This document shows, one piece after another, positions 1 to 47,604 of a stretch of DNA of 47,604 bases. Source of the DNA: Tepidisphaeraceae bacterium (lineage in GTDB: Bacteria; Planctomycetota; Phycisphaerae; Tepidisphaerales; Tepidisphaeraceae); assembly GCA_050011595.1 (NCBI GenBank), contig JBEKIV010000046.1, positions 1-47,604 of the forward strand, written 5' to 3'. Under the pieces are notes generated by a model. That model saw nothing but the letters and a program-made list of their open reading frames with translations. It did no database searches and had not been told where the DNA came from. The stretch's first letter is position 1. Every line of letters starts with the position of its first letter. Both the position numbers and the translations under genes were made by a program.

Positions 1-1121
1 ATCGCATCGGGGTCCAGCCCCTGTTCGTGGCACCAGCGCTGGTATTCGAACGGAGAGATTTCGCTGGGCTTGATTTCGCTTCGGCCGCCCCAAAAGACGT
101 TGGTGTAGGAAACCGGGATGCCCTCGGCGGCGAGGTGTTCATCGATGGCACGTTTGTGGGCCAGGAGCAAATCCTTGTCCGAGCCATGGGCGACGCCCAT
201 GACGTTGACGTGATTGAATTCCGGTCCGCCTTCGCGCCAATAGGCATGGGTCATGACGTGGAACCGTCCGACCTGTCGGCCGGCGTCGATCTCGCGGCCG
301 GCCGGGACGGCCCAATGGAAGAGGGCGTTGAACCGGGTGACGCGCTGGCCGTCCGACAGCGGCTTGACGTGCTCGAGGAAGGTGGAGAACCGGCCGATGA
401 CCCCGCGGCGATTCAAATCCTCGGCAACCCGGCAAAACTCCTCGAGCGGCACACCGGCCTGGCGGGCGCGGCCGGCCCAGATGTCCCGGGAGATTTCCTC
501 GGGGGTGAACTCGCGCTTGAGGGGAATCAGGACGCGCCAATCGAGATCGCTCAATTCGACGATGCCGGTGTCGAGGACGTCGGCGGGCTGCTCGGCCTTG
601 CTGCCCGGTTCCAGCCCGCGGCGGCGGACGTGGCCCACGCCCAGCACGAACAGCCGCTTGGCGGGCATGAGCTTGAAATGCTCGGCGCCGGTGCGCCAGC
701 AGAGATGCCGGCAATGCTTCTCCATCGAGAAACCCTGCGGGATTTTCAGAGTGGTCCACAACCGGTACTTGCTTCCGGCGACGGCGGAATCGGTGCTGCG
801 AATCACCACGTGGCCGGAAAATGGATCGTTCTGGAACATCCAATCAAAAGCGGAGTTGAGCTGCTCCGGCCCAACCACCCATGCGACCAGCGAGCCTTGG
901 GCGAGATTGGTTGCCAGGAGGGTCTGGCGCACCCGGCGAATGACGCCGGCTCGGAGCATGGCGGCGATGCGTTCGATGACCAGGGCCGGCTCAAGGCCCG
1001 ATTGCTTGGCGATCTGCCCGATGGGATCGCGGCAAAACCCGGAGATTTGGTCCTCGGATACGGCCAGGATTCGGGCGTTGATCGGATCGTTGAGGGAGGT
1101 GGGGAGAGTTGCGGTGCTCAT
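1..1121 (-). CDS. Partial CDS whose C-terminus runs off the left edge. AsnC/Lrp-fold protein, tentatively siroheme decarboxylase family (AhbA/AhbB, NirD/L/G/H-like)
   Basis: Absent from the ORF track because it has no stop codon in the window. Hand translation of the minus strand from the ATG at 1121-1119 stays open to position 1: MSTATLPTSLNDPINARILAVSEDQISGFCRDPIGQIAKQSGLEPALVIERIAAMLRAGVIRRVRQTLLATNLAQGSLVAWVVGPEQLNSAFDWMFQNDPFSGHVVIRST... A second similar half follows (LDWRVLIPLKREF...GVPLEEFCRVAEDLNRRGVIGRFSTFL). The family call is from memory of NirD/AhbA-like sequences. Confidence 0.45.
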   Translation of the reverse strand, partial: MSTATLPTSLNDPINARILAVSEDQISGFCRDPIGQIAKQSGLEPALVIERIAAMLRAGVIRRVRQTLLATNLAQGSLVAWVVGPEQLNSAFDWMFQNDPFSGHVVIRSTDSAVAGSKYRLWTTLKIPQGFSMEKHCRHLCWRTGAEHFKLMPAKRLFVLGVGHVRRRGLEPGSKAEQPADVLDTGIVELSDLDWRVLIPLKREFTPEEISRDIWAGRARQAGVPLEEFCRVAEDLNRRGVIGRFSTFLEHVKPLSDGQRVTRFNALFHWAVPAGREIDAGRQVGRFHVMTHAYWREGGPEFNHVNVMGVAHGSDKDLLLAHKRAIDEHLAAEGIPVSYTNVFWGGRSEIKPSEISPFEYQRWCHEQGLDPDA

Positions 1122-1261
1122 GGGCGTGGTTGATCTCCGTTGGGTCGGCATACTATACCGCCGATGGCCCTCGCCTGGCACAGCCCGGCCGCGCATCGCG
1201 GCACAATTCACCTCAATCTTGCCGCGATCGGCGTTGAAGCATACGATGAACCCACCTCTTC

Positions 1262-1930
1262 ATGCTTCAATCCAATGATCCCGGGCTCGAATTCGTCAAT
1301 TACTATGGCAACACGTCGAATTTTGCGCTGCGAATCCTCCGGACGCATGGGGAATTGAAGACGATGAATCTGTTGAGCCTGGGTTGCCTGATGCCGCACT
1401 TGGCGGATTATCTGGCGATTTTCCGGTCGGTCTACCACGTTACCATGGCAACCACCCGGCTTCCTTTCGCGGTGGAACAATCCCCGGCAAAACTCGTGCT
1501 GCTCCAGCAGGATTTCTTCACGCTGCAATCGCTTCAGGTGGATTGCGTCATCTCGCACGCGGCGATCCACTGTTTCAACGACTCGCGATACGGCAACGTT
1601 CATTCCCCGCCAGGTTTTCAAAAGCCCTACCAAGCGCCGGCCAAACTGCGCGAGGTGGTCGGCGACCGGCCTATGCCGACGATTGTCAGCATCGCCGTGA
1701 ACCGCCAGGAGGGCTTTTTCGACAACAACGCGCATTTGTCGCACGATAAATTCGTTGCCGCATTTGCACACGCTGGATTCGAGTTGAAGGATTACTTCTT
1801 TGATTATGTCTGTGGCGGAATTCCCCAGAAGCCGGAATATCTCAACGCGGAATATCGCAGGTCAAGGAAGTTGCCCCAAGTCTGCCAGTCGCCGAAGCAG
1901 TGGGTGGTGGGGAATTACTATTTTCTTTGA
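1262..1930 (+). CDS. Hypothetical protein, possibly a Rossmann-type methyltransferase fold
   Basis: 222-aa ORF with ordinary amino-acid composition, unlike the overlapping ORFs. The segment VDCVISHAAIHCFND resembles the post-motif-II region of class I SAM methyltransferases. The start is uncertain; an alternative is Met35 at 1364. Confidence 0.45.
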   Translation: MLQSNDPGLEFVNYYGNTSNFALRILRTHGELKTMNLLSLGCLMPHLADYLAIFRSVYHVTMATTRLPFAVEQSPAKLVLLQQDFFTLQSLQVDCVISHAAIHCFNDSRYGNVHSPPGFQKPYQAPAKLREVVGDRPMPTIVSIAVNRQEGFFDNNAHLSHDKFVAAFAHAGFELKDYFFDYVCGGIPQKPEYLNAEYRRSRKLPQVCQSPKQWVVGNYYFL

Positions 1931-2026
1931 GGAGCCGGCCAAGAATGCCGGATTGAGAGCGACTGTAGTTGCCTGGCGGCGGGCGTTATGTAATTATAAT
2001 CGTTCGCCAATGTCACGCCGCCGAGA

Positions 2027-4477
2027 GTGACCCGGACAACGAGGAACCCGATGAGCCAACCGACGCAACCGACCGATCCGTCCCCCGAAACCACCGGGGG
2101 CGAAGAAATGCAGCCGTTCGTGATTACCCTGCCGGACGATCCGGCTTCGGGGAAGGACTGGTATCTGTGGGCGGCGGTGCTGGGTTTGATTGCGCTGGTG
2201 GCGTTCTGGCCGGCGATCAACGGGACGTTTTTATGGGATGACGACCAATACGTCACGCAGAACAAGGCGTTGCAGGACGTGTCGGGTCTGAAACAGATTT
2301 GGAAAATTCCACCGGGGACGATCCAGTATTATCCGCTGACGTTCACGCTGTTGTGGGTGGAGCATCAAATCTGGGGCAACAACTCGCTGGGATATCGGGT
2401 GGTGAACCTGCTGATGCACGCGGGGGCGGCGGTGGTGCTGTGGCGGCTGCTGCGGCGGCTGTCGATCCCGGGCGCCTGGGCGGCGGCGGCGATCTGGGCC
2501 GTGCATCCGCTCCAGGCGGAATCCGTCTGCTGGATCAGCGAGTGCAAGAACGTCCTGAGTGGACTGCTGGCGATCGGATCGGCGCTGTTTTTTCTTGAAT
2601 TCGCCGGCCTGCGCGATCCCGATTCCAAACACCGGGTATGGAACCTGCGCGAGGATTGGCAGGCATATTTGATCAGCGTGGGGCTGTTCCTGCTGGCGAT
2701 GCTGGCCAAGACCGTGGTGGTTTTTCTGCCGGTCGCGGTGCTGGCGGTGCTGTGGTGCAAACGGCGGCTTTCGATTGGGCGGATTGTGGCGGCGGCGCCG
2801 ATGCTCATCATCGGGGCGGCGCTGGCGATGGAAACCTCCCGGCTGGAGACCGATCCCAACGGGCCGGTCGGGGCGTCCGGGCCGGACTGGCAACTGAGCT
2901 TCCTCCAGCGGCTTTTGATCTCCGGAAGGGACGTGTGGTTCTACGTCGCCAAGCTGGCGTTGCCGATCCATCAATCGTTCGTGTATCGGCGGTTTGTTCC
3001 CGACTCGGGGGATGCGCGGCAATGGGCGTATCTGATCGCGGCGGGGATCGTGCTGCTCGTGCTGGCGGCGGGCGGCGGCAAGCTGGGCCGCGGGCCGCTG
3101 GCGGCGGCGATTTGCTATCTCGCCCTGCTCTTCCCGGCGCTTGGCTTCTTTGACGTTTATCCCTTCCGGTTCTCGTTCGTGGCGGATCATTTTCAATATC
3201 TCGCCGGGATTCCGCTGATCGTTTTAGCCGTTGCCGTTGCGGCGCGGATTCTTGGCCCGCTTTGGAAACGACAAGCGGCGCCGGCGGACGAGGCGGCGAC
3301 GGGGAACTCGGCGGCGATCGCGACGCTGGTTTCGATCTTGCTCGTGGTGCTTGGGACCGCCGCCTGGCTCCGCGCCGACGTTTTCACAACGTCGTCACTG
3401 CTGTGGCAGGACGTGCTGCGCGATGACAAGAACCCCCAGAGCTGGCTGGCTGCGTACAACCTGGCGCGGATCAGGCAGACCGAGGCGGGTGCGGCATTCG
3501 ACGATGCGGACCGCTTGTATACCGGCGGAGACCCCGATTCGTCCAAGTCCTCGGCGGAACAAGCGCTCGGACTGCTGGACGATTCGGATCGGCTGCTGAA
3601 GGTGGTCTTGCAGAATCCCGCGACGCCGGACGACGTGCGGTACAAGGCGCACGATCAATGGGCCGAAAACGACATCACCCGGATGCGTTCGCCGGATTCG
3701 GATTCCAGGGCTCTTCTGGAGCATGCGGCGCAGGAATTGAAGATCGCGCTGGCGTTCAGTGCCGCCGGTCAAGATCCGCTGCCGTATTACACGCTGGGAA
3801 TCGTGGATTTGAATCGGGGGCAACAGATTCACAAGCAATTCGCGCCTGCGCCGCGGACGGGCCAGGCCTCGGCGACCACGCGGCCGAACACGCCCGACGA
3901 ACAGCGGTTTGTGGATGTATGCCTGGAGGCGCGGCAGGAGTTTGAGAAATCCGGCCAGCTTGCCGAGGCCGGGCTGAAATCGCCCACGGTGGGTCCGGAG
4001 GCGGCGCGGGTGTTGCCGCTGGCGATTTTTCAGTGCGGGAACATCGACTGGACCTTGGCCGAGTTTTCGCGCCAGCACGCCGACGTGAATTCGGAGAATC
4101 AATATAGCCGGGATGCGGCGACGGATTACGCTCGCGCGGTGGATCTGAATCCGCGGAACAAGGACGCCCGATTCCGGCTGGCATTGTTGATGGAAAGCCA
4201 GGGCAATCTGGCCGGCGCCAGGCAACAGTTGATGTATATCCTGACCGAACTGGACCAACGTGATGCCCTGGCATACAACGAAATCGGACGGGTGATCCTG
4301 GCATCCAAGCCGACGAACATGGACGACTTCGATGCGGCGGTCCAGTCGTTCAAGGATGCCTTCACGATCGATCCAACCCTGACCAGCGCACGGGAGAATC
4401 TGGAGTTGGCGTTGCAGATGAAGGCGAGCATGAAGCCAACGACGCGAAACGCCACGCAGCCGGCAACGATGCCTTGA
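2027..4477 (+). CDS. Polytopic GT-C-type membrane glycosyltransferase with a C-terminal TPR domain (TMTC / PMT_2-like)
   Basis: 816-aa ORF. The N-terminal half has many hydrophobic helices and the motif FLWDDDQYVTQN right after TM1. The C-terminal roughly 350 aa is soluble and has TPR-like repeats (AVDLNPRNKDARFRLALLMESQGNLAGA...). Confidence 0.75.
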   Translation: MTRTTRNPMSQPTQPTDPSPETTGGEEMQPFVITLPDDPASGKDWYLWAAVLGLIALVAFWPAINGTFLWDDDQYVTQNKALQDVSGLKQIWKIPPGTIQYYPLTFTLLWVEHQIWGNNSLGYRVVNLLMHAGAAVVLWRLLRRLSIPGAWAAAAIWAVHPLQAESVCWISECKNVLSGLLAIGSALFFLEFAGLRDPDSKHRVWNLREDWQAYLISVGLFLLAMLAKTVVVFLPVAVLAVLWCKRRLSIGRIVAAAPMLIIGAALAMETSRLETDPNGPVGASGPDWQLSFLQRLLISGRDVWFYVAKLALPIHQSFVYRRFVPDSGDARQWAYLIAAGIVLLVLAAGGGKLGRGPLAAAICYLALLFPALGFFDVYPFRFSFVADHFQYLAGIPLIVLAVAVAARILGPLWKRQAAPADEAATGNSAAIATLVSILLVVLGTAAWLRADVFTTSSLLWQDVLRDDKNPQSWLAAYNLARIRQTEAGAAFDDADRLYTGGDPDSSKSSAEQALGLLDDSDRLLKVVLQNPATPDDVRYKAHDQWAENDITRMRSPDSDSRALLEHAAQELKIALAFSAAGQDPLPYYTLGIVDLNRGQQIHKQFAPAPRTGQASATTRPNTPDEQRFVDVCLEARQEFEKSGQLAEAGLKSPTVGPEAARVLPLAIFQCGNIDWTLAEFSRQHADVNSENQYSRDAATDYARAVDLNPRNKDARFRLALLMESQGNLAGARQQLMYILTELDQRDALAYNEIGRVILASKPTNMDDFDAAVQSFKDAFTIDPTLTSARENLELALQMKASMKPTTRNATQPATMP

Positions 4478-4510
4478 TTTCTTCTTATTTGGGCATTTTC
4501 GTAAGGATTC

Positions 4511-4595
4511 ACCGCCAAGACGCGAAGAGCGCGAAGTGACGCGAAGAAATATCAATCTGACTTCGCGCAACTTCGCTTCTTCGCGCCTTCGCGGT
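4511..4595. repeat. Imperfect long palindrome built from GCGAAG / CTTCGC units (family copy A)
   Basis: The left arm accgccaagacgcgaagagcgcgaagtgacgcgaag and right arm cttcgcgcaacttcgcttcttcgcgccttcgcggt are largely reverse-complementary. It is homologous to the element at 34045-34134 and lies between the two GT-C/TPR genes. Confidence 0.8.
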
Positions 4596-4617
4596 AATCT
4601 GCACTTGAGGCTCCCAA

Positions 4618-6609
4618 GTGCAAGAAAAGCTGGATGAAGAGAAGAGCGACGTTTCATTGGCCCGGGCCAAGCGATCGTCCCGGGAGGTCTGGCAACTTGC
4701 TGCGCTGATCTTGGTGACGTTTGCCGCGTATTATCCGACGCTGGGCAATGGATTCGTCTGGGATGATGACCGGTACGTCGAGCAGAATTACCAGCTTCGC
4801 ACGCTGAAGGGGCTGGAGCGAATCTGGCTGGAGCCGTTGAAGGCCGAGCCGCAGTATTATCCGCTGACGCATACGACGCTGTGGGTTGAATATCATTTCT
4901 GGCGCCTGCGCGCGTTCGGATACCACCTGGACAATCTTGCTCTGCACGCGGCGGGAGCGGTGTTGCTGTGGCGAATCCTGCGGCGGCTGAAATTGGGCGG
5001 GGCATGGGCGGCGGCCATTGTTTTCGCGGTCCATCCGCTGCAAGTGGAATCGGTCGCCTGGGTAACGGAGCGGAAAAACGTCCTCAGCGGATTTTTTTAT
5101 TCCCTTTCGCTGTGGGCCTATCTGCAAACGAAATGGGGCCGGCGAATTTGGGATTCGCAAGACAGCGGCCGGATTGGCGCGGGATGGTATTTTCTGAGCC
5201 TGCTGTTGTTCGCGGCGGCGATATTGAGCAAATCGGTCACGGCCACGCTGCCGGCGGCGATTTTGGTATTGTGCTGGTGGAAGCGGGGGAAAATTCGCGC
5301 CGGCGACGTGTGGCCGGTGACGCCGATGCTGGCTGCGGGGGCGGCCATGGGAGGGTTGACGGGATGGATGGAGAAGCACGTGGTCGGCGCGATCGGGCCG
5401 GACTTCGATTTTCTCACTCCGCTGGATCGCCTCTGCATCGCCGGCCGGGCGTTTTGGTTCTATTTGACCAAGCTCGCCTGGCCCGAACACCTCAGCTTCA
5501 TCTATCCGCATTGGCAGGTCGATCCGGCGCAGCGGCCGATTTGGATTCTTTTCCCCCTGACGGCGATGGGATTATTGATCGGATGCTGGCTGCTGCGTCG
5601 CCGGATCGGCCGCGGGCCGGCGGCGGCGATGTTCTTCTTCGCCGGGACGCTTGTCCCGGCGATGGGATTCGTGAACGTGTTTCCGATGCGGTATTCATAC
5701 GTCGCGGATCATTTCCAATATCTCGCGTGCATCGGCCCGATCGCGCTGATCGTTGGAGTTCTAAGCACCGGATGTACATCCGGTGCTGCGCGTGTGTTGG
5801 CGGGTTTGGTCATTGTGACGATATGCGCCGCGAGCAATGTGCGTGCTCGGGTGTTCCTGGATCGCCGAACGCTCTGGACGGACACGCTGGCGAAGAACCC
5901 CGATTCGCGGGTGGTTCGCAATAATTACGCGGCCGCGCTGAGGGATGCCGGAGAATTGGAGGCGGCCAAGTCGCAGTATCGCGCCGCGATGCGGCTCGGG
6001 AACGACGCGGGAGACTGGGTGGGGCTGGGTCAGTGCTTCGCCATGCAGGGCGATTTTTCGACGGCGCGGGATATGTATCTCAAAGCCCTCGCCGCGACGC
6101 CGGTTTCCAGCGAGCCGGTCTTTCAGCGGATGCTCGCCGGACGATACTTTCAGCTTGGGACGGCCTATCAGGGATTGGCCGGTGAATATCTCGCCAAGGC
6201 CGAGGAAAGTTATCGGCGGGCGATCGATCTGTTTCCCGAATACGAGGACGCGAGAAAAAATCTGGCGTTGGTGTTCATCGATCAAAAGCGATATCCGGAA
6301 GCGATCGAGCAGTGCCAGGCCATACTGGACCAGAATCCCGATTCGGTCAGCGCGCATACGAATCTAGGTACGGCATATTACGAGCAAGGCCGGCTCGATC
6401 TGGCTCTGCAAGAATATCAATTCGTGCTGGAATTAGAGCCTGAAAACGTCGGCGCGCTGGCCAGCTCGGGGGCGATCCTGGCCCAGCAGGGCCACGTTGA
6501 TGCGGGGATCGAGATGCTGCAAAAGGCGTTGAAGATCGACCCGAACAACGCGATGGCCCAACAGGATTTGCTGGCGGCGATGAACGCGCGGGCGCGAGCG
6601 CGGCGGTGA
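4618..6609 (+). CDS. Paralogous GT-C membrane glycosyltransferase with C-terminal TPR repeats
   Basis: 663-aa ORF with a GTG start. It has the same hallmark after TM1 (GFVWDDDRYVEQN) and shared blocks with the upstream gene (QYYPLT.T.LWVE, NVLSG, ADHFQYLA). Clear TPRs at the C-terminus (AIDLFPEYEDARKNLALVFIDQKRYPEAIEQCQAILDQNPDS...). Confidence 0.75.
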   Translation: MQEKLDEEKSDVSLARAKRSSREVWQLAALILVTFAAYYPTLGNGFVWDDDRYVEQNYQLRTLKGLERIWLEPLKAEPQYYPLTHTTLWVEYHFWRLRAFGYHLDNLALHAAGAVLLWRILRRLKLGGAWAAAIVFAVHPLQVESVAWVTERKNVLSGFFYSLSLWAYLQTKWGRRIWDSQDSGRIGAGWYFLSLLLFAAAILSKSVTATLPAAILVLCWWKRGKIRAGDVWPVTPMLAAGAAMGGLTGWMEKHVVGAIGPDFDFLTPLDRLCIAGRAFWFYLTKLAWPEHLSFIYPHWQVDPAQRPIWILFPLTAMGLLIGCWLLRRRIGRGPAAAMFFFAGTLVPAMGFVNVFPMRYSYVADHFQYLACIGPIALIVGVLSTGCTSGAARVLAGLVIVTICAASNVRARVFLDRRTLWTDTLAKNPDSRVVRNNYAAALRDAGELEAAKSQYRAAMRLGNDAGDWVGLGQCFAMQGDFSTARDMYLKALAATPVSSEPVFQRMLAGRYFQLGTAYQGLAGEYLAKAEESYRRAIDLFPEYEDARKNLALVFIDQKRYPEAIEQCQAILDQNPDSVSAHTNLGTAYYEQGRLDLALQEYQFVLELEPENVGALASSGAILAQQGHVDAGIEMLQKALKIDPNNAMAQQDLLAAMNARARARR

Positions 6610-6644
6610 CTTAGAAGGTATGCACGCATAACTCCGCATTTCTC

Positions 6645-6670
6645 CCCTCCCCTGGTACTCCGGGGGAGGG
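6645..6670. repeat. C-tract/G-tract hairpin (ccctcccc-N10-ggggaggg) 36 nt after the stop of the upstream gene
   Basis: 8-bp perfect stem read directly from the sequence and followed by caagggtggggg. There is no U-tract, so it is not a classical terminator. It abuts the MITE at 6684. Confidence 0.4.
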
Positions 6671-6683
6671 CAAGGGTGGGGGC

Positions 6684-6808
6684 TAGAGCACGTTGCAAGT
6701 CGGTGTACACCGGTCAAAATCCACCCGCGCGAATTCTGCCCGGAACGCCCACGGCGCTGCCGTGGGTCTTTCTTCGCCAAAGTGTACATCGACCTGTAAC
6801 CCGCTCTA
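6684..6808. mobile_element. 125-bp MITE-like element, copy 1 (uninterrupted)
   Basis: The 27-nt termini tagagcacgttgcaagtcggtgtacac and gtgtacatcgacctgtaacccgctcta are inverted repeats, matching at 22 of 27 positions by hand alignment. There is an internal hairpin cccacgg-cgctg-ccgtggg. A second copy about 95% identical is at 41101-41379. There is no coding capacity. Confidence 0.7.
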
Positions 6809-6902
6809 TTCTGCGAAATTGTTCTTGCACGGCCCCACCCTACGTCGCTGTTTTTGCCGCAAGATTTGGAGCGATACGGCGAGCACACTCCCCCGTCTGA
6901 AA

Positions 6903-9074
6903 TCACGAAACAGGCTGCACGAAATCGAGCAGCAGCGTTTTTCGGCCGGAGATGGGAAAATCAACAATCACGCGACTGTGGGAGAGATCGACGATCCGGC
7001 CGACGCCGAAGGTGGGATGTCTTACGGACTGGCCGACGTGCAGATCGCAGTGCGAGGGGTCGGGGTCGTGAGTCTCGGCGGGCTCGGGGGTGACGATCTT
7101 CAGCATGTCCCTGGGCATCTGGGCGAGGAATTGGCTGGTGGCGGTGGTCGTGGAATGGCCGCGAATCATTCGGCGGGCGGATTTAGAGAAAATCAGGTGC
7201 TGCTGGGCGCGGGTGATGCCGACGAAACAGAGGCGGCGTTCTTCTTCAAGTTGGTCGGCGTCTTCCATGGCGCGGGAATGGGGAAGACAGCCTTCCTCCA
7301 GTCCGATGATGGCGACCACGGGGAATTCCAGGCCCTTGGCGGAGTGGAGGGTCATCAGCGTGACCGCGCCGCCGGAACCTTCCATGTGATCGGCGTCGCT
7401 GACGAGGCTGACCTGGGCAAGATAATCGTCGAGCGATCCCTCGGGATTTTGCTTGTCATATTCGGCGGCGGCGGAGATCAACTCGGCGACGTTGGCCAGT
7501 TGGTCTTCGGCATCGGGGTCCTCCTTGCGGAGCATTCGCTCAATGCCGCTGCGCTGAAGAACCTCCTCCATGAGTGAGCGGAGGTTGCGGGTGACGCCGT
7601 CGCGGGGAGCGCGGAAAGATTCGATGATCGCGACGAATTTGGCCACGGAATTGATCGCGCGGGCGGAGAGGCCGGGGATTTGGCCGGCTTCGTGCATGGT
7701 TTGCCAGAGGGTCTGGCCGGCGCCGACGGCGTGGGCTTGCATGACCTTCACGCTGGCGTCGCCGATGCCGCGGGTGGGGACGTTCACGATGCGCGTGAGG
7801 CTGACCTCGTCGGCGGGGTTGGCGATCAGGCGCAGATAGGCCAGGACGTCTTTGATTTCCCTGCGGTTGTAGAATTCCACGCCGCGGGCGATCTGGTAGG
7901 GAATCCGCTTGCGCCGCAGGGCGTCTTCCATGACGCGCGAGAGAGAATTCATGCGATAAAAGATGGCCATGCGGTTCCAATCGGTCCCCTGGTCGTGGAG
8001 GCGGGCCAGTTCCTCGGCGACGGCCGCGGCCTCGTCGTGTTCGTCGCGGCAGAGCAAAACCAGGGCCTTTTCGCCCGCGTCGTTTTCCGTCCAGAGCCGC
8101 TTGTCCTTGCGCCGATGATTGTGGGCGATCAGGCGTTCGGCGATGGCCAGGATCACCTTGGTCGAGCGGTAATTCTGTTCGAGGCGGATGACGGTGGCGT
8201 CGCGGTAGTCCTTTTCGAAATCGAGAATATTGGCGATGTCGGCGCCGCGCCAGGCGTAAATGGATTGGTCCGGATCGCCGACGACGCAGATGTTGCGATG
8301 CTTCATCGCCAGGGCGTGAACCAGGACGTACTGGGCATGATTGGTATCCTGGTATTCGTCGATGAGGATGTATTTGAAGCGGTCCTGAAGCTCGGCCAGG
8401 ATCGTCGGATGCTGCTGCATGGCCCGGACGGCACACAGGAGCAGGTCGTCGAAATCGAGGGCATTGGCGGCCGAGAGAAGCCGCTGATATTTCCCAAAAA
8501 TCTGGGCAACGAGTTGCGTATAACGGTCGAAAGCGGATTGGGCATATTGATCGGCGTCGATGAGGCGGTTCTTGGCGTTGCTGATCGTTCCGTGGATCAT
8601 CCCCGGCGTGGCGTTGCCCAGGGGAATGTCCAGCGCTTTGATCGCGTCCTTGATGACCTTGGATTGATCCGAGGCATCGTAGACGCTGAAGTTGGGCGAA
8701 AGGCCGATGGTTGGGGCGTAATGCTTGAGAATCCGCAGGCACAGTGAATGGAAGGTGCAGATGATGGGCCAGGGCTGATCGAGCCGGCCCCAATCGCGGA
8801 TGGGCTTGGGGGAGGCGTCGGAAATTCGCTGCTTCATCTCGCCCGCGGCCTTGTTGGTGAAGGTGATGGCGAGGATGGATCGAGGCTCGATGCCCAGGCT
8901 CATGAGATACCCGACGCGGCGAGTGATGACGCGCGTCTTTCCACTGCCGGCGGCGGCCACGATCAGCAACGGGCCGTCGACGTGGGTGACGGCGCGGCGC
9001 TGAGGCTCGGTGAGGCCGTCGAGAAGCGAGTCGGTTGGGGGGCTTGGGGGCACTGAGAAACTATAGCCCGGCAA
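6903..9074 (-). CDS. uvrD: ATP-dependent DNA helicase, UvrD/PcrA/Rep family (SF1A)
   Basis: 723-aa ORF with Walker A AAAGSGKTRV, the motifs FTNKAAGEM, DEYQDTN, VGDPDQSIYAWRGA and QNYRS, and C-terminal TLHSAKGLEF. Confidence 0.9.
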   Translation of the reverse strand: MPGYSFSVPPSPPTDSLLDGLTEPQRRAVTHVDGPLLIVAAAGSGKTRVITRRVGYLMSLGIEPRSILAITFTNKAAGEMKQRISDASPKPIRDWGRLDQPWPIICTFHSLCLRILKHYAPTIGLSPNFSVYDASDQSKVIKDAIKALDIPLGNATPGMIHGTISNAKNRLIDADQYAQSAFDRYTQLVAQIFGKYQRLLSAANALDFDDLLLCAVRAMQQHPTILAELQDRFKYILIDEYQDTNHAQYVLVHALAMKHRNICVVGDPDQSIYAWRGADIANILDFEKDYRDATVIRLEQNYRSTKVILAIAERLIAHNHRRKDKRLWTENDAGEKALVLLCRDEHDEAAAVAEELARLHDQGTDWNRMAIFYRMNSLSRVMEDALRRKRIPYQIARGVEFYNRREIKDVLAYLRLIANPADEVSLTRIVNVPTRGIGDASVKVMQAHAVGAGQTLWQTMHEAGQIPGLSARAINSVAKFVAIIESFRAPRDGVTRNLRSLMEEVLQRSGIERMLRKEDPDAEDQLANVAELISAAAEYDKQNPEGSLDDYLAQVSLVSDADHMEGSGGAVTLMTLHSAKGLEFPVVAIIGLEEGCLPHSRAMEDADQLEEERRLCFVGITRAQQHLIFSKSARRMIRGHSTTTATSQFLAQMPRDMLKIVTPEPAETHDPDPSHCDLHVGQSVRHPTFGVGRIVDLSHSRVIVDFPISGRKTLLLDFVQPVS

Positions 9075-9105
9075 GGGGGGCGAAAAAAGGCGGCGTGGGA
9101 CAAAC

Positions 9106-9218
9106 CCGAAATCCGAAATCCGAATGACGAATCAAATCCGAATGACGAAATCCGAAGCCGTATTCATTTCGTCATTCGGGTTTCGGGCTTGATTCGTCAT
9201 TCGGATTTCGGATTTCGG
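9106..9218. repeat. 113-bp composite palindrome built from CCGAAAT / CCGAATGACGA units
   Basis: The outer arms ccgaaatccgaaatccgaatgacgaatca (9106-9134) and tgattcgtcattcggatttcggatttcgg (9190-9218) are perfect 29-nt reverse complements. The inner arms ccgaatgacgaaat and atttcgtcattcgg are a perfect 14-nt pair. It lies in the divergent uvrD-pabB intergenic region. Confidence 0.85.
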
Positions 9219-9246
9219 ATTTTTCCAATTAGTATTCCCCCTGCCC

Positions 9247-10473
9247 ATGCCTCGCATCAATCTTAGCTCGACGCCGGATTCCAGCGATCCGTGGATCACC
9301 GGGTTTTTGGCGCCCGTGTGCACGATTCGTTGCGACTCGGCGACGCTGCAAACCGTCGCCCGCGTCGGGGGCAGCACGATCCGTCAATGGGACGATCCGT
9401 TGCAAGCGTTGCAGTGGATGTCGCGCACGTTCTGGCCGGGAAAGGGACGATGGATCGGATATCTTGGATACGACGTGGGCCGGCTGTTTGAGAAACTGCC
9501 GGCGCGGGCGGCGGATGATTTGAATTTGCCGTTGTTTGTTTTCACCTATTGCCGCCCCGCCGGGGATCGGCCGGGCGGGAAGGATGCGGATTATGGATCA
9601 AAGGGGTCGGGAGTCTTTTCAAAGACTCCCGACCCCTTTCCTGTGGCGGTCTCGGATTTTTCGCGCAGCCAGTACGAATCGGCGGTGCGAAGGGCAATTG
9701 AATACATCGGGGCCGGGGACGTGTTTCAGGTGAACCTGTCGCAGCGGTTCACGGCCGGCCTGAAATCGCATCCGGCGGAGATTTATCAGCGGCTGGTGCG
9801 CCAGTCGCCGGCGGCCTATGGGGCGTATCTGGGCTACGACGATTTCGCGATCATTTCCAATTCGCCGGAACTGTTTTTGCGCGTGACGCCCGATCGACGG
9901 ATCGTCACCCGGCCGATCAAGGGGACTCGGCCAATGGCGGCGGGGATGGAGATGGCATTGCGCGATTCGATCAAGGACCAGGCGGAGTTGAACATGATCG
10001 TGGACCTGGAGCGAAACGATCTGGGCCGGGTTTGCCGGGTGGGGAGCGTTGAGGTGGCCGAGCGGCGGGCGATCGAGGCGCATCCGACGCTGTACCACGG
10101 CGTGGCGACGATCCGGGGCATGCTGCGCGAGGACGTGACGTTCGTGGACCTGTTGCGGGCGACGTTTCCAGGGGGAAGCGTCACCGGCGCTCCGAAAATC
10201 CGGGCGATGGAAATCATCGACGAGTTGGAACCGGTGCGCCGCGGGCCGTATTGCGGGGCGATCGGATACCTCGACGCGGCGGGAAATATGCAGTTCAACG
10301 TGGCGATCCGCACCATGATCGCCAAGGCGGGCCGGATTCACATCCCCGTGGGCGGCGGAATCGTGGCCGATTCCGATCCGGCGGAGGACTACGAGGAGAC
10401 GCTGGTCAAGGCGAAGGCGATGATGGCGGCGGCACAGATTCATTACGAGCGTTCCAGTCGACACACCGAGTAA
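9247..10473 (+). CDS. pabB: Aminodeoxychorismate synthase component I (chorismate-binding enzyme family; anthranilate synthase I not excluded)
   Basis: 408-aa ORF with GDVFQVNLSQRF, ELNMIVDLERNDLGRVC, FPGGSVTGAPKIRAMEIIDELEPVRRGPYCGAIGY and GGGIVADSDP. Confidence 0.8.
   Translation: MPRINLSSTPDSSDPWITGFLAPVCTIRCDSATLQTVARVGGSTIRQWDDPLQALQWMSRTFWPGKGRWIGYLGYDVGRLFEKLPARAADDLNLPLFVFTYCRPAGDRPGGKDADYGSKGSGVFSKTPDPFPVAVSDFSRSQYESAVRRAIEYIGAGDVFQVNLSQRFTAGLKSHPAEIYQRLVRQSPAAYGAYLGYDDFAIISNSPELFLRVTPDRRIVTRPIKGTRPMAAGMEMALRDSIKDQAELNMIVDLERNDLGRVCRVGSVEVAERRAIEAHPTLYHGVATIRGMLREDVTFVDLLRATFPGGSVTGAPKIRAMEIIDELEPVRRGPYCGAIGYLDAAGNMQFNVAIRTMIAKAGRIHIPVGGGIVADSDPAEDYEETLVKAKAMMAAAQIHYERSSRHTE
9601..9638. 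repeat. Perfect 18-bp inverted repeat (2-nt centre) inside the pabB reading frame
   Basis: aaggggtcgggagtcttt-tc-aaagactcccgacccctt, read directly from the sequence. It encodes KGSGVFSKTPDPF in the linker just before the conserved chorismate-binding core. Confidence 0.8.
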
Positions 10474-10556
10474 CCTCTGTGATGAGTGCTGGCCTGTCCA
10501 AGATGGTTTGGGAGATTGAGGATTTGCCGAAGCTCATCGACTGAATCGCGGTACAA

Positions 10557-11174
10557 TTGCCGCCAATGAAGGGCTTTCGCCGATGGCTTTTCAACATGGT
10601 GGCCGCATTGTCGCTGGTGTTGTGCGTGGCGACGATGCTTATCATCGCCCGCAGCTTTTTCAAAAGCGACATGGTGGAACGCTTCACTTTTGGCCCGACA
10701 GTAGGGCCGGTGCTGCATCGTTCCCGGATTCGAATTCTCTTTGGGCGCGGGATCGTGTTCGTCCTGTTGATGGACGAGGCGAACACCACCAGGGGCGCGG
10801 CCGACATGGCAAAACTCCGTCCCTATTTTGAGGGACCGCCGGATTGGACGTATAACGCCTTCCCCCCTTGTTGGCCAACGCCCGCGGCTCACGAGTGGCT
10901 GGGATGCGGGTTCTCGGATTACCAAATCCTGAACCCTCAGGGTTGGGAAGCCCCGCGGTCGCGCGAGGTACGCGTCCCGCTCTGGTTTCCGCTGGCGCTG
11001 TTCGTGGCGCTGCCCACGTGGCAATTCGTAGCCCGCTGGATGCAACGCCATCGACTTGCGCCGGGCGCATGCCGCACCTGCGGCTACGACCTCCGCGCCA
11101 CGCCTGACCGCTGCCCGGAATGTGGGACGGTTCCGCCGAAAAAAGAAATACTTTCAACCTCAACCGTTACCTGA
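10557..11174 (+). CDS. Hypothetical membrane protein with a C-terminal zinc-ribbon motif
   Basis: 205-aa ORF with an N-terminal TM helix (WLFNMVAALSLVLCVATMLIIA), a second TM near residue 150, and a C-terminal CRTCGYDLRATPDRCPECG motif. Confidence 0.6.
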   Translation: MPPMKGFRRWLFNMVAALSLVLCVATMLIIARSFFKSDMVERFTFGPTVGPVLHRSRIRILFGRGIVFVLLMDEANTTRGAADMAKLRPYFEGPPDWTYNAFPPCWPTPAAHEWLGCGFSDYQILNPQGWEAPRSREVRVPLWFPLALFVALPTWQFVARWMQRHRLAPGACRTCGYDLRATPDRCPECGTVPPKKEILSTSTVT

Positions 11175-11213
11175 TTTTTAACCGTCTGGCTCAAGCGGTA
11201 TCATTTCCGAACG

Positions 11214-12302
11214 ATGCAACTTTCAACCCTCATCGCGGTGATGGAACAAATCGCTCCCACATCCCTGGCGGAGGCGTGGGACAACGTCGGTCTATTGGCG
11301 GGCGATCCGAATCAGGACGTTTCGCGGATTCTGCTGACGATTGATTATTCGCCGGAGGTGGCCCAGGAGGCCAGGACGAATCAGTGCGATCTGGTGATCG
11401 CGTATCATCCGCCGATCTTTCAGCCGCTGAAGCGTGTGGTGGCGGGGAGCGCGGTGTTCGACGCGGTTCGCCGGGGGGTGGCGATTTATTCGCCGCATAC
11501 GGCCCTGGACGTCGCCGAAGGGGGAACCAATGACATGCTGGCGGACGTGCTGGGGATGGCGGATCGGCGGGCGCTGAAGTCGGGCCAAGCAACCGCGAGG
11601 CAATACAAGCTGGTGGTGTTCGTGCCGATCGAAGCGGTGGACAAGGTGGCCCGGGCGATGTTCGATGCAGGGGCGGGCCGGATTGGGAATTATTCATCGT
11701 GCAGTTTCCGGGCATCCGGGACCGGTACGTTTTTCGGCGGCGAGGGCGCTCAGCCGGCCGTGGGACAAACGGGGCGTTTGGAAAAGGTGGACGAAATCCG
11801 GCTGGAAACGGTGGTCCCCATCGGCAGCGCCGAGGCGGTGATCCGGGCGCTTCGGGCCAGTCATCCCTACGAGGAGCCGGCCTTTGATTTGAACGTGCTG
11901 GCTCCGGTGCCGCCAGAGCGTGGGCAGGGCCGAATCGGGTCCATCCCCCCCACCGCTCGCGGCCAACTATTCGATCGGATCAAGCGGGAATTGGAAATCG
12001 ATCGTCTGCTGATCGCCGGTCCCGTGGAGGGAACCGTCTCGCGGGCGGCGGTTTGCGCCGGTTCGTGCGGGAACATGCTGGATGATGCGATCGAGGCGGG
12101 GGCGGAGTTATATTTGACCGGTGAAGTGCGCCATCACGATGCGGTAAAGGCGGCCGGCGCGGGGATGACGGTCGTTTGCACCCTGCATTCCAACAGCGAG
12201 CGGACGGTCCTGAAGTGGCTGGCCAAACGGCTGGCCCAGACGCCGGGGATGCCGCCGATTCGGGTTAGCTCGGCGGATAGGGACCCGTTTTCCATTCGTT
12301 AA
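11214..12302 (+). CDS. Nif3-like dinuclear metal centre protein (GTP cyclohydrolase 1 type 2 / YbgI family) with an inserted PII-like domain
   Basis: 362-aa ORF with N-terminal AEAWDNVGLLAGD, AYHPPIF and IYSPHTALD, and C-terminal YLTGEVRHHD. Confidence 0.85.
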   Translation: MQLSTLIAVMEQIAPTSLAEAWDNVGLLAGDPNQDVSRILLTIDYSPEVAQEARTNQCDLVIAYHPPIFQPLKRVVAGSAVFDAVRRGVAIYSPHTALDVAEGGTNDMLADVLGMADRRALKSGQATARQYKLVVFVPIEAVDKVARAMFDAGAGRIGNYSSCSFRASGTGTFFGGEGAQPAVGQTGRLEKVDEIRLETVVPIGSAEAVIRALRASHPYEEPAFDLNVLAPVPPERGQGRIGSIPPTARGQLFDRIKRELEIDRLLIAGPVEGTVSRAAVCAGSCGNMLDDAIEAGAELYLTGEVRHHDAVKAAGAGMTVVCTLHSNSERTVLKWLAKRLAQTPGMPPIRVSSADRDPFSIR

Positions 12303-12349
12303 TGCGGTCGGCCTGTGAGGGTGAGGATGGATCACCAACGACTTTCCGC

Positions 12350-12355
12350 TATAAT
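12350..12355 (+). promoter_or_regulatory. Candidate -10 box (TATAAT) for the DUF433/DUF5615 pair
   Basis: A perfect TATAAT 28 nt upstream of the ATG at 12384. There is no convincing -35 box. Confidence 0.3.
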
Positions 12356-12383
12356 TCTGCTGTTTGTGAGGTCGAACACCTAC

Positions 12384-12665
12384 ATGACGATTGCCACGAA
12401 CCATCTCTACGTTACCCGCGACGACTCCATCCTCAGCGGCGAGCCGATCATTAAGGGAACTCGAACGCCCGTACGCGCCATCGTGGAAATTTGGCGCCTT
12501 GGGGTTGCCCCCGAGGAGATCACGACGCATCTGCCGCATCTGACGCTCGCTCAGGTATTCGACGCACTGAGCTATTTCGCCGATCACCAGGACGAAATCG
12601 CGCGTCACATCGAGCGGAACCGCGTAGGTGATGAATTGATTGATCCCAGGTCGAAGAACTCGTGA
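12384..12665 (+). CDS. DUF433-domain protein (putative antitoxin-like partner)
   Basis: MTIATNHLYVTRDDSILSGEPIIKGTRTPVRAIVEIWRLGVAPEEITTHLPHLTLAQVFDALSYF matches my recollection of DUF433. I trimmed the start from the track's 12315 to the in-frame ATG at 12384. Confidence 0.7.
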   Translation: MTIATNHLYVTRDDSILSGEPIIKGTRTPVRAIVEIWRLGVAPEEITTHLPHLTLAQVFDALSYFADHQDEIARHIERNRVGDELIDPRSKNS

Positions 12666-13009
12666 GCCGATTATTCATCAGTCTTTTTCTCGACGAGGAC
12701 GTGAGCGTTGTCGTCGCCAAACTCCTCCGGTCAAGGGGATACTCCGCCTTGAGTACGCAGGAGGCGGGGCAGATTGGCCGAAGCGATGCTGACCAATTGG
12801 CGTTCGCAGCGGAACGACAGATGGCGATCCTGACGCACAACCGCGACGATTTTGCGGCGCTGGCCGGTCAATACCGCTCTGTTGCGAAAAATCACTGCGG
12901 AATCATCATCGCTGTGCGACGACCGCCCCATGAAATTGCCCGCCGATTGTTTGCGCTATTGGATCGCATGACCGCAGAGGAGATGGATAACCAGCTATTA
13001 TATATTTGA
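12662..13009 (+). CDS. DUF5615 / Mut7-C-like PIN-fold protein (putative toxin partner)
   Basis: 115-aa ORF with a GTG start that overlaps the upstream stop by 4 nt (GTGA). LFLDEDVS....LR..GY.....EAG..G.SD..QLAFA....AILTHNRDDF is typical of this family. Confidence 0.65.
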   Translation: MSRLFISLFLDEDVSVVVAKLLRSRGYSALSTQEAGQIGRSDADQLAFAAERQMAILTHNRDDFAALAGQYRSVAKNHCGIIIAVRRPPHEIARRLFALLDRMTAEEMDNQLLYI

Positions 13010-13057
13010 CGGGTGTTCGTTCGAGCTCGTTTGTAATCCGGTGAAAGACTCAAAGGC

Positions 13058-13079
13058 CCGCGGGAGAAATCTCCCGCGG
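13058..13079. terminator. Hairpin between convergent genes (ccgcgggag-aaat-ctcccgcgg)
   Basis: 9-bp perfect stem with a 4-nt loop. On the minus strand it is followed by a moderately U-rich tract (gcctttgagtctttc), 10 nt after the stop of the 13089 gene. Confidence 0.4.
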
Positions 13080-13088
13080 CTTGGGAGG

Positions 13089-13904
13089 TCATTGTTCATA
13101 CGGCCCTTCGACGATGTCCCAATCCGACGGCACGGGCGGCTGGGCGAAATCCATGTCGGTTGCTCCGGCATTGATTTTCACGTCGGAGAGGTCGGTCGTG
13201 CGAGTCGTGGTTTGATTGATGTCATCGGTCTGAATCCGCCGGGGCATGGCGCTGGCGATGTCCACCCAGACATCGATCGTCTTGAATCGGCTGGCGAATT
13301 GGGTGCCGTCCTTCGGCGTGAGCCGCACGTGGACGGAGCCGGGCGGATCATCTTTGGCGGGATCGACTCTGGCCACGTCGAATAGTTGCAGGACGTCCTC
13401 CCTTTTTTGCCCGAGCGGCAAGGGGAACGGGCCTTGGCCGAGCTTGAACAGATCGAGCTTTTGGCCGGGCTTGAGGACCTGGGTGCGGTTTTCGTGTTTC
13501 TTCAGGTAGTCGCGGTCGTCGAGGATGCCGTTGTCCAACGTGTATTGGTGGTCGGCGGGGAAGATTTTGTCGCCGAGGCGTCGTTGGGTGAACGCGACGC
13601 GGATTCGGGCGTCGCCCGGGCCTTTGCGCTGGAGGACGACGGAGCCGGTGTTGATGGTGGAGTCGCCGGAACTGTCATCGGTATCGGTGAGCCTCACCCT
13701 GGCGGAGAAATCGCGGAGGTTTTCGCCGCGGGCGTCGAGGGCGTCGAGGATTTGATCGACGGTGGATTTGGCGGATAGGGCCGCTGATTGAGTGGATGGG
13801 CCCGAGGCCACGGTAGCACAAAGCAAAAAGAATATTGGCCACAGATATAAATCAGATGGACACAGATGAATTCTCTGTCTTATCTGTGTCCATCTGATTT
13901 TCAT
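13089..13904 (-). CDS. Secreted hypothetical protein, possibly LolA/lipoprotein-sorting-like fold
   Basis: From Met31 of the 301-aa ORF. The signal-peptide-like N-terminus is MKIRWTQIRQRIHLCPSDLYLWPIFFLLCATVASG. The following pattern (ILDALDARGENLRDFSARVRL...GSVVLQRKGPGDARIRVAF) recalls LolA-like proteins. The start is uncertain (13994 or 13904), and the N-terminal codons overlap the 13838-13911 palindrome. Confidence 0.5.
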   Translation of the reverse strand: MKIRWTQIRQRIHLCPSDLYLWPIFFLLCATVASGPSTQSAALSAKSTVDQILDALDARGENLRDFSARVRLTDTDDSSGDSTINTGSVVLQRKGPGDARIRVAFTQRRLGDKIFPADHQYTLDNGILDDRDYLKKHENRTQVLKPGQKLDLFKLGQGPFPLPLGQKREDVLQLFDVARVDPAKDDPPGSVHVRLTPKDGTQFASRFKTIDVWVDIASAMPRRIQTDDINQTTTRTTDLSDVKINAGATDMDFAQPPVPSDWDIVEGPYEQ

Positions 13905-13911
13905 CTGTGGC
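13838..13911. repeat. 74-bp palindrome built from CACAGAT / CAGATGGA units
   Basis: The 30-nt arms gccacagatataaatcagatggacacagat and atctgtgtccatctgattttcatctgtggc match at 28 of 30 positions. The loop is gaattctctgtctt. It lies between the HAD gene stop and the body of the next gene. Confidence 0.8.
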
Positions 13912-13930
13912 AAAAACTGTTTTCTTTGAA

Positions 13931-14533
13931 TCATGGTTTGCATCCTTGCTTCAGAATTTTGGTCAGTTCGGGCAGATCGGTCACGGTAAGCCACGGTTCG
14001 GCGGCGAAAGGGCGCTGCTTGCCGTGGCTGACCCAGACCGAGCGGACCTGGGCGGTGCGGGCGGCTTCAATATCATATTGTCCATCGCCCACCATCCATA
14101 CCTGATCGAAGTTCAACCGCAGGCGCCGGCAGGCCCATTGCAGCGGGATGGGACTGGGCTTGAAGGGACCGTCCTCGCGGGTGATCAGAACGTCGATGCT
14201 GAGATTGTGTTGGCACATGACGGTGTCGGCGCTGAGCCGGCTGTTGCGGGTGATGACGGCGCTGGGGATGGCCTGGGCCGCCAGCCAGGCCAGCAATTCC
14301 CGGCAGCCGGCGTTTAGCCGGGAATGCCGCGCGGCGATCTCCTCGTGGCGAAGCAGGATAGCTTCGGCCTGGCGACGCCGCGGTTCGTCCAGTTGGGCAA
14401 GGGATTCGAGGATCGGGCCGTCGCCGATGCCCATGTCGGCCTTGATCCGGGGGAAATCGAGCATGGGTTCGGTGAGCGTACCGTCCATATCGAACAGGAT
14501 GGCGCGGGGAAGATGGAAATTCGGTTCGATCAT
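13931..14533 (-). CDS. HAD-superfamily hydrolase (phosphoglycolate phosphatase-like)
   Basis: 200-aa ORF with motif I AILFDMDGTLTEP, motif II VITRNS and motif IV MVGDGQYD. Confidence 0.8.
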   Translation of the reverse strand: MIEPNFHLPRAILFDMDGTLTEPMLDFPRIKADMGIGDGPILESLAQLDEPRRRQAEAILLRHEEIAARHSRLNAGCRELLAWLAAQAIPSAVITRNSRLSADTVMCQHNLSIDVLITREDGPFKPSPIPLQWACRRLRLNFDQVWMVGDGQYDIEAARTAQVRSVWVSHGKQRPFAAEPWLTVTDLPELTKILKQGCKP

Positions 14534-16233
14534 TCGGCCCAGGGGGCGTCGTCGGGTTCGCCCGGGTTTGGCGGAGCGGTCAGGTCATACACGTCAATGG
14601 AGTCACCGACTCGAGCGATGGGGCGATAGCGCGCCAGCCACGGCAGGGGGCGGTCGATGAGACGGACATTTTTGCTGATGAAAAGCATCCTGCCATGCGG
14701 AGAAGCGACGAGGGACTCGGGGTCCAATCGCAATTGGCGCAGGAGCGGGGCATTGCGGCGGCCCGTGAGGCGGATGGCGCAGGGCCGGCCCGGGGCGTTG
14801 GCGCCTATCCAATCGGCCAGGCGGTAGACGTCCTGGTTCCAATCGAGGTTGCTGTCCAGCGCAAATCGGTCTCCGCCCGACGAGCCGCCGGCGGCGAGAT
14901 TGAAATAGCCGAGATAATCGGGATGAACCGCGGCGGTTTCCAGGGCGGAGCAAAGCATGAGACAGGCGAGAACCCAGACCCAGCCGGGTCTCACCAATTG
15001 GATCGCGGCGAACAGATAGAGAAACGGAATGGCCGGCAGGACGTAACGCACACCGATGTCGATGTTGCTGGTCATGGCGGCGAGGAGGAAAACGGCTGGG
15101 GGAAGAAGGACGTGGCGCATCGCCCAATCGCGCCATTGCCGGCGGCCCAGAAAGAGGCCCAGAGCGATGAGGGAAGCGGCCAGGAATCCGATCGGGCTTT
15201 TGAGGGCGAGAACTTCGGGAAAATAGTACCACCATCCTTGGGAACTGACATGGCCGTTGAGATAGGCGAGGTGTCCGAAGCGGTTATGAACGGACTGGCG
15301 GGCCAGGGCGAGGAAAAAGCTGGGCATGGGGATGGGCGTTTGGCGGACCCATGGGGGAAGACGCTGCCATTGTTGGCGCATGGATTGCGCCTGAGGGTTG
15401 TCGGCTGCATCGTGTTGGGCGGGAGCATTGAGGCCGGCCTGATCGCCGAGGGGGCCGAGGTTGAAGAAATAAGTGGCCCACAGCGTCGTGAATGCGATCA
15501 GCGCCATCAGAGGCAATTGCACCATGAGGGTTCGCCAGCGGGAAATTCCGGTCATAGCGACCAGTGCGATGACGGGAATGACAAGCAGGCAGGAGAATTT
15601 GGTGGAGATGGCCAAGCCGCAGACGGTGCCGGCAAGGGCGGCCCGTGGCCAGGCGGGGTTACGGAGCCATAGGAACGCGTAATAAGTTGCCGCGAGATAT
15701 CCGGCGCAGGCGGCGACATCGTTTCCGATCCAGAATCCGTGACCGAGGAGGGTGGGATCGAAGCTGAAAAAGGCGACGGCGGCCGCGGCGGCCGGCGGAC
15801 CGGCGAGCCATCGCCCCAGGCGATACAGGTAAAACAGCGAAATCGCCGGGAAGAGGAGCATCACGAGCCGGGCGTGGGTGAGCAGAGTGCCGGTCGGTTT
15901 CAGGCTCTGGTAAAGGACCTGGGTGCCGAGGGCGTATCCGAGGTCCTCGGTTCCGATGGTGGTTTGTCCGCGGCATTGGGGGAGGCGCGCCCCGTCGAGC
16001 CACAGGGGGATCGCGGCAAGGAGCCTGGCGAGCGGCGGATGGCCGCCGGGTGCGATGAGCTTGTGGGCTTCGATCATGGAGACGGCCGCGCCGATGTGGG
16101 CAGGTTCGTCGGTTGCGGGGCTGAAAACTCTGACGGAAAGGGCCAGCCGGAGGACCATGACAACGCCGGCGGCCAGCGCCAGCCAGGGATAGATGCGACG
16201 ATGAGTCGATGGAGCTTGGGCGCGGTCGTTCAT
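14530..16233 (-). CDS. GT39/ArnT-like polytopic membrane glycosyltransferase
   Basis: I trimmed the 658-aa ORF to Met92 (MNDRAQAPSTHRRIYPWLALAAGVVMVL...), because the upstream 91 codons overlap the opposite-strand epimerase gene. It has about 10 or more TM helices and an early DEPAH motif, typical of ArnT/PMT-like enzymes. It overlaps the HAD gene start by 4 nt. Confidence 0.7.
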   Translation of the reverse strand: MNDRAQAPSTHRRIYPWLALAAGVVMVLRLALSVRVFSPATDEPAHIGAAVSMIEAHKLIAPGGHPPLARLLAAIPLWLDGARLPQCRGQTTIGTEDLGYALGTQVLYQSLKPTGTLLTHARLVMLLFPAISLFYLYRLGRWLAGPPAAAAAVAFFSFDPTLLGHGFWIGNDVAACAGYLAATYYAFLWLRNPAWPRAALAGTVCGLAISTKFSCLLVIPVIALVAMTGISRWRTLMVQLPLMALIAFTTLWATYFFNLGPLGDQAGLNAPAQHDAADNPQAQSMRQQWQRLPPWVRQTPIPMPSFFLALARQSVHNRFGHLAYLNGHVSSQGWWYYFPEVLALKSPIGFLAASLIALGLFLGRRQWRDWAMRHVLLPPAVFLLAAMTSNIDIGVRYVLPAIPFLYLFAAIQLVRPGWVWVLACLMLCSALETAAVHPDYLGYFNLAAGGSSGGDRFALDSNLDWNQDVYRLADWIGANAPGRPCAIRLTGRRNAPLLRQLRLDPESLVASPHGRMLFISKNVRLIDRPLPWLARYRPIARVGDSIDVYDLTAPPNPGEPDDAPWAE

Positions 16234-16267
16234 TAAATGCTCGATTGGCGAGTATAACATTGCGGAT

Positions 16268-17257
16268 ATGGGACAGATAAGCGATTGGCGGCGATTGCAC
16301 GGTTCGGCGTTGGACGGGCAGGTGGTGCTGGTGACGGGCGGGGCGGGGTTCATCGGTTCGCATCTGGCGACGGCGCTGCACGAGCTGGGAGCGAAGGTGA
16401 CGGTGCTGGACGATCTGTCGGGCGGGGGCGATCCGAAGGTATTGCCCAAAGACGTTGAATTCGTGCTCGGTTCGATTCTGGATCGGGAGTTGCTGAAGAA
16501 ATGCACGCAAGGCCGCGGGGTGGTGTTTCATCAGGCGGCGTTGGGATCGGCGCCGCGCAGTTTGGAGGAGCCGCGGAAATACCAGGAGGTGAATTCGACG
16601 GGCACGCTGAACGTGCTGGAAGCGGCCCGGGAATGCGGAGCGCGGCGGATGATCTTCGCGGCCAGCAGCAGCGCGTACGGGGACGCGGCCGAGTTGCCGA
16701 AGGTTGAAACAATGCCGGCGTTGCCGCGAAGCCCGTATGCGGCGACGAAGGTGGCGGGCGAGGCGATGTCGGCGGCGTACGGCGCGGGGATGGGGCTGGA
16801 TACGGTGAGCCTGCGGTATTTCAACATCTTCGGGCCAAGGCAGGCAACCGACAGCGCGTACGCGGCGGTGATCGCGGGGTTCGCCAAGGCGATGCTGGGC
16901 GGCAAGCGGCCGACCATCTATGGCGACGGCGAGCAATCCCGGGATTTCACCTACGTGGACAACGTGGTTCACGCCAATCTTCTGGCCGCCCGGCGCCAGC
17001 GGCGATTGGACGGAATGGCGATCAACGTCGCGTGCGGATCCCGCATCACGATCAACGAATTAGCCCAGCGCATGGCGCGAGCGCTGGGGAGGGACGACCT
17101 GAAGCCGATTCACGCCCCCGAGCGGGCCGGCGACGTGAAGCATTCGCTGGCCGATCTGAGACGGGCGAAAGAGATTCTGGGATATGAGCCGATCGTGGAT
17201 TTTGCCGCGGGGCTGGCTGCGACGATGCAGTGGTATCGCGGGGCGATGGGCGGGTAA
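16268..17257 (+). CDS. NAD-dependent sugar-nucleotide epimerase/dehydratase (extended SDR, WbpP/TviC-like)
   Basis: 329-aa ORF with VLVTGGAGFIGSH, the catalytic YAATK, SLRYFNIFGPRQ and GDGEQSRDFTYVDNVV. Confidence 0.85.
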   Translation: MGQISDWRRLHGSALDGQVVLVTGGAGFIGSHLATALHELGAKVTVLDDLSGGGDPKVLPKDVEFVLGSILDRELLKKCTQGRGVVFHQAALGSAPRSLEEPRKYQEVNSTGTLNVLEAARECGARRMIFAASSSAYGDAAELPKVETMPALPRSPYAATKVAGEAMSAAYGAGMGLDTVSLRYFNIFGPRQATDSAYAAVIAGFAKAMLGGKRPTIYGDGEQSRDFTYVDNVVHANLLAARRQRRLDGMAINVACGSRITINELAQRMARALGRDDLKPIHAPERAGDVKHSLADLRRAKEILGYEPIVDFAAGLAATMQWYRGAMGG

Positions 17258-17277
17258 GATGGGTGTTGGCGTCGTCA

Positions 17278-17865
17278 ATGACAGTCGTGCCCGGTCCATT
17301 TTCGTTGGAGCGAATGGTGAATGCCGTTGAAAAAGTGCGGCTGCGGCTATTGCGCGCGGCGGGAGCATTGGAGGCGGCCAACGTCCCGTACGCGGTGGTG
17401 GGCGGCAACGCGGTGGCACTGTGGGTTTCGCGCGTGGATGAGTCGGCGGTGCGGAACACGCAGGACGTGGATATCCTGCTGCGCCGGGCAGATCTCGACG
17501 CGGCCAGACGGGCGATGGAGGAGGCGGGTTTCGTTCATCGGAGTTCGGCGGGGATGGAAGTCTTTCTGGACGGCCCCGGCGCCAAGGCGCGCGATGCGGT
17601 GCATATCGTCTTCGCAAACGAAAAAGTCCGCTCCCACGAGCCGGCGGCCAATCCGGACGTGAGCGAATCGGAGGCCGCGGATAGGTTTCGCGTGCTGTCG
17701 TTGGAAGCGCTGGTGCGGATCAAGCTGACGGCGTTTCGAGACAAGGACAAGGTCCACCTCCGCGACCTGATCGAAGTTGGACTGGTGGATGAATCGTGGA
17801 CGGCGCGGCTCGGGCGGGAGTTGGGATCGAGGCTGCAAACGCTGCTGGATACGCCGGAGGGATAG
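17278..17865 (+). CDS. Nucleotidyltransferase-fold protein (pol-beta superfamily; AbiEii-like resemblance)
   Basis: Trimmed to the Met after the epimerase stop. The motif VVGGNAVALW...NTQDVDILL fits the G[GS]-x(n)-D-x-D NTase signature. No obvious partner gene is present. Confidence 0.5.
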   Translation: MTVVPGPFSLERMVNAVEKVRLRLLRAAGALEAANVPYAVVGGNAVALWVSRVDESAVRNTQDVDILLRRADLDAARRAMEEAGFVHRSSAGMEVFLDGPGAKARDAVHIVFANEKVRSHEPAANPDVSESEAADRFRVLSLEALVRIKLTAFRDKDKVHLRDLIEVGLVDESWTARLGRELGSRLQTLLDTPEG

Positions 17866-17909
17866 TGGGGCGTATTGGGCGGCGGTTTCGATCTGGGCGA
17901 TGCGGCGGT

Positions 17910-18704
17910 ATGATTGGATACACAAGGAGCCTGACGTTGGCCAAGAGATCGCCGCTGGCGGAAAAGCTGGATGAGATTCGGGAGCGGATCGCCGCCGCGG
18001 CGGCGAAGGCGAAACGCGAACCGTCGGAAATCACGCTGATCGCGGTGACCAAGACGGCGGCGCCCGAGCAGATTCGCGAGATTCTGCAATTGGGGCTCAT
18101 GGACCTGGGGGAAAGCCGGGTGCAGGTGCTGGCACAACGGGCGGGGCAACTGAACGAATTTTTCCAGAGGCGGGCGATTCATGGGGACCTGCCGCCGGGG
18201 CAGAAAATCCGCTGGCACATGATCGGGCACTTGCAGCGCAACAAGGTGAAGACCGTCTTGCCGCTGGTGCACATGATCCACAGCGTGGACAGCCTGCGCC
18301 TGGCGGAAGAACTGGACACTCAGGGGGCGAAGATGGGGCGGAAGATCCCGGTGTTGCTCCAGGTGAACACGTCGGAGGAGAGCACAAAATTCGGCGTGGC
18401 GGTCGGGGCGGCGGTGCACCTGGCGGAGCAGATGGATTCGATGCCGGGCCTGCTGATGACCGGGCTGATGGCCATGGCGCCGCTGGATGCTCCGGAGGAG
18501 AAGGTGCGGCACGCGTTTGCGCGGGCCCGGGAGATTTTCGAGGAGATGAAATGGCACAAGATCGGCGGGTCGGGGCTGCGGCACCTGAGCATGGGCATGA
18601 GCCACGATTTCGAGCCGGCGATCGCCGAGGGTTCGACGATGGTGAGGATCGGCTCAGCGCTGTTCGGAGGAAAGGTCTTCGAGCCGGATGACATCGGAGA
18701 ATGA
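17910..18704 (+). CDS. yggS: PLP-binding protein, YggS/PROSC family
   Basis: Trimmed to the ATG at 17910. Contains ITLIAVTKT (Lys for PLP), DLGESRVQ, WHMIGHLQRNK, SMGMSHDF and VRIGSALFG. Confidence 0.85.
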   Translation: MIGYTRSLTLAKRSPLAEKLDEIRERIAAAAAKAKREPSEITLIAVTKTAAPEQIREILQLGLMDLGESRVQVLAQRAGQLNEFFQRRAIHGDLPPGQKIRWHMIGHLQRNKVKTVLPLVHMIHSVDSLRLAEELDTQGAKMGRKIPVLLQVNTSEESTKFGVAVGAAVHLAEQMDSMPGLLMTGLMAMAPLDAPEEKVRHAFARAREIFEEMKWHKIGGSGLRHLSMGMSHDFEPAIAEGSTMVRIGSALFGGKVFEPDDIGE

Positions 18705-19036
18705 GCGGCAACGGCAAAAAGATGCACGTCGATTTCTTCAATTTCTTCCGCTGGGTGCTGGGAACGGTGGTGACGATTTATGCCACGGTGGTGACGTGGC
18801 AGTCGTTATACGGATGGTGGGTGTATCTCGGGAGCGAGGGACGTTACATGTCGCTGATGCGGCGGTACGTGATGGTGCAGGGGCTTCGGCTGAGGATCAA
18901 GACGTTCGGGGGCGACGTGCTGGTGTGCATTTTGTTAACCGTGGTTTGGATCCTGCTTTTGCGGGCGCACCAATTGGTGGCGAAGATCGATCCTTATTCT
19001 CATGGCGATGGGCGACAGCATTCCACAATCCGATGA
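18701..19036 (+). CDS. Small hypothetical membrane protein
   Basis: 111-aa ORF whose start overlaps the yggS stop (ATGA). It has two or three hydrophobic helices (WVLGTVVTIYATVVTW, VLVCILLTVVWILLL). No family recognised. Confidence 0.45.
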   Translation: MSGNGKKMHVDFFNFFRWVLGTVVTIYATVVTWQSLYGWWVYLGSEGRYMSLMRRYVMVQGLRLRIKTFGGDVLVCILLTVVWILLLRAHQLVAKIDPYSHGDGRQHSTIR

Positions 19037-19816
19037 GGGCGACGCCAGCCGCCAGATCGTGCTGGCGGAGCCCCAAACGGTTTCCGGGCAAGCGCCGAAC
19101 CGGCAGCTTTCGGAGTTGCCCAAGGACGAACTGGCGAACCTGGCGGAAGGGCTGGGTCTGGACTGGACGCAATACAAGACGCAACAGCAACTGGTGAGCG
19201 CGGTGCATGAGCGGCGGCAGCTCATCGCGGGGCTGGACCGGCAGGCGATGCTGGACGTGGTAAGGTGGGGAAGAAGACCGGTGACGATCAACGCGCCAAA
19301 GGAGCAGATCGCCCAGGAGATCGCGCGGATTCGGGCGATGAAATTCGCGGGCCTGTCGCATCGGGGATTGCTGGCGCTGGCGCGGCTGCGGGGCGTGGAG
19401 GCGACGGACGGCGACCCGGTGCCCCTGCTGGTTCGAAGGCTCAGGAAGCAGGAAGGGTTTTTCAGCCGGCTGAACCGCAAGCGGCGGGCGATGCTGGGCG
19501 GGATCGTGGCGACGATCGTGGGAGAAAGCGGTTCGGCGACGGATTACAAGTATCTTCCCGATCCTGGAATCGATGCCAATGTCGCGGCGGGCTGAAAAAA
19601 AGCGCCGACGTCTATCTGAACCAGAAACTGGACGAGATCGAGGCGCGGATCGACCGGAAACTGGACGAGATCGACCGGCGGCTGGCGGAATGGCGGGACA
19701 AGGAAATCGCCAACCGGATCAGGATTCTTAAGATCACGCTGTGGGCCAGCGTGATCGTGGGCATTGTGTCGCTGATTTATGCCTACGTGACGGAGTACCT
19801 GACGCCGCCGCGATAG
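19002..19816 (+). pseudogene. Hypothetical membrane-anchored protein split by a frameshift near 19589-19595 (or a 1-nt assembly error)
   Basis: Frame A (19002-19595) ends at TGA in ...DANVAAG*. The next 74 codons, starting one base back (19592-19816), read LKKSADVYLNQKLDEIEARIDRKLDEIDRRLAEWRDKEIANRIRILKITLWASVIVGIVSLIYAYVTEYLTPPR. That is clearly protein-like (coiled coil plus a TM anchor) but has no Met or plausible start. The rest of the 19265 ORF is Gly/Arg/Asp-rich shadow. Confidence 0.5.
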
Positions 19817-19829
19817 GCGCAAAACAAAG

Positions 19830-19855
19830 AAGCCCCGCATGTACGTGCGGGGCTT
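19830..19855. terminator. Intrinsic terminator between convergent genes (mainly for glnN)
   Basis: aagccccgca-tgtacg-tgcggggctt gives a 10-bp perfect stem. On the minus strand it is followed by ttctttgttttg, 20 nt after the glnN stop. Confidence 0.6.
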
Positions 19856-19874
19856 GGGACGCCCAATCACTTCT

Positions 19875-22049
<2,175 letters not shown>

Positions 22050-22228
22050 GGAAGGTCTCCAGTTGTAAAAAGCGGTTGGTTACACCCGAAAACGGTTGGT
22101 TCTACCGTGGAGGCGGCAGATGATTAGCAAATTGTCGGTCGAATGTCCAGTGAGAAATTGAAAAAGTTGAAGGCGGGCCGGGCCGGGGACTCCCCCAGCC
22201 CCGCCGGATAGGCTTAACCGGGGTTGGT

Positions 22229-24457
22229 ATGAGCTCCACAACGCGGCTGATTGACGGCATTTTGCAGCACGCCGGCGGGATTGATCCCGGCGTTGTTGCG
22301 GCATTCCTTGGCAGGGTCGAAGCGGAATATCTGGAAACGTTCGAGCCGGCGGCGATGGCGCGGCATCTCAAGGCCCTGGCCAAGCTCTCGGGGCAAAATC
22401 CGGCCGAGGTGCTGCTGGAGAGCCGGCCGGACGGGCTGATTGATTGCGTGGTGCTGGCGTTCGATCATCCGTTCGAGTTTTCCAGCCTGACGGGAGTCAT
22501 GGCCGGAACGGGGTACAGCATCGAGCGCAGCGACGCGTTCACGCTGCGGCGCGTGAAATCGGCGCGGAAGAAGGGATTGTTGGATCGGCGGCATTTGCTC
22601 CCGCGGCGGCGCGAGCCCATGAGCGATGCGGTCATCCTGGATTATTTTCAGGGGAGGTTGCTGGGTCCGCTGGAGAATTTCGCGCCGTGGGCGAAGGTCT
22701 TCAAGCCGGTCATCGTGGAAACGATCGCCCTGCTGGATCAGGAGCAGGAGGAATCGACGGACCGCGCCAAGCGGCTGGTGAACGAACGGGTGACGCAATG
22801 GCTGAAGGCGCGGCGCAAGGCCGATCCGCGCTTGCCGGCCCTGGTGTCGCTGGAGGTGGAGGTGGAGCAACTGCCGGGGGCGACGCGGTTGCGGCTGCGC
22901 GCGCCAAATACCCCCGCGTTTCTCTATGCGCTGAGCACCGCGCTGTCGCTGCATGGTTTGCAGATCGATAGGACGCGGGCGCGAATGGTGCAGGGAAACG
23001 CGGTCAACGAGATCGACGTGGTGGACTCCGATGGCAAGCCGGTGCGCGATGCCGATGCGGTGCGGCAACTTCAGAGGTCGGTGTTGTTGACGCTGGAGTT
23101 TTCGTATTTTCTGGACCGCGCGCCCGATCCGTTCACCGCCTTGCAGCGGTTTGAGGAATTGTCGCGGCAGATCGTGCGCATTCCGGATGCCGGGCAATGG
23201 CTGGAATTGCTGGTGAATCCATCGAGCATGGCGGATTTGGCGAAATTGCTCGGGGCGAGCCATTTTCTCTGGGAGGATTTCATTCGCTTCAACGCCGACG
23301 CGCTGTTGCCGGTGCTACAGCGGCGCGTGCGTGGCGAGGACCTTTGCCCGCCGCGGGGGAGCCTGCCGCGAAGATTGGAAGAGGCGCTGGCCGGCGCCCA
23401 GGACTTCGAGGAACAGCGCAAGCGGCTGAACCAATTCAAGGACCGGGAGCTTTTCCTGATCGATCTGGATCACATCCTGGCTGAGGAGAACCCGGATTCG
23501 GCGTTCCAAATCCTCTCGGAGCGGCTGGTGTTTCTGGCGGAGAACCTGGTGTCGGCGGCATGCCGGCTGGCGCATGCGGAGTTGGTGCGGCTGTACGGCC
23601 GGCCGCGGGATGAGAAGGGGCGAAACGCGGGATTCGCCGTGTTCGGGCTTGGCAAGCTCGGCGGCGTGGCCCTGGGATATGCCTCGGACATCGAGCTTTT
23701 GTTCCTGTTCGACGAGGATGGCCAGACCAGCGGGGGAAGCCGGGGTTCGCTGAAAAACGCGGAATTCTTTGCGATCTTTGCCCGGGAAACCTGCGGCTAC
23801 GTCCAAGCCAAGCGGGAAGGGATTTTTCAAGTCGATCTGCGGCTGCGGCCGTTCGGCAAGAGCGGCCCGCTGGCGAACAGCCGGAACGATTTCGCGGCGT
23901 ATTACGCGGCCGGGGGGCAAGCGCATGCGTTTGAGCGTTTGACGTTGGCGCGGCTGCGGTGGATCGCGGGAGATCCGAAACTGGGCTACGAAATCGAGCG
24001 GATGCGGGATGAGATGCTGTACGAGGGCGAGCCGCTGGATTTGGCGGCGATCTGGGAAGTCTCCGGAAAGATGCGCGCCCAACATGTCAAGGGCGGCGCC
24101 TACAACTCCAAGCACGGCGAAGGAGCGCTGGCGGACCTGGAGCAGACGGTGCAGTTGTTGCAGGTCATGCATGCCAAGGATGCGCCGCAACTGCGGACGC
24201 CCAGATTGCACGACGCGATGGACAGCCTGCGGCGCGCGGGAATCCTTTCGGCGGATGAATTCGAAGAACTGATGGGGGCGTATCAGTTCCTGCGCCGGCT
24301 GATCAAGCCGGCGAGCGAATCGGATGAACTGGTGCATCTGTCGCGGCGGATGCGATACCCCTCGGACGATGCGGGGGCAACGCTGGTGAGTGATTTCCGG
24401 CGGCATACGGAGCGGGTGCGAAAGTTCATCCAGCGGCGGTTTGGCGCGGGGCGTTAA
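22229..24457 (+). CDS. glnE: Glutamine synthetase adenylyltransferase-like protein (GlnE family, single nucleotidyltransferase module)
   Basis: 742-aa ORF. The NTase core is FAVFGLGKLGGVALGYASDIELLFLFDE, followed by FQVDLRLRPFGKSGPLA and the GlnE-type C-terminal helical region (ERLTLARLRWIAGD...). The N-terminal roughly 380 aa is not recognisably a second NTase module. Confidence 0.75.
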   Translation: MSSTTRLIDGILQHAGGIDPGVVAAFLGRVEAEYLETFEPAAMARHLKALAKLSGQNPAEVLLESRPDGLIDCVVLAFDHPFEFSSLTGVMAGTGYSIERSDAFTLRRVKSARKKGLLDRRHLLPRRREPMSDAVILDYFQGRLLGPLENFAPWAKVFKPVIVETIALLDQEQEESTDRAKRLVNERVTQWLKARRKADPRLPALVSLEVEVEQLPGATRLRLRAPNTPAFLYALSTALSLHGLQIDRTRARMVQGNAVNEIDVVDSDGKPVRDADAVRQLQRSVLLTLEFSYFLDRAPDPFTALQRFEELSRQIVRIPDAGQWLELLVNPSSMADLAKLLGASHFLWEDFIRFNADALLPVLQRRVRGEDLCPPRGSLPRRLEEALAGAQDFEEQRKRLNQFKDRELFLIDLDHILAEENPDSAFQILSERLVFLAENLVSAACRLAHAELVRLYGRPRDEKGRNAGFAVFGLGKLGGVALGYASDIELLFLFDEDGQTSGGSRGSLKNAEFFAIFARETCGYVQAKREGIFQVDLRLRPFGKSGPLANSRNDFAAYYAAGGQAHAFERLTLARLRWIAGDPKLGYEIERMRDEMLYEGEPLDLAAIWEVSGKMRAQHVKGGAYNSKHGEGALADLEQTVQLLQVMHAKDAPQLRTPRLHDAMDSLRRAGILSADEFEELMGAYQFLRRLIKPASESDELVHLSRRMRYPSDDAGATLVSDFRRHTERVRKFIQRRFGAGR

Positions 24458-24461
24458 AAAA

Positions 24462-24487
24462 AGCCCCCGGATGGCCATCCGGGGGCT
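24462..24487. terminator. Bidirectional intrinsic terminator between glnE and glnA
   Basis: The perfect 26-nt palindrome agcccccggatgg/ccatccgggggct is flanked by an A7 run on the left and ttgggtttt on the right. It is 5 nt after the glnE stop and 27 nt after the minus-strand glnA stop. Confidence 0.75.
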
Positions 24488-24513
24488 TGGGTTTTGCCGA
24501 AGCGGATTTCCGA

Positions 24514-25947
24514 TCAGATGTCGTAATACATCGCGAACTCATACGGATGGGGCCGCAGCCGCAGCGCATCCACTTCGTTGACCGTCTTGTATTCGATCCA
24601 CGTGTCTATCACGTCGGAAGTGAACACGTCCCCTTTCAGCAGGAAGGCGTGGTCCTTCCTCAGCGCCGCCAGCGACTCCGCCAAGGCCCCGGGCGTCTGG
24701 GCCACTCCCTTGGCTTCCTCCGGTTCCAGGTCGTAAATATTCACGTCCAACGGCTTGCCCGGATCGATCTTGTTCTGAATCCCGTCGATCCCCGCCATGA
24801 GGATCGCCGAAAACGTGAGGTACGGATTGCAGCTTGGATCGGGACAGCGGAACTCCAGCCGCTTGGTCTTGGGGTTGGTCGAGTACATGGGGATGCGGAT
24901 GGCGGCGGAGCGGTTGCGCTGGCTGAGCGCCAGGTTCACCGGCGCCTCGTAGCCGGGGACCAGCCGCTTGTAGCTGTTGGTCGTCGGCGCCGCGAACGCC
25001 AGGATCGCCGCCGCGTGCTTGATGATTCCACCCGCCGCGTACAACGCCATCTCGCTCAATCCCGCGTATCCCTTGCCCGCGAACAGCGGCTTGTCACCCT
25101 TCCACAAACTGAAGTGCGTGTGCATCCCCGACCCGTTGTCCTGGAACAGCGGCTTGGGCATGAAGCAGGCCGTCTTGCCGTAGCGGCGGGCGACCATCTT
25201 GATGATGTATTTGTACAGCGTCACCTTGTCGGCCATCTGAACCAGCGGCGAAAACTTCATGTCGATCTCGCACTGACCGCCGGTGGCCACTTCATGGTGC
25301 TGGGCCTCGATCTCGATCCCGCATTCCTCCATGAGCAGCATGCACTCGGTGCGGATATCCTGAAGCGAATCGCTCGGCGGGATCGGGAAATACCCTTCCT
25401 TGTACCGCAGCTTGTTCCCCAGGTTTGGCTTGTCGCCGTCGCATTCCCGCCCGGAATTCCAAATGCCCTCGGCCGAGTCGATGTGGTAGTACCCTTCGTG
25501 CTGGTTTTGGTCATAACGGATCGAATCGAAGATGAAGAACTCCAACTCCGGGCCCATATAGGCCGTATCCGCCAGTCCCAGAGTTTGCAGGTGCTTCACG
25601 GCCTTCCGGCTGATATTGCGCGGATCGCGCGTGTAATCCTCCTTGGTCACCGGGTCCTGAATATTACAGATCATCACCAGGGTCGGTTCCTTGGCGAACG
25701 GATCGACAAACGCCGTCTCCGGCGCGGGAATGACGAGCATGTCGGATTCGTTGATCGCCTGCCAGCCGCGGATGGACGATCCGTCGAAACCGAGGCCTTC
25801 CTTGAATGTATCCGCTTCGATGCAATGAACGGGCACGGTGAAGTGCTGTTGCATGCCGGGGAAATCCATGAACCGGAGGTCCACGGCCTTGATTTTTTTG
25901 TCCTTGATAAGCTTCAGTACGTCCGCGGGAGTCTTTGCCGCATTCAT
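24514..25947 (-). CDS. glnA: Glutamine synthetase type I (copy 1)
   Basis: 477-aa ORF with [62 protein letters not shown], the adenylylation-loop Tyr (NIYDLEPEE), and an AAGAGGAAA RBS upstream. Confidence 0.92.
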
Positions 25948-26061
25948 CGGAGTTTCCTCTTTCTTGTTTGTGCTTAGCGAGTTGGTTTAGGAGCATTTAT
26001 CCAGAAAACCACGCGGAGTCAACTCAACCCGGCGCTATAAACAGGCTGGCCGCGGTCGGTT

Positions 26062-26090
26062 TTGACGCTTGTCGGGCCGATGGTTAGCAT
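26062..26090 (+). promoter_or_regulatory. Candidate sigma-70-type promoter for glnA copy 2
   Basis: TTGACG (26062-26067), a 17-nt spacer, then TAGCAT (26085-26090), 48 nt upstream of the ATG at 26139. This is pattern match only, and promoter rules for this lineage are poorly known. Confidence 0.3.
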
Positions 26091-26138
26091 ACCCCCCTCA
26101 TCCAAACGGCTGACCGGTTTATTGTGAGGAGAATTTCC

Positions 26139-27551
26139 ATGTCCCCTGCCGACGTACTAAAGCTTTGCAAGGAAAAGAAAGTCGAGTTTTTCGATCTGCG
26201 ATTTATGGATTTTCCGGGGCTTTGGCAACATACCACCTGTCCAATCAACGAGTTAACGCTCGAGAGCTTCGATCACGGTTTTGGGTTCGACGGCTCTTCA
26301 ATCCGGGGATGGCAGGCGATCAATGAATCGGACATGCTGCTGGTTCCGGTGGCCAGCACCGCCAAGATCGACCCGTTCATGACCCACAACACCCTGTCGA
26401 TCATCTGCGACGTGCGCGACCCGATCACCAAGAAGGAATATTCGCGCGATCCGCGTTCGATCGCGCGGAAGACGGCGGCGTATTTGAAGAAGACCAAAAT
26501 CGCCGACACCGCGTATTTCGGTCCGGAACTGGAATTCTTCATCTTCGATCATGCGTTTTACGATCAGGGGATTAATTTCGGGAAATATTACGTCGGAAGC
26601 CGCGAGGGAATCTGGGACCGGGGAAGCGAAGACCCCAGCAACCTCGGATACAAGGTGCGCTTGAAGGAGGGATATTTCCCCACGCCGCCGATGGACACCA
26701 TGCAGAACATCCGCAGCGAAATGGTGGCGACGCTGATCGAGTTGGGCATTCCGGTGGAGGCGCATCACCACGAAGTGGCCACCGGCGGACAATGCGAAAT
26801 CGACATGCGGTATCAGGACCTGGTGACGATGTCGGACAACGTGATGATGTACAAATACGTGTGCAAGAACGTTGCGGCGCGGCATGGGAAGGTGGTGACG
26901 TTCATGCCCAAGCCCCTGTTCCAGGACAATGGTTCGGGGATGCACGTGCATTTCAGCTTGTGGAAGGGGGACAAGCCGCTGTTCGCCGGGAACAAATACT
27001 CCGGATTGAGCGAGATGGGATTGCACGCGATCGGCGGGGTGTTGAAACACGCCAAGGCGCTTTGCGCGCTGTGCAATCCGACGACCAACAGCTACAAACG
27101 CCTCGTGCCGGGTTACGAAGCGCCGGTGAACCTGGTCTACAGCAGCCGGAACCGCTCGGCGGCGATCCGCATCCCCATGTACAGCGAAAATCCGAAAACC
27201 AAGCGGTTGGAATTCCGCTGCCCGGATAGCTCGTGCAATCCGTACCTGGCGTTCAGCGGAATGGTGATGGCGGCGATCGACGGGATCCAAAACAAGATCG
27301 ATCCGGGTGAGCCGCTGGACAAAAACATGTATCATCTGACGACGGAGGAATACGAGCAGATCGACTCGGCGCCGGGGTCGCTGGAAGAGGCGTTGGCGGC
27401 CTTGGAGGAGGACCACGAATTTCTATTGAAGGGGGACGTATTCACCGCGGACGTGGTTCACTATTGGGTGAAATATAAGAGGGAGACCGAGGTGGACGCC
27501 ATCCGCCAGCGCCCGCATCCCTATGAGTTCTGCATGTATTTTGACATTTGA
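26139..27551 (+). CDS. glnA: Glutamine synthetase type I (copy 2, divergent paralog)
   Basis: I moved the start from the track's GTG at 26124 to the ATG at 26139, which is preceded by GAGGAGAA. It carries the same GSI motifs as copy 1 ([39 protein letters not shown]) and retains the loop Tyr (NMYHLTTEE). Confidence 0.92.
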   Translation: MSPADVLKLCKEKKVEFFDLRFMDFPGLWQHTTCPINELTLESFDHGFGFDGSSIRGWQAINESDMLLVPVASTAKIDPFMTHNTLSIICDVRDPITKKEYSRDPRSIARKTAAYLKKTKIADTAYFGPELEFFIFDHAFYDQGINFGKYYVGSREGIWDRGSEDPSNLGYKVRLKEGYFPTPPMDTMQNIRSEMVATLIELGIPVEAHHHEVATGGQCEIDMRYQDLVTMSDNVMMYKYVCKNVAARHGKVVTFMPKPLFQDNGSGMHVHFSLWKGDKPLFAGNKYSGLSEMGLHAIGGVLKHAKALCALCNPTTNSYKRLVPGYEAPVNLVYSSRNRSAAIRIPMYSENPKTKRLEFRCPDSSCNPYLAFSGMVMAAIDGIQNKIDPGEPLDKNMYHLTTEEYEQIDSAPGSLEEALAALEEDHEFLLKGDVFTADVVHYWVKYKRETEVDAIRQRPHPYEFCMYFDI

Positions 27552-27558
27552 CGGGGAT

Positions 27559-27590
27559 GTGTAGCCGGCGAGCAACCTCACCGGCTACAC
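27559..27590. repeat. REP hairpin, upstream flank of the RAYT gene
   Basis: gtgtagccggcgag-caac-ctcaccggctacac forms a 14-bp stem with one mismatch, 8 nt after the glnA copy 2 stop. It shares the GTGTAGCCGGCGAG head with 28186 and 43564. Confidence 0.75.
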
Positions 27591-27600
27591 GGAGAAAACG

Positions 27601-28191
27601 ATGGTACGCTGGTATCATCTCATCATCAGCGCCTATGGATTCTGGCTGCCCAACGATCCCCGTGGCTCCTGGTCGGATTTCGTCGCAGCGTGGGAGTTGC
27701 TCAAATTCGGGGGACCAACAACGGTCACCGGAAAGCGCTCCTATGCGCATGATGCCCACGATCGCGCACGACGATTGGAAGCAAAGCAATCCTTGAAGTA
27801 TCCACCCGTGCGATTCAACGAAGAACAGCGTGGCGTCATCGCTCAAGGATTTGCGCGGGCGGTTCAGGAAGGTGAATACGTCGTTCACGCCTGTTGCATC
27901 GGATACGACCACGCGCATCTCGTGACGGCCAGACATGAGCGAGCCATCGAAGCCATCGCCCGGCACTTGAAATCCAAGGCGTCCATGGCCCTGCGCACGG
28001 CGGGATGTCATCCGCTGGCCGCTTTTTCGGTTGGGGATGCGGTTCATACGCCCTGGGCGGAAGGATGTTGGAGCGTGTTCATCAATGACGTTGAGCATGT
28101 GAATATGGCCATCGATTACGTGCGCCGGCATCCGATGAAGGAGGGATTGCCTGCGCAGGAGTGGGATTTTGTAAGGGAGTTCCGCGTGTAG
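27601..28191 (+). CDS. IS200/IS605-like Y1 (HUH) transposase, REP-associated tyrosine transposase (RAYT) type
   Basis: 196-aa ORF with the HUH motif in GYDHAHLV and a C-terminal Tyr motif AIDYVRRHPMKEGL (compare Y-x-x-x-N-P of Y1 transposases). It is flanked on both sides by REP hairpins, and its TAG stop lies inside the right-hand REP. Confidence 0.75.
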   Translation: MVRWYHLIISAYGFWLPNDPRGSWSDFVAAWELLKFGGPTTVTGKRSYAHDAHDRARRLEAKQSLKYPPVRFNEEQRGVIAQGFARAVQEGEYVVHACCIGYDHAHLVTARHERAIEAIARHLKSKASMALRTAGCHPLAAFSVGDAVHTPWAEGCWSVFINDVEHVNMAIDYVRRHPMKEGLPAQEWDFVREFRV

Positions 28192-28265
28192 CCGGCGAGC
28201 TTGCTCGCCGTATTTTGGTCTTGCGCGCTACCGGAAAATACGGCGAGCAAGCTCGCCGGCTACAC
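28186..28265. repeat. REP doublet: perfect 31-bp inverted repeat with an 18-nt loop
   Basis: gtgtagccggcgagcttgctcgccgtatttt (28186-28216) and aaaatacggcgagcaagctcgccggctacac (28235-28265) are exact reverse complements. Each arm also holds the mini-palindrome ggcgagc-tt-gctcgcc. Confidence 0.85.
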
Positions 28266-28308
28266 GGACGCTACACGGGGCATTCGCTTTCCGCTATCGT
28301 CAGTGGCC

Positions 28309-29148
28309 ATGGTTCACGCGCTGTCCCTGATCCACTATCCGCAAATCGATCCGGTCATGTTCCAGATCGGGCCGCTGAAAATCCGCTGGTACGGAATGGC
28401 GTATCTGACGGGATTCGTGCTGGCGTATTTGGTGTTGGGCCGGCTGGTGCGGCAGAACGTGCTGCGCATTTCGAAAGAGGCCTTGTCCGATTTGGTGGGC
28501 TGGCTGGCGCTGGGTGTGGTGGCCGGGGGACGGACGGGTTGGTGGATATTCTATCATCGCAACATTCCCGGCCAACCCGAGCGATGGTGGGAACCGATGG
28601 CGATCTGGCACGGCGGAATGTCGTTCCATGGCGGATTGGCCGGCGTGCTGATCGTGCTCTGGATCTGGTGCAAGTACCAGCGCGCCCCCCTACTCAATGC
28701 CGCCGATTGCCTGGCGCTGGTGACGCCGATCGGCCTGTTCCTGGGCCGAATCGCCAATTTCATCAATGGGGAATTGGTGGGCCGTGCAACGACCGTGCCG
28801 TGGGCGATGATTTTTCCGGGATATCCCCAGCCGCGGCATCCCTCGCAAATCTACGAAGCGATTCTGGAAGGGCCGGTGCTGCTGGGCGTGGTATGGGCGG
28901 TGAAGCGGTGGAAGGGTCGCCGCGACGGGCAGATCGCCGCGACGTTTGTGATCGCCTATGCGATCATCCGGTTTCTCGTGGAGTTCACGCGCGAGCCGGA
29001 CGTGCAGGTCGGATACATCGCCTTCGGCTGGCTGACGATGGGGCAGTTGTTGAGCGTTGCGATAGGCTTGGCGGGGGCGGCGTGGTGGATGGCGCTGAAC
29101 TTTTCAAAATCGGGGACGTTGCCTCCGCAGACTACGCGAAAGAAGTGA
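28309..29148 (+). CDS. lgt: Prolipoprotein diacylglyceryl transferase
   Basis: Trimmed to the ATG at 28309, because upstream codons of the track ORF are REP sequence. Contains IRWYGMAYLTGF, HGGMSFHGGLAGV, GRIANFINGELVGR and RHPSQIYEA. Confidence 0.88.
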   Translation: MVHALSLIHYPQIDPVMFQIGPLKIRWYGMAYLTGFVLAYLVLGRLVRQNVLRISKEALSDLVGWLALGVVAGGRTGWWIFYHRNIPGQPERWWEPMAIWHGGMSFHGGLAGVLIVLWIWCKYQRAPLLNAADCLALVTPIGLFLGRIANFINGELVGRATTVPWAMIFPGYPQPRHPSQIYEAILEGPVLLGVVWAVKRWKGRRDGQIAATFVIAYAIIRFLVEFTREPDVQVGYIAFGWLTMGQLLSVAIGLAGAAWWMALNFSKSGTLPPQTTRKK

Positions 29149-29153
29149 TCCCC

Positions 29154-29945
29154 CTACGGCCCGCTGGGGGCGGTGGTGTCGCCCTCGGCGTTATGTGGCT
29201 TATCTTGCAGATCGTCGATCAGCGTATTGGTGGCTTCGACCTCGACGCGACGATTGAGCGTTTGGGAATCCGCGGTGTATTGGCGCTGAGTGAGCGGCTC
29301 GAAGGTCGAACAGCCTTGAACGCGGATCATGTCCGGTTCCATGCCCTTGCCGGTGAGGTAATCCGCGGCGGCCTGGGCGCGGCGAATCGACAGGTCCATC
29401 TTCTGCTGATCGGTGGCCCCGTTGGGCAGATCGTCCAGTGAGGTGTGCCCCTTGACCATGACGATGTTGCGGTGGCCGCGAATCACCTCCGCGATCGCAT
29501 CCAGGTCCGCCTTGGTTTGATCGGTCAACTCGGCGCTGGCGCGATCGAACAGCATCTTCCCGCCCTCGGTGGCATGATTGGAGGGCCGGATGTTGGTGAC
29601 CTCCGGCTCGGTGCCGACGGCGCCCTTGGGCTCATTGTTGGTTTTGCCGCGCTTGCCTTCCCCCGGCGGGTGGAGTTTGGACAAACCGTTCATGATCATC
29701 TGCACGTCCACCGGATCGCGGCTCTGCGGACTGGGAATATATCCGAAACCCGCGCGGATGGAGGCGGCGATTTTCACCACGTAGTCGTCACTTTCCGCCT
29801 GACCCTTCTTTCCAGGTTGCGGTTTGAGCACCCAGAGGATCACGAAGAACCCCATCATGAGCATGACGAGGTCGGCGAACGTGAAAATCCACTCGGGGCA
29901 TTCCTCGCATTCGGTCTTCTTGCATTTGCAGGCTTTTTCCGCCAT
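29154..29945 (-). CDS. motB: MotB/OmpA-family stator protein
   Basis: 263-aa ORF with a single N-terminal TM carrying the conserved Asp (WIFTFADLVMLMMGFFVILWVL) and a C-terminal OmpA-like peptidoglycan-binding domain (...LSIRRAQAAADYL...NRRVEV). The N-terminus has four Cys (CKCKKTECEEC). Confidence 0.75.
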   Translation of the reverse strand: MAEKACKCKKTECEECPEWIFTFADLVMLMMGFFVILWVLKPQPGKKGQAESDDYVVKIAASIRAGFGYIPSPQSRDPVDVQMIMNGLSKLHPPGEGKRGKTNNEPKGAVGTEPEVTNIRPSNHATEGGKMLFDRASAELTDQTKADLDAIAEVIRGHRNIVMVKGHTSLDDLPNGATDQQKMDLSIRRAQAAADYLTGKGMEPDMIRVQGCSTFEPLTQRQYTADSQTLNRRVEVEATNTLIDDLQDKPHNAEGDTTAPSGP

Positions 29946-29959
29946 GAGTCAGATCCCGG

Positions 29960-30739
29960 CTAGGCGGCCTTGGGAATGGCGGCCTGTTGCCCGCTGCTGA
30001 GGAAACTCATGAGCTGCATTTCAACGACCCGGGGGTTGTTGCCCGCCTGAATGCTCAGGATCCCCTGGAGCATGATTTCCTTGGTGAACGCTTCCTCGTG
30101 GCTTCGCATGCCGAGTTTTTCGGCAACCGGGCCTGCCACCAGGTTCTGCAGGATGCACCCATACAACGTTCCGGTCAGGGCGATGGCCAGGGCATTTCCG
30201 ATGACGGCGGCGTCACCGGCGAGGCTGCGGAACATCGCCACCTGGGCGATCAGCGTCGCCATCAACCCAAACCCGGGGCCGAACTTTGCCAGCGTGTGGA
30301 AAAAATGCTTCCCGTGCAAGTGGCGCTCGCTCATCGATTCGATTTCGATGCGCAGGATTCGTTCGATGATTTCCGGATCGGTTCCGTCGATGGTGAGTTG
30401 CAATCCGCGCCGCAGGAACGGATCGGGCGCCTCCCGCGCGACCGATTCCAGCGCCAGCACGCCGTCGCGCCGGGCGGTCTCCGCATACTGCACCATTTCC
30501 TTGATGATGGTCTCGATGTGCGATTCCTTGTTCAGAAACCATTTCTTGAGATACGAGACCACGCTGGTGACGGCGTGCAGCGGCATCGACATCAACGCCG
30601 CCCCCACCGAGCCCCCCAGCACCAGCAAGATTTCGTTGGGCTTGGCATAGGCCCCCATCGCCCCTTCCGACGCGTGGAACATCGACCACAGGACGGCACC
30701 CCAAGCCAGTGTTAGACCGATCACCGTTGCCAGGTCCAT
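29960..30739 (-). CDS. motA: MotA/TolQ/ExbB-family proton-channel protein (MotA/PomA-like)
   Basis: 259-aa ORF with four TM segments, a large cytoplasmic loop between TM2 and TM3, and the C-terminal TM3-TM4 block GPGFGLMATLIAQVAMF....ALTGTLYGCILQNLVAGP. It lies 14 nt upstream of motB. Confidence 0.8.
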   Translation of the reverse strand: MDLATVIGLTLAWGAVLWSMFHASEGAMGAYAKPNEILLVLGGSVGAALMSMPLHAVTSVVSYLKKWFLNKESHIETIIKEMVQYAETARRDGVLALESVAREAPDPFLRRGLQLTIDGTDPEIIERILRIEIESMSERHLHGKHFFHTLAKFGPGFGLMATLIAQVAMFRSLAGDAAVIGNALAIALTGTLYGCILQNLVAGPVAEKLGMRSHEEAFTKEIMLQGILSIQAGNNPRVVEMQLMSFLSSGQQAAIPKAA

Positions 30740-30809
30740 ACAGCCCTATTTCGGCATAACTGGGCTGCCCCGATGAGAGTTATTGGACGGAAGCACCATT
30801 TGCGCTTCG

Positions 30810-31604
30810 CTAACGCTGGTGCATCGATGCGGCCAGGGACGGCGGCGAAAGGGCGCGAATCACCTTTTGCAAACGGGTCTTGCCATCCGCGCCGGCTTGC
30901 GACATGGCATCGCTGAGGACCGGGATAGCCTTGGAACCCATTTCCAGCAGGGCATGCTCGGCCTGGACCTCCTCGGTGTCGTCGGCGGCATTGATCATGG
31001 TCTGAGCCTGCAACTTTGCGTCATCGGCGTTGAACTGTGCCTCAGCGGCACGGGTCGAGGTAACGGTATATTTCGCGTCCTCCAGCCCTTCGGCGCCCAG
31101 ATCACTGGCCAATTCCAGATGGACGACCACAAACGCCTTCATGGCATGGATTTGGGGCGTCCTTGGATCGCCCTGGCCGGCTCGGTCGCTCCAACGCAGA
31201 TCGGCTTCGGGCCGAAGCATCAGCAAGAACGATTTCCCGACTTGTTTGTCGGTGAATGCCTGTCCGCAGATCGAGCTACTTTCCGTGCCGGGGCCCCAGA
31301 TGAAGCGAATCACGTGAATCTGATCGCCGGCTCTGCCGACGCCGTCAATGGGGCTGGTGATCTCAAACTCATAAATCTGGTACCCGACGCCGGACGCGAG
31401 GTCGGCAGACGGCTGGGTGGAGGATGCAACCATCGGCTGGGGGCTTCTGACTGCGGTCAACTTTGCCATGACGATCGAAGTGGACCATTGGACCGCCCGG
31501 TCGTCCAACGCATCCCGCAAACAGGCCCTGCCAGGCGTTGTAACCACCGCGAGCAGCAAAAGGACGATGTTGGCGACAACCCGCAAATTAAGATTTGATC
31601 GCAT
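30810..31604 (-). CDS. Secreted hypothetical protein (possible HEAT-like C-terminus)
   Basis: 264-aa ORF with a signal-peptide-like start MRSNLNLRVVANIVLLLLAVVTTPGRA and ordinary composition. I preferred it over the fully overlapping plus-strand ORF 30783..31598, which is Gly/Arg/His-rich. Confidence 0.5.
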   Translation of the reverse strand: MRSNLNLRVVANIVLLLLAVVTTPGRACLRDALDDRAVQWSTSIVMAKLTAVRSPQPMVASSTQPSADLASGVGYQIYEFEITSPIDGVGRAGDQIHVIRFIWGPGTESSSICGQAFTDKQVGKSFLLMLRPEADLRWSDRAGQGDPRTPQIHAMKAFVVVHLELASDLGAEGLEDAKYTVTSTRAAEAQFNADDAKLQAQTMINAADDTEEVQAEHALLEMGSKAIPVLSDAMSQAGADGKTRLQKVIRALSPPSLAASMHQR

Positions 31605-31726
31605 GTTAAGCTCCTGTTTTACATGGAGTAATGCACTTCTTGAGAAACGGATGAGAGAGAAATTTATTGATTTTACCCGGTAAAATTAGGTAACTTAGCA
31701 TCGTCCTGTCTGTCAGGTATTTTCAA

Positions 31727-32086
31727 ATGGAAAGCACAAAGCAGCCTGCATCCGGTGGATCGGCCGTCGCTACGCCGCAAAAGGCCACGCCTTCCAAAAA
31801 GCCAAAACCGACACAGATGCCTCCATATCACGTTATTTTGCTCAATGACGACGATCATACTTATGAGTACGTGATTGAGATGCTGAAGGTATTGTTTGCC
31901 TTCCCCGATGAAAAGGGGTTTCAGTTGGCCAAGGAGGTGGATCGGGAAGGCCGGGTGATTCTGATGACGACGCACAGGGAACGCGCGGAATTGAAGCGGG
32001 ATCAAATTCACGCATACGGGGTGGACCCGCGCGTGGCGACGTGCAAAGGCTCGATGTCGGCGACAATCGAACCCGCTGGGGCATAA
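31727..32086 (+). CDS. clpS: ATP-dependent Clp protease adaptor ClpS
   Basis: 119-aa ORF whose core YHVILLNDDDHTYEYVIEMLKVLFAFPDEKGFQLAKEVDREGRVILMTTHRERAE is diagnostic. A candidate promoter (TTACCC-17-TAGCAT) ends 25 nt upstream. Confidence 0.88.
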   Translation: MESTKQPASGGSAVATPQKATPSKKPKPTQMPPYHVILLNDDDHTYEYVIEMLKVLFAFPDEKGFQLAKEVDREGRVILMTTHRERAELKRDQIHAYGVDPRVATCKGSMSATIEPAGA

Positions 32087-32100
32087 CCACCCCGCCACCA

Positions 32101-33099
32101 CTACCATGCGATGAGAAATTGGATGGCGGCAACGGCGGCGGCTTTGGCGGCGGCGCGGTTGAATCCGGTTGGCCGCCGCGCGGGCGCGCCGAGTTCCCAA
32201 GACCCCTGCGATTCCTCATCCGCGGCTTCCAGAAGATCGCCATTGACGGGAACATCGGTGCTGGGTTCATTCGAATGAAGATTGGCAGCCGGGGACCGCT
32301 CGGGAGTTTGCCTGGGCGCTGATGCACCGGCGATGGGTTTGTGATTGCTGGTCAGCAGCACCAGAAATCCGAGCCAGATCGTCACCACGATGGCGTGCAG
32401 AGAGGGCCTGAACCCGCTCATGCGGCGGTTTTGGGAAGGGGCCACGGCCGACGGCAGCGCAGCCGGATTGACCTGAAGCGACAGATCGGTTGGAGAGGAA
32501 GGCCGCACGCGCCGGCGCGATTGGGCGTCGTGATCCGATTCAATGCCCTGGCCGCCGCGGAGCGGCTGGCGGGCTTCGGCATAAACCGAATCCCAACTGC
32601 TGGAGGCGATGGCGCTCAGGAGTTCCTGTAGTTCCGCGTGGTCGTAAGCCGGGGGATCCTTGGGCCGAGGCTGGGGACATGGCATGTCTTCGGGCGTTTC
32701 CCCCTCGCCGGGCAACAAGAGCGAGAATCCCGACAGCGTGCCGGCGAGGGAATCGCCGGGATTGGCCGGCCGGGCCGCCGTCGTGAGCCGCTCGGCTAAA
32801 TCCTCCTCGGGCAGACCGGCATGAAAGATGATTTTCGATCGGCCCAGGCGAATGACGTCGTTGTCGGACAGCAGCCGGGGAACGCGGAGGCGTTCGCCGT
32901 CGATGACCGTGCCGTTTTTGCTTTGCAGGTCCTGGACCATCCAGCCGTCATCGCTGGGCTGAAGCCGGCAATGGCGGCGAGACAAGAGGATGTCGCGGAC
33001 GGACACGTCGCAATCGGGCGCCCGGCCGATGACCACCCCGCGGTCCAATTCGCGGCGGGCCACTTCCTGGCCGTTGGATTTGATGACGATGTAGGGCAC
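32101..33099 (-). CDS. FHA-domain protein with a C-terminal membrane anchor
   Basis: 332-aa ORF. The N-terminal FHA domain reads VVIGRAPDCDVSVRDILLSRRHCRL...DLQSKNGTVIDGERL....L.DNDVIRLG. There is a TM helix near residue 240 (AIVVTIWLGFLVLLTS). Confidence 0.8.
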   Translation of the reverse strand: MPYIVIKSNGQEVARRELDRGVVIGRAPDCDVSVRDILLSRRHCRLQPSDDGWMVQDLQSKNGTVIDGERLRVPRLLSDNDVIRLGRSKIIFHAGLPEEDLAERLTTAARPANPGDSLAGTLSGFSLLLPGEGETPEDMPCPQPRPKDPPAYDHAELQELLSAIASSSWDSVYAEARQPLRGGQGIESDHDAQSRRRVRPSSPTDLSLQVNPAALPSAVAPSQNRRMSGFRPSLHAIVVTIWLGFLVLLTSNHKPIAGASAPRQTPERSPAANLHSNEPSTDVPVNGDLLEAADEESQGSWELGAPARRPTGFNRAAAKAAAVAAIQFLIAW

Positions 33100-33158
33100 A
33101 GCGACATTATCGAACAGGTGGCGATGTAAGGGTCAATTTTCGCTGTTGGTTGCCCTAT

Positions 33159-33212
33159 GGGCGTGCCCAAAAATACGCGCAATGAGAATCGCCCGGAAGT
33201 TTGGGCACGCCC
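33159..33212. promoter_or_regulatory. 13-bp perfect inverted repeat (gggcgtgcccaaa-N28-tttgggcacgccc) in the FHA/rpsD divergent region
   Basis: Read directly from the sequence. It starts 60 nt upstream of the FHA gene start. Whether it is an operator or an RNA hairpin is unknown. Confidence 0.35.
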
Positions 33213-33360
33213 CTTGCCTTATCCTCATCATTTTCGCCCTTGTCCCCCGGCCGCACATCGCTATACTTCCACTCCCCGCCGCGCATGCCTCAGAACCATG
33301 CCGGTTGGATGTCCGCGTATAAGTCGGTCCGCCTTTTGCGGCCGCCGCGCATGTTTTGAG

Positions 33361-33400
33361 ACGGGCTTAGAGGCCGTGAAACAGCCTCTTATCCGCCCGT
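33361..33400 (+). promoter_or_regulatory. Two-tier hairpin immediately upstream of the rpsD RBS (candidate S4 autoregulatory leader)
   Basis: acgggc-tt-agaggc-cgtgaaaca-gcctct-tatcc-gcccgt has outer and inner 6-bp stems and ends 15 nt before the rpsD ATG. Confidence 0.3.
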
Positions 33401-33415
33401 GGAAAGCGATCTCCC

Positions 33416-34015
33416 ATGGGCCGCTATACCGGTCCGAAGCTGAAATTGTCCCGTCGCGTCGGCGTCCCGATTGCCGACATTCCCAAACATACCGCCCGCG
33501 GCGAACTTGAATTGCCCGGAATGCACGGCTACCGCGGCCGGCGAAATACCGAATACGGCGTTCGCCTCTGCGAAAAGCAGAAACTCCGCTTTTACTATGG
33601 CATGTACGAAAAGCAGTTCCGCCGATTCCTCAACATCGCCAAAAAATCCAAGGGCAACACCGCCAACACCCTGATGCAGCTTCTGGAATGCCGCCTCGAC
33701 AACGTCCTGCGCCGCCTCGGCGTCGGACGGACCATCTGGTCCACCCGGCAGATCGTTTCCCACGGCCACGTCATCGTCGACGGCCGAAAAACCGACATCG
33801 CCAGCTACCTCGTGATGCCGGGGCAGACGATCACTTTCAAGGAAGGCATTCACAAGCACCTTCGCGAGAACATGGAGCAGAACGCCGGACACCAGGTTCC
33901 CAACTGGCTGGAATGGAACCCCGCCCAGCTCACCGCCAAGATCAAGGCGGTCCCCGCTCTTGAAGACGTGCCGTTCGAGGTGAATTTGAATCTCATCATC
34001 GAGTTTTACCGGTAA
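33416..34015 (+). CDS. rpsD: 30S ribosomal protein S4
   Basis: 199-aa ORF with MGRYTGPKLKLSRRVG, YGVRLCEKQKLRFYYG and the S4 domain LDNVLRRLGVGRTIWSTRQIVSHGHVIVDGRK. Confidence 0.95.
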   Translation: MGRYTGPKLKLSRRVGVPIADIPKHTARGELELPGMHGYRGRRNTEYGVRLCEKQKLRFYYGMYEKQFRRFLNIAKKSKGNTANTLMQLLECRLDNVLRRLGVGRTIWSTRQIVSHGHVIVDGRKTDIASYLVMPGQTITFKEGIHKHLRENMEQNAGHQVPNWLEWNPAQLTAKIKAVPALEDVPFEVNLNLIIEFYR

Positions 34016-34044
34016 TCGTCCCTCGGGGCGTTTTCGGGAAGATC

Positions 34045-34134
34045 ACCGCGAAGACGCGAAGGACGCGAAGTTGCGCGAAGAAAATAAGAATTAAATTTCT
34101 TCGCGCAATTTCGCGTCCTTCGCGTCTTCGCGCT
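34045..34134. repeat. Near-perfect roughly 38-bp-arm palindrome of GCGAAG units (family copy B)
   Basis: Hand alignment of accgcgaagacgcgaaggacgcgaagttgcgcgaagaaa against its partner tttcttcgcgcaatttcgcgtccttcgcgtcttcgcgct gives two mismatches. The loop is ataagaattaaa. It starts 30 nt after the rpsD stop. Confidence 0.85.
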
Positions 34135-34377
34135 AACGCCTTTCCCGCGCCGCCCCAATCCGCAAAACCTCTTGAACTCCCCACATTACCGGACGTAGTA
34201 ATTCCTAAGTCATGTGCTCTGCCGATCTTGCCCATTTTCCGCATTCTTCTACGGATTTCCAAGTTCAAGTTGCAAAATTCTCTGGTCGATGTTCAAATAG
34301 CGAAGATAGATAAGCAGGCTAATTGGTAAAGCCTGTAATGTCTTCGCCGAGTTTAACAGTTCGCTTCCGAGGAAACC

Positions 34378-34941
34378 ATGAAGACAGTCTTTACCACGGG
34401 AGAGGCGGCCGAAATCTGCAAAGTGTCCCAGCAGACCATTATTCGCTGTTTCGACAGCGGCCGGCTTCGCGGCTTCCGCGTGCCCGGCAGCCGATTCCGT
34501 CGCATTCCTCGCGACGCCCTGATCGCCTTCATGAAAGACAACGGCATCCCCCCAGACGCCCTGGACAACGGAAAACTCAAAGTCCTGGTCGTCGATGACG
34601 ATCCCGAGATCGTCGAACTGTTCGTCGATGTCCTGGAACGCGACGGCCGCTTTGAGGTCAAAACCGCCAACACCGGCTACGACGCCGGCATCCTCACCCA
34701 GGAATTCTTGCCGGACCTGGTCATCCTCGATTACATGCTCCCGGACATCAACGGCAACGTCGTCTGCCAGACCATTCGCAAAAACCCCAGTTTCGAGCAC
34801 ATGAAGATCATTATTGTCTCCGGTGTCGTGAACCAGGACGAGATCAACGATCTGCTCAAATCCGGGGCCGATGATTTCGTCAAGAAGCCTTTCAACATCG
34901 AAAAGCTGATCGAACGCATCGGCGAAATGCTGGTCGCCTGA
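34378..34941 (+). CDS. Response regulator with an N-terminal excisionase/MerR-type HTH and a C-terminal receiver domain
   Basis: 187-aa ORF. The HTH_17-like start is FTTGEAAEICKVSQQTIIRCFDSGRLRGFRVPGSRFRRIPRDAL. The REC domain has KVLVVDDD, the phospho-acceptor context LVILDYMLPDING, and IIIVSG...K. Confidence 0.8.
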   Translation: MKTVFTTGEAAEICKVSQQTIIRCFDSGRLRGFRVPGSRFRRIPRDALIAFMKDNGIPPDALDNGKLKVLVVDDDPEIVELFVDVLERDGRFEVKTANTGYDAGILTQEFLPDLVILDYMLPDINGNVVCQTIRKNPSFEHMKIIIVSGVVNQDEINDLLKSGADDFVKKPFNIEKLIERIGEMLVA

Positions 34942-34996
34942 TCTTGCCCGACCCACTATCCTCGCTGCGGCTTTCCGCGCCGAACGTTGCGATAAA

Positions 34997-37333
34997 ATGA
35001 ATCGTGATGCCCCTTCCCTTTCACCCCCGCAGGACGATCATTCCAATACAATGTCGTCATCCCCGGATCATCTTCAGCCCCGGCGTGTCGAGTTGATCCT
35101 TCAGCAGCTTGAGGAGCTTCCCACGCTTCCGGCCGTCGCCACTCGGGTCCTTCAGGTGACCGCCGACGAAGAGTCCTCGGTCCGGGACATCGTCACGCTG
35201 ATCGGCAGCGACGCCGCCCTGACCGCGCGAATTCTCCAACTCGTCCATCGAGCCGATCTCGGCGTGCGAGCCGAAACCGTGACCCTCGAGCGGGCCATCG
35301 TTCTGCTGGGATTCGAAGCCCTGCGCAGCGCCGTGCTGGCCGTCTCGGTTTTCGAGACCTTTTCCGCCCCGAATCCGCATCCAACCCAATTCTCCCGCGA
35401 GGAGTTCTGGAAACATTCGCTGGCAACGGCCTGCTGCGCCGAGTTGTTGGGCGAGGCGATGGAGAGCGCCTACGGCCGCGACGCCGGGTTCCGCCCTTCC
35501 GAAGCTTTCGTTTGCGGATTGCTGCACGATCTTGGCAAGGTCGCCTTGGATGCCATCCTTCCCAAGAGTTTTGCCCGCGTGGTGGAAGCCGTGGAATTGC
35601 TCCGCGGAAACATCGCCGACGTCGAACGCACCGTCATCGGTCTGGATCACATGGTCGTCGGCAAACGCCTGGCCGAGCGGTGGGAACTGCCCCAGATCAT
35701 CCGCGAAAGCATCTGGCTCCACGGCCAGTCTCCCGATGCCCTGCCCGATTCCGTCAAATTTCCTCGCATGATCAACGTGGTCACCCTGGCCGACCTGATC
35801 GTTCGCCAGCAGCATTTGGGCTACAGCGGCAATTATTCCTTCACGCTGAGCCGGGAGCGGCTCATCGAGGCGATCGGGCTGGCGGCGCCAAGCGTTGAAA
35901 CCGCCGTCACCGGCCTGGTCGACCGCATCGAGTCCCGCGCCGGCGCGCTGCAGCTCGGCCAGACCAGCACGCAGGAGCTCTATCATCAGGCGTTACAGCG
36001 TGCCAATCAGGAACTCGGCCGGGTGAGCGGACAACTGGCCGCCAAGAACCGCCGGCTTGCCGTGCGGGCTCAGTATTTCGACGCGCTGAGCGCTTTTCAG
36101 GGCCAGCTTCGCCCCGATGCGGCGCCGCAAACCGTCCTGCGCGCCATCGGCCAGACTGCCGTGGGCGTGCTCGGCGTCCGCTGCGTCGCGGCCTTTTCCC
36201 TCATGCCCGCCCAGGATTTCGCCGAAGTCCTGCTCTTCGACGAGGCCGGGGAAATCTTCGAATCCTCTCTGGTGGATTGTCCGGCGCGGCCCGGCGTCGG
36301 CGACGGGCCCGTTCTGCACGCCGGCGATGAAATGGACTGGCTGCTCTCGGCCATCTCCCCGCGCCTTGTGGGAGATCAGAGATATTGGATTTGCCTTGCC
36401 GCCGAAGGAACCTGCGTTGGGGGCGTCGCGTGGGGCGCCGTGGCCGGCGAGGGCCAGCGTCTCGGCCCCCAGGCCCAGGAACTCAGCGCCATGGCCGCGG
36501 GTTGGGCACTGGCGCTGCGCACCGCCCAGATCCGCGACGAAGCTCGCGCATTGGCCGAGCAATTGGCCGAGGCCAATCGCCGACTTCAGTCGGCCCAGAA
36601 CCAAATCATCCATTCGCGCATGATGACCAGCATTGGCGAAATGGCCGCCGGCGCGGCGCACGAGATGAACAATCCCCTGGCCGTGATCAGTGGCCGATCA
36701 CAGTTGCTGGCGGCTCAATTAGCGGACCCCAAGCACCTGGCCATGGCGCATCTGATTAACGAGCAGAGTCACCGCCTCAGCGAGATCATTTCCGAGCTGA
36801 TGGATTTCGCCAAGCCCGTGCCGCCGCACCTCCAGGAATCGGACCTGGCCGACCTGGTCGCCCGCGCCCTGCACGATGCCAAGCAGCACACCGATCCTGC
36901 CGATAGGACCATTGAGTTGACCATGGGCGACGTTCCCCCGGTCATGGTCGATCCGAAGCAGGTCGCCGCCGCTGTCACCGAAGTGATCGACAACGCCCTC
37001 TCGGCAACCGATCCTTCCAAGGGACACGTGGCGATTCACGCGGCGTACGATCCGTATTCCTCCCGCGTGGCGCTGACGATCACCGACAACGGCTGCGGAA
37101 TGGACGAGGCCACGCTCAAACGCGCCTTCGATCCGTTTTTCAGCAGCAAGCCGGCGGGCAGACGCCGCGGACTTGGCCTGCCCAAGGCGCTGAGATGGTT
37201 GGAATCCAGCGGCGGGTCCATGCGGCTGGAAAGCCACCCGCAGCAGGGAACCAGAACTTTAATTCTGCTTCCCGCGGTCAACGGCAGTTCCGCCGCGGAC
37301 CCAGACGCCGGCGACCGCCAGCCGGGGCAATGA
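34997..37333 (+). CDS. Cytoplasmic sensor histidine kinase: HDOD domain, GAF-like middle region, HisKA and HATPase_c
   Basis: 778-aa ORF with no obvious TM. HDOD region: LPTLPAVATRVLQV...LLHDLGKVAL...GLDHMVVG. H-box: AAHEMNNPLAVISG. ATPase boxes: IDNAL, DNGCGM and GLGLP. Confidence 0.8.
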   Translation: MNRDAPSLSPPQDDHSNTMSSSPDHLQPRRVELILQQLEELPTLPAVATRVLQVTADEESSVRDIVTLIGSDAALTARILQLVHRADLGVRAETVTLERAIVLLGFEALRSAVLAVSVFETFSAPNPHPTQFSREEFWKHSLATACCAELLGEAMESAYGRDAGFRPSEAFVCGLLHDLGKVALDAILPKSFARVVEAVELLRGNIADVERTVIGLDHMVVGKRLAERWELPQIIRESIWLHGQSPDALPDSVKFPRMINVVTLADLIVRQQHLGYSGNYSFTLSRERLIEAIGLAAPSVETAVTGLVDRIESRAGALQLGQTSTQELYHQALQRANQELGRVSGQLAAKNRRLAVRAQYFDALSAFQGQLRPDAAPQTVLRAIGQTAVGVLGVRCVAAFSLMPAQDFAEVLLFDEAGEIFESSLVDCPARPGVGDGPVLHAGDEMDWLLSAISPRLVGDQRYWICLAAEGTCVGGVAWGAVAGEGQRLGPQAQELSAMAAGWALALRTAQIRDEARALAEQLAEANRRLQSAQNQIIHSRMMTSIGEMAAGAAHEMNNPLAVISGRSQLLAAQLADPKHLAMAHLINEQSHRLSEIISELMDFAKPVPPHLQESDLADLVARALHDAKQHTDPADRTIELTMGDVPPVMVDPKQVAAAVTEVIDNALSATDPSKGHVAIHAAYDPYSSRVALTITDNGCGMDEATLKRAFDPFFSSKPAGRRRGLGLPKALRWLESSGGSMRLESHPQQGTRTLILLPAVNGSSAADPDAGDRQPGQ

Positions 37334-37340
37334 CGCCTGC

Positions 37341-38519
37341 ATGGGAGTTATGATGACGCCTGTTCGACAACCCCCTCAGACCGAGCGATCTCTTTCGCCG
37401 CGCGTGCTCGTCGTGGACGACGAGTTCGACGTGATCGAACTGCTCGGCGACGCCCTGGGCCGCAACGTCGATTGCCGCCTCCTTTCCGCCCCCAACTTTG
37501 CCCAGGCTTCACAGATCATTGAAACCCAGGCGGTCGATCTGCTGATCGTGGACCTGCATCTGCCCGACGGCAACGGCGCCGAACTCCTGGCCACCCTGCG
37601 CAAACATCATCCGCTGGCCAGCGCGATCGTGGTGACCGGCATGCCCAGCGTCGAGACCGCCGTCTGTGCCCTGCGGCACGGCGCGGTCGATTTTCTCGCC
37701 AAGCCCTTCACGCTCGATGAATTCCTCCGCCGCGTTCGCGCCGCCTTGCACCGCAACGCCCTGCACGCCAAGAGCGAGAGCCGCATCGACCGCCTTCGAC
37801 TTGCCGTGCGCCGTCTGAACGACGCCCGCAGGCTCGTCACCCGCAAGGTCGACCTCCTGTGCAACGACCTCGTCGCCGCCTACGGCGATCTTTCCCGGCA
37901 ACTCGATTTGGTCCGAACCACCGAATCGTTCCGCGGCGTGGTCGTCAGCTCCGACGATCTGGAACAGATGCTCTGCCATGCCATGGATTGGATTCTGCGC
38001 CAGATGGGCTACGCCAACGTGGCGATCTGGCTGGCAGGACCCGAGGCGGATTTCCAGCTTGGCGCCTACATGAAGTACACCATCGCCGGTGAGCCGGCGC
38101 TGACCGAGGCGATGCGTGACGGCCTGCTGCAAGTCCTTCGCCGCGACGGGATGATTCATCTCAACCCCGATGAAGCCGCCAAGCTGATGAGTCCCGCCGA
38201 GTCGCAGTTTCTTCGCAACCAGGCGATCCTCGGCATTCACTGCACCTATCTGGGCGAATCGATTGCCAGCATCGTCTTGTTCCGCGAGGGCGACAAGCCG
38301 TTCGGCTCCGACGATGCCGCCACCCTCCGCGCCATCTCGCCGGTGTTCGCCATCACGCTGGCAACCATGGTCCGCGGCGAGATCGACCCGAACGATACCG
38401 ACGACCCCCCCGACGATTACGATGGCCCGCTCATGGACGAACCGGATGATTCTTCTCCCCGCCGAAAGAAAAAAGACGACTCCGACTGGTGGAAGCGCGG
38501 CGAGCCGCCCCCGTTCTGA
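37341..38519 (+). CDS. Response regulator: receiver domain plus a roughly 250-aa uncharacterised C-terminal domain
   Basis: 392-aa ORF. The REC domain has VLVVDDEFD, LLIVDLHLPDGNG, VVTG and FLAKPF. The C-terminal part is not recognised (possibly GAF-like), with an acidic/Pro-rich tail. The start could be 37350 or 37353, which sit after GGGAG. Confidence 0.75.
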   Translation: MGVMMTPVRQPPQTERSLSPRVLVVDDEFDVIELLGDALGRNVDCRLLSAPNFAQASQIIETQAVDLLIVDLHLPDGNGAELLATLRKHHPLASAIVVTGMPSVETAVCALRHGAVDFLAKPFTLDEFLRRVRAALHRNALHAKSESRIDRLRLAVRRLNDARRLVTRKVDLLCNDLVAAYGDLSRQLDLVRTTESFRGVVVSSDDLEQMLCHAMDWILRQMGYANVAIWLAGPEADFQLGAYMKYTIAGEPALTEAMRDGLLQVLRRDGMIHLNPDEAAKLMSPAESQFLRNQAILGIHCTYLGESIASIVLFREGDKPFGSDDAATLRAISPVFAITLATMVRGEIDPNDTDDPPDDYDGPLMDEPDDSSPRRKKKDDSDWWKRGEPPPF

Positions 38520-39114
38520 CGGACCGCCGGCGCTGCCGCCGTCAAGAAAAAAATCGCCTCATTCGCCTCTTTTTTTCACGGGCCTTTTTTTCTTTTAATT
38601 AATCCAGTCCTGACGAAATCTTGATTGCCCCGGGCGCGGCGGGCCGATATTATCTCCATCGTACGGTTGTTCTGCTGATATCCGTGATTAGAGAGCATTA
38701 TTGGTTAAACCTATAATCAACCCCCGGGGATAGCTGCCGACGCCACGGCATGCCCGCTTAGACGGGAAGTTGGACGCGCCGGATAACGGGAGAAACCTCC
38801 TGCTTCGAGCAATCACCCACTTTGTTCAAAGGGTTTGATCAAACGCTTTCACACGATTTTGGCGGATCCCCCGTACTCCTTCACTTCCCGCGCCATGGCC
38901 ATCCTTGTCGCCTTGTCATTCAATTGCTATTTGCGTCCCGGCGGATCGCCCCCGGCGCGGGCAATCGCCCAATCCGGTCGGGAAAGCTGCAACTTTCCGC
39001 CCCCTTTGACCATCTATAAGATTATAACTCGTTCATTTTACGCCGGTTTGCCAAACGGGTCGTTTCGATGTCAGGCCTGGAAAATGATATAATTACGCGA
39101 CTAAGGAAACGCCA

Positions 39115-41103
39115 ATGAAGTATTGCAACCCATCTTATCTTGCCGTGTTCGCGGTAGTTGCCGGCATTCCATTTTTTGCCAAGCCCGTTGTCGGACAGAT
39201 ACGCGTTGATACCAGCGGCCACGCGATGGATGCCAACCCGCAGATTGGCAGCGGGGGATACAACCAGACTTCCAACACCTCGCAGGCAAGTTGGGGCCAG
39301 TACCAGAACGCATTGCTCAACAACAGTGTGGGTGGATTTGGCGTCGGCGGCCGCGCGTACAACGCCTTCAACCTCAGCGCCGGCTACACCAATCCATTCG
39401 GATTCCGCGGACTTATGGCCGGACAGGGCGTCGACCAATTCATCACCCTGTCCAACCCTGGATCCACCATGACCTATCCCACCGATTCTTCATCCAACCC
39501 ATACGCCTACGCGGCGCCATCGACGGACCAGCAGATCTTTTACGGGTTGACGAATCGCTCGGTCGCGCCTCCAGGATTGCCCGGCGCCGTCGGCAACCCC
39601 GCATACCTTCCCGCGCAACCGGTCGGCCAGCCGTCCGAAGACCTTCGCCTGGGCGCTATCGAATTCAGCGGCCAAAGTCAGGTCCTTCCCAAACCAACCG
39701 AAATGATCCTGCCCGGACCGGTCGATCCAACCGCCAATCCCACCACCCCCGCCCAGCAGCAGTTGTACGCCTCCACCATCTATGGCGTCTTGGCCTTCAA
39801 CCCCCAACAGCCCCAACAGCAAGACCAGAACAATCCGCAATCCGCCATCTTCGGCCCGTCCCCATTGCAGCAAGGTGGGGTTTCGCCTGCCCTTGCTCAA
39901 AACCCCATCCAGGCTCGTGTGAAAGAATTGCGACAGGAACTTGACGCTGAAAGCAAAAACGCCATCGGAACGCAAAATGCCTCCGGCACCTTCGGCGCGT
40001 CACTGCTCAAACCCATCCAACCCGGCGGTGAAAACTCCGATCTTAACCAGCCGTTGCCGGCCCTCGCTCCGGAAACCGGGGTGGTGGAGTCGCCCAACCT
40101 CGCCCCAGCAGCCGGTGACGTGAGCACCGGTCAATCCAACCGGCAGTATCTCCCCAATGACGCCAATTTGCCGCCGCCCACTCAGCAAAGCGCTCTGTAT
40201 GCCAGGCTCCGCCAAAGCATGGACGATTACAATTCCGCCAATTCCCTGACCGATGAGCAGGCCAACCGGAAATTCCAGGAGATTCTCCGCCTTCGCAACC
40301 TGGCAAGCGTCAACGCCGAACACGGCTCCAACGTATTGACCGGCCCCGGCGCGGCGGCAACGGCGAATCCCGGCGAACTCCCCGGCGGTATCCCCAATCC
40401 CGAAGAAACCATCAGACCCTTTCCCGGCCCCGAGCAAAGTACTCATTTCGCCAAGCCGGGATTCACCACCATGCCCAGCAACATGGGCGCCGTGCCCGGC
40501 GTTGGCTTGCCGCCCGTTTCCGCCCCGCCCGTGCCCATCGAAAGCTTCGCCACTGGAATACAATCCAAGGGTTTGGCCGGCCTGATCGCCAATGCGGAAC
40601 TCAACGTTGAGCAACATCATTACGACAAGGCCATCGCCCAATATAACGCGGCCATCGATGTCGCCCCGAACAATCCGCTGATTCTCATGGCCCGCGCCAC
40701 CGCCGAGCTTGGCGGTGGATATTACGCCCAGGCCAACTCCGACATACACTTCGCCGTCGCTCAGGACCCCGCCGTCCTCATGGGGCAGTACGACCTGCAA
40801 AAACATCTCGGCGCCGATCGCCTCAAGTCCCTCCTGGCCGATCTGAAGCAGATGGCCAAGCAGTCCAACGACGACACGCTCCACGCTTTCCTGCTCACCT
40901 TCGCCTATTACAACTCCCAGCACCTCGCGCTGGCGGTGGATTGGCTGGATATCGCCGACAAACGCGCTAAAGGTCAGGACCTGGCCATCGTACAGATGAA
41001 AAGATATTGGAATTTCACCGAAGACCAGCAGCCCGCTCTGACGCCGCCCGCCGCCAAGCCCAGTTCCGCCGCGCCCTCAACGCGTCCGGCCGGCAAGAAC
41101 TAG
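39115..41103 (+). CDS. Secreted hypothetical protein: Gln/Pro/Asn-rich low-complexity region plus C-terminal TPR-like repeats
   Basis: 662-aa ORF with the signal peptide MKYCNPSYLAVFAVVAGIPFFAKPVVGQ. The C-terminal region AIAQYNAAIDVAPNNPLILMARATAELGGGYYAQANSDIHFAVAQDP is TPR-like. Its TAG stop is the first three bases of the MITE. Confidence 0.65.
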   Translation: MKYCNPSYLAVFAVVAGIPFFAKPVVGQIRVDTSGHAMDANPQIGSGGYNQTSNTSQASWGQYQNALLNNSVGGFGVGGRAYNAFNLSAGYTNPFGFRGLMAGQGVDQFITLSNPGSTMTYPTDSSSNPYAYAAPSTDQQIFYGLTNRSVAPPGLPGAVGNPAYLPAQPVGQPSEDLRLGAIEFSGQSQVLPKPTEMILPGPVDPTANPTTPAQQQLYASTIYGVLAFNPQQPQQQDQNNPQSAIFGPSPLQQGGVSPALAQNPIQARVKELRQELDAESKNAIGTQNASGTFGASLLKPIQPGGENSDLNQPLPALAPETGVVESPNLAPAAGDVSTGQSNRQYLPNDANLPPPTQQSALYARLRQSMDDYNSANSLTDEQANRKFQEILRLRNLASVNAEHGSNVLTGPGAAATANPGELPGGIPNPEETIRPFPGPEQSTHFAKPGFTTMPSNMGAVPGVGLPPVSAPPVPIESFATGIQSKGLAGLIANAELNVEQHHYDKAIAQYNAAIDVAPNNPLILMARATAELGGGYYAQANSDIHFAVAQDPAVLMGQYDLQKHLGADRLKSLLADLKQMAKQSNDDTLHAFLLTFAYYNSQHLALAVDWLDIADKRAKGQDLAIVQMKRYWNFTEDQQPALTPPAAKPSSAAPSTRPAGKN

Positions 41104-41379
41104 AGCACGTTGCAAGTCGGTGTACACCGGTCAAAATCCACCCGCGCGAATTCTGTCCGGAACGCCCACGGCGCTGCCTCATCCTTACCCACAATTGTCC
41201 GGACCCCGCTTACGTCCGCGGAAAAGAGGGTTGTGCCTGCCGATTTCAGGGCTGGAATCCGCGTTCCTGTTATGGAAAGCGAGCCCACCCTGAGATGCCA
41301 CCCTGAGATGTGGGTAAGGATGAGGCGCTGCCGTGGGTCTTTCTTCGCGAAAGACTACGTCGACCTGCAACCCGCTCTA
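41101..41379. mobile_element. MITE copy 2 (279 bp: the 125-bp unit plus a 145-bp nested insert plus a 9-bp duplication)
   Basis: It has the same termini as 6684-6808 and about 6 substitutions across the shared 125 nt by hand alignment. It is interrupted within the central hairpin. Confidence 0.7.
41179..41323. mobile_element. Nested 145-bp MITE-like insert with perfect 15-bp TIRs and a 9-bp TSD
   Basis: The TIRs tcatccttacccaca (41179-41193) and tgtgggtaaggatga (41309-41323) are exact reverse complements. The flanking direct repeats ggcgctgcc sit at 41170-41178 and 41324-41332. The uninterrupted copy has a single ggcgctgcc at 6753-6761. Confidence 0.75.
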
Positions 41380-41442
41380 ACCGAGCGTCTACCACCGGCT
41401 ATCCCCTTCCCAAGCTCCGCATGGATAAGCGGCGCCGCGCAT

Positions 41443-41473
41443 AAAAAAGGCCCCGGACGGGGGGATCCGGGGC
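41443..41473 (-). terminator. Intrinsic terminator oriented on the minus strand
   Basis: Minus-strand reading: gccccgga-tccccccg-tccggggc (8-bp GC stem) followed by cTTTTTT. The plus strand has no U-tract after the stem. Confidence 0.55.
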
Positions 41474-41700
41474 GTAACTCCCTTTAGGAAGGGAGGTCGT
41501 CCAAGGGGGTGCTTGGACGGTTGAGGGCCTTAAAAATCGTTTGGAGTTCAACTCCCCCAAACGCATATTTTCTCAAACTTACCCGTCTTCCGCCTCTTGA
41601 AGGTGAAGACGCAACATCCGAAATATTAGCGGCACGTACACAAAATGCAAGGGGTAATTTGAGCCGCTTCATGTCCACCCCATCATGGCTCAGGTAACAC
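41443..41700 (-). ncRNA. Candidate structured small RNA (family unknown)
   Basis: Five consecutive hairpins precede the terminator. Minus-strand reading: AGCGGC...GCCGCU, CGUCUUC...GAAGACG, CGUUUGG...CCAAACG, CGUCCAAG-CACCCC-CUUGGACG and CUCCCUU-CCUA-AAGGGAG. The local GC content is low, and the only ORF (41484..41678) has atypical codons and no usable RBS. The 5' end is not defined. Confidence 0.3.
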
Positions 41701-41971
41701 CATAATCCAAAGTGGGTTACATATCTCCTATCAGGCGTCCGGAATATGTCGATTCCGCCGCATTTTATCGGGCATCCCGGCGGCGATGGTGAATCGCGCC
41801 GCTGATTCCATCCAGGTCAATCCCTCAAGGATGTTTTGGCAAATTGCCGCAGTTTGTTACGCTCTTGGAGGACTGACGCCGGAGCCACGATGTCTGTTAA
41901 TATTTGGTAATCTTCTTGATGTCATGCCGGTACCCCATACACTCTCGATGGTTGTGAAGAGTTAACGAAGT

Positions 41972-42835
41972 ATGAGCAGAATTGCGCTCTCGCTATCGAC
42001 GCCCTCGCCTTCTACCCAGGCCGCACTCCCCCCCGCCGGAGACGTCGCCACCGCCACGCCCCAGGACATGGTCAACCCCGCTGATATTCTCATCCAGGCT
42101 CGAAATGTCAGCGTCTTTTACGGCGCCCACGAGGCCGTCAAGGCCGCCTCACTCTCCATGCCCCGAAACCGCGTCATCGCATTGATCGGGCCCAGCGGGT
42201 GCGGCAAAACCACCTTTCTTCGTTCCATCAATCGCCTGAACGACCTCATCCCAGGCTGCCGAGTCGAGGGAGAATTGCTCGTCTCCGGCCAGAACATCTA
42301 CGAACCCAATGTGGACCTGGTTGCCCTTCGACAGCAGATCGGCCTGGTTTTCCAAAAGCCCAATCCGTTTCCCAAGTCCATCTATGACAACATCGCCTAC
42401 GGCCCGCGGCTCCAGGGCATCACCCGCCGCGCGGAATTGGACGGCATCGTCGAGGACTGCCTCCAGAAGGCCGCGCTTTGGGAAGAGGTCAAGGACCGCC
42501 TCAAAACCAGCGCCTTGGGAATGTCCGGCGGACAGCAGCAACGACTCTGCATCGCCCGCGCCCTGGCAACCCGCCCCACCATCCTCCTCATGGACGAACC
42601 CTGCAGCGCCCTCGACCCCATCGCCTCCACCAAGATCGAAGACCTCATGACCGGCCTCCGCGCCAATTACACCATCGTCATCGTCACCCACAACATGCAG
42701 CAGGCCGCCAGGGTCAGCGATCTTACCGCTTTTTTCCTCATGGGGGCCTTGGTGGAGTATAATACCACTCAGGAGATATTCACCACCCCGAAGGAGAAGC
42801 AGACCGAGAACTACGTCAGAGGGATTTTCGGCTGA
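41972..42835 (+). CDS. pstB: Phosphate ABC transporter ATP-binding protein
   Basis: 287-aa ORF with Walker [10 protein letters not shown], the PstB-typical [17 protein letters not shown] and [17 protein letters not shown], the signature [13 protein letters not shown], and Walker B ILLMDEP. Confidence 0.92.
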
Positions 42836-42864
42836 AATGAAATTCAGTCGATCACCAAGGCCGC

Positions 42865-43524
42865 ATGTCACATCATCTGACCGATCTTCTTGAAAACCTG
42901 CGAACACAGGTGGCTCGCATGACGACGCTGGTCCTGCAGGTTGTCGAGCAGGCTTGCGATGCCGTCTTCACCGCCGATTCCAAGCTCGCACAGGAAACCA
43001 TCGGCCTCGATCAGCGCATCGACGACGAGGAGGTCCGCGTCGAGAAGAGCGCCATCGATCTCCTGGCCCTTCAACAGCCCGCCGCCGTCGATCTGCGCAC
43101 CGTCACCACAATCATCAAGGTCAACTCCGATTTCGAACGCATCGCCGATTGCGCCGTCAACATCGCCCAGCGCGTCCTGCCCCTTTCCCAGATGCCCGAT
43201 TACGTGCCCCCCGACGACTTGAAGCTCATGGCCAACACCGTCATGGCCACCCTCCGCGACACCATCAAGGCGTTCAATCTGCGCGACGAGGACCTCGCCC
43301 GCCACGTCATCAAGAGCGACGACGTCGTTGATGCCCTCTATCACCAGATCGTCCAGGACATGATCTGCCTCATGGAAACCGACGGCCAGAAGGCCAACGC
43401 CGAGCTTGGCAACATCATGATCGCCAAGAACCTGGAGCGCATCGCCGACCACTGCACCAACATCGCCGAGGACGTCGTCTACATTCACACCGGCCGCATC
43501 ATCCGGCACCTCCACGCCGTGTAG
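42865..43524 (+). CDS. phoU: Phosphate signalling complex protein PhoU
   Basis: 219-aa ORF with two PhoU repeats, each ending in the E/D-R-I-A/G-D-x-x-x-N-I-A motif (FERIADCAVNIA and LERIADHCTNIAE). Confidence 0.9.
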   Translation: MSHHLTDLLENLRTQVARMTTLVLQVVEQACDAVFTADSKLAQETIGLDQRIDDEEVRVEKSAIDLLALQQPAAVDLRTVTTIIKVNSDFERIADCAVNIAQRVLPLSQMPDYVPPDDLKLMANTVMATLRDTIKAFNLRDEDLARHVIKSDDVVDALYHQIVQDMICLMETDGQKANAELGNIMIAKNLERIADHCTNIAEDVVYIHTGRIIRHLHAV

Positions 43525-43563
43525 CGATTGATGAGGTGCCCCGCCTGGCGCTGTATGGATTCC

Positions 43564-43592
43564 GTGTAGCCGGCGAGCTTGCTCGCCGTATT
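43564..43592. repeat. Orphan REP half-site (single arm)
   Basis: gtgtagccggcgagcttgctcgccgtatt is identical over 29 nt to the left arm of the 28186 REP. It starts 40 nt after the phoU stop, between convergent genes. Confidence 0.75.
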
Positions 43593-43607
43593 GATCCAAA
43601 CGTCGCG

Positions 43608-43967
43608 TCAAAGCGATTTCGCATATTCAATCATGCCTTGAAAATCGACAACGACCGCAACTTCGTCGCCGACGACCCAGGCATCGTGGCCGGAGGGCAA
43701 GAGGGAAACGTCGCCCGGCTTGCAGTCGAACTCCGTGCCATCGTCCATGCGAACCCGCAGCACGCCTGAAACGTGATACTGGAAATGCGGAGCTTCGCAA
43801 CTTTTGGTCTTGGCAATCGGCTGAATTGACGTGGCCCATCGCCAGCCCGGCTCGAAGATGGCTCGGCCAACTGTCGCGCCGCCGACCTTGATCAACTCCA
43901 ATCTGCCTTTGGGAAACTTCCGAACCTCATCCGGTTTACCGAAGTTCTTCAATTCCGCTTTCTTCAT
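43608..43967 (-). CDS. Cupin-domain protein
   Basis: Trimmed to Met29 (MKKAELKNFGKPDEV...), which is preceded by AAAGGAGA. The cupin-like core is HFQYHVSGVLRVRMDDGTEFDCKPGDVSLLPSGHDAWVVGDE. Confidence 0.7.
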   Translation of the reverse strand: MKKAELKNFGKPDEVRKFPKGRLELIKVGGATVGRAIFEPGWRWATSIQPIAKTKSCEAPHFQYHVSGVLRVRMDDGTEFDCKPGDVSLLPSGHDAWVVGDEVAVVVDFQGMIEYAKSL

Positions 43968-44143
43968 ATGTCTCCTTTCCGTTCCTCGATGGCGATTGCG
44001 AGAAACTCGATACGCCCAAGGCATCGAAAGCGGAGCCTTGGCTATCCACACGTGGTTGATTCCGTGCTCACGCGAACAGTTTAGGCATGGAGCGAGTGGA
44101 TAGTCGAGGGCTGGGGGCAGTGCGCGACATCCCCATTCCTCGC

Positions 44144-44416
44144 TCAGCTTGGCTTCGTGGTCGACTTTCCATGGTGACGGTGATGGCGGCGGTGATGGTG
44201 ACGGCGCCAGTGGCGATGGTGCCGGTGATGGTGATGCCGCCAGCGCCGGTGATGGTGGCGGTGGCGCCGGTGGTGATGCTTATGGGCCGGTCGGCTGGTG
44301 GCTCCGTTGGCGGATGCACCATTGCCCGATGGGTTCGGGTTGGACGCCGTTGCCATGCAGGGGATAAACCCGGCAAACAGTGCAATCAAGATTAAAATTG
44401 TGACCTTACGGCTCAT
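44144..44416 (-). CDS. Small secreted His/Arg-rich protein
   Basis: 90-aa ORF with the signal peptide MSRKVTILILIALFAGFIPCMA, a Gly/Asn/Ser/Ala linker, and then a 40-residue tract HKHHHRRHRHHHRRWRHHHHRHHRHWRRHHHRRHHRHHGK (22 His, 13 Arg, 2 Trp by hand count). AAGGAG lies 13 nt upstream of the ATG. The two alternative frames lack any signal peptide. Confidence 0.55.
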   Translation of the reverse strand: MSRKVTILILIALFAGFIPCMATASNPNPSGNGASANGATSRPAHKHHHRRHRHHHRRWRHHHHRHHRHWRRHHHRRHHRHHGKSTTKPS

Positions 44417-44478
44417 GCTTGACCCCGTTCTCCTTGAAAATCTCCGAGCAAGATATATGCATGATTGCGATGGTTGAA

Positions 44479-45306
44479 TTATTTCTTACCGGCGGCGACC
44501 CAGTCGTCGATCGCTTGACCCAACTCGGGGTTGGACAATAGGTCGGCCATTTCGTTTTCCATCCAGTGACGCAGGCAGGGGATTGGATCCATTCCCGCAA
44601 CCAGTTTGCGCGCCTCATCCTCCAGCGCGGACTGCTGATCCCCGTATTCTTCCGCCGAGAGGCGATGGACTCGCGTCAGCAGTTGATTCACCTTGGAGAC
44701 AATCTTCGGCGGCTTCCCCGGATTTACGCCGCCGCTGAGCATGCCCAACTCTTTGGACGTGTCATCTCGCAGAGATGCGAAATCATCATCGGAAAGATCA
44801 CGGCTCTGATGCACCGCATCGAGAAGCAGTTCGGTGGGATCGTCGATATCCTCCGCATTTTGGCCGATGTAACCGGCAACCTGCTTGACTGAAAGCGTCT
44901 TGAGAAAAGTGACGGCCTTGGTCTTGGCGGACTCGGATTGCTCCACATCCGGCTCGGAATCGGGGTCTTGTTTGTCTGCCGCATCGCCGATCTTGTCTTC
45001 GGCGCTGTCGATCCTGTCTTCGTCTTTGCTGAGCAGCGCGTCGCGCATATCTTTCATCGCGGCGTTGTAATCGGCCGTGACAGGTGCTGGCGTATCCGAG
45101 AGCGTGCCAGCCGTGTCCGAGGCCAAGTCCTTTAAGGCCGATAGTTGTTCTGGCGTCAGGTTCAGATCATGCAACGTGGAAAGCGCGTCGACCTGAAGTT
45201 CCAACTTCACCTCGCCGGATGGCTTGTCTGTTTGCGCCTGGAGAAAGCGACTTCCGATGAACAGCCAAAGCGCCGCGGCAAAGAACAAGGTGTATGGGTT
45301 TCGCAT
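44479..45306 (-). CDS. Secreted, strongly acidic hypothetical protein
   Basis: 275-aa ORF with the signal peptide MRNPYTLFFAAALWLFIGSRFLQA. A hand count of the mature part gives roughly 52 Asp+Glu against about 26 Lys+Arg. No family recognised. Confidence 0.6.
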   Translation of the reverse strand: MRNPYTLFFAAALWLFIGSRFLQAQTDKPSGEVKLELQVDALSTLHDLNLTPEQLSALKDLASDTAGTLSDTPAPVTADYNAAMKDMRDALLSKDEDRIDSAEDKIGDAADKQDPDSEPDVEQSESAKTKAVTFLKTLSVKQVAGYIGQNAEDIDDPTELLLDAVHQSRDLSDDDFASLRDDTSKELGMLSGGVNPGKPPKIVSKVNQLLTRVHRLSAEEYGDQQSALEDEARKLVAGMDPIPCLRHWMENEMADLLSNPELGQAIDDWVAAGKK

Positions 45307-45436
45307 GGGACAGAATTTCCCTAATGAGCCCTTATCTGATCAAACGTCCAGCCACGATTAATATTCCAAGCAATTTCGATTTATTTTGGCGATCTTGCCC
45401 ACGGAATACAAGGCGACCCGGACGCCGTGCGGATAC

Positions 45437-46762
45437 TTAGAAACCGATCTGAAGCCGTATTGTCGCAACCAGCGCATTGGGATACGTGCCGCCGGGATTT
45501 ACGATGTACTGCAGGTCGGGCTGGATGAAAGCCCAAGGCGTTAGCTGCCATTGATAGAACGCTTCCAGTGCGATTTCATACGAATGCGACAATCCTGCCT
45601 GTGGGCTGATGTGGGCGTATTGCGGGCTGAAACCGATGATGTCGTCCGCTCGGGCGCCAAACACACCTGTCCAGGTAATCCCACCGCCGAAATGCTGATC
45701 GATGACACTGATGTCGTTCTGCGTGCCGCCGTATTCGAGGAATGTCCGCAAGCCCCGTCCCTTGTCGGGTTCACCGGCGGGTTGCCAAATAGTCTGGTCA
45801 AAGATGCCGTAGTAACCGTAGGTGCCTTCCTGCTGCGATCCGTCGAAGCGCATGAAGGTTCCGGTATCCCCCCAAGCGCCCACCTTGAGGTTGCCGGCAA
45901 GCCCGAGCAAGGGTGTCCCATGCCATTTAATGCCGGTCTCGCCGATGAGAAACGTGCCGAATTCGGCGGGCTGATTTTTCGCGGGATCGTCCACCAAGTC
46001 GCCAAATCGGTCCGAGCGGTTCGCGTAATAGGCGCCCAAGCCCGCGTAATAGGAATCGTTGGGTGTGAAGAAGACATTGACTGACGGCATCGGATCGGGC
46101 GTGGTGGGAAACATGAAGATCGTCGGGCTGACCTGTGTCGAGCTATTGATGAATGGCAGGCCATTGTCGATGACGCTGAATTCGGTGTTGGCATCCACCT
46201 TGCCGACCTTGATGCGAAGTTTGCCGTCAAACAGTTGCTGCTGATACCACATCTCGAAGATCTGGAAATATGGCCGTGTATTTTGCTTATCGAACACCTG
46301 AAGATCGCCTACCAGAGTGCTCGTCGGATTGCCGAACGCGTGGTCTTCCAAATCCACGTAGAACTCGCCGCCAGGCAAGTGCAGCAAACTTTCGGTGTCC
46401 AAGGCAAAGTTCAAATCCAAGGTTGTGGCTCCGACGGCATGAGCGGTGTCGATGCCGCCCTGAAAGTTGTCGAAGCCTTCAGCGATGAGGGTGGCGCCGA
46501 CCGTGATTCCCGCATCCTGCAATTTCTGCCGCTGCCCCCACCAATCGCCGGTCAGGTTGTTCTCAAAGCTCGCGGGGGATGTCGTGGGATTCTGCTGCGT
46601 CGTGCCGACCTCCGGCTGCGTCGCCACATCGGCAAACAGCGGATTGTCATTTTGAGAACCGGAGGTTTCCGCCATCGCCGTGCAAAGCGATGCCCGCGAA
46701 AGAGCCGTCAGAACCGCGGTGCGGCCGAGAACGGCCGCGCATCGACGAATCGCCCTGCCCAT
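45437..46762 (-). CDS. OprB-family (carbohydrate-selective-type) outer-membrane porin
   Basis: 441-aa ORF with a signal peptide ending in AMA. The OprB-type N-terminal signature is LTGDWWGQRQKLQDAGITVGATLIAEGFDNFQGG. It has an alternating beta-strand pattern and a C-terminal ...IRLQIGF with terminal Phe. Confidence 0.75.
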   Translation of the reverse strand: MGRAIRRCAAVLGRTAVLTALSRASLCTAMAETSGSQNDNPLFADVATQPEVGTTQQNPTTSPASFENNLTGDWWGQRQKLQDAGITVGATLIAEGFDNFQGGIDTAHAVGATTLDLNFALDTESLLHLPGGEFYVDLEDHAFGNPTSTLVGDLQVFDKQNTRPYFQIFEMWYQQQLFDGKLRIKVGKVDANTEFSVIDNGLPFINSSTQVSPTIFMFPTTPDPMPSVNVFFTPNDSYYAGLGAYYANRSDRFGDLVDDPAKNQPAEFGTFLIGETGIKWHGTPLLGLAGNLKVGAWGDTGTFMRFDGSQQEGTYGYYGIFDQTIWQPAGEPDKGRGLRTFLEYGGTQNDISVIDQHFGGGITWTGVFGARADDIIGFSPQYAHISPQAGLSHSYEIALEAFYQWQLTPWAFIQPDLQYIVNPGGTYPNALVATIRLQIGF

Positions 46763-46920
46763 AAGCCCTGCTCCCTCAAACCGGAGGTCTTTGATATCGA
46801 AGTTCGTTATAATGGGACGCGGGGGGCGCGGTCAATGTCGTTGCCGCGCAACTGGACTTGGCATTTTGCCTCCGGCGGCTCGCATCGATCGACACGATCA
46901 TCTATAACGAATTGCGCGCT

Positions 46921-47232
46921 ATGGCAGATCAAGACCTCTATTCCGGACTGATTCGCCTGCATGTCCTCCATCATGCCCGTCGGGAGCCGCTCTTCGGGTT
47001 GGGCATGATCAGGGAGTTGCGGCGGCACGGGTATCGAATCGGCCCCGGCACGCTTTACCCCGTGCTACACCGGCTGGAGCAAAAGCGGTATCTTCGCTCG
47101 CATAAGCAGGTCATCGGGGGAAAATTGCGCCGTTGCTACAGCATCACTCCTGCCGGCCGACGCGCCCTGACGCAAGCTAAAGCCAGGGTAAGCGAACTGT
47201 TCGAGGAATTATTCCAGCCCTCCGACGCTTGA
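46921..47232 (+). CDS. PadR-family transcriptional regulator
   Basis: Trimmed to the ATG at 46921. Contains LIRLHVLHHARREPLFGLGMIRELRRHGYRIGPGTLYPVLHRLEQKRYLRS....GGKLRRCYSITPAGRRAL. Confidence 0.85.
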   Translation: MADQDLYSGLIRLHVLHHARREPLFGLGMIRELRRHGYRIGPGTLYPVLHRLEQKRYLRSHKQVIGGKLRRCYSITPAGRRALTQAKARVSELFEELFQPSDA

Positions 47233-47329
47233 CGCAAACCATTGCCGCGACTACTGTATCGAAAGCCGATAACGATGAATGCCTCGCAAGTCACGACGCT
47301 CGCATCGCTATCGATCGGGAGACCGCGCG

Positions 47330-47604
47330 ATGGAAATGTCGTCCAGGGAATTATGGACCGCGCTTCACGGCATGGTGTTCGGGGCTGCGTACCTCCTGGC
47401 ATTCACGGGCGGTTTCATCGCACTGTGGGACTTTCGCCCCGACTGGATTGTCGGCAACGCAGGTAAGATGGCCGCACGGCGTCTTATGGCCTGGACTTGG
47501 GCCATGGCAATTCTTGCTTGGCTCACCGTCCTCGTGGGAACGTACGTGGTGTATCCGTGGTATCGTGCGAATCCCCCGCCGGGAACAATCGGCTCGGCAT
47601 TGAT
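47330..47604 (+). CDS. Partial CDS running off the right edge: hypothetical membrane protein
   Basis: Absent from the ORF track because it has no stop in the window. Hand translation from the ATG at 47330 gives MEMSSRELWTALHGMVFGAAYLLAFTGGFIALWDFRPDWIVGNAGKMAARRLMAWTWAMAILAWLTVLVGTYVVYPWYRANPPPG..., with two clear TM helices. The two listed ORFs in the other frames look like shadows. Confidence 0.45.
   Translation, partial: MEMSSRELWTALHGMVFGAAYLLAFTGGFIALWDFRPDWIVGNAGKMAARRLMAWTWAMAILAWLTVLVGTYVVYPWYRANPPPGTIGSAL

Follow-up and report, generated by a model that had tools for sequence, protein, structure and literature searches.

A putative periplasmic polyanion/polycation cassette in Planctomycetota, suggested by the conserved pairing of genes for an acidic secreted protein and a His/Arg peptide

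In a Tepidisphaeraceae bacterium, an uncultured planctomycete of peat, genes for a strongly acidic secreted protein and a His/Arg-rich peptide lie side by side between a porin gene and a small cupin-like gene. Which of these genes belong together, and what might their products do? The window analyzed here is the whole 47,604-nucleotide stretch of contig JBEKIV010000046.1. The initial annotation had joined the four genes into one envelope module tied to a divergent PadR regulator, and all of its open reading frames proved to be correctly placed. The features that bear on the question are as follows.

43561 to 43600, no strand assigned: REP-like GC-rich hairpin GGCGAGCTTGCTCGCC, at the synteny break with relatives
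43608 to 43967, minus strand: small cupin-like gene with a weak Cupin_2 match
44144 to 44416, minus strand: His/Arg peptide gene, an open reading frame of 90 aa with a signal-peptide-like N-terminus
44417 to 44478, minus strand: spacer of 62 nt between the acidic and peptide genes, with AAGGAG about 14 nt 5' of the peptide ATG
44479 to 45306, minus strand: acidic protein gene, an open reading frame of 275 aa, product predicted secreted and all-helical, mature net charge -26
45307 to 45412, minus strand: region upstream of the acidic gene, kept in relatives that lack the porin
45352 to 45367, minus strand: GGAATATTAATCGTGG, candidate -10 region or regulator site from the alignment of upstream regions
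45437 to 46762, minus strand: OprB-family porin (Pfam OprB, PF04966, E 1.2e-43, 150.4 bits against a cut-off of 22.9)
46803 to 46911, no strand assigned: divergent control region with the inverted 9-mer TTCGTTATA (46803-46811) / TATAACGAA (46903-46911)
46921 to 47232, plus strand: PadR regulator, divergent from the porin (Pfam PadR, PF03551, 1e-18, 67.5 bits against a cut-off of 27)
47279 to the window end: membrane-protein gene following PadR

The porin aligns to positions 9-372 of the 372 in the OprB profile and has more than 440 homologues annotated as carbohydrate porins. It occurs without the acidic/peptide pair at five other loci (L088, L089, L090, L092 and L093), and in L088 and L089 PadR together with genes of 179 aa and 115/126 aa is divergent from it. 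The 158-bp spacer between porin and PadR and its inverted 9-mer are present as first described, the 9-mer in only two copies in the window against 0.03 expected. The inverted match extends to 14 nt at 86% complementarity, either copy reads TATAACGAA towards its own gene, and TTGACC precedes the porin-side copy by 17-18 nt. L088 and L089 retain the repeat, although their PadR-side copy is only partly conserved. Assignment of the regulator to the Rv3488 type was rejected: the NCBIfam equivalog gave 1.3e-30 but 105.6 bits against a cut-off of 140. From its gene order, PadR divergent from the porin is a conserved second module, apparently separate from the acidic/peptide pair.

Is this second module nevertheless part of a larger one? 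A PadR-controlled envelope module of porin, acidic protein, peptide and cupin, with the porin as exit route, would be consistent with the local layout. The four genes share one strand with short gaps, and a terminator scan found no terminator-like site between them and no terminator-like hairpin on the minus strand of 44417 to 44478. In several peat runs, independent Logan contigs cover 43952-46900, 44243-46662 and 44645-45746 with no mismatch; the porin and acidic genes are thus truly adjacent in the DNA, and binning did not create the junction. Comparison with relatives nevertheless makes such a module very improbable, as L088 and L029 each carry one half without the other. In L088 the porin and PadR are 90% and 92% identical (amino acids; DNA about 91%), and the sequence continues from the porin stop towards PhoU with the acidic, peptide and cupin genes all absent, so that 43601-45437 of the window is an insertion relative to this locus. 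In L029 the acidic, peptide and cupin genes are kept at 84/78/95% amino acid identity with LPS genes upstream and no porin or PadR. Neither porin nor PadR was found at any of the other pair-bearing loci, and the cupin accompanies the pair only in L029. Similarity of L004 and L030 stops just after the peptide gene. Upstream of the acidic gene, DNA similarity begins at 45389 (L029) and 45412 (L004); since these roughly 105 nt are kept where relatives lack the porin, the acidic gene probably has its own promoter. An OprB-type channel is also an unlikely route for a 7-kDa polycation. Judging from this synteny, movement of the pair is not tied to the porin, PadR or cupin genes, and the functional unit is a putative two-gene operon (about 44144-45412, minus strand) rather than four genes.

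The cupin assignment itself is sub-threshold (Cupin_2, PF07883, E 0.0024, 18 bits against a cut-off of 27.2), although size and pattern are cupin-like. A copy 95% identical follows the pair in L029, and none does so in L004, L030, L001, L002, L003 or L091. The cupin is thus best seen, from these loci, as a neighbour that appears to travel with the pair only in the closest relative. The synteny breakpoints fall at 43599/43600, at the hairpin, where peat contigs show a depth spike and many loose ends; further hairpin copies lie at 28194 and 28241. Close strains differ in whether they carry the cassette, and its site is a rearrangement hotspot. Its strain-variable presence and location would also fit an accessory function in antagonism.

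The suggestion that the acidic protein and the basic peptide belong together was borne out. Both genes are kept in 13 of the 14 Tepidisphaeraceae-like loci (at least 46% identity), 19-64 nt apart, with the peptide downstream of the acidic gene in all 13 and neighbourhoods that are otherwise unrelated; the exception, L035 (55% identity), has an acidic-family gene without partner. Across Planctomycetota, a secreted His-rich basic partner was found within 1.5 kb at 30 of 46 judgeable loci, and none at the other 16. Partners were defined as signal-peptide ORFs within 1.5 kb with at least 8 His, a net charge of at least +10 and less than 6% D+E, a compositional filter whose candidates were vetted by eye only. 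Its background was three ORFs in 271 kb of other sequence, or 0.04 per neighbourhood, and all three resemble membrane proteins. Adjacency, signal peptides on both products and partner composition occur together in the window pair and at 29 further distinct loci. The pair comes from peat and wetland metagenomes, and its gene neighbourhood differs at every locus.

Position and type of the partner vary across the phylum. Its gene may be downstream of the acidic gene, upstream of it or divergent. Tepidisphaeraceae-like loci encode a polycation of about 60-70 residues when mature, with a His/Arg/Trp tract. Gemmataceae-like clades have a longer His-rich partner, often with a CarboxypepD_reg-like beta-sandwich (matches up to 4e-11); partners outside the Tepidisphaeraceae-like clade are proteins of 140-280 aa. 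These types are unlike in sequence and alike in composition. The charge of the acidic protein follows the presence of a partner: the median net charge was -20 in family members with one and -12.5 in those without (Mann-Whitney p 1.6e-4, kinship ignored). Among members less than 40% identical, the means were -16.4 and -9.8 (p 0.016, kinship again ignored). The near-neutral members L026, L078, L082 and L023 all lack a partner. Where the two genes are paired, acidic proteins of -20 to -27 accompany peptides with R+K-D-E of +12 to +20 and 10-22 His. By this conserved association, the acidic protein and the His/Arg peptide are the conserved unit, a previously unnamed cassette.

What kinds of protein are these? 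The mature acidic protein contains 34 D, 18 E, 18 K and 8 R (net -26). It has 56 homologues that share a conserved C-terminal ADLLSNPQL motif, and its relatives form 696 clusters at 50% identity (E<=1e-3). By sequence comparison it founds an unnamed Planctomycetota family. An AF2 model (pLDDT 90.8, pTM 0.83) has 13 helices. Searches of the PDB by fold (Foldseek) and by sequence profile gave no match, the best Foldseek match standing at E 0.21 with TM<=0.2, and Pfam, NCBIfam and PADLOC gave none. An LNLTPEQL segment near the N-terminus resembles the LTXXQ motif, and 3 of 26 family members have sub-threshold Pfam matches, two to Metal_resist (PF13801, at best 3.9e-5 and 24.3 bits, where the cut-off is 29.2) and one to LTXXQ (0.022). 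The window protein itself matched neither LTXXQ (PF07813) nor Metal_resist.

In the peptide, the signal peptide is followed by a Ser/Asn/Gly/Ala linker, then by a 40-residue His/Arg(/Trp) tract and finally by a KSTTKPS tail. The mature sequence contains 22 H, 14 R, 3 K and 2 W but neither D nor E. At 12 other distinct loci the acidic gene is followed by an orthologous peptide of the same architecture; these peptides have an Arg/Trp-rich, cationic composition with conserved Trp. Single-sequence AF2 drew the tract as one long helix (pLDDT 80-90), a weak result. Such peptide genes are hardly ever called by gene callers, with only two matches among 5.8 billion predicted proteins.

The mechanism tentatively preferred here, which is plausible while falling somewhat short of probable, is that the two products form a polyanion/polycation pair in the periplasm, the acidic protein holding the peptide and histidine titration serving as a pH switch. 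We infer both the holdase and the switch from gene association and composition. Both products would be exported by Sec to the periplasm, where the folded polyanion would bind and neutralize the polycation roughly 1:1 as a holdase or escort. Held in this way, the peptide would not adhere to LPS, phospholipid or peptidoglycan. More speculatively, histidine could turn the pair into a pH switch. Model pKa values place the point at which the charges of the 1:1 pair roughly cancel near pH 6.3; at pH 7 they give -26 for the protein and +19 for the peptide. At peat pH (4-4.5), the same values give a peptide of about +38 and a partner mostly stripped of its negative charge. The released polycation might then coat or buffer anionic envelope components and clients, an action that by analogy may resemble that of Asr in E. 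coli. Because simple pKa values predict weak attraction at pH 4-4.5, the holdase step needs shifted pKa values if the periplasm is always at that pH. A broader version, which we regard as improbable, extends the pair to a phylum-wide periplasmic polyelectrolyte system. A new-fold polyanion and interchangeable His-rich polycations would form a pH-gated charge reservoir or condensate that keeps the envelope intact in acidic, humic-rich peat, the Tepidisphaeraceae polycation being reduced to a His/Arg/Trp tract of about 40 residues.

Could the histidines instead serve metals? The His-rich partner might store, buffer or deliver periplasmic Ni, Zn, Cu or Co, with the acidic protein as co-chaperone or second cation binder. 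Divalent metals bind His tracts well, and partner peptides weakly match, by composition, the His loops of ZIP (0.029) and ZrgA (0.03). The sub-threshold Metal_resist and LTXXQ matches in the acidic family point the same way, as does the resemblance of the adjacent PadR to Rv3488-type regulators, though PadR travels without the pair. Metal handling nevertheless seems unlikely. One third of the tract is Arg/Lys, and Asp, Glu and Cys are all missing, a make-up that speaks against cation binding; the tract is also unlike Hpn-type proteins, and at peat pH its His would be protonated and bind metal poorly. No metal transporter or metal regulator recurs beside the pair among the loci compared, conserved His or Cys ligands are absent from the homologue alignment of the acidic family, and the fold search retrieved no ZraP-, Spy- or CpxP-like structure.

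The same composition could describe a weapon against competitors, a histatin- or indolicidin-like Arg/Trp/His peptide against which the acidic protein protects the producer until export. The conserved Trp, the strain-variable cassette in its hotspot and the somewhat faster divergence of the pair in L029 (84/78% against 95-99% amino acid identity for flanking genes) would suit this role, and in L091 the pair follows genes of a MacB-type tripartite ABC exporter, the only such locus. We consider this role doubtful all the same: genes for a dedicated exporter, a processing protease or membrane immunity do not recur beside the peptide, PADLOC had no match, a Sec signal would fill the producer's own periplasm, and the 140-280-aa partners with a beta-sandwich domain are unlike antimicrobial peptides. 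Rather less likely still is a purely structural polyelectrolyte pair, a pH-tunable coacervate or gel in the enlarged planctomycetal periplasm or at the surface in which neither protein chaperones the other. Near-matched opposite charges, a His-rich, Arg/Trp sticker-type composition and partners of very different sequence that retain composition only are consistent with it. The acidic protein is, however, confidently modelled as folded, globular and helical rather than as a disordered polyanion.

Should the paired genes reflect a physical complex, this would be the first case in a bacterial periplasm of an acidic protein dedicated to an exported polycation. The unnamed family of about 700 clusters, which has no detectable structural relative, would also gain its first clue to function. 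The pair would be a natural, genetically encoded, pH-titratable polyanion/polycation system, relevant to acid tolerance of peat microbes, Planctomycetota envelope biology and the design of protein-based coacervates. It also exposes an annotation gap, in that the peptide genes are nearly always missed. The case for regarding the pair as a new kind is built on conserved gene association and composition, and on the absence of any family or fold match.

How does the pair compare with known systems? To our knowledge, Asr has no dedicated acidic partner gene. The peptide resembles Asr in being predicted Sec-exported, basic, His-containing and of low complexity, without acidic patches and with a net charge that rises on acidification; the sequence itself shows the basic composition and an N-terminus like that of a signal peptide. 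Closest to Asr by composition are the long His/Ala/Lys/Pro-rich partners of L010, L049 and L058. There is no sequence similarity, the window peptide being Arg/His/Trp-rich and Asr Lys/Ala/Gln-rich, and membership in the Asr family was rejected as the Pfam Asr profile matched neither the window peptide nor four partner proteins at E<=10. PMC10746267, citing Ren et al. 2022, reports Asr to be a disordered chaperone of the periplasm, acid-induced and acid-activated, which helps to keep the outer membrane intact.

The acidic protein shares with Spy, CpxP and ZraP a small, secreted, all-helical and, by prediction, periplasmic character and an LTXXQ-like segment, but it is twice the size and strongly acidic where they are basic. 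Assignment to this group was rejected, with no match above cut-off and none retrieved by Foldseek and PDB profile searches. A bacteriocin or toxin-immunity cassette was likewise set aside for want of a recurrent exporter, leader-processing enzyme or membrane immunity gene. Extreme histidine content is shared with Hpn- and histatin-type proteins. Hpn is cytoplasmic and contains Cys, Gln and Glu; histatins are animal salivary peptides, cationic and responsive to pH and metal; we know of no conserved acidic partner gene for either. Acidic chaperones or inhibitors of polycations include the histone chaperones nucleoplasmin and NAP1, prothymosin-alpha with histone H1, and the immunity proteins of colicin DNases. 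The likeness lies in an acidic protein that is encoded with, or acts alongside, a very basic cargo and neutralizes it by charge complementarity. These proteins work in the eukaryotic nucleus or against cytoplasmic nuclease toxins and have no homology to the pair; here both partners have predicted signal peptides, and the charge of the cargo would be titratable through about 20 histidines.

The genes for a strongly acidic secreted protein and a polycationic His/Arg peptide (the pair) are kept together in related loci. The initial annotation had placed them in a four-gene unit of porin, acidic protein, peptide and cupin under a divergent PadR regulator. Its ORFs were all found as described, and the assignment of an OprB-type porin and of a clear PadR-family protein held. 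The acidic protein has a signal-peptide-like N-terminus and a mature part of net charge -26, and the mature peptide contains zero acidic residues. Peat and wetland samples are the source of the organism, a Tepidisphaeraceae-like planctomycete that is uncultured. The porin/acidic-gene junction is spanned mismatch-free by contigs assembled independently from several peat metagenomes, and this gene order is therefore real.

Features of the gene group in the window
45437-46762, minus strand: porin, full-length OprB family (Pfam 1.2e-43)
44479-45306, minus strand: acidic protein, 275 aa; 34 Asp, 18 Glu, 18 Lys and 8 Arg in the mature part
44144-44416, minus strand: peptide ORF, 90 aa, beginning MSRKVTILILIALFAGFIPCMATA; 22 His, 14 Arg, 3 Lys and 2 Trp in the mature part
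43608-43967: "cupin", sub-threshold Cupin_2 match only
46921-47232, plus strand: PadR
47279-47604: membrane-protein gene following PadR, up to the window end (counterpart in related loci L088, 3510-4434, and L089, 3534-4443: genes for 179-aa and 115-126-aa proteins)
43561-43600, also 28194-28210 and 28241-28257: REP-like GC-rich hairpin GGCGAGCTTGCTCGCC
Other side of the gene group: pstB and phoU

Among homologues of the acidic protein with at least 46% identity, a peptide ORF follows the acidic gene in 13 of the 14 distinct loci, which bears out the co-occurrence of the two in relatives. The ORF is small, on the same strand and 19-64 nt downstream. The sole exception, L035, has a convergent gene at that place; L034 was left out of the count, having too little flank. 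The other neighbours vary in every neighbourhood opened at this identity (4HBT thioesterase, TOBE protein, arabinofuranosidase, MacB-type ABC exporter). In L091 (1-4285) the genes of a MacB-type tripartite ABC exporter (FtsX permease, membrane-fusion protein, ATPase) come immediately before the pair and run in the same direction. Fixed charges in the 13 close pairs are opposite in sign, roughly match in size and fall within a narrow range: -20 to -27 for the acidic protein and +12 to +20 (R+K-D-E) for the peptide.

Alignment of the peptides showed that architecture is kept rather than sequence: a signal peptide, a linker, a His/Arg(/Lys) tract and a short Thr/Pro tail (e.g. K-S-T-T-K-P-S). The peptides share M-x-R-K with a hydrophobic core, then a linker ending in T-S-(R/Q)-P-(A/V)-H-K-H; the tract holds 30-40 H/R residues with 1-4 Trp. 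In the window peptide and its orthologues a similar motif, T-[ST]-[RKQ]-P-[ASV], stands on both flanks of the tract (TSRPA before, TTKPS after), and these may be processing or modification sites. The peptide genes are almost never called by gene callers. A homology search of 5.8 billion proteins returned just 2 matches, owing to low complexity and to this rarity of calling. One secreted 97-aa protein, P0178, from a 944-bp metagenome contig, has the same HRRHWRRHHHRHWRHHHHRR tract and a Tyr/Gly/Pro-rich C-terminus (YRPYYYGYYGYPYYY). When modelled alone from a single sequence, the peptide is predicted to form one long helix along its H/R tract (pLDDT 80-90, pTM 0.30), a weak indication that it could dock in helical form.

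Word-indexed homologues of the acidic protein number 56. In a profile search of 1.84 billion representatives, 696 clusters reached E<=1e-3 and 543 of these E<=1e-10. Those members that derive from genomes belong to MAGs of Tepidisphaeraceae, Gemmataceae, Planctomycetaceae and other Planctomycetota. Neither the acidic protein nor the peptide has a Pfam, NCBIfam or PADLOC match. AlphaFold2, with a 26-sequence alignment, predicted a confident all-helical fold of 13 helices (pLDDT 90.8, pTM 0.83). A Foldseek search of this model against the PDB gave no match (best E 0.21, TM<=0.2), and a profile search of PDB sequences gave noise only. The family consensus keeps the most acidic stretches (residues ~95-125, DDDKID.AEDK..DL.DKQDPDS.PD; 150-165; 170-186), and an ADLLSNPQL motif is conserved at the C-terminus. 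Distant members among the 26 examined have sub-threshold matches to Metal_resist (2) or LTXXQ (1). These hint at remote kinship with periplasmic helical proteins of the Spy/CpxP/ZraP type, not at membership; assignment of the acidic protein to that group was dropped, as its support was sub-threshold and confined to 3 of 26 members.

Rosetta-stone fusions, joining the acidic domain to a His-rich partner, were sought; other fusions turned up instead, and these were uninformative. An N-terminal domain of ~300 aa (LRVLLFASSPTREYQFL...) is fused to the distant, less acidic members P0195 and P0245. Less acidic distant members in L018 (1317-2720) and L064 (1935-3392) have a C-terminal basic linker and a small beta domain. 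In L016, acidic-family paralogues (6001-6732 and 8405-9136) flank an opposite-strand gene (7597-7977) whose 126-aa product is secreted, basic and His-containing.

Pairing with a basic protein extends across the phylum. Beside acidic homologues of 26-39% identity (Gemmataceae and others), the neighbour gene encodes a longer secreted protein that is rich in His, Arg and Lys and nearly free of Asp and Glu.

Partner types
Type 1, 138-215 aa: CarboxypepD_reg-like beta-sandwich (Pfam up to 4e-11), tracts such as IRLHKHHHHH
Type 2, ~265-283 aa: AHHA/PAHH repeats at the start
Type 3, 250-273 aa: upstream, divergently transcribed gene; net charge +39 to +54

Partners were required to have a signal-peptide-like start, 8 or more His, a net charge of +10 or higher and D+E below 6%, and to lie within 1.5 kb; this filter was vetted by eye only. 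Of 46 distinct loci with enough flank, 30 passed. When 271 kb of other sequence, drawn from the same loci and from the remainder of the window, was filtered in this way, 3 ORFs came through, all apparently ordinary membrane proteins, so that 0.04 per neighbourhood would be expected. The charge of the acidic member follows the presence of a partner, with a median of -20 with one versus -12.5 without (Mann-Whitney p 1.6e-4, uncorrected for shared ancestry). Among members less than 40% identical, the mean charge is -16.4 versus -9.8 (p 0.016, likewise uncorrected for shared ancestry). None of the near-neutral family members has a partner.

The four-gene unit is contradicted by synteny. At the same chromosomal spot, from LPS-core genes (Kdo kinase, GT9 heptosyltransferase) to phoU, three close relatives (the window, L029 and L088) have three layouts. 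L088 is ~91% identical to the window in DNA (in amino acids, porin 90%, PadR 92%, PhoU 96%) and reads PadR divergent from porin, a small 84-aa gene, phoU. Its alignment skips from window position 45438 to 43600, and the acidic, peptide and cupin genes (window 43601-45437) are therefore absent there. L029 reads acidic protein (84%), peptide (78%), cupin (95%), phoU, with LPS genes upstream of the pair and both PadR and porin absent. In the window the PadR-porin block adjoins the acidic-peptide-cupin block. The acidic/peptide pair is conserved among relatives, as is PadR with porin in L088 and L089; the four genes together are not. Judged by gene order, the larger module appears to be two modules that came to lie side by side by chance in a variable region.

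The whole LPS-core-to-phoU stretch (window 43600-47604 against L088 and L029, relatives 84-91% identical in DNA) is strain-variable. A small gene before phoU in L088 (84 aa, containing QLHALYLKRVAKCHNRN) and in L029 is missing from the window. In L004 (82%), DNA similarity runs over window 45412-44136, from ~105 nt upstream of the acidic start codon to just past the peptide stop; in L030 (75%) it covers 45279-44184, starting inside the acidic gene. No cupin follows the pair in L004 or L030. The REP-like hairpin, highly repeated in metagenomes, is located exactly at the 43600 synteny breakpoint beside the cassette, and over 43542-43662 the summed contig depth in peat metagenomes climbs from ~12-24 to 130-416, and loose ends are numerous. 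The asr gene of E. coli, for an acid shock protein, is under Pho control. A tie of the pair to the adjacent pstB-phoU was rejected: elsewhere, pst genes stand next to the pair only in near-identical L029.

Upstream of the acidic gene, a region containing GGAATATTAATCGTGG (45352-45367) is kept in porin-less relatives, which suggests that the gene has its own promoter. A sigma-70 scan under a strict rule found no promoter. On the other side, L088 and L089 (porin 90% and 72% identical) have PadR, a 179-aa membrane protein and a 115-126-aa protein divergent from the porin; neither of the latter two proteins belongs to a Pfam family, and the PadR-led set is absent from L090, L092 and L093. The inverted 9-mer reported in the PadR-porin spacer was recovered, with exactly two copies in the window against 0.03 expected. 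All three aligned spacers (window, L088, L089) keep the porin-side TATAACGAA, with TTGACC preceding it by 17-18 nt. Conservation is partial (CGTTATA) for the PadR-side copy, whose end lies 10 nt ahead of the PadR start codon. Since each copy is TATAACGAA read towards its own gene, the repeat may represent a pair of -10 regions, an operator for PadR that overlaps them, or both. It is not singled out by conservation alone, because the whole spacer is well conserved. From the spacer alignment, our own reading of the porin promoter is TTGACC-N17/18-TATAAC. The porin is 55-66% identical to proteins of MAGs labelled Brocadiia, Omnitrophica, Syntrophobacteraceae and Limisphaerales, an unusual conservation across phyla that suggests horizontal spread.

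As to function, both products would come together in the periplasm as an electrostatic complex, in which the folded polyanion would shield the polycation from the anionic envelope. More speculatively, 10-22 histidines would render the complex sensitive to pH. The net charge of the window pair, computed from textbook pKa values, is -7 at pH 7, neutral at about pH 6.3, +20 at pH 5 and +44 at pH 4, where the acidic protein alone is about +5. Given the two charges at pH 4, acidification would, again more speculatively, release a peptide of about +38. The acidic peat habitat fits this pH-switch reading. Counting against the mechanism are the loci that lack a partner (one in the close group, a third of the total) and the prospect that, were the periplasm always at pH 4-4.5, the two products would hardly attract each other without a pKa shift on complex formation.

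Metal handling by the His tract is the obvious alternative. However, one third of the tract is Arg/Lys, with no Asp, Glu or Cys, and its histidines would be protonated at peat pH; nor does any metal gene recur near the pair, and the acidic family is without conserved ligand residues. The strain-variable hotspot and the MacB exporter in L091 would suit an Arg/Trp/His antimicrobial peptide with a neutralising partner, but the long, domain-containing partners in other loci do not fit, and no exporter or immunity gene is recurrent. Alternatively, the two products may form a structural coacervate.

Searches of the literature turned up no account of the peptides, the acidic protein or the two as a pair, and no family or fold was found for either product or for the pairing. 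ZepA of PMC10957091, a secreted zinc protein, is unrelated; it is a folded PEP-CTERM protein. We class the pair as a gene cassette of a new kind, with a putative function and a mechanism that can be tested. The likeness to Asr, to acidic chaperones of basic proteins and to Spy/CpxP/ZraP is a functional analogy and goes no further, and on testing the pair could be assigned to none of them. PMC10746267 (citing Ren et al. 2022) describes Asr of E. coli as a disordered periplasmic chaperone for acid shock, which supports the integrity of the outer membrane, and the charge-driven behaviour reported there for Asr is that proposed here for the peptide.

Follow-up and report, generated by a model that had tools for sequence, protein, structure and literature searches.

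A small gene for a predicted exported His/Arg-rich peptide forms a conserved two-gene cassette with an acidic helical protein gene in Tepidisphaeraceae and related Planctomycetota

Is an open reading frame that encodes a long run of histidine and arginine a true gene, and if so, what use might a bacterium make of its product? This question is raised by positions 44144..44416 of the window, by which we mean the whole stretch of 47,604 nucleotides that was analyzed here. The frame lies on the minus strand (the sequence-only reading of this DNA gave no strand), extends from ATG to TGA over 90 codons plus the stop and specifies the 90-residue product MSRKVTILILIALFAGFIPCMATASNPNPSGNGASANGATSRPAHKHHHRRHRHHHRRWRHHHHRHHRHWRRHHHRRHHRHHGKSTTKPS, which we refer to as the HR peptide. 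From the N-terminus it is composed of a predicted cleavable Sec signal peptide (codons 1-23; 44348..44416), a near-neutral linker of Asn, Gly, Ser, Ala and Pro that ends in ATSRPA (codons 24-44; 44285..44347), the His/Arg tract (codons 45-84; 44165..44284) and a Ser/Thr/Lys/Pro tail, STTKPS, followed by the stop codon (codons 85-90; 44144..44164), all on the minus strand. With the boundaries set by our script, the peptide has a hydrophobic core of 14 residues, a linker of 25 residues with a net charge of +1, a tract of about 40 residues and the STTKPS tail.

The tract has no equal in the window. Residues 45-84 comprise 22 His, 13 Arg, two Trp, two Lys and one Gly, and this recount agrees exactly with the 22 His, 13 Arg and two Trp that had been counted by hand. 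The His residues, 55% of the tract, are arranged in HHH, HxH and HHHH clusters. The next-best stop-free stretch of 40 residues in any frame of the window contains 21 His plus Arg and is found in a non-coding frame, and the maximum in 100 codon shuffles was 13 per 40 residues. At the DNA level, the tract shows no more than a degenerate repetition (period 6/18, 63-65% matches); in the peptide, His is encoded by CAC 13 times and by CAT nine times, and four different codons are used for Arg. Three further ORFs overlap the peptide gene, at 44087..44395 and 44149..44367 on the plus strand and at 44068..44385 on the minus strand; these were rejected as shadow frames of the His and Arg codons.

The ORF recurs in related genomes. 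We found it at 14 distinct loci (the window and 13 others), on the same strand and 36-94 nt downstream of a homolog of the window gene at 44479..45306 on the minus strand, which we call the partner gene and whose homologs at these loci are 46-84% identical to it. The peptides share one design: a hydrophobic core of 12-16 residues ending in Pro, a linker of 16-33 residues, a tract of 26-42 residues rich in His and Arg with Lys or Trp, and a tail of Ser, Thr, Pro and Lys. In all relatives the net charge of the linker is between -3 and +3, and the junction to the tract has the shared motif T-S/T-R/Q-P. Arg of the tract is replaced by Lys in two relatives (L004 and L005). The window peptide ends in GKSTTKPS, as do those of its close relatives L028 and L003, and others have similar ends such as KKATTKPS, PSSRPS and GTTRPTE. 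Across the loci the peptides contain 18-25 Lys plus Arg, 10-22 His and 0-4 acidic residues.

The comparison of the window with L028 and L003 is informative about selection. There were 20-21 codons with synonymous changes only against 19-21 with non-synonymous ones, half of the base changes fell at third positions, and most of the second-position changes were swaps between His and Arg. The indels were in frame and the C-terminus was identical. Conservation of the frame in related genomes was the check proposed in the sequence-only reading, and the frame was indeed kept, together with the signal peptide, the linker and the C-terminal tail. Judged from this comparison of sequences, the peptide gene is real and under selection.

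The sequence-only reading had also named the case that would speak against a gene, namely an untranslated chance ORF over a DNA repeat of the GGTGAT/GGCGGC type. There is a weak tandem-repeat signal in the region, no reading frame on either strand is closed by a stop codon there, gene callers skipped the ORF in at least three related contigs, and the exact protein has no database record. However, a tract so far beyond chance over a repeat so degenerate does not fit this explanation, and neither does the conservation of the start region and the stop position, in addition to the elements described above, across 14 loci whose partner proteins have diverged to 46% identity, with in-frame indels and many synonymous changes. 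The comparative data thus already contradict the chance-ORF reading, which we consider extremely unlikely.

Genes of this kind are mostly overlooked by gene callers. A protein search with the peptide retrieved only two called relatives, because most of the relatives were not called as genes, and standard gene callers skip low-complexity small ORFs of this class. In all three of the contigs checked, the peptide ORF was located in an apparently empty gap; peptides of this kind are therefore under-counted in protein databases. All of the genome matches were MAGs, and the nearest named relatives came from peat-associated projects (SPRUCE, palsa). What is new here is a conserved, unannotated small gene, and the two-gene cassette to which it belongs, in a little-studied group without cultures, the Tepidisphaeraceae and their relatives among the Planctomycetota in acidic peat and soil.

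In the window, a spacer of 62 nt separates the partner gene from the peptide gene (44417..44478, minus strand). The AAGGAG ribosome-binding site proposed in the sequence-only reading is present within this spacer at 44430..44435, but it is weak evidence, because 13 nt separate it from the ATG and the two closest relatives have AAAGAG and AAAGCG in its place. About 100 nt on the 5' side of the partner gene (45307..45406, minus strand), including GGAATATTAATCGT, are conserved among the window, L028, L003 and L029 despite their differing upstream genes, and this conservation suggests that the region is probably the cassette's own promoter region. A sigma-70 consensus scan for a promoter there gave nothing, the scan for promoters and terminators and the folding of the 3' region gave nothing above chance, and an Rfam scan of the whole window had zero matches.

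Where would the peptide go? Its N-terminus has the n-region MSRK and a hydrophobic core of 14 residues, VTILILIALFAGFI, followed by Pro and then by C-M-A, and manual inspection placed small residues at positions -3 and -1 relative to the predicted cleavage site. A helix was predicted by AF2 over residues 3-22. The Sec signal peptide seen in the sequence-only reading is a prediction on manual criteria: the positive n-region, a hydrophobic core within the 7-15 residues expected of such signals, the Pro as helix breaker and the small residues are all present on inspection and conserved; the layout with a core ending in Pro and small residues recurs in 13 of 14 relatives. The partner also carries a signal-like helix at its N-terminus. 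On these sequence features, export to the periplasm or envelope is most likely the fate of the peptide. A point that runs counter to export is that moving about 17 fixed positive charges across a membrane is energetically unfavorable. Two other readings of the ORF were rejected. A lipoprotein would need an invariant Cys in its lipobox, and Cys20 (in F-I-P-C) gives way to Ser, Tyr, Phe or Thr in the relatives L028, L003, L035 and L030. A leader peptide of the his-operon type does not agree with the signal peptide, with the position at the 3' end of the cassette or with the absence of biosynthetic genes after it.

The cost of exporting the tract favors another topology, in which the peptide stays uncleaved in the membrane with its N-terminus outside and its C-terminus inside, so that the cytoplasmic His/Arg tail could bind nucleic acids, polyphosphate or anionic lipids. 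Such an orientation is what the positive-inside rule predicts, since the C-terminal side carries a charge of +17 or more compared with +2 at the N-terminus, and both the window and L028 have pstB-phoU nearby. However, to judge from their sequences, hydrophobic cores of 12-16 residues are too short for a membrane span, and with their small residues and the conserved Pro at the end they resemble those of cleaved signal peptides. A neutral spacer of 16-33 residues is maintained as export needs, and it would be pointless for a cytoplasmic tail. The linkage to the pst genes is not conserved. The partner and the alternative products found beside its distant homologs carry ordinary signal peptides, and therefore a common periplasmic location is indicated. 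We regard a membrane anchor as very unlikely.

After the predicted cleavage, the mature peptide would be about 67 residues long without any acidic residue. Its charge would rise from about +17 at neutral pH to as much as about +39 with all His protonated. Met is absent after residue 21, and Cys, Gln and Glu are absent from the mature part. The pLDDT of the AF2 model past the signal peptide was 43-60, and below 50 in the linker, so the mature peptide is predicted to have no stable fold.

The partner gene encodes a 275-residue acidic protein, predicted to be exported and all-alpha, with a net charge of -24, a pI of 4.4 and the C-terminal motif ADLLSNP. Its AF2 model had a pLDDT of 90.5 and contained 13 helices. 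The partner had zero matches in Pfam (E up to 0.1), NCBIfam and the sequences of the PDB, and a Foldseek search of the model against the PDB returned none at E up to 0.001, with TM-scores of at most 0.24, which is noise. It is a confidently modeled all-helical protein without a structural relative in the PDB. None of its 56 homologs had a Pfam domain and 55 were unnamed or termed hypothetical. The single JGI label among the 56, on P0029, looks spurious. One LTPEQ-like motif was conserved in the alignment and Q54 was invariant; the invariant residues include no cluster of His, Cys or acidic ligands, and no recognizable binding motif was seen in the protein. CpxP, Spy and ZraP (LTXXQ) are likewise exported and all-helical, and the partner has one motif like theirs, but it is twice as long and matches neither the LTXXQ family in Pfam nor a structure in the PDB.

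The sequence-only reading asked whether the neighborhood of the peptide gene is kept in relatives. The upstream acidic partner gene, which had gone unnoticed, is kept, while the remaining neighbors are not, so the picture becomes one of a two-gene acid/base pair. When the flanking genes (OprB porin, cupin, PadR and pstB-phoU) were compared by tblastn with every fetched locus, cupin and phoU were common only to the closest relative, L028, and the porin and PadR genes had zero matches in these loci. At the other loci, a Pfam scan assigned unrelated functions to the flanking genes. The similarity between the window and L003 stops about 25 nt past the stop codon of the peptide gene. In L033 and L034 the partner is kept and the peptide gene is cleanly lost, so the partner can exist without the peptide. 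Read from these alignments, the conserved unit is the two-gene cassette.

A wider view of the cassette is given by the distant partner homologs (31-39% identity). In 17 loci they are directly followed by a gene for a signal-peptide-bearing beta-sandwich protein, with a CarboxypepD_reg match in Pfam in several loci and His-containing tails, and in L057 and L010 by a third His-rich type of cargo. These distant cargos of both types have net charges of +12 to +31 and pI values of 10.9-12. They also contain His clusters, for example HVQHHHAHH and LHKHHHHH (L067 and L019) and the HAHH repeats of L057. Downstream of many other distant homologs of the partner there is no His-rich gene. The HR peptide resembles the beta-sandwich cargos in genomic position, signal peptide, basic His-rich composition and Ser/Thr/Pro tail, but it has no room for a beta-sandwich domain (PF13620-like) and no Pfam match. 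Because the distant partners precede other exported, very basic and His-rich proteins, the conserved unit is better described as an acid/base secreted pair, and basic charge is a more general feature than His content because Lys plus Arg (16-35) equals or exceeds His (7-23) in nine of 11 beta-sandwich cargos. The pairing of one kind of acidic exported protein with three unrelated basic His-rich kinds suggests a general mechanism for handling polycationic envelope proteins.

We tentatively propose that the HR peptide is exported, acts as a polycation whose charge is tuned by pH and is held by an acidic partner resembling a chaperone, a role that we regard as quite possible and would not yet call probable. 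The peptide would carry a cleavable Sec signal peptide and reach the periplasm or envelope as the product of the second gene of a self-contained cassette, whose first gene encodes the putatively exported acidic all-helical protein. By analogy with acidic chaperones and their basic clients, the acidic protein may bind and neutralize the polycation by electrostatic, pH-dependent pairing. Once freed, the peptide could act as a pH-tunable polycation on anionic material of the envelope or matrix, for which phosphorylated LPS, acidic exopolysaccharide and other polyanions are candidate targets. Such a role would fit the acidic peat soils of the host bacteria. Within the peptide-bearing clade the charges are complementary, with partners at -17 to -31 against peptides with 18-25 Lys plus Arg. 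The energetic cost of export, the lack of a binding motif and of a known fold in the partner, the loci L033 and L034 and the many distant homologs with no His-rich gene beside them speak against the proposal. Acidic immunity proteins of basic nuclease toxins and acidic histone chaperones are known examples of acidic proteins paired with basic clients. The cassette resembles pairs of acidic chaperone and basic client in being co-encoded with net charges complementary in magnitude, and it differs in that no relation of sequence or fold was seen and both of its proteins are predicted to be exported.

A bolder form of this proposal, which we consider distinctly unlikely, is that the cassette represents a new envelope system, in which a polyanion with a novel helical fold and a disordered His/Arg polycation are genetically paired and associate under the control of pH. 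The association would switch with pH because protonation of His lifts the charge of the peptide from about +17 to about +39 and the partner loses charge near pH 4. If this were true, the system might allow peat-dwelling Planctomycetota to respond to changes in external pH or metal load by remodeling or buffering their periplasm or matrix, possibly by reversible formation of complexes or coacervates. The cassette alone settles no long-standing question.

Since the pair is co-encoded and of opposite charge, it could also be a toxin or antimicrobial peptide with its immunity protein, the Arg/Trp/His polycation being membrane-active and the partner protecting the producer in the way that basic toxins are neutralized by acidic immunity proteins or anionic pro-pieces. 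The tracts include RRW, HWRR and WWW motifs, the cargo varies and is exchanged between clades while the partner is kept, and L033 and L034 show a pattern like that of orphan immunity genes. In L001, a MacB-type ABC exporter and its adaptor are encoded directly upstream of the cassette. However, the cassette has no conserved association with an exporter, a processing protease or an outer-membrane secretion gene, each locus has a single cassette and no variant arrays, and the window, L028 and L003 show conservation instead of diversifying change. Histatin-5 and other His- or Arg/Trp-rich cationic antimicrobial peptides are secreted, disordered, rich in His, Lys and Arg, have a pH-dependent charge and bind metals and membranes; these peptides are eukaryotic and much shorter, and have no acidic partner gene. 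The HR peptide is unrelated to histatins in sequence, and the likeness is one of composition only. We hold a toxin/immunity pair to be unlikely.

Richness in His is classically taken to mean metal binding, which our best model ranks as secondary. The peptide would then be a periplasmic sponge or buffer, whose exported tract binds Ni, Zn, Cu or Co in the manner of SilE/PcoE-type proteins, the termini of ZraP and cytoplasmic Hpn, and the partner would hand the metal over or be incidental. The His clusters of the tract and of the unrelated cargos in L067, L019 and L057 agree with this, as do the weak, sub-threshold Pfam similarities of relatives to the His loops of ZrgA, Zip and NicO. A cupin gene and a PadR regulator gene are nearby, and the best NCBIfam similarity of the latter, below the cut-off, is to Rv3488. 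A peptide with 22 His and 13 Arg would also be a ready-made candidate for a pH-switchable polycation and a metal-affinity tag. Low pH is expected of peat-bog habitats, and the imidazoles would be protonated there, which is unfavorable to metal binding. Arg, replaced by Lys in L004 and L005, makes up one third of the tract and repels metal cations, and the tract has no Met, Cys, Asp or Glu ligands. The content of Lys plus Arg, at least equal to that of His in most beta-sandwich cargos, and the lack of a ligand cluster among the invariant residues of the partner also argue against a sponge. At the loci examined, the cassette has no conserved neighbor that encodes a metal transporter, sensor or efflux protein. 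A metal sponge therefore seems somewhat unlikely to us.

JGI had automatically named some of the relatives Ni/Co efflux regulator RcnB, and RcnB (PF11776), which acts in periplasmic Ni/Co homeostasis, is a small periplasmic protein as the HR peptide is predicted to be. However, we rejected this label, as the RcnB domain is absent from the window peptide and from the labeled relatives P0077 and P0169, and the naming appears to be driven by composition. Hpn and Hpn-like proteins, which store Ni in Helicobacter, are short and about half His; they are cytoplasmic, have no signal peptide and feature Cys, Gln and Glu in place of Arg. The HR peptide, with its signal peptide and with none of Cys, Gln or Glu in its mature part, showed no detectable homology to them. 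A closer precedent is SilE, a disordered periplasmic "molecular sponge" for metal (PMC5008109). SilE and PcoE are, like the peptide, small and His-rich, and they have the signal peptide, the periplasmic location and the lack of a stable fold that are predicted for it. However, SilE uses His and Met motifs to bind Ag and Cu and is encoded within sil/pco efflux operons, whereas the HR peptide has a Met-free mature part, a tract that is one third Arg, no metal-efflux neighbors, no sequence similarity to SilE and an acidic helical protein as its pair.

The peptide matched no curated family, in line with the sequence-only reading, which had not recognized it as a described bacterial family: it had zero matches to Pfam families even at E up to 10, searches of NCBIfam were empty, there were zero matches to PDB sequences, and no description of the family was found in the literature. 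The same reading had treated an exported His/Arg peptide as unusual, which does not stand up so well. The design is less unusual than was supposed, because exported, His-rich and disordered precedents such as SilE exist (PMC5008109) and other bacteria encode many unnamed proteins of 70-130 residues with a signal peptide and a tract of His, Arg and Trp, sometimes with Tyr. The Methylobacterium protein P0166, the group P0151-P0157 and the BA14K-linked P0060 are like the HR peptide in having a signal peptide, a neutral linker and a tract. They differ in their mostly Tyr/Pro/Gly-rich tails, which end in RRPGIYLxFGF or otherwise, in the absence of the T-S/T-R/Q-P junction and, where checked, in not lying beside a partner homolog. 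To judge from these sequence differences, the look-alikes are probably convergent. Two weak matches carried a precomputed PF28279 tag, and no mention of PF28279 was found in the literature. An Arg-rich look-alike, P0146, was rejected as a relative, since it precedes a repeat protein that we read by eye as PepSY-like and that is unrelated to the partner.

The minus-strand ORF at window positions 44144-44416 encodes a peptide of 90 residues, and its residues 45-84, HKHHHRRHRHHHRRWRHHHHRHHRHWRRHHHRRHHRHHGK, comprise 22 His, 13 Arg, 2 Trp, 2 Lys and 1 Gly, in exact agreement with the hand count made in the sequence-only reading. When all six frames of the window were scanned, the stop-free 40-residue stretch that came second was far from matching it, with 21 His and Arg residues in a frame that is not coding, and the maximum over 100 codon shuffles was 13. 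The DNA of the tract forms only a degenerate repeat of period 6/18 (63-65% matches), His is encoded by 13 CAC and 9 CAT, and Arg is spread over four codons. Therefore, the tract is a matter of amino-acid composition and not a young microsatellite. AlphaFold2 (AF2) predicted no fold for this His/Arg (HR) peptide, with pLDDT values under 50 for the linker and of 54-60 for the tract.

With the peptide as query, a direct protein search gave no more than two called relatives. P0001, one of the two, has a signal peptide and shares the junction ATSQPAHKHHHRRH with the window peptide, and the adjoining upstream gene on its contig has 50% identity with the window gene at 44479-45306 (minus strand), which encodes an acidic protein that we call the partner. 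The partner gene was therefore used as a search handle, and 84 loci encoding its relatives were fetched from species-representative genomes and metagenomes. In the clade with a partner 46-84% identical to that of the window (L001, L003, L004, L005, L028, L029, L030, L031/L032, L035 and L036), a short ORF built in the same way lies 36-94 nt downstream on the same strand. Uncalled ORFs of this kind were found at L087 (3671-3904), L088 (6848-7114) and L089 (6857-7075), each within the 260-360 nt without gene calls that follow the partner gene, and the total came to 14 distinct loci. Because the ORF sits in gaps that gene calling leaves empty, the peptide is nearly absent from protein databases, and small low-complexity genes of this class are systematically missing there.

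At all 14 loci an n-region with 2-3 basic residues precedes a hydrophobic core of 12-16 residues, with Pro at the end of the core in 13. The linker that follows has 16-33 residues, a net charge of -3 to +3 and commonly a T-S/T-R/Q-P ending; then come 26-42 residues of H and R with some W (K for R in L004 and L005) and a short S/T/P/K tail. In the window the N-terminus reads MSRK, a 14-residue core, Pro and C-M-A, a layout of the cleavable type and consistent with the signal peptide proposed earlier. It is very unlikely that the product is a membrane-anchored protein with the tract inside, because the core is short and Pro-terminated and the neutral spacer is conserved. The AAGGAG noted as a ribosome-binding site is indeed present at 44430-44435, but its distance from the ATG is 13 nt and the two closest relatives have AAAGAG and AAAGCG in its place, and we would give it little weight as evidence for the gene.

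Codon comparison among the window, L028 and L003 revealed 20-21 differences that were synonymous only versus 19-21 that were non-synonymous. Third positions accounted for half of the base differences, second-position changes were mostly exchanges of CAC and CGC (H and R), indels were in frame, and all three sequences shared the C-terminal end GKSTTKPS. The sequence-only reading had allowed for a chance ORF over a DNA repeat, which would lose its frame in relatives; the kept frame, in-frame indels and synonymous changes show, at the level of sequence comparison, that the gene is real, and we consider the chance ORF extremely improbable and effectively excluded. Within one sublineage the gene also shows a clean presence/absence difference of about 330 bp between alignable flanks, being present in L030 (6884-7171) and absent from L034 (around 6280-6316) and L033; all three loci retain the partner gene.

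It had been suggested that the peptide might keep its neighbourhood in relatives. This held for the partner gene and failed for every other neighbour when flanking genes were compared with all loci by tblastn. The cassette of partner and peptide genes is flanked in the window by an OprB-family porin (45437-46762, minus strand), a divergent PadR regulator (46858-47232, plus strand; best NCBIfam similarity Rv3488, below the cut-off), a small cupin-like protein (43608-43968, minus strand; sub-threshold Pfam hits), and phoU (42865-43524) and pstB (41972-42835). With the porin, cupin, PadR, PhoU and PstB as queries, the cupin and PhoU genes were matched in the closest relative, L028, only, and the porin and PadR genes had no match in any fetched locus. 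The flanking genes encode a heptosyltransferase and a Kdo/WaaP-family kinase in L028, a heptosyltransferase in L003, SpoIIE and AlgX in L029, an arabinofuranosidase in L005 and a MacB-type ABC system in L001, and are again mutually unrelated in the remaining loci. Despite differing upstream genes, about 100 nt 5' of the partner gene are conserved in the window, L028, L003 and L029, and similarity between the window and L003 ends about 25 nt past the peptide stop codon. The cassette therefore looks like a self-contained transcription unit. Within 41104-43524, no pstS, pstC or pstA adjoins the pstB-phoU pair, and the 870-nt ORF-poor stretch upstream of pstB contains a 29-nt inverted repeat (41165-41193 and 41309-41337; 90% complementary, 115 nt between the arms).

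The partner has 275 residues, a signal-peptide-like N-terminus and 52 Asp and Glu versus 28 Lys and Arg (net charge -24, pI 4.4). Among its 56 homologs, 55 are unnamed or 'hypothetical' and one, P0029, bears a JGI label that looks spurious; none has a Pfam domain and, this label discounted, none has a functional name given by its source. Conserved features are an ADLLSNP motif at the C-terminus and a loop very rich in acidic residues, DKQDPDSEPDVEQSE; none of the invariant or near-invariant columns of the alignment contains His or Cys. The AlphaFold2 model from a 29-sequence alignment is confident and all-helical, with 13 helices (pLDDT 90.5, pTM 0.82). It had no match in the PDB by Foldseek at E up to 0.001 (TM at most 0.24), and a profile search of PDB sequences gave none either. 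A relationship to CpxP/Spy/ZraP was considered for a single LTPEQ motif but rejected, because the partner matches neither their Pfam profile nor their fold.

More distant partner homologs (31-39% identity), including one from another Tepidisphaeraceae MAG (L008), precede other cargos, as we call the basic proteins encoded downstream. In 17 loci (L008, L019, L039-L043, L045, L046, L051, L059, L067, L068, L071, L085, L086 and L096) the next gene encodes a beta-sandwich protein with a signal peptide, and in several of them this protein matches the CarboxypepD_reg Pfam domain; the family is very basic (pI about 12) and has no functional annotation. His residues occur in the strands and tails of these cargos, for example as HVHVQHHHAHH, LHKHHHHH and HERHGLGLHWHEHAHH; a recurring motif LH(G/K)..H..H.LG(L/V)..HH comes after the domain, and most of the cargos have at least as many K and R as His. 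A third type with a long Ala/His-rich N-terminal region occurs at two distinct loci, L010 and L057/L058 (one sequence from two metagenomes, counted once). By a crude count, 20 of 73 loci had a downstream ORF with at least 5 His within 12 residues, versus 3.4% of background ORFs, an undercount in that the wrong frame was chosen in several loci. In L060 (450-1586) and L076 (142-606), which are Gemmataceae-like, the order is reversed: a secreted His/Lys-rich protein (with runs such as KKHHKHHKHHKHHKK) is encoded upstream of the partner homolog.

The cargos of the distant homologs have a net charge of +12 to +31 and a pI of 10.9-12. For the upstream acidic proteins the net charge is -17 to -31 within the HR-peptide clade, and most of the distant ones lie between -4 and -16, with one at -25. 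Thus, the conserved unit appears to be a predicted exported acidic helical protein followed by a predicted exported, His-rich and strongly basic protein, of which the window peptide would be the most reduced form. The L042 cargo, a beta-sandwich followed by HKKRRRRHERH and an S/T/G tail, looks like a bridge between the beta-sandwich cargos and the HR peptide; loss of the folded domain may have produced the latter. A toxin with its immunity protein would suit an acid/base pair whose cargo is exchangeable and whose partner stands orphaned in L033 and L034, but this reading is unlikely, since neither an exporter nor another secretion gene is conserved with the cassette.

The sequence-only reading had recognised no described bacterial family in the peptide, and curated libraries (Pfam, NCBIfam and PDB sequences) likewise gave no match. 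When 1.84 billion representative proteins were searched with a profile, 88 hits were obtained, almost all of them 70-130 residues long and combining a signal peptide with an H/R/W(/Y) tract; a second profile search gave 53, one from Methylobacterium, several labelled 'hypothetical' and a few auto-labelled RcnB. P0069, P0076, P0077, P0129 and P0148 (the L005 peptide itself) look like true relatives. The remaining hits mostly differ in the tail, which is Tyr/Pro/Gly-rich and ends in RRPGIYLxFGF or is a BA14K domain, and had a different genomic context wherever checked; we regard them as convergent. The H/R/W(/Y)-tract proteins of other bacteria are a large heterogeneous set (including P0150-P0157, P0166 and P0061-P0068), among them the Methylobacterium protein and a tight group whose members end in HWRHRHHRWHRWHRHHRHHHHRHWRRW, and some auto-named RcnB lack the RcnB domain. 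P0185 and P0191 carry a precomputed Pfam tag, PF28279.1, which a local Pfam scan did not reproduce and of which we found no mention in the literature; it may be a very recent family covering such proteins. The general design is thus shared with these database proteins, and SilE-type proteins offer a functional precedent. Exported His-rich low-complexity proteins, the kind to which the peptide belongs, are already known; the acidic partner with its unmatched fold is new, and literature searches found no description of the peptide family, the partner or their pairing.

The analysis shows the reality of the gene, the cassette structure, the signal-peptide features, the complementary charges and the lack of a predicted fold. 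Both products would reach the periplasm, where the acidic partner may bind and neutralise the peptide; the latter would act as a polycation, its charge about doubled by His protonation. We tentatively rank this pH-tunable polycation with a chaperone-like partner first, because basic charge (K/R) is common to all three cargo types, because Arg or Lys would oppose the binding of metal cations, and because no metal-handling gene is conserved near the cassette in the fetched loci and the projects that yielded the nearest named relatives (SPRUCE, palsa) are peat-associated. Low pH is expected at peat sites. The same points make a metal sponge rather doubtful, although this is the classical interpretation of His clusters and has a precedent in SilE (PMC5008109). 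The earlier observation is thus confirmed and its interpretation partly supported. The cassette, whose hosts are known so far from metagenomes alone, is solid, conserved and previously invisible, and its proposed mechanism is testable.

Elsewhere in the window, a 91-nt tRNA-Ala(GGC) called by ARAGORN at 14767-14857 (plus strand) lies inside long ORFs and is probably false, given its unusual length and an Rfam scan of the window that yielded zero RNA families at gathering thresholds. The plus-strand gene at 39115-41103 has a product of 662 aa that combines a signal peptide, a long low-complexity region rich in Pro, Gln, Gly and Asn, and a TPR region at the C-terminus. Three glutamine synthetase genes, one of type III and two of type I, occur within 8 kb (19875-22049 and 24514-25947, minus strand; 26124-27551, plus strand), and the two type I genes are arranged divergently.
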